DNA of 50,297 nt from Macrostomum lignano (lineage: Eukaryota), in assembly GCA_002269645.1 (NCBI GenBank), contig NIVC01003455.1, forward strand, positions 1 to 50,297, given 5' to 3'. Shown here in pieces: positions 1-50,297 of this stretch. Under the pieces are notes generated by a model. That model searched no databases, had not been told where the DNA came from, and worked only from the letters and a program-made list of their open reading frames with translations. The position numbers and the translations under genes are program-made. Each line of letters begins with the position of its first letter. Position 1 is the stretch's first letter.

Positions 1-10
1 GCGATTTCAG

Positions 11-300
11 TTTCCCAACATTCGATTCGTCCTCGGCTCAGTCAGTTTCATCCTCAATTTTTGGCGGCGCCGCCTCTATTGTGGACGAATTCCTGTCGGG
101 CTGCTCGTCCTCATCTTTTAGTCATCATAATCACCATCACAGCATCATCATCATCATCATCATCATAGCTCGCCGTCTTCGGCTAGGCCTGACAGCGTAC
201 TGCCAGAAGAGTTGCCATTTTTTGAGCACCTAAACACTTTGTTGAAGCCTACATTATTGCGTCCTAGCCGATCGAACGGCATAATCAGTATCAGCAGCAG
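11..300 (+). CDS. PIAS-like SUMO E3 ligase A, internal exon (linker + start of PINIT); apparent frameshifts near 140 and 286
   Basis: Acceptor TTTCAG at 5-10, donor GTGAGA at 301. Encodes LPEELPFFEHLNTLLKPTLLRPS (from 200), homologous to paralog B LPNELTFFEHVATLLKPTALRPT and to the PIAS 'LPFYD.L.ELIKPT.L' motif. Confidence 0.75.
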
Positions 301-420
301 GTGAGAATTTTTTTTCATTTTAGTTCGGTATTTACGAGTATTAAGTATTTCTTTGAGAGTTTTGCTTAGCGAGTGATAATCTCAGTGTTGCCTGTAGAAT
401 TCAGTAGGTATCTAGAGGAC

Positions 421-1135
421 CCAGATCCCAATGGGAGTTGTGAGGGATAGATCCCAATGGGAGTTGTGAGGGATTGGGATCCCAATGGGAGTTGTGAGGG
501 ATAGATCCCAATGGGAGTTGTGAGGGATAGGGATCCAATGGGAGTTGTGAGGATAGATCCCAATGGGAGTTGTGAGGGATAGGGATCCCAATAGGAGTTG
601 TGAAGGATAGGGATCCCAATGGAAGTTGAGAGAGATAGGGATCCCAATGGGAGTTGAGAGGGATAGGGATCCTAATGGGAGTTGTGAGGGATAGATCCCA
701 ATGGGAGTTGTGAGGGATTGGGATCCCAATGGGAGTTGTGAGGGATAGATCCCAATGGGAGTTGTGAGGGATAGATCCCAATGGGAGTTGTGAGGGATAG
801 GGATCCCAATGGGAGTTGTGAGGGATAGATCCCAATGGGAGTTGTGAGGGATAAGTATCCCAATAGGAGTTGTGAAGGATAGGGATCCAATGGAAGTTGA
901 GAGAGATAGGGATCCCAATGAGAGTTGAGAGGGATAGGGATCCCAATGGGAGTTGAGGATAGGGATCCCAATGGGAGTTGAGGGATAGGGATCCCAATGG
1001 GAGCTGAGTGATAAAGATCCCAATTGGAGTTGAGAGGGATAGGGATCCCAATTGGATTTAAGAGGGATAAGGATCCCAGTGGAAGTTGAGAGGGATAGAT
1101 ATCCCAATGCGAAGTGAGAGGGATAGAGATCCCAA
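421..1135. repeat. 26/28-bp minisatellite (GGGAGTTGTGAGGGATAG[GG]ATCCCAAT) in PIAS-A intron
   Basis: Visible tandem units; accounts for the minus-strand repetitive ORFs at 366-1176. Confidence 0.95.
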
Positions 1136-1278
1136 TGGTATCTGTGAGAATAGTAATCCCACAAGCAAGCATACAAACCTTAAAGATTTAGTATACTTAG
1201 ATTAGGTTTTAACTGTTTGAATTTTGATGCCATACATATAAATAACACAAAATGATAAAGCAATTATTTTGACTTCAG

Positions 1279-1549
1279 GCCCACTGCGATTTAGAGTTCG
1301 GCATGAATCCGCAGCAAGTCAAATCAGTACTATCAATGCGCACTCGAGACTTGGCCTCTGGCCGCACCGAGTACGCCGTACAGGTTTTGATTCGTTGCTT
1401 CCACTCGGAGGCTGGCACGCAGCCAGACGCGTTTCCGCCTGGCGTAAATCTGACCGTGAACAGTCAGCCTGTTCTGGGCCTGCCTGCTCCGCTGCCCTGC
1501 CGGCCCGGATCCGATCCTGTCAGGCCCGGTCGGCCTGTAAATATCTCCG
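1279..1549 (+). CDS. PIAS-like A, PINIT-domain exon
   Basis: CAG|GCC acceptor, G|GTGAGT donor. AHCDLEFGMNPQQVKSVLSMR...VQVLIRCFHSEAGTQPDAFPPGVNLTVNSQ...PVRPGRPVNIS matches the PIAS PINIT pattern (F.LTPQQV...VQVQLRFC....QED.FPP.L.VKVN...RP.RP.NIT). Confidence 0.9.
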
Positions 1550-2061
1550 GTGAGTGACGTAATAGAAATTTGCTGCGACATTTTGACGAAATGTATCGAA
1601 AAAAACTTTATAAAGCGTGATTTTTAGGCGCAGAAAAATAACGCCTTTTCGTGCTAGATATTACCGAAAATTCAAAACGAAGTACTCGGAATCGGGGCAT
1701 CCAAACTTTTTCAATTATCACCTTGAAATTTTACCTAAATTTTTATTCAGACAAATTTGAAAGCTACATGTATTGAACGTATATTTATAGATTATTTTCT
1801 CAGCGTATTTTATCTATATTTCTACTGTCCGTAGTGTAGAGAATTAAATTAGACATGTTCATAGGTAGCTCACTTACCCTTTTCTTTTCAATAGCAACTA
1901 CAATATACAACACGAATGTCAAAGATTGCCTACTTAAGAGTAGCGAGAAATGACTTTTAACCGGTGTGTGTCCATGGGCAGTCAAGACTAGCTGAAGTCA
2001 TCAAGAAGTCATCAAACAACGCCAACCCCCATAGTAACCGCTCCTAACTCTAATCACGCAG

Positions 2062-3358
2062 GTCTCTGCCGCCTCTCTGCCAGCTCCCAGGCGAACAATC
2101 GTATCCGCGTCAGCTGGCTGCACCGACCATCCGGTCCGGGCTACTGCCTCTCCGTGTCCCTCGCTCGCGTCGTATCGTCCAATGACCTCGCCAATCGGCT
2201 ATTGACCTTGCCAGGTCGGGTCCGGCCAGCCAGTCAAACTCAGCGCCAAATTCGTCAGTTACTGCTTGGCAACGGTGACGACGACGAGGACGACGACGAT
2301 GCCATGGTTGCTATGACAACTATAACCGCTTCGCTGCGCTGTCCGTTGTCCTGCGCCAGAATCCAATTGCCCGTTCGATCCGACGATTGTCGTCACGTGC
2401 AGTGCTTCGACGCCCGGACATATCTGTCCATGAACGAGCGACGGGCCACCTGGCGATGCCCCTGCTGCGACCGGCCAGCACCCTACGCCAGTTTGCACGT
2501 CGACGCTCATTTTCAATCGGTGCTAGCCAATGCTCCTAAAAGCGTCGATGTTGTCCGTTTCCTTGACGACGGAACCTGGCAACCTGCTGGGGCCAACGCA
2601 GCATCCTCGTCGACCTCTGCATCGACGGCCGCCTCCGCCTCCACCTATAAAGGCTCATCTTCCGCATTGGGAGGCGCCAATTTTGACAGCGTTGTCATTG
2701 ACGACGATGACGACGATGACAACAGCTACAGCGCAATAGACGAAGCGCCGCCAACATTGAAAAGGCAAAAGCGCAGCGACAGTGTCGACGACTCGCCATC
2801 GACAATTTGCAACGATCTCGACCCGGGCGATGTTATCGTGGTCGATTTGACCGCCGATTCCGATTCCGGCGGCGACGGCAATGGCAGAGATTGCGACGAT
2901 TCAAGCGACAGCCAGTCGGATACGGACACTTACAATAATGGCTACGGTTTGCCTACTTTTCGGGAGCTGTGGGTGTTATTGTCACTCCGGTACAGTCGCC
3001 GTCGCCATCGCCGCCTATTCAACCGTCGTCTCATGGCGGCGGTGCTTCGTCATCGTCGAATTCGTCGTCTTCAGCTGCAGCTGCAGCACCAGTGTCTGTC
3101 AGTAGTACGAGTAGTATCAATGGTAGCAGCCATAGTTTTCCTTTGTCTCAAGACCTGCCAACCTATTTTGGCAGTTATCCTACTTTGCCTATACACTCGT
3201 CGGCGATGCCCCCGCCGCCACCGCCGCCTCCGCCACTCCCAATGGCGGCTCCTTCATCGTCGTTATCAGCTGCTGCAATGTTTCCGTTTGAATTGCCAAC
3301 CAGCTTTCCATCGTTTGATTTCTTTTCGTCGAATAGTGCCCATGATAATATATTTTGA
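2062..3358 (+). CDS. PIAS-like A, terminal exon: PINIT end, SP-RING (zf-MIZ), acidic region with SIM, Ser/Pro-rich tail (frameshift near 2960)
   Basis: Phase-1 acceptor CGCAG at 2057-2061. SLRCPLSCARIQLPVR..CRHVQCFDARTYLSMNE...WRCPCCDR is an SP-RING. VIVVDLTADSD is a SIM. The tail reads naturally in the 2969..3358 frame. Confidence 0.9.
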
Positions 3359-5059
3359 GTTGGAAAAGCAGTTAGCGATGTGTCCCTAACCTTTTGTTTC
3401 TTTTATTGTCTATGCGATTGATTACCTCTATTTCTTTGCGCTTTGCTCTGTTTATTTTATTGGCCAGTTTAATAAAGATTTAAGAAAGTTTTAGACAACA
3501 AAGGATTATTTTTTAGTTTACTACAGTCTAATAGTCTACTTTAATAAAATTTAGTAGTACTAACAATCAGCCTATTGTTAGATTTTATCTGTTTTATCTT
3601 GCCACTTCTTTTACGAGCCTGCTTATCACTCTCTAGGGCCAGGCTGTCTGAACCGTCGATAATTTTATTGCCTTTAAATGGGGTGGTGGGGAGCGCGCGT
3701 GACTTGTTTTGTACTTTTAACTGACTAGCTAATCAGAAACGAGAGATAAAAATAGAATGTAGAGAGGGTGAGAATACAATATTAGATAACGGGTTAATCG
3801 TTCGCGCCGTCTGTCCTTTCTCTACTACCGCTTACCCTATTTTTATTGACCTCGCCAGCACTATCCTGATCAATTAACTGGAGTGGTTAGGCTCTGATTC
3901 AGCCGGGTGGGTGTTTAAAGTGAACTTTTTAAGTAGAGGGAATGAAAAACAAAAGACAGTAGTTGAATATGAGATAATTAAGTGGAGTGAAAGCGAACCG
4001 CCACGTTGTCCAAGACTAATTAAGATCATACTGATAATTAGTCACTTGCGTAGTGTATAGCAAGTGTTATTACTCTTAGCGCTACTGCAAACGCTTAGGT
4101 ACAATTGAATTGCGATGATTTTCTGCCTCTAGCTAGAGTGTACATCGACTTCATTATTGATTGTTGGTTGTTAGTATCAGTAGCTTTCAAAATACTTACT
4201 TTTACTTTTGCTTATGTTTTTCAAAACCGATGACAGATTACTATCTGTCGCTAACTAACTACTTCTAACTTCTTCTTTAGTAGTACTTCTAAATTGGCTT
4301 TTGTAAACTCGGTTTCTCCCTCCGCTTTGTGTTCTGTTGCAATTGCAACTTGCACAGATGATAAATAAACTGTTGAATTGAATCTGGCATCTCTATTCTC
4401 TGTTGTCATTTGCTCGTTGCACCACAATTCCAATTACAATATTTATACCTTTCTATCCGATTAAACGTCTAAAATTCGTATATAGATGCTTTATATCCTC
4501 AAATGTTGTCAAACTAAACTCCTGTGCTACTATAGGTAATTTACTCTGCTTGTTTTCGTTTGAAATGAACCTCTGGCAGGCACCATAATTTTCATTTACC
4601 GAGCTTTTTTGCTGTTATTTTTGTTATATGGCCAACATCAGCTGTATATTATGTTTTTCAATAAGCGCGTTTTCTACTTCAGATTGTTTTCGAATAAAAT
4701 TTCTTTTCACATGTCATGTGTTTAAATTATAAAAATACTTAGGTTCAGCTATTTTAATATCAGATAGAAGCGCCTTCTCTTGCTCGACTGCTCTGCTGCT
4801 AACATTTATATTCAACTCTTGTGAATTTAATAAATTATTATATGCTGCATACTCAGATTGTTTTGTATGTTATTGCTGGCTGGCAACAGTTTTTTGTGTT
4901 AATTTATTTATTTGGTACTACTCTATATTAAAATGTTTAAATCTTCTACGGCAAAAATTTAATGCCAAGTTTATCAAATCTACTTAATACCCGTATTTAG
5001 ACAAGCGCAACTCACTGCAAGGCAACGCCCAGAATAATAGTGTACTCATACTCAGATTT

Positions 5060-5320
5060 CTGCCTATTAACCCATTGAAAATTGTGTCCCAAATGTACGC
5101 ACTCAGTGTCCACCAACCTTGAAATAGTCTGTCTCAAATGTCGGCACCCAATTCCCACCAGCCCCTTGAAAAGTCTGTGCCAAATGTACGCACTTAATGC
5201 CCATCGACCCATTGAAAAGTCTATCCCAAATGTACGCAGTCAATGCCCATCCAACCTTTGAAAAGTCTATCCCAAATATACGCATTCAGTGCCCATCAAA
5301 CCCTAAGAAATTCTGCCTAA
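5060..5320. repeat. Degenerate ~45-bp tandem repeat (TTGAAAAGTCTATCCCAAATGTACGCAC...), about 5-6 units
   Basis: TTGAAA...CCCAAATGTACGCAC recurs at 44-47 bp spacing. Confidence 0.8.
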
Positions 5321-6084
5321 AATGTATGTACTAGGCGCTTTTAACCAATAGACACTGCGATATTCAATGGGTCGTGTTTTACTGCCTAAAATATTTAACT
5401 TTTTAAAGATGAAATATAGTCAAAGCGAAATTCATGTCAGAGTGCAACTGTGAATTGTTACTTATATCAATGTGTTTAAACAGTCATTCAAGGATATCAT
5501 TTGGCTTTTGTCTAACGACTGAAATTTTCAACCAAGTTAGTTGGGTTTCTGTGTGTATGTATCCATACATATGGTTACTTTTGCAGTGTTTTACATTCTA
5601 TTTTTATAGGCAACTCATTGCTTCTTGTTCGTTATTTTTTTTGAAAATCGTCGCTTTTTTTACGGCAAATTTTGTTGGTCCTTACTAAAGCCAACTTGTT
5701 TGCCACTTGTAAACCCTACTGTATTGTGCGCGTGCCCTATGCAGACACTGTCCATATATTGTGTTCTGTCGCTCTAAACACATTGCATGCTCTCTATTGT
5801 TTTCCCAAACTCCCGTCTTTGTGTTTCTGCTTGCTTTGTACAACTTACTATTCCCGAATATGTTTTTTACTTACGAGTAACTCTTACCTATGTAAATAAA
5901 TTTCATACTCTTTTTATTGGATTGTGAATGTCTAACGAAATTTTAAAATGCCGTTCAATTTTAAGTTGAAAAATAGATGCTTATATCGCGTATGGAATTT
6001 TATGCTAATGAAAGAAATCGCTACATTTTTGTCATTGATTTAACACATTTACAAAGTCATGAATATTCTCTAGTTAGTATGTGT

Positions 6085-6720
6085 CCCTAAGTCTTCTATA
6101 GCACTGAGCATGGGTGTCCCTCTGTCTCCCATAGCACTGAACATGGGTGTCCCTCTGTCTCCCATAGCACTGAGCATGGGTGTCCCTGAGTCTCCCATAG
6201 CACTGAGCAGGGGTGTCCCTCTGTCTCCCATAGCACTGAGCATGGGTGTCCCTCTGTCTCCCATAGCACTGAGCAGGGGTGTCCCTCTGTCTCCCATAGC
6301 ACTGAGCATGGGTGTCCCTGAGTCTCCCCATAGCACTGAGCATGGGTGTCCCTGAGTCTCCCCATAGCACTGAGCATGGGTGTCCCTCTGTCTCCCATAG
6401 CACTGAGCAGGGGTGTCCCTGAGTCTCCCCATAGCACTGAGCAGGGGTGTCCCTAAGTCTCCCATAGCACTGAGCAGGGGTGTCCCTTTGTCTCCCATAG
6501 CACTGAGCAGGGGTGTCCCTCTGTCTCCCATAGCACTGAGCAGGGGTGTCCCTCTGTCTCCCATAGCACTGAGCAGGGGTGTCATTCTGTCTCCCATAGC
6601 ACTGAGTAGGGGTGTCCCTAAGTCTCCCATAGCACTGCCACTGAGCAGGGGTGTCCCTGAGTCTCCAATAGCACTGCCACTGAGCAGGGGTGTCCCTGAG
6701 TATTTAATAGCACCAATGCT
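6085..6720. repeat. 33-bp minisatellite (CTGAGCAGGGGTGTCCCTCTGTCTCCCATAGCA)
   Basis: Tandem units; 11-aa periodic ORFs. Confidence 0.95.
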
Positions 6721-6882
6721 TCTCTAAGTTAATTTCATGTAGCATTAGGTAAAATTTTTAATAATGAATATGGTTATTGTCACTATGGATTTAGTACATG
6801 TGCTGCAGTATATTTATATTAATATGTATAATCCCTCTAATCGCCAACCCGCAGAATCAATTCGCTCAATCGCGTATTGCAT

Positions 6883-7291
6883 ATGTCTAAGGCTAGCAGA
6901 CGTGCCAAAAAAAGTACGATAGTATGCCCCTACTGTGTTAGTAATCGGCCACAGAATCAGTTCAAGGGTTGCTTTGACGATTTTTCAATTCACCTGCTAT
7001 CGATTCACCCGGCCAATGCTCACAAACTGGAAACTATTCGTCGTTGGCACCAAGCCAAATTGGTTGATAGTAAACTATGCAAATTTTGCGACAAGTTCGA
7101 ACTGAATCTAATTGCGCATTATCGATCTGCTCATCTAAGTCAGTTTGCCCAACAGAAATCTGTTCTTACTGGAAAACATGCTACTAAAACTGCCCGACTG
7201 AAAGCTGCTCAACGTATTGACGAGCTTCGAGCATATATATTTGATGATAAACCGTTGCCACCGTATCCGCCGAGTAGTGAGGTTACTAATG
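6883..7291 (+). CDS. PIAS-like B, first coding exon with two C2H2/BED-like zinc fingers
   Basis: Acceptor CGCAG at 6850-6854, ATG 6883, phase-1 donor G|GTGAGT at 7292 matching the phase-1 acceptor at 7702. Motifs CPYC-x18-HLLSIH and CKFC-x9-HYRSAH. Confidence 0.7.
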
Positions 7292-7702
7292 GTGAGTTTA
7301 GTTGCTATTTTTTATTATTTATGTGTTTTCTATATATTTCTGCACAAGTAAATTAGTTGACAAAAAATCAGTAATATTAATTCTAGACTGCAGTATTTTT
7401 CTATTTCTACTATAAGTAGAATAGTTAATAAAATCAGTTTTATTAGTTTTATACGTACAGTATTTTATTCTTTCTACTGTAAGTATAGTGTCAAGGAAAT
7501 GCTAATTTTAATCTATCTGTACCTTAATTTATATTATAGATTTTTTATAGATCGAAAATTATCGAACGAAATTTTCGCCTCAAACGAAACCACTTGAGCA
7601 TTTTGCTTTTTGCTTCTAACACACTCAACTCATCTCTATGGTAAACAAACATTAACAATAATAAGTCTAAATAAATTGTCATATAATTGATTGCCTACGC
7701 AG

Positions 7703-8061
7703 GCCCCAACATCCCGTCAACCTCGGCTGTTTCGACAACTACCGCTGGTCTGTCGTTCTCCCAGCAGCAGCAGCGGCCGCCACGGCCAAGCCAGCACAGA
7801 ATCTATATCAACTACGACGAGGATAGCAGCGGCGAAGAGAACGATTGTAGCGTCGTTATGGGCGATAATTTTGCCAACAATAACGGTATTAGCAACAGTT
7901 TGCCTGCCATAGACCCTGCTGTGGCTGCCGCTGCCGACGCACTGCTGCATCCGGCTGTGCTGCCCAATGAGCTGACATTTTTTGAGCACGTGGCCACTTT
8001 GTTGAAACCTACAGCTCTGCGCCCTACACGACTGCACGGCATGCTGCCGTATAGGAAAACT
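7703..8061 (+). CDS. PIAS-like B, exon 2 (low-complexity linker + PINIT start)
   Basis: CGCAG|GC acceptor, ACT|GTGAAT donor. 359 nt converts phase 1 to phase 0. Encodes LPNELTFFEHVATLLKPT. Confidence 0.85.
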
Positions 8062-8164
8062 GTGAATCTGCATTCAAATGATTGCTGCTTACAGTATCCT
8101 TGTTTTCTAATCTCTTATTGTCTTTTGTAACGTGTCTCTTAGCAGCCTTATTGTCTTCTCAATA

Positions 8165-8690
8165 TTTCTCCTCTCCCTTCCCTGTTTCCCTCTCTCTTTC
8201 GCTGTCTCTCCCCTCTCTCTCCCCTGTTTCCCCTCTGTCTCCCCTGTCTCTCCCTCTGTCTCTCCCCTGTCTCCCCCTCTCCCTCCCCTGTCTCCCCTCT
8301 CTCTCCCCTGTCTCTCCCTCTCCCTCCCCTGTCTCCCCTCTCTCTCCCCTGTTTCCCCTCTGTCTCTCCCCTGTCTCCCCTTCTCCCTCCCCTGTCTCCC
8401 CTCTCTCTCCCCTGTCTCTCCCTCTCCCTCCCCTGTCTCCCCTCTCTCTCCTCTGTCTCTCCCCTCTCTCTCTCCCCTGTCTCCCCCTCTCCCTCCCCTC
8501 TCTCCCCTGTCTCTACCCCTCTCTCCCCTCTCTCTCCCCTGTCTCTACCCCTCTCTCCCCTCTCGCTTCTCTGGCTCTCCCTCTCTTTCCCCTGTCTCTC
8601 TCTTGCCTTTCTCCCCTCTCCCTCCCCTTTCTCTTCTCTTTCCTTCCTCTCTCTCACTGTCTCGTCCCTCCTGCCTTCTCCCGGCTATCT
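8165..8690. repeat. CT-rich low-complexity array in PIAS-B intron 2
   Basis: Almost pure pyrimidine CTCCCCTGTCT variants. Confidence 0.95.
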
Positions 8691-8856
8691 CACAACATAG
8701 TTCATCTCAAATTACCAGGCTTTCCCTGTCTTCATTTTGTTATCTTAAGTAGTAAATCTTCTCTACTTAACCTCTCTTTCTCAAATTAATAGGCTTTTAA
8801 TCTCACTATAACCTGAATATAATTTTTAACCCTTAACAATTCTCTTTCCATGTTAG

Positions 8857-9130
8857 GCGTCGTGCCATATGGAGTTCTGCCTCACACAACAGCAGGCGGA
8901 GTCCGTGGCTTTGATGCGCACCAGAGATCCAACCACCGGCCGGTCAGTTAATGGCATGCAAATTCTGTTGCGCTGTTTCAAATCCGAGTCCGGACCGCAG
9001 GCCGATTCGTTTCCGCATTGCGTCAGCTTTTTTGTCAATAATCAGCCGGTACTGGGACTGCCCGACCCGCTGCCTTGCCGGTTTTCCGGCGCCGATCCGA
9101 TTATACCAGGCGCGCCTATCGATATTTCCG
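8857..9130 (+). CDS. PIAS-like B, exon 3 (PINIT)
   Basis: TTAG|GCG acceptor, G|GTAGG donor. ASCHMEFCLTQQQ...MQILLRCFKSESGPQADSFPH...PIDIS; same intron positions as paralog A. Confidence 0.9.
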
Positions 9131-9204
9131 GTAGGCTGGCAGCCCTGCCGACGAATGATTTCTGAATACTTTGCGAACTGAATGGACTGAATCATAGAAT
9201 GCAC

Positions 9205-9445
9205 AGGGGCGTGCGGGGAATCCCCAATCAACCCTAGAGTGTACATTGGTGTCAGAGAATCCCCAGTTGACCATAGCATGTACATTGGCGTGCAGGGAAT
9301 CCCCAATCAACCGTAGAGTGTACATTAGTGTCGGAGAATCCCCAGTCGACCATAGCATGTACATTGGTGTGCAGGGAATCCCCAAGTAACCGTCTACATT
9401 GGCGTGCAGGGAATCCCCAATTAACCGTAGAATGTGCATTAGCGT
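9205..9445. repeat. 39/40-bp minisatellite (79-bp dimer) in PIAS-B intron 3
   Basis: GAATCCCC at 9218, 9257, 9297, 9336, 9376 with alternating unit types. Confidence 0.88.
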
Positions 9446-9496
9446 GCGGGTCCGCAATCTACCGCAGAATAGAACCTTTAACACATTCACCCGCAG

Positions 9497-10380
9497 GTCT
9501 CTGTCGAGTTGGCAATTCTGCTATCAATCGTCTGCGAGTGAGCTGGCTACACCGAATCCTGGGCGCCGGTCACTGCCTGTCAATCACTCTGGCTCGTGTT
9601 GTCACACCCAACGAGCTCACTAAGCGGTTGCTATCCAGTTCAAATAAAGTTCGCTCCGTCAGCGAAACTCTGCAACAGATTCGTCAACTGCTACTTATTG
9701 ACGATAATAGCAACGGAGCGGATGCGGCTGTTGCCATGACAACGCTAACCGCTTCGTTGCGCTGCCCGTTGTCGCGAACCAGAATCGAGCTTCCAGTTCG
9801 CGGCCTTGATTGTCGTCACGTGCAGTGCTTCGACGCCCGGACCTACTTGTCGATGAACGAGCGGAAGTCCACCTGGCGGTGCCCCTGCTGCGACCGGCCC
9901 GCTCCATTTGCCAGTCTTCGCGTCGACGCTCACTTCCAGTCAGTGCTTGCCGACGCCCCTGTCAACGTTGACTCCGTGCGTTTCCTAGACGACGGCACCT
10001 GGCAACCGATTGAAGATTCAACACCGACTGTTGGCAGTTCCGAATCCAGCGTAGCAGCGCCGGTAGGCAAGTCTAGCCTGGTGATTGACAGCATCGCCAT
10101 TCCCGACGATGAAGATAGCAATGTTGAGAAAGAGGGTCCAAGTGTTACGAAAAACAATAATAACAACAATAGCAACAACAACAAGAACAAGCAGTCAAAG
10201 CGGCATGACGCATCAAAGACGCATCATGAACATCAGGCTGTCGCTCCACCAGCGGCTAAGCGAGGCCGCTTAAGTGCGCCCAGCCTTGGCAACAGTCACC
10301 ATCGGCGACGAGCTGCGAGCTCGGTGGAGCAGCTGCAGCAGCATGTGCTAACCGTGGATCTCACTGGCGACTCCGACTAA
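9497..10380 (+). CDS. PIAS-like B, terminal exon (SP-RING + C-terminal SIM)
   Basis: CGCAG|GT phase-1 acceptor. SLRCPLSRTRIELPVRGLDCRHVQCFDARTYLSMNE..WRCPCCDR; ends VLTVDLTGDSD-stop. Spliced CDS is 1926 nt (641 aa) with no frameshift. Confidence 0.92.
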
Positions 10381-11597
10381 TTAATTCTTATAAAAAATTT
10401 TTCTTCAAAATCTTCAATGGATTGCATTTGACCAAAATGGCTTATCAATTTGTGTTTACCAACACTTGACCCTCTAAAAAGGTTACCTTGACAAGAATCG
10501 CTAAGGAGTCATTGCGAACAACTCACTAGTGAGTCTTGTTGACTTTTTAACGACTCAAACCACTGTCACGCGAGTTGCAGAATCGTTTAAATAGTCGCGT
10601 AAAAGTCGTCCAAAAGTCGTTGTGTTGGCGCTTATCTTTCTACTGACTTAAGCAGACTAAATAGAGTTGTTATAAATACGATTATAATTCATAAAGTGAC
10701 TCAGATACAACTATACGGCCCCCCAGAGTCGTCGTCAGCTACTTAGTACTACTTTGGTATTTTTTCGGGTGGGCATTTTTGCGACTTCCTTGATTGGCTG
10801 CCAAATCGGTGGGCCGGATCGGCCGACTGTTGCGCATGTATGGACGCAAATGACTCTGAAACGCAATTCTTGGCCCATAGTTACCGTTCTTATCGGTCTA
10901 TCTTGAACTATTGAAGTAGGAATTATTGAATAATATATTATAAACAAACTGATTGTAACAAGTGCATTTTTGCTGTATTAGCCAAACATTCAGATGTGAA
11001 GTATGATATGGAGTAATATATATACTCGTGTTAGTAGTATATGTAAGTAGGTATTGATCGCTTTAACTTTGTACTTTAATATTTTTGTTCGAACACTGGT
11101 AGCACTATATGTGCTAGTGGAAGGCTGTACTATTTATGTCCCCCATTTACATGTACTTGAATTACATACCGATGATCATATTTAGATAGTTCATTTTTAG
11201 AAGTAAAAATTAAAAAAGAATTCAATTTAACCTCATTTGGTCTCAAATTCATTGTAATAATTCAAACTTATTGTAATATTGCTGTGCCTATAAATATATT
11301 AGCAGCAATTCGCTCCTTGATAAAAAAGGCAAATACAATCACGCAATAAAAAGCAAACAAACAATAAGTGCGTGAAACTACTTTTTGAACTAGTTGTCCA
11401 ACTTTCAGTTGTAGTACACTCACTGTTTATAATATTTTCTTACTATTGTATAAGTTTTGTTACAACTAATAAGGTTTGTTATATCAGTAAAATAGAAAAA
11501 ATGGTATAAATGAACATTTATTGGTATTTATTTCAAAGTTATATTTTTAAATAAAAGTACATTATAGTCGTAACTTGTTAAGAAATTATTTCTTAGC

Positions 11598-12773
11598 GTC
11601 TGTCAGCCAGTTCAGTAGATCATGGACCACTAGTCACTACTACAGGTGTCTGTCAGCCAGTTCAGTAGATCATGGACCACTAGTCACTACTACAGGTGTC
11701 TGTCAGCCAGTTCAGTAGATCATGGACCACTAGTCACTACTACAGGTGTCTGTAAGCCAGTTCAGTAGTTCATGGACCACTAGTCACTACTACAGGTGTC
11801 TGTCAGCCAGTTCAGTAGATCATGGACCACTAGTCACTACTACAGGTGTCTGTCAGCCAGTCCAGTAGTTCATGGATCACTAGTCACTACTACAGGTGTC
11901 TGTCAGCCAGTCCAGTAGTTCATGGACCACTAGTCACTACTACAGGTGTCTGTCAGCCAGTCCAGTAGTTCATGGATCACTAGTCACTACTACAGGTGTC
12001 CGTCAGCCAGTCCAGTAGTTCATGGACCACTAGTCACTACTACAGGTGTCTGTCAGCCAGTCCAGTAGTTCATGGACCACTAGTCACTACTACAGGTGTC
12101 TGTCAGCCAGTTCAGTAGTTCATGGACCACTAGTCACTACTACAGGTGTCTGTCAGCCAGTTCAGTAGTTCATGGACCACTAGTCACTACTACAGGTGTC
12201 TGTCAGCCAGTTCAGTAGATCATGGACCACTAGTCACTACTACAGGTGTCTGTCAGCCAGTCCAGTAGTTCATGGATCACTAGTCACTACTACAGGTGTC
12301 TGTCAGCCAGTTCAGTAGATCATGGACCACTAGTCACTACTACAGGTGTCTGTCAGCCAGTTCAGTAGTTCATGGACCACTAGTCACTACTACAGGTGTC
12401 TGTCAGCCAGTTCAGTAGATCATGGATCACTAGTCACTACTACAGGTGTCTGTCAGCCAGTTCAATAGTTCATGGACCACTAGTCACTACTACAGGTGTC
12501 TGTCAGCCAGTTCAGTAGATCATGGACCACTAGTCACTACTACAGGTGTCTGTCAGCCAGTTCAGTAGATCATGGACCACTAGTCACTACTACAGGTGTC
12601 TGTCAGCCAGTCCAGTAGTTCATGGATCACTAGTCACTACTACAGGTGTCTGTCAGCCAGTCCAGTAGTTCATGGACCACTAGTCACTACTACAGGTGTC
12701 TGTCAGCCAGTTCAGTAGATCATGGACTACTAGTCACTACTACAGGTGTCTGTCAGCCAGTCCAGTAGTTCAT
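11598..12773. repeat. 50-bp tandem array, ~23.5 copies, intergenic
   Basis: Unit GTCTGTCAGCCAGTTCAGTAGATCATGGACCACTAGTCACTACTACAGGT, head to tail, no spacers. Confidence 0.97.
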
Positions 12774-13279
12774 GCATCATGGATGCTCTGACTTAATCTG
12801 GACAAGTACCCCATGAGCCTTGATATCTCAGAAATTCCTCAATGAGTCTTTGACATCTCGGCAGTTCAGGTTTGGTAAATCATTGTGGAAGGAAATTGTT
12901 TCACAGCAGCAGCATGCAGCGCTACGTAAGATGCACGATTGAGATGCATAGCAACCAAGAGACAGTCGCGACTGCTGTTAAAACGCTCGCATTAACGGAA
13001 TTGCCAACAAATGCGAGTGAACCCTTTGCAATTATTATCAACGAGCTAGTCAATCGGGATTTTTTTCTAGCTCTAGGCGCTAAAAGCAGTTTGTTTGACG
13101 AGTGATAATCATCTATCTGATTCAATCATCAATGCTTTACACTTGTAATTTCTGCACAGATCTATCTGTGATTTAAAAGCATCAAACAATTAGATAAGAG
13201 CGTTGATTTTTTTATCGACAGAGGGGACGATAATGGAGAAATGGACTGGGTGGTTGGCTGTCTTACCTGCGATAGCTTT

Positions 13280-14160
13280 TGCTTGACTTGAGCACCTGCA
13301 TCCTCCATCGCACCTGTCTGAGCGGACCCTCACTTGCCCGGCTATCTCCATTCTGCAGTGCGTCTTTTCGAGTCGACTGCAAAATCTGCCTGGCATTGCG
13401 GTTGTCCAATGGAACTCGCAAACTGACACCTGTTTGCTCTTTCTATTCAGCCGAGTCTGCCACCTGCTCAACCTGAGCAGCCCCGCTGACGGGTCGTCAG
13501 ACGAGGCCAACTCGTGCGAGCTCGTTGTGGACTCAGAGCTGGACGTTCTCACTGCCAATCAGCACTTTGCGTCGTATGGCTCGGAGGCAGGGGCGGGCAG
13601 CTCGAGAACCTCGTGTGCAGCGATGGCGGAGAAAAAAAATGTCATCGAGCACACCGGAAGGACGGCCTGACATCCAGGATGTGGGTAAGCGACACCAGCG
13701 GATTCGACTTCTCCAACAGCTTCACATTTCTAATGGAGCTGAAGAGGCAGCCGAAATCGAGCCCCTTGATCGAGCTCACCGACTGCAACTCTTACTCCTG
13801 GGCTTCGCAACACTTCTGGGAATGGGACCCTCTCGAGATGACTCGCAAGCTCTACATTCAAACTGGGCAACACTGGAACTTTTTCTCCACTATCCAGCAG
13901 GTGCTCCCAGTCCGAAGCGACCAGTTCGTTCGAGTCGGGTCGATGACCATCATGAACAGGACCTGACTGTTCGTCGATGGGTCCTTGATTCCCGACAACC
14001 ATGCAAAGTGTCTATCCGCGACGGAGACCAGCTCAAAATCGACAACTTCTGCATGAAGATCGGTTGTGGCGTCAGCTGACTGGCTCGTTCACCAAAATCA
14101 ACGGCACCGTGAAGATGCTGGCCGTGTCCAACTTCTACCTGACCGCCGATCATCAACCGG
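13280..14160 (+). pseudogene. Frameshifted relic, possibly a secreted protein with a LamG/concanavalin-like domain and an upstream Cys-rich segment
   Basis: Fragments in different frames: FTFLMELKRQ..PLIEL, T*LFVDGSLI, LKID..MKIG, INGTVKMLAVSNFYLTAD resemble the LamG jelly-roll pattern. Stops and frameshifts throughout. Confidence 0.3.
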
Positions 14161-14189
14161 CTGTTTAACTAAGTACGTGAGCAGATCCT

Positions 14190-14720
14190 ACTCGTAACTG
14201 GACTAAGAACGTTTTTAGGCTGGGACATAGTATGTACGGTAAAGCTCTGTGACTCTTACAAATTTAACTCAGCTTTCAATTCAATTCAGCAGAGCCAGAA
14301 TCTATCAGATGTTGAGATGTTCTCGTATCTCCAAAGCTGCTTTAGAGGCGAAAAAGAAGTTGTGCATTGAGAACCTTCAATTTACAGCTTGCGATTACCT
14401 TGCACACTATACCTGCATGGGAGCTGCTGGAGGACCGGTACAGATCGGTAGACAACTTAGTTCACCACTTTATGAAGACGCTCCAGGCAGCTCGCTGTGT
14501 GCATGGATCAGATTAAAAAACATAGCCTTTCGAGCTTCTGCAGACCCCTGTGTGTGAATATACGAAGTTCTGCTAATGCCTTATTTGGAAGCCAAACTGC
14601 CCGGCTCTGTCTGAGAATATGTAACTGCGCTCAATTCTGACTTCCACCAAGGACTCAAATTAGGGCCAGCTACGGATCGAGTGGACGCAGCTGTCAACTC
14701 TGCTGCTATCCTCAAATAGC
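14190..14720 (+). mobile_element. Decayed BEL/Pao LTR-retrotransposon gag (DUF1759-like)
   Basis: Across frameshifts: SIQQSQNLSDVEMFSYLQSCFRGE / IENLQFTACDY / AWELLEDRY / LEAKLP matches the Pao gag pattern (IH.N..LSD.EK..YL.S.L.GEA...I..L..T..NY..AWELL..RY). No LTRs or pol found. Confidence 0.75.
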
Positions 14721-15371
14721 TCGATCCTACGCAGCTTGAGCGGCTCTCCAGCTCAAACATACCCAAGGAAGTGCTGCCTTGCATGACGAGTTAAAATTAC
14801 ATCGCGCTCGCTGTATCACGTGTTGCACACAGCTTCTCTCCTGGACAGGCTGGCAAGGAGCTCCGGCCGGGTGAGCACAACTTTTTTGGAGAGGCGTCTG
14901 TTGCGGAGTTTGACCACTCGATCTTCAGGGTCAACTCTTCGTTACACTAAAGTAAAAATCAGGTAAAAAAGGTGTTGTGTTACAGTACACTGAGCTTGCA
15001 TTGATCAATGTTCAAAAGGCTTGAACGCGTATATTATTTATTTATGCAAAGAAAATGGTCGAATACATCTCCGTTTATACTGGAGGAGGCGCTTGAAGAT
15101 TTGCGCGACCACTGCCGCCTCAACGGCTGCGCAATTGTTAATGAGCATGCAGTCTGACGCCAATTAGTGAATCGGGTATGTTATGCTTTCATCCTCACCT
15201 CAATTGGGCATTTACTTTCATCGCAAAATAAGATTCCATGCAGTGTCTGCTGGCCGTCGGCTCCGCTATGATGCGATTTACGATGATGACGCTATTGGGA
15301 CATGCATGTGGCTGCTCCTCGCGCAGGGCGCTGGTCTGTCTCAAGTTAAGCTACAAATGTAGCTACCAGCA

Positions 15372-16009
15372 GTAGAATGCATGAGGGGGCTTCTGGGACA
15401 AAATTTTTAACGTCCTCCATAATCCCATTAAATCCATCCATATAATCCCCGACAGAATCAGAGCATAACCGGTGTCCTACTGTTATGCTCAGAGCATAAA
15501 CTCTCTGAGCATAACAGCTCCAAATCCACCCATAGCATCTTCGAAACAATCAGAAAAGAATCTGCATTCTTCTCCCCACATTCAATCCGCAACGCGAAAC
15601 CAGATCCCTAAGACTTTAAATCATCAGCGCAGGGTGCTTATCCTTTGAAAAAAATTAAATTCTTCATAAAAATGTTTCCAGTTGTCTCTCCAGGTTCTTA
15701 TTACAAAGCGCATGAGCCTAATTACAAAAGTAAAGTACCAAATGCAAACTTGAATGCAGCGAATACATGAGAAAATATATTGACCCGGCGTTGATATCAA
15801 TGTCCCTAATATTAATCTAGCTCTCCAAAGACACTGGTTTCGTAAGTATGGAGTACCCTACGTAAAAGATTACGACAGCTACTATAACTTTGCAGAAATC
15901 ATTAGGCAATTATGATTTCTTACATTCTCTCAATGATAATATGGATGGATTTTATGGGATTATGGAGGACGTTAAAATTTTGTCCCAGAAGCCCCCTCAT
16001 GCATTCTAC
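15372..16009. mobile_element. Non-autonomous TIR DNA transposon (MITE), ~638 bp
   Basis: ~72-bp inverted arms (15372-15443 and 15939-16009; 1 substitution, 1 indel). Direct repeat CTACCAGCAG at 15363-15372 and 16009-16018 (8-bp TSD TACCAGCA or 10-bp TSD). Confidence 0.88.
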
Positions 16010-19000
16010 TACCAGCAGAGCGCCGCGGTAAAATCGTGCATCTCGCAGCAGAGATTATACACTGTGAGTAGAGGCATATCACATCGTGTACAGAGAGAGT
16101 ACAAGGGGAGAATTCATCGGACACGTACGCAGGACAATTGTGGCGGCCATCGTGAATGACAAGGACCCCTGTAGTAAACGAGCTAGACATGAAACTCAAA
16201 GATTATAATTTTTACGAGGCTAATTTCCTGGATAAAATACACTGCAGATCGATCAGATATGGGACAATTTTTTTCATCACAAAATTTACGATTGCGTTTG
16301 ATCTGGGGCAGCTTGAAGATTACGATCATCGACATCCGCGGATGGCTTTCGACTGCGATGACCACTACGATCAGCCCGCCTACTTTTCAAGCCGATGAAG
16401 GCGTACACCTTTCTGGAACCGGCCGTCCTCGCGGCAGGCTAAGACCCCGGCCGTAGGATAATACACAAGGACGACTAAAGTAACGTATAATCTACTTAAG
16501 TAGTCCTTTGATAATACTACACACATTTCTTTAATTTAGCATGCACATAAAATGTTACTCTGTTGTGATGTAGGCGCGACTCCTGCCCCCCCCCATGCAC
16601 TAATTTTTGTGCACCCAGCTTCCTTTTTCCCTAAGCTGTGATTCCCGCGCCTCGGCGTGTACGTAAGTCCTTGTTTCGGCACTATACCTACATACATGCA
16701 GTAGACTGTCCTTGTACAGCTGTATGCCTCGCATACCTGAGTCCCTTAATCGGCTATTTCTAATACACAGGGGTCAAGAACCTTCGTCTTTTACAGACCG
16801 GGAGTCCCGTCTCGTTAAGTGGGAGTTTTTAACGGGTGTACTCCTGCACAGGTGACTGCATATGGCCCGAGTCGGCCACGCCTGTGGAATGCATCTGTAT
16901 CCCTTTAAACACCCCCGGGCGGGCCCGCTGTCTAGATAAAGGGATCTTGGCCTCAACGTATATAGCTACCGCACCATCCAGAGGCGGACAAAGTCTAAAG
17001 GGACGAGACCATGGTAGCTGTACCTGAATGCAGCGCCAGAGCCCAGGGGTGGCACAGATGTTTTCATGCTGCCGCACGGGTTAAGTTAATTTTACGCCGG
17101 ATGTATTTTATTACGTACAGCTGCATATAGTTGTGTAGCTACGAGTATATAGAAACTTCGAAAAGAAAGAATTGAGGATTGAATTCACATACATGTACCA
17201 TATGGTTTACTGAGTCTCTAAAATTAATTGTTAACTATTCATTTACATGTGCATGTATACAGTATACATGTACTACATAGCGATAATTATAGCGATGCGA
17301 TAACAACAATATATATATATATTCCTGTCCGGCTCTCCAGCCTATTTCTAAAAAATTGACCGTAGTGCCCTTCTACTTTAGTTTTCCAGTGGCGTGAAAA
17401 CGAGAGCGTCCCAGCGACAGATCTGCGCGCTTTGTAAAATATGTACACATTGTTCATTGTATTAGAGAGCAGAATTGGCTTAGCGTGGGTTGTGGGACGA
17501 TCTTGCCAAAAACGTTGCATTAGGATGCCGACAGCGCTTGAGTCATATTATTAATTTTATAAAAGCGATTGTATTTGAAGCTGCTTACGTATTTGAAGCC
17601 AATTTTGAGTGGTCACAAAATCGTTGTATAGATTTTTCGTTACTTGTGCATTGCTTGTGCGATTCATTAGTTTATTTATCTTTTGTGTGAATAAGCTGTA
17701 TATCAATGCCTTTAAAAACAAAATGAAACATTAACTCCACGCAATATCGTAAATTTTTGTTAAAACAGATAGCGTTGACCGATTGAAAATAGCACTTTTT
17801 TAAGCAAGACGTGGAGGTTGCCAGCATTCTATACATAATTGATCTTGAAATATAGTTAATAAAAGCCATTGAACTTTGCGTCATTGATTAAAGCGTCAAG
17901 AAACTTTGAGGTTCTCAACACCATTTAAACATTTAATAATGTGGCTATTCTATTTGTAATACTTTATTTGTTACTATAGTTTTGTATTTCTTTTTGACTA
18001 GATTTTATTCTGCAATTTAGTTTAAAAAAATAGTGCATTAGTTAAGACGAATTTTGTACTCACTGCTTACATTTCGAGGACAAATAATATTAAAGTAAAG
18101 TTTACTGCTTCTGTATCTAAATTTCAAGCATATCTAATACAAAAGATTGGTTAGAATGCAAATAAAAGTTTATTAGCCTAATATAAATAAAATAGGCCTA
18201 AATATTATATTGTATTGACTCTGTTAGTCTCTGTACTTTTGAAATTTTGTTTAGTCTTAAAACTCAGTTAAAGCTCAAATTTCTTTAAATTTAAAAAAAA
18301 TACAATAGCCCTTGGCCTTGGCCTTTATTTTGGATGTCATTGTTTTGTAAACTTGTCTTTTTTGTAAAAAAGATGACATTTTGTTTTATCCTAATGTGAA
18401 TTTTTAAGCTAGATATATTTATAAAAGTTTTTTCTTTCATTCTAGTTTATTTTGATTTTTATTCGTCACATTTTTCATATTTTCATATTTTAATTTAAAT
18501 GATAATATCTATATAAATTAACATTCAATGATTCAAGTAGAAAGTTAGCTGTTTATTGATATTTATTGTTTTTATATTATCATTTTTGACTAGTCTATGC
18601 CATGGTTGGAAAGATGGCAAAAACAATCTAACAATCTATCTTATGCTTCTAAGCCTATACTCTTTATATATTTTTTCATTAGGCCCCTTAATAGAATTAT
18701 TTTATAAATTTTTATAAAATATCTAAATAGCTTTTGTTTATAAATTATGAAACATTTAAGAATTTAAATTATATGGTAATCAGAAAGAAGGTATGTATGC
18801 TAGAAATTTCTAGAGTACATTAAAGAAATTTGCCATATGTATTGATATACAAAAAAGTCATTTGGGTTTTTGGTATAAAATATATCCTTAAAAAATATAT
18901 TATTACTAATAGTCACAATAGTTTTTGACATATATATATATAATTGTAAAATTTGATAGCCCCTTTATCTGAAACTGACTACCCTATTGTTTACAAGGTA

Positions 19001-19948
19001 AAGTTTTAAAATTTCAACAAAAATGTCCAAATTCTACTTTTGTTCTTTATATATATTAAATGTTATACAAATATAACTAATACTTTTAGTCTTAACTTTG
19101 TCTAATTGAAATTAAATATAAAATCACTAGTCTAGTCTTAATGTTTAAAAATTGACAATTTATAACTTTGTATAAAATAATAGATTAGGCATTAGAGGTT
19201 AGACACTATAGTCTTATTGATGCACCTACTATGCAGGAACATTTTTTGGTTGCTAAGCAAGTTGCACATGGCGGGCTGCCAGTAATTATGCTTTACATGT
19301 GGGCCCATAAGGCCTTGCAACAATAATAGACCTTTTTGCACCTGCAATAATAAAGGACCTTTTTTATTACAACAATTATATATATTACACAATGAATTTT
19401 TTAATTGATATGAAAAAACAAGACTAGGACTAACATTAAAAAACAATAACCAAATTTTGTAATGCCACCAATGTAATTAATACATGAAAAAAAATTGAAA
19501 ATGTTTGCTATAAATAAACATTTCCTATAAATGTTTATAACATTTAGTATGTATGCAGCGAAACTCTAACAAAAGTAAACAGTTTTACAAAACAAAAAAA
19601 ATGTATTTGTTACATAAAAAAATACAAAAATTGTTGAAACATATATAGGAAAATATTAATTTTTTTAGGAAAAAAAGCATATTTATATTAACAAGACCAT
19701 TAATTCAGTCTAATAAATGTTCAATTTGGTCCTAATAAGCTACACTATTGACTGTCTTGAATCCACTACACATAGCATGCCAATGCATTATTCAAGGCCC
19801 CTTTGCATGAGAATTTTTACCAAAAAAGGCTTTTATAAGACAGGGTTAGACAATATCAAATTGTTGAGATTTTCAAGACTTGAGATCTTTTGAGATGATT
19901 GAGATTCTATATCAAGATTCAAGATAAGCCTAATTTGTATATAGTAGT

Positions 19949-21049
19949 TGAAGCGGCTCACGTGCGGCAAGATGAAGACCACTTGTCTTTTAATAAAGTG
20001 CTGCGGCTGGGCCTTTTATGGCTCAAGTTTATTTGGGCCATAGACAGTTTGAGCAACAGTGGCTGGCTCTGTCAAAAGTACATGTGTCTGCTACACAACT
20101 CCTCCCAGAGCCAGACAATGTTGCTCTTGCATTGTGCTTGTCGGGAGCTTAGCTGCTGTGGCAAACGGCTGGGTCGGCAGCGATTACTTTGTCACTAACG
20201 CAATGGAAACAACTGGGTTGGAAAAGGGTCAACAGCAGTGGATGACCGGGTTGGGGCATCTAAATTGGTAATGTGAAACTGTTAGTAGCACAGAAATCAA
20301 AAGCGTGCAGAGTATTTGGCTGGCTTGATGGCAGGTGTTCAGGGACTGTCCAAAAGTGTGAGCACTTTGCTGTTGATAGATCGAGCTGCGGGCTGGTGGC
20401 GTTGTCGAACAGTTGAGGTCATAGGCACTAGCATCCTCGAGGCCAAGGGCAGCGGCAGCAGTAGATGGTTGTGCTGATAATGATGTTGCTGGTATGTATG
20501 CCATTGTGGTGGTGATCCATTGGTAGCATGGTAGGGCCTGCAGCGCAGAAAAGTGCATCGATGCTTTGTCCGACATGTCCGCCTGTGCTGCTGGGACAAG
20601 GCATTGCCAAGGTGAGCTGCATTGATGTCATAGTGTCGTGTGGAGCATTGCAAGCAAACTTTGGCAGGCAAGAGCCCCTTACCTGGAGTGCACTGCTCAT
20701 CTACTGCATAACCGCAATGACCAGGAATCAGTCATGGTCACTTAGATGCGGCTCTAGTCAGAAGCACTGAGCCGGATGTAGGGATCGAGGTGGCCGATGG
20801 CTTTGGCTGGACTCGGAAAACCTGGTGGCTGAAGCTGTGATGAGACAGCGGGCAAAAAGCTTGAAATACTCAGCTACGGCTGAGTATAGTCGGGCTCACC
20901 ACTGAAGCAGCTCGCGTGCGGCGAGATGAAGACCGCTTGTCTTTTAATAAAGAGCTGTGGCTGGGCCTTTTACGGCCCGAGTTTATTTGGGCCATAGACA
21001 GTTTGAGCAGCAGTGGCTGGCTCTGTCAAAATTCCATGTGTCCACTACA
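19949..21049 (-). mobile_element. Short non-autonomous LTR element (TRIM-like or internally deleted, Gypsy-like)
   Basis: Two 147-bp LTRs (20903-21049, 19949-20095) with TG...CA ends on the minus strand. PBS TGGTGAGCCCGA 1 nt after the 5' LTR, purine tract GGGAGGAG before the 3' LTR, flanks TAGT/TAGG. Degenerate 'LR..QSNRCRPSRL' pol-end motif. Confidence 0.88.
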
Positions 21050-22173
21050 TAGGCCTATTAACATTATTTTAATTTATCTATGTTAATGTTGTTACTTATT
21101 ATATATATACAATGATAATAAAAGAAATAAAACCAATAAATATTTAATATTGAGCTTATTAATAACTTAATATAAGGCCTATATCGAATGTAAGTATGAT
21201 ACTGAATAATATTGGCAAGCTTCTAGATAGAGCAGTTTATAGATAAATGAATTTAGTAGGCCTAGCTAAAGCCATAGATAGAGCAATATAACAGGCAATA
21301 AAAGTAGCAATAGATGGAATGGTAAATAGAGCAGTAGATAAAGTGATAGATAGAGCAGTAAATAAAGTGATATCTAGACTAGTAGATAAAGTGATTGAAC
21401 AATAGAGGATAAAGCATTTTCTAATGCCATTTTAATCCCTTTTGGCCATAGACATCATTTTCTACTATGGCACTACCACTATATTGTAGCACTGATTCAA
21501 ACTTAAAATTAATATCAAAAAACAAACTGCCAAAATATTATAGTCACAAATAGTCATTATTGCAAATCTTGACCTTTTTGAAATCCTAAAACCAAGATTA
21601 AGATAAAAAATGCCAAGATCTTGACAATTAAGATTAAAATTAATATCTTGTCTGACCTTTATAACTTTTGGTATATATCACTGTAGATCATAAAAATTGG
21701 TCACTTTTTCCAAAGTACATTTTAAATGCTTAGAACTATGGTTAGTTTAATGATAATTTAATGTTTTATTATTAAATTGCAAAAAAATTACATTGCATAC
21801 TTAAGACCTCAATATATATTATGATTATGTATCAAAACAATCATCCTTTAATATCCTTTATATTATCCTTTATTATGCCATTATTTTCTGTGGCAAAGGC
21901 TTCATTTTTAACTATTAATATTATGTTTTTTGTTACAAAACTTTTTATTTTGCAACTGTATATTTTTGTTTCAATAAGAACTTTTAATTATTCAGAAAAA
22001 GAGAAACACCTGCATAAATGACAATTTTAGTACAGTAGGTTTTTTATCATATTTAGTATAGTTGGATTGATGTATATTGTTGCGGAATTCAAACGAAATG
22101 TAGCATTTCATGTACATGTTTAATTAAAATAATGATTTTTATTTGCCCTTCCTACAAGTTACATGTAGCTATA

Positions 22174-22420
22174 CAGTGGCAGATCTAGTTTTTTTGGGGG
22201 CAGTCTAAGTTTTGGGCACCAACACAAGTATAAGGGTGCCAATTTAGGGGCTCAAAAAAGGTGTGTAGGGGGCAATAAGATATAAGCTTAGGGCACAAAA
22301 ATGGTGTTTCGGGGTGAAAATCAAGTTTAGGGGGGGTGCAAACTTTGGTTTTTTCGGGGGTGCATTATGTTCTGTCAGGCTACTTATTTTAGGGATGCCC
22401 CCCCCCCAATTCTGCCCTTG
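22174..22420. mobile_element. hAT-type MITE, 247 bp
   Basis: Imperfect TIRs CAGTGGCAGAT... / ...ATTCTGCCCTTG. 8-bp TSD TAGCTATA (22166-22173) / TAGCTAGA (22421-22428). Confidence 0.7.
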
Positions 22421-24589
22421 TAGCTAGATGTACATTCAACCCTCTCTATGCTGCGTCATCCCACCTTCATTTTTGTCCTTTTCTCTCTGGCCTGCATGCC
22501 TAGGTACAAGTACAAACCTCCACTCTTGTTTTTCTATCTGCCCCGCACTTCATGTACGCTAGGCCTATTATTAGTGTCCCCTCATTCTAAAATTCAAGAC
22601 AAATATAAGTTTTGTTGCACTAAGCGTGCTGGTGGGCTGGTCCATTTGTGGGTATTGCCTGTGAGAGTTGCCGTAATTGTTTACGCATTATATAGCAAAT
22701 GATTTATTGAGTCAAACTTCTTAACAAGTAATTGTACATGCATTGTTATTCCTTTCAACTTGTGTATAAATGCTAGTCAGATGTTACAGTCGGCATTACA
22801 CAAGGTGGCCCAACTGTGGTTTAACATAATTTTTTTGGACCAAACTGTGCTTCTAAACCCACTATTTAAATATCCAGGGATGGTATGTAGATCACATGCA
22901 AGTGGACATGCCACAATCTTTAAATACTTAGATGCGATTTCGTTGACTAAATGTTAGATTAGAGAGCTGATGGGTAGGAGGCACCAATTGATCTTCATTT
23001 GCAACTGCAAGGCTTTATTTTTTTGCCTCCCCACCACCTGTGTCCAGTGCAACGTCAAGAAGAATGCAGACAGCTTGATCAGCTTCTTCAAAGACTGGTT
23101 GAACTGTGTATGATTGTTTTATAAGTGCTGCCTCATCCAGAATACAGCAGGTCATAATAGCGTACATCAGTTTCAACTTTAAAAACCTGCTGGAGGCGCA
23201 AATTCTCTTCAATTTTTATGGAATTAATGATTTGGCCCTTAATTGGCTTTTTTGACTTGGAACATACAAGTCACTATATCCCATACAGAGCAAGGTTACC
23301 CCAAAAGAGGGATTCAATAACATTCTTGTACTTTATATGTATGTAACTATGGTTTCCAAGTATCAGTTCCAAAAATACGAGTAATATCCTTTTCATATAT
23401 TCTCTTTTATATATGGTAGTTTTACCTATATAAATAATATTCTGATTACAAAAGCATTAAAATTTATAAATGACACCTGCTTATTAAAAACCTGATTAAA
23501 CACTTTGATAAGGCTATTTTTGTAGTGTAGAGAAGCAGACCCACACTAGAACCATATAAAGAAGTAGAGATATAAGTGTGATCTGTCATTGGATTTTTCT
23601 TTCTTTTTCTTTATTCGATTGTATATTTATATAATAAAATCTATACACTAGTTTTGTACTGTCTGTCTGTCTTTGATTTTTTTGACAACCATCAGGCTAT
23701 TTTTTTCAAATTGTAATTATTTAGCAATCATGCATAACTTTTTTGATAAAAAATTCAAATTGAAAGTGGGTAAAATATTTGAAAACAATTTTTTTATGCT
23801 TTCAATTGGCATTGTTTCTAAATTAAATTGTTCAGTTCAACCATTTAGGCCTCTTCCTGGCCTTAGTATGTACATTAACAATAAAGCTAAGAAGTTTTTT
23901 GGCCCCTCATGTGGCAAGTTCACCATTTACCAGTCTAATAGACACACAATAAAGGAGGGGGTAGGGGTTTAAAGCTGGCCTGAAATGCATGCATTGTGCA
24001 TATTTTATTGACCCCCAAAAACTGCTCTGATCTTGTTTGTGTTATTTTACAACACAGGGTAGCACAGTTGCAGATAGTGGCAAGCTAGTAGGCCCAACTA
24101 ATTCAGATTCATTTGGCAAATTGGTATTTAAATTTATACTAATTGGAAATGGGTCAAATATAAAAAAACAATGTTTTCTAATGATTTCATTGTTTGAAGT
24201 CTGAATTTAGGGCTTAGTGCATATTAGGCATATATTTAGTAGTGCACTAGTAAATAATAAATATATAGGATACATTATTATAGTACATTCTAATTTATTT
24301 TATAAATATAGTACATTCTAAATATAGTAAATATAGTAAATTATAGTACTTTCACAGGGTTGTACTATAACTATAATACTAATTAATTAATTTCAGTCTT
24401 AAGTCCAACGCTCTAACTAACCACTAGGCTATGAATTATCAATACCATAAAAATTCAAAAAGTATTTCAAATCTTGTTTGAAGTTATTCTTAAAGTGCAT
24501 GCGAACTAGTTATTCTCATGTATGATAAATCTACTAGAACTTAACAATTGCTGCCTGCAGACATCAGCTGTAATAAAAATTGCGACACC

Positions 24590-25000
24590 ATGCTTCGGCC
24601 TGGCAACAAAAAGAAACGCCGTATCCTGATGCTCGACCAGCTTCCCTCGGTTATTCTCGCTCGAGTATTTTCCTATTTGAACCAGCAGACCCTGCTAGAG
24701 TGCATGCTAGTGTGCAAGTCATGGCACACATTGATATTAAGCGAACCGCAGTGCTGGCGCTCGCTGAGAATTTGCACTAGCGATCTGACCGATGCTTTAG
24801 TTGGACAACTGTGCACCGGAGTCTGTCCGGGACTTGTCAGGTTAGAGATCTACTCAGCTGATTGGCCAGAGCCACCACAGCAGCCAGGGCTGGATCGCAA
24901 TGCTAGGAAAGCGCTTGTTAGGCGCCTGTTCAAGTCTTCGGAATCATTGAAATCGTTCAGTTTAAGACTGAGCTGTTCTAGGCATAGTAATGCTATAAAG
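24590..25000 (+). CDS. F-box/LRR protein (FBXL-type), exon 1 (F-box)
   Basis: LDQLPSVILARVFSYLNQQTLLECMLVCKSWHTLI is an F-box consensus. Basic KKKRR motif precedes it. Donor AAG|GTATGA at 25001. Confidence 0.92.
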
Positions 25001-25104
25001 GTATGATATGTAGAGTTTGATATTCTCATTTTATTAAGTATTGATGCCAAATATCTTCTAGATAGTCTAGGAATTATCTAAACAAATCATTAGCAATCAT
25101 CCAT

Positions 25105-25400
25105 AAATCTCACTAAGAACTTTTAAAAAATCTCAATGAGAATCGACTGAAAATCTCGTTGAGAATCGTCTGAAAACCTCATTGAAAGTCGTCTAGAAAT
25201 CTCAATGAAAATGGTCTGATAATCTCAATGAGAATAATTTAAAAATCTCATTGAGAATCGTCTGATAATCTCAATGAGAATTGTCTGAAAATCTCAGTGA
25301 GAATTGTCTGAAAATCTCAGTGAGAATTGTCTGAAAATCTCAATGAGAATCGTCTTATAAATCTTGCTAAGAAATCGTCTTGAAATCTCACCGACAATGT
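25105..25400. repeat. ~22-bp repeat with palindromic core (AAAATCTCAATGAGAATCGTCTG) in F-box intron 1
   Basis: ATCTCA-N-TGAGA core recurs about 12 times. Confidence 0.85.
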
Positions 25401-25477
25401 CCCTAAATCTCTAGAGAACATTAGACAAATCTTTGGAAGACTGTCTTTAATCGTTTTGAAAATCTTCTACCAAACAG

Positions 25478-25783
25478 ACAAGTCGGTCGGGCAGTGTCGG
25501 TGGCGGCAGCGGCGGCGGCACCAGTGTCGATTGGCTGTCGCCCGACACCATTCTGAGTCAGCTGGCGCGCAAAGGCGGTCGCGCTAGCACGCTGCATTCA
25601 CTGACGCTGCGCGCCGAACGGCTGACAGACTCGGGAGTGAAAAAACTCACCGGCGGTGCCGGGTGCGCGCAGCTGCGGCGGCTGCACCTGACGGCCTGTC
25701 ATCGGCTGACTGACTCGGCCCTGGCTGGCCTGACCGCATCTGCGCCTTTGCTGCACTGCCTGCACATTGTTGACTGTCCGCTG
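25478..25783 (+). CDS. F-box/LRR protein, exon 2 (cysteine-containing LRRs)
   Basis: ACAG|ACA acceptor, CTG|GTGAGC donor, phase 0-0. Encodes LRRLHLTACHRLTDSALAGL. Confidence 0.88.
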
Positions 25784-25859
25784 GTGAGCACCGGGCTGGG
25801 GAGACGCAGCGGTGCTTGTTTCCACTGGTTTTTTATAGTCACATGTTACAGCCTCTTAG

Positions 25860-26870
25860 ATCTTCAGGTTGAGCTGTCATTACTGATTCTCAGTTGCTGA
25901 GCCAATCTCCCAGATCCTCAGTTGCTGAGCCAATCTCCCAGTTCCTTAGTTGCTGGGCCAATCTCCCAGATCCTTAGTTGCTGGGCCAGCCTCCCAGATC
26001 CTCTGTTGCTGTGCCACCAGCCTCCCAGATCCTCAGTTGCTGGGCCACCAGCCTCCCAGATCCTTAGTTGCTGTGCCACCAGCCTTCCAGATCCTCAGTT
26101 GCTGGGCCAGCCTCCCAGATCCTCAGTTGCTGGGCCAGCCTCCCAGATTCTCAGTTGCTGGGCCAGCCTCCCAGATCTATAGTTGCTGGGCCAGCCTCCC
26201 AGATCTATAGTTGCTGAGCCAGCCTCCCAGATCCTCAGTTGCTGGGCCAGCCTCCCAGGTCCTCAGTTGCTGGGCCAGACTCCCAGATCAGTTGCTGTGC
26301 CACCAGCCTCCCAGATCCTCAGTTGCTGGGCCACCAGCCTCCCAGATTCTCAGTTGCTGGGCCAGCCTCCCAGATCTATAGTTGCTGGGCCAGCCTCCCA
26401 GATCTATAGTTGCTGAGCCAGCCTCCCAGATCCTCAGTTGCTGGGCCAGCCTCCCAGGTCCTCAGTTGCTGGGCCAGACTCCCAGATCCTCAGTTGCTGT
26501 GCCACCAGCCTCCCAGATCCTCAGTTGCTGGGCCACCAGCCTCCCAGATCCTTAGTTGCTGTGCCACCAGCCTCCCAGATCCTCAGTTGCTGGGCCACCA
26601 GCCTCCCAGATTCTCAGTTGCTGGGCCAGCCTCCCAGATCTATAGTTGCTGGGCCAGCCTCCCAGATCTATAGTTGCTGAGCCAGCCTCCCAGATCCTCA
26701 GTTGCTGGGCCAGCCTCCCAGATCCTCAGTTGCTGGGCCAGCCTCCCAGATCCTCAGTTGCTGGGCCAGCCTCCCAGATCTTCTGTTGCTGGGCCAGCCT
26801 ACCAGATCCTCAGTTGCTGGGCCACCAGCTTCCCAGATCTTCTGTTGCTGGGCCAGCCTCCCAGCCCCCA
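25860..26870 (+). repeat. 28-bp minisatellite (CCTCCCAGATCCTCAGTTGCTGGGCCAG) in F-box intron 2
   Basis: Tandem units with 31/32-bp variants. Confidence 0.96.
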
Positions 26871-27033
26871 GACTTGCTACGAGTACTAATGCCATCAAAC
26901 TGTCAGATCCTCGAACTACCTGATCCCCAAACTTTCAGATCACAGAACTCACTAAGACTTTCCACGCGCCTCTCATTAGTATCTACAGTGGATGCAACAA
27001 ACACGCACAACCGCCCCCCCCCCGCTCCTCCAG

Positions 27034-27343
27034 ATATCTGAGCGCGGGCTGCAGCGCCTATCCAGTGGCCGCGGCAAAGACGGCGGAAACGCGGCCTGCT
27101 GCCTTCGCGAGCTGACTTTTGCCGGTCAGCACCGGCTGGCGGATCAGGCCAAGGCCGCCCGCGTTATCGGCGACATCGGCAGCTGCCTTGAACGATTGTC
27201 TTTGGACAGCTGCTCGCCGCACTGCACCCTGTCCTGTGATCAGTCCATGCTGGGCGGATTTCAGTGCCTGACCCAGCTGAGACTGACGGCTCTGTGCTTC
27301 ATTGGCGATCCGGGGCTCGCGGTGCTGGCCAAGTGCTGTCCTG
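27034..27343 (+). CDS. F-box/LRR protein, exon 3
   Basis: CCAG|ATA acceptor, G|GTGAGT donor, phase 0-1. Encodes ISERGLQRL...LTQLRLTALCFIGDPGLAVLAKCCP. Confidence 0.88.
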
Positions 27344-27399
27344 GTGAGTCATTAGCGCAGTCACTTTCCTGTGCTGCTGGTTGCTCGGTTATGGGTCTT

Positions 27400-28112
27400 G
27401 GGGATCTGGGAGGCAGTGGCCCAGCAACAGAAGATCTGGGAGGCTGGCCCAGCAACTGAGGATCTGGGAGGCTGGCCCAGCAACTGAGGATCTGAGAGGC
27501 TGGCCCAGCAACTGAGGATCTGGGAGGCTGGCCCAGCAACTGAGGATCTGGGAGGCTGGCCCAGCAACTGAGGATCTGAGAGGCTGGCCCAGCAACTGAG
27601 GATCTGGGAGGCTGGCCCAGCAACTGAGGATCTGGGAGGCTGCCCCAGCAACTGAGGATCTGGGAGGCTGGTGGCACAGCAACTGAGAATCTGGGAGGCT
27701 GGTGGCACAGCAACTGAGAATCTGGGAGGCTGGTGGCACAGCAACTGAGAATCTGCGAGGCTGGTGGCCCAGCAACTGAGAATCTGGGAGGCTGGCCCAG
27801 CAACTGAGGATCTGGGAGGCTGGCCCAGAAGCTGAGAATCTGGGAGGCTGGCCCAGAAGCTGAGGGTCTGGGAGGCTGGCCCAGAAGCTGAGGATCTGGG
27901 AGGCTGGCCCAGAAGCTGAGGGTCTGGGAGGCTGGCCCAGAAGCTGAGGATCTGGGAGGCTGGCCCAGAAGCTGAGGATCTGGGATGCTGGACCAGCAAC
28001 TGAGGATCTGGGAGGCTGGCCCAGCAACTGAGAATCTGGGAAGCTGGACCAGCAACTGAGGATCTGGGAGGCTGGCCCAGAAGCTGAGAATCTGGAAGGC
28101 TGGCCCACTGCA
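27400..28112 (-). repeat. Same 28-bp minisatellite, reverse orientation, in F-box intron 3
   Basis: CTGGGAGGCTGGCCCAGCAACTGAGGAT is the reverse complement of the intron-2 unit. Confidence 0.96.
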
Positions 28113-28159
28113 GCCAATGCGTTACACATTACCATATCCAAATCGCACTGTACCGCAAG

Positions 28160-28803
28160 GCCTTCGCATCCTGGAGCTGCTCTGCGGCCCCACTAATCAC
28201 TGCATCACGGACCTGGGCGCAGCAGTATTGGCCTCAGTCGCAGTCAGCCACAGGACAGCTGCGGCAGCGTCAGCGGCGGTTTCGCCGTCAGCTGCTGAGT
28301 CAACTGGCCTGCAAGAGCTCACCCTGCCGTGCAATCTGCTCACGCCTAAAGGTTACCACAGCCTGGGCAGTCTGGGACCGGGCCTAGCTAAACTGTGCCT
28401 GAGGTACTGCTCAGCCGGTGCAGACCGAGGCATGGCCACGATGCCTCTGAGCCTGACTGGATTGCGGCATCTGGAGGCCACCGCCTCGGCCAGATGCGGT
28501 GGCGAAGAGGCTGCCCTTTTCGCCGGACTAGAGATGACTCGTCTAGTGGAATGTTGCGCCAGTAATCTGCGCATACTTCGAGTGGTGTCCAATTGCGATC
28601 AGCACGGAGCCGGAGGCGGAGGCGGCAACGGCTCTGTAGGCTTGGGCCCGGCTGCGCTGGCTAAAGCGGCCGCACTGTTGAGCTTAGCGGAACTTCGCGA
28701 GCTCACTCTGTGCCCGTGCGACTCGCTAACTGAGACTTGCGTAGCCCAACTGTTGCGGGCCTGTCCCCAGCTTAGGCACGTTAGCCTGGGACCTGATATT
28801 AAG
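28160..28803 (+). CDS. F-box/LRR protein, exon 4
   Basis: CAAG|GC phase-1 acceptor, AAG|GTGAGA donor. Encodes GLRILELLCGPTNHCITDLG...LTETCVAQLLRACPQLRHVSL. Confidence 0.88.
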
Positions 28804-28847
28804 GTGAGAGGTTTATTTATTGATTTAGTTGCACTTTCTTAATGCCG

Positions 28848-30445
28848 GATCCCATCCCTAATCGGCAAATTCCATCCCTAATCCGTAGATTCCATCCCTA
28901 ATCCGTAGATTCCATCCCTAATCCGTAGATTCCATCCCTAATCCGTAGATTCCATCCCTAATCCGTAGATTCCATCCCTAATCCGTAGATTCCATCCCTA
29001 ATCGGTAGATTCCATGCCTAATCGGTAAATTCCATCCCTAATCCGTAGATTCCATCCCTAATCGGCAAATTCCATCCCTAATCCGTAGATTCCATCCCTA
29101 ATCCGTAGATTCCATCCCTAATCCGTAGATTCCATCCCTAATCCGTAGATTCCATCCCTAATCCGTAGATTCCATCCCTAATCCGTAGATTCCATCCCTA
29201 ATCCGTAGATTCCATCCCTAATCCGTAGATTCCATCCCTAATCCGTAGATTCCATCCCTAATCCGTAGATTCCATTCCCAAACGACTGATCCCATCCCTA
29301 ATCCACTTATCCCATCCCTAATCGACTGATCCCATCCCTAATCGGCATATCCCATCCCTAATCGGCATATCCCATCCCTAATCGGCATATCCCATCTCTA
29401 ATCGGTAGATTCCATTACCAAACGACTGATACCATCCCTAATCCAATCCCTAATCGACTGATCCAATCCCTAATCGACTGATCCCATCCCTAATCGGCAT
29501 ATCCCATCCCTAATCCAATCCCTAATCGACTGATCCCATCCCTAATCGACTGATCCCATCCCTAATCGACTGATCCCATCCCTAATCGGTAGATTCCATC
29601 CCTTATCGAGTGATCCCATCCCTAATCGGTAGATTCCATCCCTAATCGACTGATCCCATTCCTAATCGACTGATCCCATACCTTATCGAGTGATTCCACC
29701 CTCATAACTTAGATTCCACTCTTACAGAGACCGATCGTTTTCGTATTAGCCAGATCCCATTCTCATTAGCCAGATCCCATTCTCATTAGCCAGATCCCAT
29801 CCTCATTAGCCAGATCCCATTCTCATTAGCCAGATCACATCCTGATTAGCCAGATTCCATTCTCATTAGCCAGATCCCATCCTCATTAGCCAGATCCCAT
29901 CCTCATTAGCCAGATCCCATCCTCATTAGCCAGATCCCATCCTGATTAGCCAGATTCCATTCTCATTAGCCAGATCCCATTCTCATTAGCCAGATCCCAT
30001 CCTCATTAGCCAGATCCCATTCTCATTAGCCAGATCCCATTCTCATTAGCCAGATCCCATCCTGATTAGCCAGATTCCATTCTCATTAGCCAGATCCCAT
30101 TCTCATTAGCCAGATTCTATCGTTAGCCAGATCCCATTCTCATTAGCTAGATCCCATTATCCCAATTAGCCAGATCCCAATATCCCAAATAGCCAGATCC
30201 CATTATCCCAATTAGCCAGATACCATTATCTCAATTAGCCAGATCCCATTATCCCAATTGGCCAGATCCCATTACCCCAATTAGCCAGATTCCATTATCC
30301 TAATTAGCCAGATCCCATTATCCCAATTAGCCAGATGTCATCTTAATTAGCCAGATGCCATCCTTATTAGCCAGATGCCATCCCTATTAGCCAGATGCCA
30401 TCCCAATTAGCCAGACCCTATCCTCATGTGCCAGACCCCATCCTT
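28848..30445. repeat. Compound minisatellite in F-box intron 4: 20-bp CCATCCCTAATCCGTAGATT, then 20-bp CCCATTCTCATTAGCCAGAT, then 23-bp variant
   Basis: Successive blocks visible directly. Confidence 0.95.
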
Positions 30446-30489
30446 AATAGCCATACCCCAACCCCCCAAACAACCGCATTTGTGCGCAG

Positions 30490-30999
30490 GTAAGCCAGGT
30501 ATCCATCAGGCTGATGATCCGCGACACAAACCTGTCAATTGTTCGGCCCCTAATTGGCTGGTACCTTCGCTCCGACACAATCTGCTACCGGGACCTGCTG
30601 CATCTGGAACTGATACAAGCCATTCGACCGGAAAGATTTTGCTTCATAACGGACAACTTGTTGACCTTTATTGGTCAGAGGTGTCCGAGTCTGAGACTGT
30701 TGAGATTGGAACCGTGCACTCTAGTCACTGATCAGGGTATTAGGATGCTGGCTCCTTGTCGGAGACTGCAACGACTGCATCTGAGCGGCTGTGAGCAGCT
30801 CACGGACGAAGCCCTTCGAGCTATTGAAGAATCGCCTGGCTCGCGCAATTTAAAAGTGCTAGTACTGGAGGGCTGCTCCAGGATTGAGAACAGTAGGAAG
30901 GCTGCTGAGAGACTGCAGAAATCCCTGGTTAGACTTGACCAGTGCCTGCTGCGACAGGACAGCGGCACTGGTGACTGTGCTCAATGCTGCCTGCTCTAG
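30490..30999 (+). CDS. F-box/LRR protein, exon 5 (terminal)
   Basis: GCAG|GTA acceptor (in-frame alternative 9 nt later). Encodes CPSLRLLRLEPCTLVTDQGIRMLAPCRRLQRLHLSGCEQLTDEAL. Five exons total 2181 nt (726 aa). Confidence 0.88.
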   Translation, partial: VSQVSIRLMIRDTNLSIVRPLIGWYLRSDTICYRDLLHLELIQAIRPERFCFITDNLLTFIGQRCPSLRLLRLEPCTLVTDQGIRMLAPCRRLQRLHLSGCEQLTDEALRAIEESPGSRNLKVLVLEGCSRIENSRKAAERLQKSLVRLDQCLLRQDSGTGDCAQCCLL

Positions 31000-31454
31000 T
31001 TTGTGCTCATCTTTTTTGGCCTATACTATTTCGCTAGAATGACGTATTCAGTATCATAGGCTCGAATCTTTTTTTTCAACACAAAATTGTCAATTTCAAG
31101 TCGTCTGACTCTCGCAACTGGGACCGTGTGTGAGCGTGTGTGTGTGTGAAAAGTTCAAATTACCTTTTTAGAGAAGATTCTGTTGATAGTTGAAAAGTGT
31201 CAGTCTAAAAATTTGGTGCATTTTAGAGAGACTGTGAGTCTTCAAATTAGTTTTTATGTAATACGTAATTTAAAAATTGTTATTTCGTCTTTTTTTAATC
31301 TCAAGTTCTCCTTGCTACTCAATCTGTAAGTAGTAAATAAGTGTGATATATTGAGTTGTTATTGAGTTATATTTTGTGTGTAAGCAATATAAGCTATTTA
31401 ACTTATGTATTTTAGGACAGACCCCCTACTCCACTCTTTACCACTCCGGCTGGT

Positions 31455-32110
31455 TCCTCGTCTATTGACCTAAATCCTAACCCTAACATTAATCATCTAT
31501 ATCTAACCTAAATTATAACTCCAATTTAAACCCTACCTAAATCCCAACGTAAACCTAAATCCTAGCCTAAACCTAAACCCTACCTAAATCCTAGCCTAAA
31601 CCTAAAGCCTAAGGGGGGCCGTAGCCCAGCGGTAGCGCAGCTGCTCTGGTGTGCCAGCGACCCAGGCTCGATTCCAAGTGCAGTCACATTAATTTGGGGC
31701 TGAATTGGAATCTCGGCTTGGCTCTGCTCGTGCAATTAACGGCCTTGAGAGCCAACCCCCCAGGCGCAGTGAAGTGTACATGCCTAACGATAATATAAAG
31801 TTAGGGCCGCTGTACACTCCTGTGTGAGTGTGTGCCTGCGTACGTATCCGCGCGCTTGTATGCCTGCTCAGGGGAGTCTGCGGAATGGGCAGCAATGCCT
31901 CTCGCCGGTTGTGTGCCTATGTCGCTTAAAGTGCGCCAGGGTGCACACAACCCCCCTGCCTCTACTAAAAGAATAACCTAAAGCCTAACCTTAACCCTAC
32001 GTAAATCCTAACCTAAAACGTAAAGCCTTACCTAAATCTAACCTTAACCTAAACCCTACCTAAACGGAAACCCTAACCTAAATTCTAGCCATAACCTAAA
32101 CCCTAATTTA
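31455..32110. repeat. Degenerate telomere-like (CCTAA/CCCTAA) repeat interrupted by the SINE
   Basis: CCTAAC, CCTAAA and CCCTAA runs on both sides of 31613-31974. Confidence 0.8.
31613..31974 (+). mobile_element. tRNA-derived SINE, 362 bp
   Basis: Head GGGGGGCCGTAGCCCAGCGG (A box) ... GGCTCGATTCC (B box). Exact 14-bp TSD AACCTAAAGCCTAA at 31599-31612 and 31975-31988. Confidence 0.85.
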
Positions 32111-33039
32111 AATAATGAAAAGAACAAACACATTCTTATTTGCTACTGAACTGAAAGTAGTGAATAGTGAATCTCTATGAAGCAGCAAGTTTGTCTGTCC
32201 TTTTCCTTGTTATAAAACTAATAATTAGATCTTTATATTATAGCAAGCCGTTATGCTTCAAATGTGTCATTTCGAGTGCAATAAAATTAATACCAATACA
32301 CACCTTTTTCCTTTTTGACAACTTTTTTTTAAAAATATTGCTATGCATATAATGCTTTTTAGAGTTGTAGGGATATTTTACCATATTAATTATGCTTTAC
32401 TTTACCAATTGGTAGAATTTTGATGTGTTTTCCTCTTCGAAATTCTTCATTTCCATCTAGTCCTGATAATATTTTTATAGTTGTTGTATTTTATTTTTTA
32501 TGTTGTTGCGTAAGGTTTTTATCAATTTGTTTCGATAATATTTTTAATCTCAATTATTCGACATGTGTCTCTCATATCCTTGTTTAAATTCTGTGTTATT
32601 TCATTTAACTTTAATAATTTTATTTATGTAGAAACCGAATTTCGAGTCAGTTTACAAGCTGTCAAAGCATTTTCCTCTGTGTTAAATTGTGTTCTTGATA
32701 AATAATTAATATATATGCGTTTTTTTCTGCCTTTTCTGTCAAAAAAATATTGCAAAATTTGCACAATACTACTTGCTTATGAGGTTTGGCTAATAAGTAG
32801 TATATATGGCGTTAATGTATGCGTCTGATTTTCAATTTCGCGAGTAGTATTTATGTAGTAGAGAGAATTTTCACTTCGTATTTTTACCTAAAGCGAACAC
32901 GTGCTAATTAGTTAATGCATGTTGACAATAATTATTGATTTGCATGACTTGCTTGCACCAGCTGTGCGCTTTTATTGCTGAATTATTTGGTATTTTTTAT
33001 TGCAGTTCATATTTGCCTCCTGCGAGTTTTACTATAAAT

Positions 33040-34099
33040 CAGGGGTCGGCAAACTCCAGCTCGCCAAGCCTCTCTGTCCGGCCCTATGGGTCCTTTAACA
33101 ATTCACAATAGCAATCCGGCCCTCTCAAGACTTGTGTTCTCAGCTCTCTTCTCCCCTCTCTTCCCTCTCTCCCCTCCCCCTCTCCTCTCTCCCCTCCCCC
33201 CTCTCCTCTCCTCTCTCCACTCCTTCCTATCTCCTCTCCCTCTCCCCTTTCTCCCCTCTCCCCTCTCCCCTCTCCCCTCTCTCCCCTCCCCCCTCTCCTC
33301 TCTCCCCTCCCCCTCTCCTCTCCTCTCTCCACTCCTTCCTATCTCCTCTCCCTCTCCCCTCTCCCCTCTCTCCCTTTCTCCCCTCTCCCCTCTCTCCCCT
33401 CCCCCCTCTCCTCTCTCCCCTCCCCCTCTCCTCTCCTCTCTCCACTCCTTCCTATTTCCTCTCCCTCTCCCCTCTCCCCTCTCTCCCCTTTCTCCCCTCT
33501 CCCCTCTCCCCTCTCTCCCCTCCCCCCTCTCCTCTCTCCGCTCCTTCCTATCTCCTCTCTCCCCTCTCTCCCCTCTCCCCTCTCTACCCTCTCCCCTCTA
33601 CCCTCTCCCTTCTTCCCTCTCCCCTCTTCCCTCTCCCCCTTTTCCCCTCCCGTCTCCTCTTCTCTCTTATCTCCCCTCTCTCCTCTCTCCTCTCCCCCCT
33701 CTCCTCTCCTCTCTCCCTCTTCCCTCTCCCCCCTCTCCCCTCTCTCCTCTCCCCCCTCTCCTCTCCTCTCTCCGCTCCTTCCTCTCTCCCTCTTCCTTCT
33801 CCCCCCTCCCCCTCTCCCCCCTCTCCCCTCTCCCCTCTCCCCCTCTCCCCTCTCCCCTCTCCCCTCTCCCCTCTTCCCTCTCCCGTCTCCTCTCCTCTCT
33901 TATCTCCCCTCTCTCCTCTCTCCTCCCCCCTCTTCTCTCTTCCCTTTTTTCTCCTCTTCTATCTTTTCTTTCATCCCATCTTTCGTTTCTCCTCTCTTCT
34001 CTCATATCTTCGCTCGTATTCTATTCTCTCTCCTTTCCACTCTCATCTGGCCCGCAGCCATAAATTCTCTATCTGTCTCTAAAAGTTTGCCGACCCCTG
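33040..34099. mobile_element. hAT-type non-autonomous element containing a ~900-bp CT-rich expansion
   Basis: Perfect 16-bp TIRs CAGGGGTCGGCAAACT / AGTTTGCCGACCCCTG. 8-bp TSD CTATAAAT / CTATAATT. Confidence 0.92.
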
Positions 34100-34759
34100 C
34101 TATAATTGTCAGCCTAATCTCTATAGTGTCTCCGTTTTAATTATTGTTTCCTTTAAAAATCTATAATTATCATAACTTTAAAATGACTAATAGATTAAGG
34201 ACGATTTTTGAAGTATTAGTAGTGTCTAACTAATAGCTGTTTAATTAATAATGGTAAAATTCTATAGAAAATCGCCAAAAAATAATCAATAATTATATAC
34301 GAATGCATATTACTATAAGTAGCATTACAAATACGAGCGTATATACAAGTTTTTCTTCTAGCACTCAAATAGTGAAGTTTTATTCACATGTGCAACATCT
34401 ATTTAATTATGATAATACTAAGTGTTGCACTGTTCTGTTTCTTTTAGTTGTATTTAATGTTATACTACTTTTGCTAATGTTATATTTTACTAAGATGCAG
34501 GTGGATGGAATGCACTGATTATCATCTCAGTGAATGAAAAGTAATATTTTGCAAGCTATTAGAAAGTTAAATAGCAGAATCGTTAAAAAAACTGTTTGAA
34601 AGTGTTTTTGCGATTAAAATTGATTTAAATAAATAAACAATAAGTGGTTGGATTGCATGTAGACTATGTTTACGCGTATTAAGCCTATTTTTTGTTTACT
34701 GTTTATTTGAAAATCGTTGCAGAATTGAATAACGACTAATTCAAATATAATTAGACAGG

Positions 34760-35855
34760 TAAATTGGATTGTGACAGATAGTGATAGATTAGTGACAGGT
34801 GGGGATAGATTAGTGACAGGTGGGGATAGATTAGTGACAGGTGGGGATAGATTAGTGACAGGTGGGGATAGATTAGTGACAGGTGGGGATAGATTAGTGA
34901 CAGGTGGGGATAGATTAGTGACAAGTGGGGATAGATAAGTGACAGGTGGGGATAGATTAGTGACAAGTGGGGATAGATTAGTGACAGGTGGGGATAGATT
35001 AGTGACAAGTGGGGATAGATAAGTGACAGGTGGGGATAGATTAGTGACAAGTGGGGATAGATTAGTGACAAGTGGGGATAGATTAGTGACAGGTGGGGAT
35101 AGATTAGTGACAGGTGGGGATATATTAGTGACAGGTGGGGATAGATTAGTGACAGATGGGGATAGATTAGTGACAGGTGGGGATAGATTAGTGACAGGTG
35201 GGGATAGATTAGTGACAGGTGGGGATAGATTAGTGACAGGTGGGGATAGATTAGTGACAGGTGGGGATAGATTAGTGACAGGTGGGGATAGATTACTGAC
35301 AAGTGGGGATAGATTAGTGACAGGTGGGGATAGATTAGTGACAGGTGGGGATAGATTAGTGACAAGTGGGGATAGATTAGTGACAGTTGGGGATAGATTA
35401 GTGACAGGTGGGGATAAATTAGTGACAGGTGGGGATAGATTAGTGACAGATGGGGATAGATTAAAGACAAGTGGGGATAGATTAGTGACAAGTGGGGATA
35501 GATTAGTGACAGGTGGGGATAGATTAGTGACATTGGGGATAGATTAGTGACAAGTGGGGATAGATTAGTGACAGATGGGGATAGATTAGTGACAGATGGG
35601 GATAGATAGTGACAGGTGCGGATAGATTAGTGACAAGTGGGGATAGATTAGTGACAGGTGGGGATAGATTAGTGACATTGGGGATAGATTAGTGACAGGT
35701 GGGGATAGATTAGTGACAGATGGGGATAGATTAGTGACAGGTGGGGATAGATTAGTGACAGATGGGGATAGATTAGTGACAGATGGGAATAGATCAGTGA
35801 CAGGTGGGGATAGATCAGTGACAGGTGCTGACAGATCAGTGACAGATTAGTGACT
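34760..35855. repeat. 21-bp minisatellite (GATTAGTGACAGGTGGGGATA), ~50 copies, upstream of the RRM gene acceptor
   Basis: Tandem units; 7-aa periodic ORFs. Confidence 0.97.
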
Positions 35856-35951
35856 CATAGGCGCACCCTAACCTGAACGATTGCAGCGCATTCGGATTAA
35901 GAGATTATCAGTTCTCTCAACTCTCAGTTGACGGCCCCGAAATTCAACATC

Positions 35952-36992
35952 ATGGTGAAACTATTCGTCGGCAATATCAACGATCCCCGGTCGGACATGG
36001 AAGACCGGCTTCGATCGGCATTCGCAGCCTACGGCCTGGTGACTGAGTGCAGTTTAATGCGCGACTACGCCTTCGTGCACATGGACTCGGAGCTGGCCGC
36101 TAGAGAGGCTGTCAGGCGGCTGCACGGCTCCCTAATTGGCAATTGCCGCGTGAATGTGGAATTCAGCCGCAGCTCCGGCGATAGAAGAGGAGGCAGCGCC
36201 GCCTCAGGCGGGAGGCGGGGCGGCGGCGGCGGTGGCAGCAGCGCGTCCTCGGCCGCTCTGGTGGCTTCCATGCAGCAGCGTCAGCAACAGCAGCAGCAGC
36301 AACAGCAAATGCCGCAGCAGTCGCACCTGACTCACCTGCCGCCGCCGATAGCTTTCGACTCTTCCGGCGGAGGCGGAGGCGGAGGCGGTGGGATCGGCAA
36401 TTTCTTTGTTGGCAACGGCCTGGGCCCGGTCACTTATCAGCAAATGCAGCAGAACCAGCAATATCAGCAGTATTATAACTATTATAATGGCAATAATAGT
36501 AATGTTATTATTAGTAGTAGCGGTGGTACTATTACTACTAATAATGCTACTAATGGGATTCTTGGCGGCAGCAGCGGCGGTTTCAATTCAGCCAGCGTGC
36601 CGCCATTGGGTGGTATTGGCTTAGGCATCGGGGGCTTGGATCTGCAGCCCCAGCAGCAGCCCATTGTGTCCAACAGCTTCGGCCTATCGCCATTCCCTAC
36701 CGGCCAGCAGCCTCAACAATCCACCAATATGTTGTCTAGCAGACCCACTACTACAGCTGCTACTAACGGTAGTAACAATAGTAGCTCAGTAAATGCCAAC
36801 AGTCACAATACCAGTCTGAGGTTTGTCGGCGTCTCGGCGACCGCCGCACCCGGCGGACCCGTGGTGCTGACGCCGACTACTACAACGGCAAACCGGCAAT
36901 TTCCCGGAGCTGCAGTCAGCGGCGGCGGCGGGAGCATCACTGCCGAACGAGATGTTCGCCGATACCATCCCTATGTTGATGGGCCGAGATAA
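35952..36992 (+). CDS. RBM4/lark-like RNA-binding protein: one N-terminal RRM plus Q/N/G-rich tail; single coding exon
   Basis: MVKLFVGNI...FAAYGLVTECSLMRDYAFVHM..AAREAVRRLHG...VNVEFS closely follows the RBM4 N-terminus (MVKLFIGNL...YGFVHI). Acceptor CTCTCAG ends at 35927. C-terminal RRYHPY. Confidence 0.85.
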   Translation: MVKLFVGNINDPRSDMEDRLRSAFAAYGLVTECSLMRDYAFVHMDSELAAREAVRRLHGSLIGNCRVNVEFSRSSGDRRGGSAASGGRRGGGGGGSSASSAALVASMQQRQQQQQQQQQMPQQSHLTHLPPPIAFDSSGGGGGGGGGIGNFFVGNGLGPVTYQQMQQNQQYQQYYNYYNGNNSNVIISSSGGTITTNNATNGILGGSSGGFNSASVPPLGGIGLGIGGLDLQPQQQPIVSNSFGLSPFPTGQQPQQSTNMLSSRPTTTAATNGSNNSSSVNANSHNTSLRFVGVSATAAPGGPVVLTPTTTTANRQFPGAAVSGGGGSITAERDVRRYHPYVDGPR

Positions 36993-37364
36993 TCCTGTCG
37001 GGCAGCTGATGCTCTTGGTTCAATTGTGATTGATTGATTTATTACCAGTGCATGCCTGGCGTTTATGAAATGTATTTTTTTTATAAATCCTATTTGGCTC
37101 TTTCACTGCTGCCAGCGGGTAATTGTTGTTTGACGAGACCGAGGGGCTTGTGGGTCTTTTTTTAATCTGCATTTTCTAAGACTAGCAAAACTCTTTGTTG
37201 AATTGTTGACTATTTTGTTGAATGTGCGTTTATTTCTACAGTTATGGATTAACAATTCGACTCAAAATCGTATTAGATTTACGCAGAAGGAGCCTGTTTC
37301 ATAACTGAATTCTCTGAGAAGATTGTGAAAAGTGTTGAATTCAGCACTTACCTCAAAGTGTACT

Positions 37365-37655
37365 CAGTTGCTGAGGCAGCCTCCCAGATCCTCAGTTGTG
37401 GACCAGCCTCCCAGATCCTCAGTTGCTGGGCCAGCCTTCCAGATCCTCAGTTGCATGCTGGGCCAGCCTCCCAGATCCTCAGTTGTGGACCAGCCTCCCA
37501 GATCCTCAGTTGCATGCTGGGCCAGCCTCCCAGATCCTCAGTTGTGGACCAGCCTCCCAGATCCTCAGTTGCTGGACCAGCCTCCCAGATCCTCAGTTGC
37601 TGGGCCAGTCTCCCAGATCCTCATTTGCTAAGCCAGCCTCCCAGATCCTCAGCTT
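37365..37655 (+). repeat. Third array of the 28-bp CCTCCCAGATCCTCAGTTGCTGGGCCAG minisatellite
   Basis: Same unit as 25860-26870, with GTGGACCAG and GCATGCTGG variants. Confidence 0.93.
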
Positions 37656-38364
37656 CAGGGCCACTGTCTCGCGTCACAACTAAAGCATCAATGGCTGCTG
37701 TATGAAACGGCCTCCTTACTAGCAGAATGAAATTAATCAATCATAAACTGATCAATATAGCATACAATGCGACGATCTGTGATGAACAAAAGCTACAATA
37801 GCACTGCCAGTGTACACACGAACACACTCTCTCCCTGACTCTGCCCATTTTTCTTTGTTAGCCTGCGTGTTTGATAGCGTCCAATGAATGAACCTGCTAA
37901 CCCTTAACCCCTCTCGCTTCTGTCAGCTCTGAGACGGGAATTTAATAGTACTTGACTTGCTTATGTACTATCATAATTATGCAGACATGTTGCTTCTTCT
38001 GTCTGCTGTCTACTGACTGTCTTTTCTGTTTTTTTTCTTAAGCTCTGCTTGTCAGATTTGCTTGCGTATGAGTAACAAAAATGAATTGCAAAATGGATTT
38101 TATTTCAGCTGCAGTGCTGCAATAGACTTGAGTGGCTTTAGTTTGCTTGGCATTACGAGCCTATTGTTCAATTAGAACAATGAACGTTTAGCGTGCTAAA
38201 CCGCTATAACTACTTCGTAGGCGTCTGTCTGTTGAGTTTTGCGCTATTGTTTTGAATTTGTTTTATAAATTGTATAAATCTCTTTCTACGCGCCACCTGA
38301 GCTAACCCAGTATATCTTCGATACAGCTCCTAGCAACTCTTTGTCGCTGCTTTGTTTTCCTCTG

Positions 38365-39310
38365 TCTTCCTTGACTCTCCTTTGTCTCTCTTTATTCCCC
38401 TCTCTTCATCCCTCTCTCTATATTCCCCTCTCTTCCTTCCTCTCTTTATATTCCCCTCCCTTCCTCTCTCTATATTCCCCTCTCTTCCTTTCTCTCTCTT
38501 TATTCCTCTCTCCTCATTCCTCTCTCTTTATTCCCCTCTCCTCATTCCTCTCTCTTTATTCCCCTCTCCTCATTCCTCTCTCTTTATTCCCCTCTCTTCA
38601 TTCCTCTCCCTTCCCCTCTCTTCATTCCTCTCCCTTTATTCCCCTCTCTTCATTCCCCTCTTTCCCTTCCCCCTCTCCCTTCCCCTCCCTTCCCCTCTCC
38701 CTTTCCCTCTCTTCATTCCCCTCCCTTCCCCTCTCTTCATTCCCCTCTTTCCCTTTCCTTCTCCCTCTCTCTTCATTACCCTCTCTTCATTCCTCTCTCT
38801 TTATTCCCCTCTCCTCATTACTCTTTCTTTATTCCCCTCTCCTCATTCCTCTCTCTTTATTCCCCTCTCTTCATTCCTCTCCCTTCCCCTCTCTTCATTC
38901 CTCTCCCTTTATTCCCCTCTCTTCATTCCCCTCTTTCCCTTCCCCCTCTCCCTTCCCCTCCCTTCCCCTCTCCCTTTCCCTCTCTTCATTCCCCTCCCTT
39001 CCCCTCTCTTCATTCCCCTCTTTCCCTTTCCTTCTCCCTCTCTCTTCATTACCCTCTCTGCATTCATTCCCCTCTCTCCTCTACCCTCTGCATTCCCCTC
39101 TCTTCATTAATTCCCATTTCTCCTTTCACATCTCTCCCTTCTTATCTCTCCCTTCCTCCCTCTCTCCTTTTCTTTATTACCCTCTCTTCATTACCCTCAC
39201 TTCATTCATTCCCCCTCTCTCTTCCCCTCTCTGCATTTCCCTCTCTGCCTTTCTCTTCATTACCTTCTCTCCCGTCACTTTCTCCCCTCATCTTTTTATT
39301 ATCCTCCATT
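38365..39310. repeat. CT-rich low-complexity array with an internal larger duplication
   Basis: TTCATTCCCCTCTCT variants. Confidence 0.93.
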
Positions 39311-40544
39311 TGTTTCCAGATTTGCCTTTCCTCTGTACAGCAGGCGTCAAAATCATCCCTAGCAACTAGAGTTCCTCTGCACTTCTCCTAGCAACCAACA
39401 ACCAACACTATCTATATCTAATATTTATCGTCATCATTCTTTGCTCCCCGCCAGCAATTATTTTCAAAATAGATAAAAATCCGCTTCCTAAAGGTAGTTC
39501 CGCTTTTTAATATTAATTATTTTTTTAAACTTTAGTTTTATTGCCCATCAATGCTTGAACTGTCCACTGTAGGTTCGCTCTGTAGTTTGGAAACCACCTC
39601 TCTATTTTGTTTTGCTTTGTAGCCTACTAAAAGTAAATACTTGGAGTTCTTTAACTAATATTTCCATTACGTTCTCTCTGGCGCGTCTCCCCCCCCTCAA
39701 TCGCGTTCGCTATTCTCGTCCTAGCCTAATGCGATGTTTTTTGCCTCAGTCTTGTGAATTGTTATTTATTCTTCGAGTCTTGCGTTGCTCTCCTACTTGC
39801 AGTAGTGCGTGTGCGTGTGCGTAGCCGCAGTGTAATAACCGGTCTAATTATTATATAGAATTTAGACATCTCGCCGCGATTGTCATACTTACTAATGCGC
39901 TCGATTTGAAAATGCTTGTCCTATTATATTGGGACTGTCTGGCCGTGTGTTAGCCGTAGCAACTTATATTCAGCTCCTTTATATTACTTAATGCGTCACC
40001 ATGGAAACTGTCCTGCGTTCCCCAGTTCTATTAATATAATTTTTCTAATATCAGGTAGGTTATAGTTTTTCTACAACTGTCCCACCCCCTCGGCCCTTCG
40101 CCCAGCTGTGTCATTCATTCACGCGTCTCATCTCATATTTTCACATCGCGTTGCATTACTCTGCTGTTTTGTCTCCCTTTGATTGGTTGGGTGTGTGTGT
40201 TTGTTTTTCTCTGCTGATCTTCTCTCTTCACAGTTTCTTGAGCTTGTCTGTCTTCAAGACATGTTTTCTATAGTATGTGTACATTTTTAATTATTATTGT
40301 TACTATTATTATTCTTATAAAATAAAACCTGCATCACTGAGAGAGTAGTGCGTTTCGTTTTTAGCAACCGACGAAAAATACCCGATTCGTGTGAGAAGAG
40401 AGATTTAATTGTATAATAACAACCACAGCACCGAAGGATGAAAATAAAACTGAAAAGAATTCAATGCATAAATTAATTGCTTTCTGCTTCAATACTGCGT
40501 TGCTTTAACTCATTGTTTTTTATTTAGTTGTTGCCTAGCTGAGC

Positions 40545-41275
40545 CTGTCCTGACATGTCCTATCCTGTCCTGTCATGTCCTGTCCTATGTCCTGTCCTAT
40601 AATGTCCTGTCCTATGTCCTGTCCTATCCTGTCCTGTCATGTCCTGCCCTGTCCTGTCATGTCCTGTCCTGTCATGTCCTGCCCTGTCCTGTCATGTCCT
40701 ATCATGTCCTGTCCTATCCTGTCCTGTCATGTCCTATCATGTCCTGTCATGTCCTGCCCTGTCCTGTCATGTCCTATCATGTCCTGTCCTATCCTGTTCT
40801 GTCATGTCTTATCATGTCCTGTCATGTCCTGCCCTGTCCTGTCATGTCCTATCCTGTCCTGTCATGTCCTATCATGTCCTGTCATGTCCTGCCCTGTCCT
40901 GTCATGTCCTATCCTGTCCTGTCATGTCCTGCCCTGTCCTGTCATGTCCTGTCATGTCCTGTCCTATCCTGTCCTGTCCTATGATGTCCTGTCCTGATGT
41001 CCTGTCCTATGATGTCCTGTCATATCCTGTCCTGTCATGTCCTGTCCTGTCCTGTCCTGTCATGTCCTGTCCTATGTCCTGTCCTATAATGTCCTGTCAT
41101 GTCCTATCATGTCCTGTCCTGTCCTGTCCTGTCATGTCCTATCATGTCATGTCCTGTCCTGTCCTGTCCTGTCATGTCCTATCATGTCCTGTCATGTCCT
41201 GTCCTATCCTGTCCTGTCATGTCCTGTCCTGTCCTGTCCTATCATGTCCTGTCCTGTCATGTCCTGCCCTGCCCC
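40545..41275. repeat. (TGTCC/TGTCA/TATCC)n pentanucleotide array
   Basis: Direct inspection. Confidence 0.97.
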
Positions 41276-41375
41276 ATCATTTTCTGCTTAATCATGTCCT
41301 GCCCTCCATTGTCGGCCATTTCAAAGGCAATAGTAATCCCTTAGCTTTATGTAAATCAGCAAGTTAGTCACCCAG

Positions 41376-42069
41376 CCGCCAATGCTCAACCTGCAGCGCA
41401 CCTGAGCCCAGCCAGCCCGCCCGCATGCTCTCGGACATTCCCGACCCGGTTGAGGTCGAGGAGATTCTCTCCAGATCGCGCGGCATCCCAGAATCGTTGC
41501 AAATCCTGCACGGCTTCCCAACTGACGACGTCTCCGTGCTGCAGATCTCGCGGCCATGTCGCACCGAGCGCGCCTCGCAGCCGGACAAACAGCCAACGGT
41601 GCCCTGCCTCACCAACATGTGCATCGCAGCTTATGCTAGAAATTTCACCGTACTGCATCGAGTCTACGAAAAGTGCAACAAACGGCACCATCTGGTGTCG
41701 CCTATTGACGGCTGCGGACAGCCTATAGTTGAGCAGGAATACGAGATTGATATGCCGAAAGAGCTGTCTAGCAGTCAGCAACTGCAGTTGAAACGTCAGC
41801 AGCAGCAGCAGCAGCAGTCTGCTCCTCGTCAGCGAGGAAGCTGGGGTCTCAGCATCAACGATTTGCGAGGAGCACCCGACGATCCATTGGTTACTAATAC
41901 TTTTACACCTGTCAGGCCTGAGGATTTGGATAGGCAGAATGCCTCTAGCAGGCAGGCCGCTAGGAAAGAAGCTTTATTCCCGTTGTACATTCATCAGGAG
42001 GTTGACCGGATTGTGGAACTGAGAGAGTCGGCGCCGCAACCCCAGGAGCTGTTTGGAAGGCGGCTGTTG
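41376..42069 (+). CDS. DOCK6/7/8 (DOCK-C)-type Rac/Cdc42 GEF, first recognisable exon
   Basis: DPVEVEE...FPTDDVSV...RPCRT...LFPLY...FGRRLL matches the DOCK-C N-terminus. Donor TTG|GTAAGG at 42070. Acceptor at 41375 or 41396 is ambiguous; upstream start exon not located. Confidence 0.82.
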
Positions 42070-42074
42070 GTAAG

Positions 42075-42830
42075 GAGTTTGGGATTTTTGGTTGCAGGAG
42101 TTTGGGATTTTTGGTTTTAGGAGTTTGGGATTTTTGGTATTATGGATTTGAGATTTTCGGTTTAGGGATTAGGGATTTTTTGTTTTATGGATTTTGAGAT
42201 TCTCGGTTTTAGAGATTTGGGATTTCTGGTTTTATGGATTTGGGATTTTTGGTTTTAGGGATTTGGAATTTTTTGTTTTTGTGATTTGTGATTTTTGGTA
42301 TTAGAGATTAGAGATTTATGATTTTAAATATTTCAAATTTATGATTTTAGAGATTTAGGATTTAGGGTTTTTAGGGTTTTGGGAGTTTTGGTTTTAGGGA
42401 TTTTGAGAGTTTTTGATTTTAGGGATTTGGGATTTTAGGTTTTTGTGATTTGGGATTTTCGGTATTAGGGATTTGAGATTTTCGGTTTTAAGGATTTTGG
42501 ATTTATGGTTTTAAAGATTTCAATTTTATGGTTTTAGAGATTTGAGATTTATGTTTTTAGGGTTTTGGGAGTTTTGGTTTTAGGGATTTTGAGAGTTTTT
42601 GATTTTAGGGATTTGGGATTTTAGGTTTTTGTGATTTGGGATTTTCGGTATTAGGGATTTGAGATTTTCGGTTTTAAGGATTTTGGATTTATGGTTTTAA
42701 AGATTTCAATTTTATGGTTTTAGAGATTTGAGATTTATGGTTTTAGGGTTTTGGGAGTTTTGTGTTAAAGATTTATTTTCGGGACTTTTCTGCGTTAGGG
42801 ATAGGATTAGAGATCTGGGATTTTAGATTG
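42075..42830. repeat. Degenerate G/T-rich ~19-bp repeat with 186-bp higher-order duplication, DOCK intron
   Basis: GGGATTTTTGGTTTTA variants; GGGAGTTTTG anchors at 42381, 42567, 42753. Confidence 0.88.
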
Positions 42831-42887
42831 TTTGAAAATTCATTTTGTCATTTATTTAAAATCACCCATATTATCCCTCTCGCACAG

Positions 42888-43252
42888 GTGAGGTGCAGCC
42901 ACTTCAAGCTCATCGAAGAGGAAATCGACCCGATATTCGCCACAATGGCGCTCTACGACTTGTCCGCCCGTAAGAAAGTGTCGGAAAATTTTCATTTCGA
43001 CACCAATTCGGAGGAGTTAAAAGGCCTATTGAGCGGCCATATCAAGCTGCAAGATCCCTGCTCTTTATCCAAAGCTTGCGTGCTCAACTTGAGCGTCGCT
43101 TCACCAGATCTATTTTTGGTCATCCGCCTGGAGAAGGTGCTGCAACAGGGCGATATTAACGACGTATTTGATGGCTATCTGAGGGCCAGCGATCCCAGGC
43201 AAAGGGAGAAATTGCGGGCTGCTGCTGCTAGAGATTGCCAGCGCTTGGGCAG
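42888..43252 (+). CDS. DOCK-C GEF, exon
   Basis: IDPIFATMALYDLSARKKVSENFHFD...LFLVIRLEKVLQQGDI, near-identical to the DOCK7 motif IEPIFASLALYD..KKISENFYFD...FLVIKLEKVLQQGDI. Phase 0-2. Confidence 0.95.
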
Positions 43253-43480
43253 GTGAGATTTTCAAATTGTCACTCTCTTATCTATAGTGAGATTTTCAAA
43301 TTGTCACTCTCTTTTTTGGAGTGAGGTTTTCAAATTGTCACTCCTTTTTTGGAGTGAGATTTTCAAATTGTCACTCTCTTTTTTGGAGTGAGGTTTTCAA
43401 ATTGTCACTCTCTTTTTTGGACTGAGGTTTTCAAATTGTCACTCTCTTATGTGGAGTGAGATTTTCAAATTGTCACTCTC
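43253..43480 (+). repeat. 34-bp repeat, 7 copies, forming almost an entire DOCK intron
   Basis: GTGAGATTTTCAAATTGTCACTCTCTTTTTTGGA; the first unit starts at the donor GT. Confidence 0.93.
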
Positions 43481-43495
43481 GCACCATTTCTCAAG

Positions 43496-44072
43496 GTACC
43501 GAATGCCCCTGGCCTGGACTGCCGTAGATCTAGTCCAGTGCATCCTAGATTCCGAACGGGAATCGAGTCCAGGACCTGCCAGTCTAGGCAGCGGAGGCAA
43601 CGATTATTTGGCAGCCAGTGCAGCCACTGCCCCAGCTTCCTCAGCTGCCGCTTCATCAGTTGCTAACCAGTCATCTAGCGCCAGCTCTGTCGGCGGCGGC
43701 GGCGGCGGTGGCAGCTTCGGTGCCGGCAGCGGCGGTGGGGGACTTCGCAACCGTCGGGCGGCCAACATGGTGGACGATTTCCTTCGCCGCGGCAGCAGTC
43801 AGGAGAACTCGAAACGAGCCAGCATCACCAGCGACGATCTGGACCGGGCGTTTGACAATTTGAAGTGCATCAGTTTGACGGTGAAAAGTTTCTTTAAACA
43901 GGAGCAGGACAAGATCAGCGAAGAGGATCTATTCAAGTATCTAAACGATTTGCGTCGGCCGTCTAGTGTGCTCAAAAAGTTGAAGAATATTGGCGGCAAA
44001 ATGGTGCTCAACTTGCAGACCTGCCCGTACGATTTGGATTTGAAGTGCGCTCTGACGCCAGAACTGCTCAAG
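43496..44072 (+). CDS. DOCK-C GEF, exon
   Basis: RYRMPLAWTAV...FFKQEQDKISEEDLFKYLNDLRRPSSVLKKLK...LTPELL. Phase 2-0 junctions fit the neighbouring exons. Confidence 0.93.
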
Positions 44073-44109
44073 GTTGGTGCAGGTAGCTTGTAACTGTTTT
44101 TGGTCTTGC

Positions 44110-45205
44110 TTATGACCTGTAGATGAGACCGTTATGACCTACAGATTAGAGAGGGTTGTGACCTGTAGATCATACAAGATTATGGCCTGTAGATCATACG
44201 AGATTATGACCTGTAGATCAAACAAGATTATGGCCTGTAGATCATACTAGATTATGGCCTGTAGATCATACTAGATTATGACCTGTATATAATACAAGAT
44301 TGTGACCTGTAGATAAATCAAGATTGTGACCTGTAGATCATACGAGATTATGGCCTGTAGATCAAACAAGATTATGGCCTGTAGATCATACAAGATTGTG
44401 ACCTGTAGATCATACGAGATTATGGCCTGTAGATCAAACAAGATTATGGCCTGTAGATCATACAAGATTGTGACCTGTAGATCAAACAAGATTATGGCCT
44501 GTAGATCATACTAGATTATGACCTGTATATAATACAAGATTGTGACCTGTAGATAAATCAAGATTGTGACCTGTAGATCATACGAGATTATGGCCTGTAG
44601 ATCAAACAAGATTATGGCCTGTAGATCATACAAGATTGTGACCTGTAGATCATACAAGATTATGGCCTGTAGATCATACGAGATTATGACCTGTAGATCA
44701 TACAAGATTATGGCCTGTAGATCCTACAAGATTATGGCCTGTAGATCATACGAGATTATGACCTGTAGATCATACAAGATTATGACCTGTAGTTCATACA
44801 AGATTGTGACCTGTAGTTCATACAAGATTGTGACCTGTAGTGCATACAAGATTATGACTTGTAGATCTTACTAGATTATGACCTGTAGATCAGAGAGGGT
44901 TATGACCTGTAGATCAGAGAGGTTATGACCTGTAGATCAGAGAGGGTTATGACCTGTAGATCAGAGAGGGTTATGACCTGTAGATCAGAGATGGTTATGA
45001 TCTGTAGATCAGAGGGTTATGACCTGTAGATCAGAGAGGGTTATGACCTGTAGATCAGAGAGGGTTATGACCTGTAGATCAGAGAGGGTTATGACCTGTA
45101 GATCAGAGAGAGGGTTATGACCTGTAGATCAGAGAGAGGGTTATGACCTGTAGATCAGAGAGGGTTATGATCTGTAGATCAAAGAGAGGGTTATGACCTG
45201 TAGAT
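44110..45205. repeat. 24-bp (ATTATGGCCTGTAGATCATACAAG) grading into 22-bp (AGAGGGTTATGACCTGTAGATC) minisatellite, DOCK intron
   Basis: Shared core ACCTGTAGATC. Confidence 0.95.
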
Positions 45206-45270
45206 AATAGAGACTACCCGATGACAAGCCATACTATAAATCATAAACAATCATCCCACCCCTTGCCCAG

Positions 45271-47307
45271 GTGCATCCATTCTGCGATCTGAAGTCCGCT
45301 CCAATTCGAGAACTGGCCGAGTTCCCAGCTCAGCCGCTGTACCAGCCGCACTCATTCTACCGCAACCTGTTATACGTGCACCCTAAAAGCATCAATTTCA
45401 GTAGCAAGCAAGGCTCCGCACGAAATGTTGCACTAAAAACCGAACTAGTACACTTTGACGGGCAGAGAGCAGTTGCTCAGAGATTAATCTACGGCAAATC
45501 CAGCTGTCCAGCCTTTGTCACCAGCCAGTTCAGTCCGGTATTGTATCACAATAAATCGCCAGACTTCTACGATGAAATTAAAATTGAATTGCCAGGCGAT
45601 CTTAGCTCCGGTCACTATCTGCTGTTCTCATTCTTTCATATTAGCTGCCAGCAGAGAAAAGGTGGTGAGGACAATGGTCAGTTGGAGACGCCTCTTGGCT
45701 ACTCTTGGCTGCCATTGTACCGGTCTGGGGTGCTCAGCCTTGGCAACTACAGTCTGATGGTCAGCGCCGATGAGCCTAGCACCTCAATGTGCAGCATTGT
45801 ACCCGAACTAGGCGAAGTAGCCGACAAATGTCCGTCTGATAGGCCTCGCTGGGTTGACAGTCACCGGGAGCTATTCCGGGTCACCGTGTCGTCATTGAGC
45901 ACAGTGCACACTATCGATACTCATCTTAATCTGTTCTTTAAAGCTTGCGTCTGCGCCCAGCTGGGCCAGCCGTGCTCTACGGAAGCTCTGCAAGACGCTA
46001 TCAACGGTTTAATGCTAGCCGATATGGAACAGCTGGTGCAGCTATTGCATATAGTTATTGATAGATTGATGCAACTGGTGCTGCATCCAGCCCAGGTGCC
46101 ATCCGACCGGCCCAGCCAGATTCCCTTTGCCGGTCTGGCCCGTCTTATTGGCCGTATAGTTCAAACCTTCCCCGAGCGATCCGATATTCACGGCCGCAAC
46201 TCGCTACTAACAGGCTATATTAAGTATGCCGGCACTCTTGGCCAACAGGGCGGCTTATTGAAATTAGTTCACGAAGAACTTGTACTGCAGATTATCTTAG
46301 CCGAGCCGACTGTCCGAGCTTCTGTCGCTGAGAATGCCTGGTTCTTTCTCGAAACTCTAATTAGAGCTATGCACGACTACTTAGCTGTGGAGCCGCACCT
46401 GTCGTTGCCTAGGCAACGGAGATTCTCTCAACAATTTGTAGCCGATGTCGGCACTTTAGTCACGCTATTAACCAGATCCGTACTGGTAGCCGACCGAACC
46501 GCTATCCGTCTCAATCGGGCTCTAGCCTTCTTTCTCTGCGACTTATTCAGCGTGATGGACCGTCTGGCCGTGCTGCAGCTTGTCCAGCAATATTTCCGGG
46601 CCGTCAATGCTTGCCTGGAGGCTGCTCCAACTGGCACTAATCACGGAAAACTGTCCGCCTGTAAAATTGATTTCCTACGCATTATAACTTCGCACGAGCA
46701 CTATGTGCCATTGAATATTCCGTTGATGGAGCCGGAGATTGCCAGTGAGCTGTCCGATCAGTATAGGCGCAGTCACTACCTGTCCGGTTTGGTGCTGTCC
46801 GAATTGAAAATTGCACTACGCTGCGGCGGTCCAGACTTGCAAAGCAAAGCCGTCTGCCTGTTGTGGAATCTGCTAGCCAGTCACGAAGCCGACTCGCGCT
46901 ATCCGGCCTCTCTACCGGCTATTCGCGGCCGTGTGGCCCAGCTGTATTTGCCGCTATTAAAAATTGCCGAAGGTGTCATACATTTGATTGGCATTGGAAT
47001 TGGCGGATTCGCCACTCACGGAGGCGGCGTTAGCGCCAACGGCGGTCTGGCCGGGATCAGCGATTTGGCTACTCCGGCCACGCCAGCTGACGATATTGGC
47101 CGGTTCGGCTTTCCGGAGCCTTCTACTGAGAAGCAGCAATTGCTTCAGGCGCCAAAGCCAAAGCAGCGACCGCTATCGGATGATACCAGCAGGCACCTTC
47201 TGCTCTGTTGTCTTTGGCTGGTTAAGAATCTGGATAGGCGCGTTGCTGCGACGTTTCTGCGGTCTCTGTCTGTGCATCGAGTGCAGCGGCTCCTGCATCT
47301 GCTCATG
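45271..47307 (+). CDS. DOCK-C GEF, large exon with DHR-1 (C2-DOCK) domain
   Basis: YRNLLYVHPKSINF..KQGSARNV...YHNKSPDFYDEIKIELP..L..GHYLLFSFFHISCQ...ETPLGYSWLPL is DHR-1. ATG|GTGAAG donor at 47308, phase 0. Confidence 0.95.
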
Positions 47308-47344
47308 GTGAAGGCTCTTTCGCTGCTACCTTCTGGGCGTCTTC

Positions 47345-49105
47345 ATTGGCTTTCTGGGGTTCTTCAGTAGCTATCTTTTGGGGTTCTTCAGTAGCTATCT
47401 TTTGGGGTTCTTCAGTAGCTATCTTTTGGGGTTCTTCAGTAGCTACCTTCTGGGGTTCTTCAGTAGCTATATTTTGGGGTTCTTCAGTAGCTACCTTTTG
47501 GGGTTCTTCAGTAGCTATCTTTTGGGGTTCTTCAGTAGCTACCTTCTGGGGTTCTTCAGTAGCTACCTTTTGGGGTTCTTCAGTAGCTACTTTCGGGGTT
47601 CTTCAGTAGCTATCTTTTGGGGTTCTTCAGTAGCTACCTTCTGGGTTCTTCAGTAGCTATATTTTGGGTTCTTCAGTAGCTACCTTTTGGGTTCTTCAGT
47701 AGCTATCTTTTGGGGTTCTTCAGTAGCTATCTTTTGGGTTCTTCAGTAGCTATCTTTTGGGGTTCTTCAGTAGCTATCTTTTGGGGTTCTTCAGTAGCTA
47801 TCTTTTGGGGTTCTTCAGTAGCTATCTTTTGGGGTTCTTCAGTAGCTACCTTTTGGGGTTCTTCAGTAGCTACCTTTTGGGGTTCTTCAGTAGCTATCTT
47901 TTTGGGTTCTTCAGTAGCTATCTTTTGGGGTTCTTCAGTAGCTACCTTTTGGGGTTCTTCAGTAGCTACCTTCTGGGGTTCTTCAGTAGCTACCTTTTGG
48001 GGTTCTTCAGTAGCTACCTTTTGGGGTTCTTCAGTAGCTACCTTTTTGGGTTCTTCAGTAGCTACCTTTTGGGTTCTTCAGTAGCTATCTTTTGGGGTTC
48101 TTCAGTAGCTACCTTCTGGGTTCTTCAGTAGCTACCTTTTGGGGTTCTTCAGTAGCTACCTTTTGGGTTCTTCAGTAGCTACCTTTTGGGGTTCTTCAGT
48201 AGCTACCTTTTGGGGTTCTTCAGTAGCTACCGTCTGGGTTCTTCAGTAGCTACCTTCTGGGTTCTTCAGTAGCTACCTTTGGGGTTCTTCAGTAGCTACC
48301 TTTTGGGGTTCTTCAGTAGCTACCTTCTGGGGTTCTTCAGTAGCTACCTTTTGGGGTTCTTCTGTAGCTACCTTCTGGGGTTCTTCAGTAGCTACCTTTT
48401 GGGTTCTTCAGTAGCTACCTTTTGGGGTTCTTCAGTAGCTACCTTTTGGGTTCTTCAGTAGCTACCTTTTGGGGTTCTTCAGTAGCTATCTTTTGGGGTT
48501 CTTCAGTAGCTACCTTCTGGGGTTCTTCAGTAGCTACCTTTTGGGGTTCTTCAGTAGCTACCTTTTGGGGTTCTTCAGTAGCTAGCTTTTGGGGTTCTTC
48601 AGTAGCTATCTTTTGGGGTTCTTCTGTAGCTACCTTTTGGGGTTCTTCAGTAGCTACCTTCTGGGGTTCTTCAGTAGCTACCTTTTGGGGTTCTTCAGTA
48701 GCTATCTTTTGGGGTTCTTCAGTAGCTACCTTTTGGGGTTCTTCAGTAGCTACCTTTTGGGGTTCTTCAGTAGCTACCTTCTGGGGTTCTTCAGTAGCTA
48801 CCTTCTAGTTCTTCAGTAGCTACCTTCTGGGGTTCTTCAGTAGCTACCTTCTAGTTCTTCAGTAGCTACCTTCTGGGGTTCTTCAGTAGCTACCTTCTAG
48901 TTCTTCAGTAGCTACCTTCTGGGTTCTTCAGTAGCTACCTTCTAGTTCTTCAGTAGCTACCTTCTGGGGTTCTTCAGTAGCTACCTTCTAGTTCTTCAGT
49001 AGCTACCTTCTGGGGTTCTTCAGTAGCTACCTTCTAGTTCTTCAGTAGCTACCTTCTAGTTCTTCAGTAGCTACCGTCTGGGGTCCTACAGTAGCTACCC
49101 TCAGG
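47345..49105. repeat. 24-bp minisatellite (GGGGTTCTTCAGTAGCTACCTTTT and shorter variants), ~75 copies, DOCK intron
   Basis: Tandem units; 8-aa periodic ORFs. Confidence 0.97.
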
Positions 49106-49197
49106 AGTCCTTCAGTGGCTGCGTCAGTCAGTACAATTCGATTTCAGTACGCACTAATTGCCCATGCTCCTAACTCCCGCAATTTCGTTAATCCCAG

Positions 49198-49784
49198 GTG
49201 GCCTGCGCCAGTTTCGAATACCGCGGTCGCCAGCCAAACAGCCGACAATCGAACGGCAGCAGCCTGCTGATGCAGCAGCGCAGCGCTCAGGTCAAGCTGA
49301 AACTTGAAGAGAAATTCCTTGGGAGCGCCGGCGACTCTGCCGATGCCGCCCGCACCAGCAGCAGCCGCCGCCGCCGCCTCCGCGGGAAGCGGCAGCAACC
49401 GACGCAAGAGCATCGGCTCCATCCTGACCATGCCGCACAGCCAGTCAGAGAACGCCCTGGCTGCCGCCGCGCCAACAACAATGCCTCGCTAGCAATGGCT
49501 GGCCAACAGAGTGCCGCTGCTTCGGCTAACAGCAGCAGCTCGAATCGGCTGCGACTCGCTGCTGCTCGTAAGGAAGCCGCCGCCACCATTGCCGCCGCCA
49601 ATTCGTCTGTACCGCCTCCGCCGCCTTTGATCTCGCCGCCGCCGCCTCCGCGCCAACTTTGCCAGTTAATGCGCAGTTGAATTCGGCTAGATTACACTAC
49701 GATCCTGTGCTGGAGGGCAATCTGTCATTAGAAGTGACTTTGACAGCTTTGGATACCGCTGAGCTGATTATGACTACGTTTCAG
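49198..49784 (+). CDS. DOCK-C GEF, last exon(s) in window; needs a frame change or a 98-nt intron; gene continues past the window
   Basis: VACASFEYRG...KLKLEEKFLGS in one frame and DPVLEGNLSLEVTLTALDTAELI in another (from 49701). Donor CAG|GTGAGA at 49785. Confidence 0.8.
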
Positions 49785-50031
49785 GTGAGAATCTGCTTTT
49801 TGAAGGTGGTGTACATCCTTGACGATTAGAAAGTCAAAAAGGCCGCTGCACGCCAGTAAGTGGCGTTAATTGCTGAGCTCTGTACTAACCGCGGCCGACT
49901 CAGCTTAAATTGCATTATTATAGTATCTATAGTAAAATTAAACATACTAGTAGAATAACTAAATGGGCCACCCAGGCACAATACTCAGTAAAACAGCTTT
50001 CTACGAGTATAAGAATAAAGGCAGCTGAGAT

Positions 50032-50297
50032 GACTGATAAATTTGAAAGCCCAAGCTTGCAGGCGTTAACAACTTGCTAGATAATTGGTTCAGCAATAAT
50101 GCACATTGGCCAGTCCCACTGAAATGTACATAGCAGCTTTAGGCTGGAATTCGATAAAGGCAATATAAATTAGGGCGCGGGCGGGACTTGATAAGTTTAG
50201 AAGCCCAAGCTTGCAGGCGTAAACAACTTGCTAGATAATTGGTTTCAGCAATAATGTACATTGGCCAGTCCCACTGAATGTACATGCAGCTTTAGGC
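50032..50297. repeat. ~154-bp tandem duplication running off the window end
   Basis: AAGCCCAAGCTTGCAGGCGT at 50047 and 50201 with matching downstream sequence. Confidence 0.85.

What the first reader, a model, noticed from the sequence alone, without database searches (positions are those of the whole stretch)
6855..7291. Zinc-finger-PIAS fusion: two C2H2/BED-like fingers replace the SAP domain of a SUMO E3 ligase
Seen: the exon encodes C-x2-C-x18-H-x4-H (ending HLLSIHP, BED-like) and C-x2-C-x9-H-x4-H. Its phase-1 GTGAGT donor matches the phase-1 acceptor of the PIAS-B linker exon, giving an uninterrupted 641-aa ZnF-ZnF-linker-PINIT-SP-RING-SIM protein. No SAP-like exon is visible in 3.4-6.8 kb. 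Known: canonical PIAS proteins begin with SAP; BED fingers often derive from hAT transposases; in vertebrates KRAB-ZNFs recruit the SUMO E3 TRIM28 to transposons. Inference: exon capture may have produced a one-chain, sequence-targeted SUMO ligase, possibly a transposon-silencing factor analogous to KRAB-ZNF/TRIM28. hAT MITEs occur in this same window.
Basis: partly seen in the sequence, partly recalled or inferred. Interest (0 to 1): 0.78.

Follow-up and report, generated by a model that had tools for sequence, protein, structure and literature searches.

The report
PIAS SUMO ligase with zinc-finger head
A flatworm (Macrostomum lignano) gene for a PIAS-type SUMO ligase really does start with an exon encoding two zinc fingers instead of the usual SAP domain; the gene is already annotated but undescribed, and the only relatives of its zinc-finger head are a SETD8-like histone methyltransferase gene and a small ORF beside a KDZ transposase gene.

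Summary
Window 6883-7291 encodes C-x2-C-x18-H-x4-H and C-x2-C-x9-H-x4-H. The phase-1 GTGAGT donor joins the AG acceptor at 7703, giving a 4-exon, 641-aa ORF with PINIT, SP-RING and a C-terminal SIM-like motif.

The window is Macrostomum lignano contig NIVC01003455.1. The 641-aa product is identical to UniProt A0A1I8J766 and is contained in NCBI PAA51352.1, whose annotation was built from RNA-seq. Two further loci (~98% identical) keep the same structure.

The head is a real conserved module. An exhaustive HMMER search of 1.84 billion proteins found one other family: a M. lignano protein with the same head fused to a SETD8-like SET domain, about 720 bp downstream of a KDZ transposase gene. An unannotated ORF about 1 kb further on is a third member. 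All eight Cys/His residues are invariant at 28-34% identity, and all three heads are basic.

- "BED-like" is marginal, and no Pfam family matches.
- "Replaces SAP" is not shown, because three other M. lignano PIAS-type proteins also lack SAP.
- The transposon neighbour is KDZ, not hAT, and mobility was not shown.
- A transposon-silencing role is untested.

Verdict: a new domain-architecture variant of a known enzyme family, already annotated, of moderate interest.

The parts
6852..6882 (+). CAG acceptor (6852-6854) followed by a short 5' UTR. This is the probable spliced-leader trans-splice site and the 5' end of the annotated transcript.
   Evidence: The annotated model starts at 6856, immediately after ...aacccgcag|a. 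The sequence is identical in the two other loci apart from one base. The M. lignano annotation uses mapped SL sites, and the SL ends in ATG. An SL ATG joined at 6855 would be out of frame (12-codon uORF), so initiation at 6883 is inferred.
6883..7291 (+). Coding exon 1 (aa 1-136 plus 1 nt): the zinc-finger head module, ending in phase 1 at donor GTGAGT.
6925..7008 (+). Finger 1: C15-x2-C18-x18-H37-x4-H42.
   Evidence: The four ligands are invariant in ZnF-SET and ORF3. Weak profile match to the ZBED1 BED finger (E=0.017) and ZHX1 C2H2 fingers (E=0.043).
7078..7134 (+). Finger 2: C66-x2-C69-x9-H79-x4-H84.
   Evidence: Ligands plus L65 are invariant across the three family members.
7159..7278 (+). 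Conserved basic helix (LTGxxAxxxARxxAxxRxxEL) and PLPxYPxSS tail of the module.
   Evidence: L95, G97, A100, R105, A108, R111, E114, L115 and Y128 are invariant. Module pI is 9.8.
7292..7702 (+). Intron 1 (GTGAGT...CAG).
   Evidence: GT/AG kept in all three loci.
7703..8061 (+). Exon 2: low-complexity linker and start of PINIT (VLPNELTFFEH...).
   Evidence: Similarity to PIAS-A starts at VLPxEL; the exon-end position inferred for PIAS-A from its translated ORF and P0001 matches.
8062..8856 (+). Intron 2, holding a CT-rich minisatellite (8170-8634).
   Evidence: Length is 795 nt versus 599 and 596 nt in the other loci.
8857..9130 (+). Exon 3: PINIT core, ending ...PIDIS (the PINIT-motif equivalent).
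9131..9496 (+). Intron 3, holding a 40/79-bp minisatellite (9193-9468).
9497..10380 (+). Exon 4: end of PINIT, SP-RING (9754-9897, aa 434-481), Asn-rich tail, C-terminal SIM-like VLTVDLTGDSD (10345-10377) and stop.
   Evidence: Pfam zf-MIZ E=1.6e-21. PIAS3 and PIAS2 structure sequences E~1e-46. The SIM is judged by inspection against the PIAS V-[IV]-DLT-acidic motif (own knowledge).
81..3389 (+). Tandem paralogue PIAS-A (BOX15_Mlig018073g1). Its 5' exons are cut off by the contig start. It is 63-65% identical to PIAS-B over PINIT/SP-RING and has no zinc-finger head.
   Evidence: In locus L002 the full PIAS-A gene (1042-6050) begins with a Q-rich exon with no SAP and no ZnF.

Best explanation
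Shown:
- Window 6856-10380 is the expressed, four-exon M. lignano gene BOX15_Mlig033988g1 (UniProt A0A1I8J766). It is one of three ~98% identical copies in this polyploid genome.
- It encodes a PIAS-family SUMO E3 ligase core (PINIT, SP-RING, C-terminal SIM-like motif).
- Its first coding exon supplies a basic head of about 130 aa, made of two CCHH zinc knuckles, a conserved basic helix and a PLPxYP tail.
- The head belongs to a small domain family with no Pfam model, seen so far only in M. lignano. The family has three members: PIAS-B; a 300-aa protein with the head fused to a SETD8/KMT5A-like SET domain; and a 272-aa ORF with the head plus a low-complexity tail. The last two lie in tandem just downstream of a KDZ-type transposase gene.

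Inferred:
- The head is a zinc-dependent targeting module, most likely binding nucleic acid or chromatin. It brings the attached enzyme to particular sites: a SUMO ligase in one gene, a lysine methyltransferase in the other.
- It would do for PIAS-B the job that the DNA-binding SAP domain does in canonical PIAS proteins.
- The SUMO-ligase core then modifies chromatin proteins locally. This is the way Drosophila PIAS Su(var)2-10 induces SetDB1-dependent silencing (bioRxiv 10.1101/533091).
- Whether the targets are KDZ elements, other repeats or ordinary genes is unknown.
For: Gene model:
- The product is an exact match to a database protein, and there are three annotated loci with the same exon structure.
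- The annotation was built from RNA-seq, a de novo transcriptome and mapped SL sites.
- All GT/AG sites and the ORF are intact in all three copies. pN/pS is 0.23-0.35 overall and 0.17-0.28 in exon 1.

Catalytic core: Pfam PINIT and zf-MIZ; PIAS3 and PIAS2 structure sequences at E~1e-46.

Head as a true domain:
- Exhaustive phmmer of aa 1-136 against 1.84e9 representatives gives only PIAS-B itself and P0011 (E=1.2e-10, aa 14-132 against 7-124).
- tblastn finds a third copy at L005:10170-10331 (E=2.9e-4), inside an intact 272-aa ORF that is identical in three loci.
- All 8 Cys/His plus 10 other positions are invariant at 28-34% identity.

Targeting role:
- The module is basic in all three proteins (pI 9.4-9.8, 22-23 K+R).
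- It is N-terminal and is its own exon in both enzyme genes.
- It is combined with two different chromatin-modifying catalytic domains: SP-RING, and SET closest to SETD8/KMT5A at E=4e-13.
- Finger 1 weakly resembles DNA-binding BED and ZHX fingers.

No SAP.
Against: - There are no functional data of any kind.
- No Pfam family matches the head (best is zf-Di19, E=4.8 for PIAS-B and 0.049 for P0011). The BED similarity is marginal (E=0.017).
- AlphaFold2 with a 4-sequence alignment gave an uninformative model (pLDDT 53, all helices), so a zinc-finger fold is not confirmed structurally.
- Finger 2 has an unusually short C-to-H spacer (9 residues).
- CCHH knuckles can equally mediate protein or RNA binding.
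- The three PIAS-B copies differ by only 3-5 substitutions of each kind in exon 1, so the selection test has little power.
- SAP is also missing from PIAS-A and two other M. lignano PIAS-type proteins. 'Takes the place of SAP' is therefore a functional analogy, not a demonstrated replacement.
- No orthologues outside M. lignano were seen, so long-term conservation is untested.
Confidence: 0.55

Rival explanations
1. The head is a protein-protein (substrate- or partner-recruiting) or RNA-binding module rather than a DNA/chromatin reader. It might dock PIAS-B and the SET enzyme onto a shared partner, with the conserved PLPxYP (LPxY) tail as a WW-domain ligand.
For: There is no significant match to any DNA-binding finger family. 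Conservation extends beyond the fingers into a helix and a PLPxYP motif. The finger spacings are atypical.
Against: The module is strongly basic in all three members. The weak matches that exist are to DNA-binding BED and ZHX fingers. Pairing with two chromatin enzymes fits either reading.
Confidence: 0.2
2. The module comes from a transposon and PIAS-B is a domesticated fusion that recognises KDZ-element DNA and deposits SUMO there as host defence. In the mirror case, the element captured a host exon to steer chromatin enzymes for its own benefit.
For: The only relatives, ZnF-SET and ORF3, lie about 0.7 and 2.7 kb downstream of an 808-aa KDZ transposase gene on the same strand, in at least 4 contigs. 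The gene names Mlig001681g4 and g17 imply many copies of that transcript cluster. A truncated copy of the ZnF-SET exon exists elsewhere (P0012). SET-encoding DNA transposons are cited in PMC12730594, via a Kojima & Jurka Repbase Reports entry in its reference list. PIAS-dependent transposon silencing is known in Drosophila (bioRxiv 10.1101/533091).
Against: Mobility is not shown. The three KDZ loci examined are collinear through their flanks (99.4-99.8%), so they look like polyploid or segmental copies rather than independent insertions. No terminal inverted repeats were found. The KDZ protein itself lacks the module. Identity of 28-34% and different intron phases argue against recent capture. 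The direction of transfer is unknown.
Confidence: 0.15
3. The head is a lineage-specific add-on of little consequence: a young, drifting N-terminal extension of a redundant PIAS duplicate.
For: The family is restricted to M. lignano in a search of 1.84e9 proteins. The genome is neopolyploid with many redundant copies. There are too few substitutions to prove constraint.
Against: All eight ligands and the helix motif are conserved between members that have diverged to about 30% identity. The ORF and splice sites are intact in three copies, with pN/pS below 0.3 in exon 1.
Confidence: 0.07
4. The fusion is an annotation artefact. Exon 1 would belong to a separate small gene or an operon neighbour, and PIAS-B would really start at 7703 or later.
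For: M. lignano has polycistronic precursors resolved by trans-splicing. I could not inspect junction reads directly, and no spliced transcript contig was retrievable.
Against: Protein entries from two different sources, UniProt A0A1I8... (641, 644 and 636 aa) and NCBI PAA... (650, 653 and 645 aa), give the same junction at three loci. The donor is a consensus GTGAGT and the acceptor a CAG, and their phases match. Exon 2 has no ATG-initiated ORF of its own upstream of the PINIT region in that frame.
Confidence: 0.03

Closest known systems
PIAS/Siz family SUMO E3 ligases (human PIAS1-4, Drosophila Su(var)2-10, yeast Siz1/2)
   Same: PINIT domain, SP-RING (zf-MIZ) with all ligands, and a C-terminal V-x-V-DLT-acidic SIM-like motif. 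Sequence matches the PIAS3 and PIAS2 structures at E~1e-46.
   Different: There is no SAP domain. The N-terminus is instead a two-CCHH-finger basic module encoded by a separate first exon. The linker and C-terminal tail are low-complexity and specific to this lineage.
Plant SIZ1 (SAP + PHD finger + PINIT + SP-RING) (own knowledge)
   Same: A PIAS-type ligase carrying an extra zinc-binding reader domain N-terminal to PINIT.
   Different: SIZ1 keeps SAP and its extra domain is a PHD finger (C4HC3). Here the fingers are CCHH and SAP is absent.
ZNF451/ZATT (SUMO E3 with C2H2 zinc fingers; PMC8998487, bioRxiv 10.64898/2026.07.14.738426)
   Same: Zinc fingers and SUMO E3 activity are combined in one polypeptide.
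   Different: ZNF451 catalyses through tandem SIMs, not an SP-RING (own knowledge), and has about a dozen classical C2H2 fingers C-terminal to the catalytic part. It is not homologous to PIAS-B.
KRAB-ZNF / TRIM28 (KAP1)
   Same: Conceptually, a zinc-finger targeting part coupled to a SUMO-dependent silencing enzyme.
   Different: It is a two-protein system with classical C2H2 arrays and a KRAB domain. None of these elements is present here, and the resemblance is by analogy only.
BED zinc fingers (ZBED1; Pfam PF02892)
   Same: Finger 1 has BED-type spacing (C-x2-C-x11-18-H-x4-H) and an ...H-L-x3-HP ending. The family profile hits ZBED1 (2ct5_A) at E=0.017.
   Different: There is no Pfam zf-BED hit. 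Only 6-14 residues precede the CxxC, so the N-terminal aromatic part of BED is missing. Finger 2 and the basic helix have no BED counterpart. No hAT transposase is nearby.
Fusions of chromatin enzymes with transposon-related DNA-binding parts, and SET-encoding DNA transposons (SETMAR, own knowledge; HarbingerS, a Repbase Reports entry seen in the reference list of PMC12730594)
   Same: The sister gene is head + SETD8-like SET next to a KDZ transposase, so a chromatin enzyme is associated with a DNA-transposon gene.
   Different: In SETMAR the transposase itself is fused to SET. Here the shared piece is a small zinc-finger module that is not part of the transposase, and transposon membership is unproven.

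Membership tests
PIAS/Siz SUMO E3 ligases | SP-RING (MIZ) zinc finger with conserved Cys/His ligands | tested here: met
   Pfam PF02891 E=1.6e-21, aa 434-481, covering 2-49 of 50 profile positions. CPLS...C-R-H-V-Q-C...CPCC is visible in the sequence.
PIAS/Siz SUMO E3 ligases | PINIT domain N-terminal to the SP-RING | tested here: met
   Pfam PF14324 E=5.9e-11, aa 226-367. PIAS3 4mvt_A E=3.1e-46 over aa 218-521. The motif variant is PIDIS.
PIAS/Siz SUMO E3 ligases | N-terminal SAP domain | tested here: not met
   No PF02037 hit at E<=10 in the 641-aa protein. None in + frames of 3390-6100. It is also absent from PIAS-A, P0003 and P0004. SAP is typical of the family but not universal, so family membership stands on PINIT + SP-RING.
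PIAS/Siz SUMO E3 ligases | SUMO-interacting motif followed by an acidic/Ser stretch | tested here: inconclusive
   VLTVDLTGDSD at the C-terminus (PIAS-A has VIVVDLTADSDSG). This is by inspection only.
PIAS/Siz SUMO E3 ligases | Ubc9-dependent SUMO E3 activity | not testable with these tools
   Needs an in vitro SUMOylation assay.
BED zinc finger (PF02892) | Significant match to the BED profile, including the N-terminal aromatic region | tested here: not met
   No Pfam zf-BED hit at E<=10. Only 6-14 residues precede the CxxC.
BED zinc finger (PF02892) | C-x2-C-x(n)-H-x(3-5)-H signature and similarity to a solved BED finger | tested here: inconclusive
   The spacing fits for finger 1. The family profile against ZBED1 2ct5_A gives E=0.017, 18.5 bits over 32 positions.
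Classical C2H2 zinc finger (PF00096) | C-x2-4-C-x12-H-x3-5-H with a profile match | tested here: not met
   No zf-C2H2 family hit. C-to-H spacers are 18, 16 and 11 in finger 1 and 9 in finger 2. There is only a weak ZHX1 match, E=0.043.
hAT-transposase-derived domain | Homology to, or linkage with, a hAT transposase | tested here: not met
   The exhaustive search found only ZnF-SET. The transposase gene beside its relatives is KDZ (PF18758), not hAT.
KDZ (Kyakuja-Dileera-Zisupton) transposon passenger gene (for the sister genes ZnF-SET and ORF3) | Location between the element's termini, with copies in different genomic contexts | tested here: inconclusive
   The genes are adjacent to and on the same strand as an intact KDZ ORF. 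No TIRs were found, and the three loci share their flanks.
New two-CCHH 'head' module family (PIAS-B, ZnF-SET, ORF3) | Eight invariant Cys/His, the LxGxxAxxxxRxxAxxRxxEL helix, basic charge, and N-terminal position | tested here: met

The most novel reading that the evidence does not exclude
M. lignano has evolved a private, transposon-associated zinc-finger DNA-recognition module and attached it to at least two chromatin-writing enzymes: a PIAS SUMO ligase and a SETD8-like methyltransferase carried next to a KDZ transposase. PIAS-B would then be a single-chain, sequence-targeted SUMO ligase that recognises the same DNA sites as the element's own proteins and silences, or is exploited by, that transposon family. 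This would be a one-protein analogue of KRAB-ZNF/TRIM28 or of the piRNA-Su(var)2-10 axis.
Probability: 0.15. Interest if true: 0.75.

Novelty: new variant of a known kind. Interest (0 to 1): 0.48.

Why it matters
PIAS ligases are usually brought to chromatin by SAP or by partner proteins. A PIAS whose own N-terminus is a dedicated zinc-finger module would show that SUMO ligases, like methyltransferases, can gain targeting specificity by domain shuffling.

The same module sits on a SETD8-like enzyme beside a transposase gene. That points to an undescribed, lineage-specific domain family linking mobile DNA with chromatin modification.

M. lignano has RNAi and transgenesis (PMC5730564), so the idea can be tested. 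The caveats are that the family is confined, as far as seen, to one species, and that the gene is already in the databases as a 'hypothetical protein'. The finding is therefore an annotation-level insight rather than a discovery of principle.

Tried and rejected
- The search for homologous proteins with the head and with the family alignment returned nothing useful, only the fragment P0012. It did not even return PIAS-B's own cluster, so I treat its negatives as unreliable. I rely instead on the exhaustive HMMER search.
I therefore ran no fold search.
- Looking up spliced transcript contigs encoding the exact 641-, 644- and 636-aa proteins found none.
- Supplement and full-text searches for Mlig033988, Mlig032597, Mlig012589, Mlig001681 and Mlig018073 found nothing, so there are no expression data. 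No paper links M. lignano and PIAS.
- An inverted-repeat search around the KDZ locus found no TIRs. Comparing loci L004, L005 and L006 showed shared flanks, so transposon boundaries could not be defined.
- A test of whether fingers 1 and 2 are an internal duplication (hhalign of sub-alignments) was inconclusive (probability 11%, E=0.0028).
- Simple exon swapping between PIAS-A and PIAS-B, or between PIAS-B and ZnF-SET, was considered. The intron phases differ: PIAS-B is phase 1, ZnF-SET is phase 2, and the PIAS-A model is phase 2. It is not supported as a recent event.
- I rejected hAT/BED origin as stated, and 'SAP replacement' as a demonstrated event.
Full report
**What is there.** Translating window 6883-7293 gives an ORF starting MSKASRRAKKSTIVCPYC... 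It contains C15-x2-C18-x18-H37-x4-H42 and C66-x2-C69-x9-H79-x4-H84. Exon 1 ends at 7291 in phase 1 before GTGAGT. The next exon starts at 7703 after ...cctacgcag and completes the codon. With exons 7703-8061, 8857-9130 and 9497-10380 (all GT/AG) the CDS is 1926 nt, giving 641 aa. Pfam finds PINIT (aa 226-367, E=5.9e-11) and zf-MIZ/SP-RING (aa 434-481, E=1.6e-21), but nothing significant in aa 1-137. Residues 218-527 match the PIAS3 and PIAS2 structure sequences at about 1e-46. The C-terminus, VLTVDLTGDSD, looks like the PIAS SIM.

**Origin and status of the gene.** The PIAS core finds only Macrostomum lignano proteins. An exact look-up shows that the 641-aa product is UniProt A0A1I8J766. It sits in a 90% cluster with NCBI PAA51352.1 (BOX15_Mlig033988g1, 650 aa, 'partial') and two further loci, PAA90193.1 and PAA86255.1. 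PAA51352.1 is annotated at 6856-10380 of contig NIVC01003455.1 (50,297 bp, assembly GCA_002269645.1), which is this window.

The six sequences are 98% identical, share the junction EVTN|G|PNIPS, and all begin with the same head. The Mlig_3_7 annotation was built from RNA-seq, a de novo transcriptome and experimentally mapped trans-splice and poly(A) sites (PMC5730564). The exon 1-exon 2 junction is therefore transcript-derived, although I could not view reads myself. Attempts to retrieve spliced contigs failed.

The NCBI model starts directly after a CAG at 6852-6854, which fits SL trans-splicing. The 35-nt SL ends in ATG (PMC8629364). If it were joined at 6855, that ATG would open only a 12-codon out-of-frame uORF. 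The ATG at 6883 is therefore the probable start, and this is an inference. In the other two loci all splice sites and the ORF are intact. pN/pS is 0.23-0.35 for the whole CDS and 0.17-0.28 for exon 1, but that rests on only 3-5 changes of each kind.

**SAP.** PIAS-B has no SAP hit. The three + frames of 3390-6100 contain no Pfam domain at all, and 6081-6676 is a minisatellite. However, the tandem paralogue PIAS-A also lacks SAP. In locus L002 its complete gene (1042-6050, 936 aa) begins with a glutamine-rich exon. Two other M. lignano PIAS-type proteins, P0003 and P0004, lack it as well. PIAS-A has no copy of the head. The statement 'the fingers replace SAP' therefore goes beyond the evidence. 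The head may have been added to a lineage that had already lost SAP.

**What the head is.** An exhaustive phmmer search of aa 1-136 against 1.84 billion representative proteins returned only PIAS-B itself and one other protein, P0011 (E=1.2e-10, 33% identity over aa 14-132). P0011 is a 300-aa M. lignano protein (BOX15_Mlig001681g4/g17, four identical entries). It carries the same head followed by a SET domain (Pfam E=7.6e-16), which is closest to SETD8/KMT5A (E=4.4e-13).

tblastn against the fetched loci revealed a third, unannotated member about 1 kb downstream of the P0011 gene (L005:10170-10331, E=2.9e-4). It lies inside an intact 272-aa ORF (L005:10005-10820) that is identical in three loci.

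In the three-way alignment all eight Cys/His residues are invariant at 28-34% identity. So are L65, L95, G97, A100, R105, A108, R111, E114, L115 and Y128. This defines two CCHH knuckles followed by a basic helix and, in the two enzyme fusions, a PLPxYPxSS tail. All three modules are basic (pI 9.4-9.8). In both enzyme genes the module is encoded by its own first coding exon, which ends a few residues after the conserved tail. The intron phases differ, however: phase 1 in PIAS-B and phase 2 in ZnF-SET.

**Family assignment of the fingers.**
- Pfam gives nothing better than zf-Di19, at E=0.049 for P0011 and 4.8 for PIAS-B.
- A profile of the family searched against PDB sequences gives marginal hits of finger 1 to the ZBED1 BED finger (2ct5_A, E=0.017) and to ZHX1 C2H2 fingers (E=0.043).
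- The N-terminal part of a BED domain is absent.
- AlphaFold2 with the shallow alignment was uninformative (pLDDT 53).
- An hhalign test for internal duplication of the two fingers was inconclusive.

I therefore call this a C2H2-class module with a BED/ZHX-like first finger. It belongs to no described family.

**Transposon connection.** In at least four contigs the ZnF-SET gene lies about 720 bp downstream of, and on the same strand as, an 808-aa gene matching Pfam KDZ (Kyakuja-Dileera-Zisupton transposase), with weak CxC1 and B-box hits. ORF3 follows. A perfect 553-bp direct repeat brackets the ZnF-SET gene, and its first copy includes the last 47 nt of the KDZ CDS. The suffixes g4 and g17 imply many copies of this transcript cluster under the naming rule described in PMC5730564. 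A truncated copy of the ZnF-SET exon exists in another annotation (P0012).

Mobility is not shown, however. The three loci I could read are collinear through their satellite flanks at 99.4-99.8%, as expected for polyploid or segmental copies. No terminal inverted repeats were found. The reference list of PMC12730594 cites a Repbase Reports description of SET-encoding DNA transposons (HarbingerS). The transposon link is thus real as a neighbourhood, involves KDZ rather than hAT, and is of unknown direction.

**Mechanism.**
- Shown: an expressed PIAS-type gene with an intact catalytic core and a conserved, basic, two-zinc-knuckle N-terminal module, shared with a SETD8-like enzyme.
- Inferred: the module is a zinc-dependent targeting device, most likely for nucleic acid or chromatin. 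It positions the SUMO ligase (and, in the sister gene, a lysine methyltransferase). Functionally it would occupy the niche of SAP.
- Precedent: local SUMOylation of chromatin proteins would then recruit silencing factors, as shown for Drosophila Su(var)2-10 (bioRxiv 10.1101/533091).
- Confidence: about 0.55 for the targeting-module reading, and about 0.15 for the specific idea that KDZ elements are the targets.
- Rivals: a protein- or RNA-binding adaptor (0.2), an inconsequential young extension (0.07), and an annotation artefact (0.03).

**Comparison and novelty.** By PINIT and SP-RING the protein is a member of the PIAS/Siz family. It fails the SAP criterion, which is typical of the family but not defining. 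Extra zinc domains on PIAS-type ligases are known (the PHD finger in plant SIZ1, own knowledge). A zinc-finger SUMO E3 of a different catalytic class also exists (ZNF451; PMC8998487). I found no description of a CCHH head on a PIAS, nor of this module. The gene is already in GenBank and UniProt as a hypothetical 'SP-RING-type domain-containing protein'. I rate it a new variant of a known kind, with interest about 0.5.

Noticed in passing
window 2900-3389 (PIAS-A 3' end), compared with L002:5600-6050: The PIAS-A copy in this window changes reading frame after ...YNNGYG relative to the L002 copy. The annotated 524-aa product (P0002) therefore ends in an Arg-rich tail of about 200 aa that looks like nonsense. 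The tail seen in L002 (GVIVTPVQSPSPSPP...) lies in another frame (window ORF 2969-3358). This is either a real frameshift in this homeologue or a long-read indel error. The 5' exons of PIAS-A are also cut off by the contig start.
   Followed up: partly
window 424-1138, 6081-6676, 8170-8634, 9193-9468, 11598-12774, 25885-28107, 28848-30453, 33150-33945, 34767-35845, 38386-39246, 40544-41271, 42073-42762, 44110-45209, 47350-49120: The window is packed with minisatellites (periods 5-50 bp, up to 1.8 kb), including inside PIAS-B introns 2 and 3 and just upstream of exon 1. Intron lengths differ strongly between the three homeologous loci (for example intron 3 is 366, 809 and 411 nt).
   Followed up: partly
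L005:7232-7784 and 9065-9617 (also in L004 and L006): A perfect 553-bp direct repeat brackets the ZnF-SET gene. The first copy contains the last 47 nt of the KDZ transposase CDS and its 3' flank. This suggests the ZnF-SET gene was inserted or duplicated into the KDZ 3' region.
   Followed up: no
L005:10005-10820 (identical in L004 and L006): An unannotated, intact 272-aa ORF ('ORF3') carries the same two-finger head plus a Pro/Ser-rich tail. It is the third member of the domain family.
   Followed up: partly
window 7246-7278 (aa 122-132); L005:8343-8375: A conserved D-x-P-L-P-x-Y-P-x-S-S motif ends the head in PIAS-B and ZnF-SET. LPxY resembles a WW-domain ligand.
   Followed up: no
window 24548-31000, 35928-36992, 41425-47370: Other host genes are present on the + strand: an F-box/LRR protein, an RRM protein with a Gln/Gly-rich tail, and a DOCK-C/D family gene (DOCK_C-D_N and DOCK-C2 domains).
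   Followed up: partly
tool behaviour (versus 14, 21): The word-indexed protein search did not return the PIAS-B cluster (P0006), although that cluster is in the collection. It was found by the exact look-up and by the exhaustive HMMER search. Negative results from the indexed search should not be trusted for this gene.
   Followed up: yes
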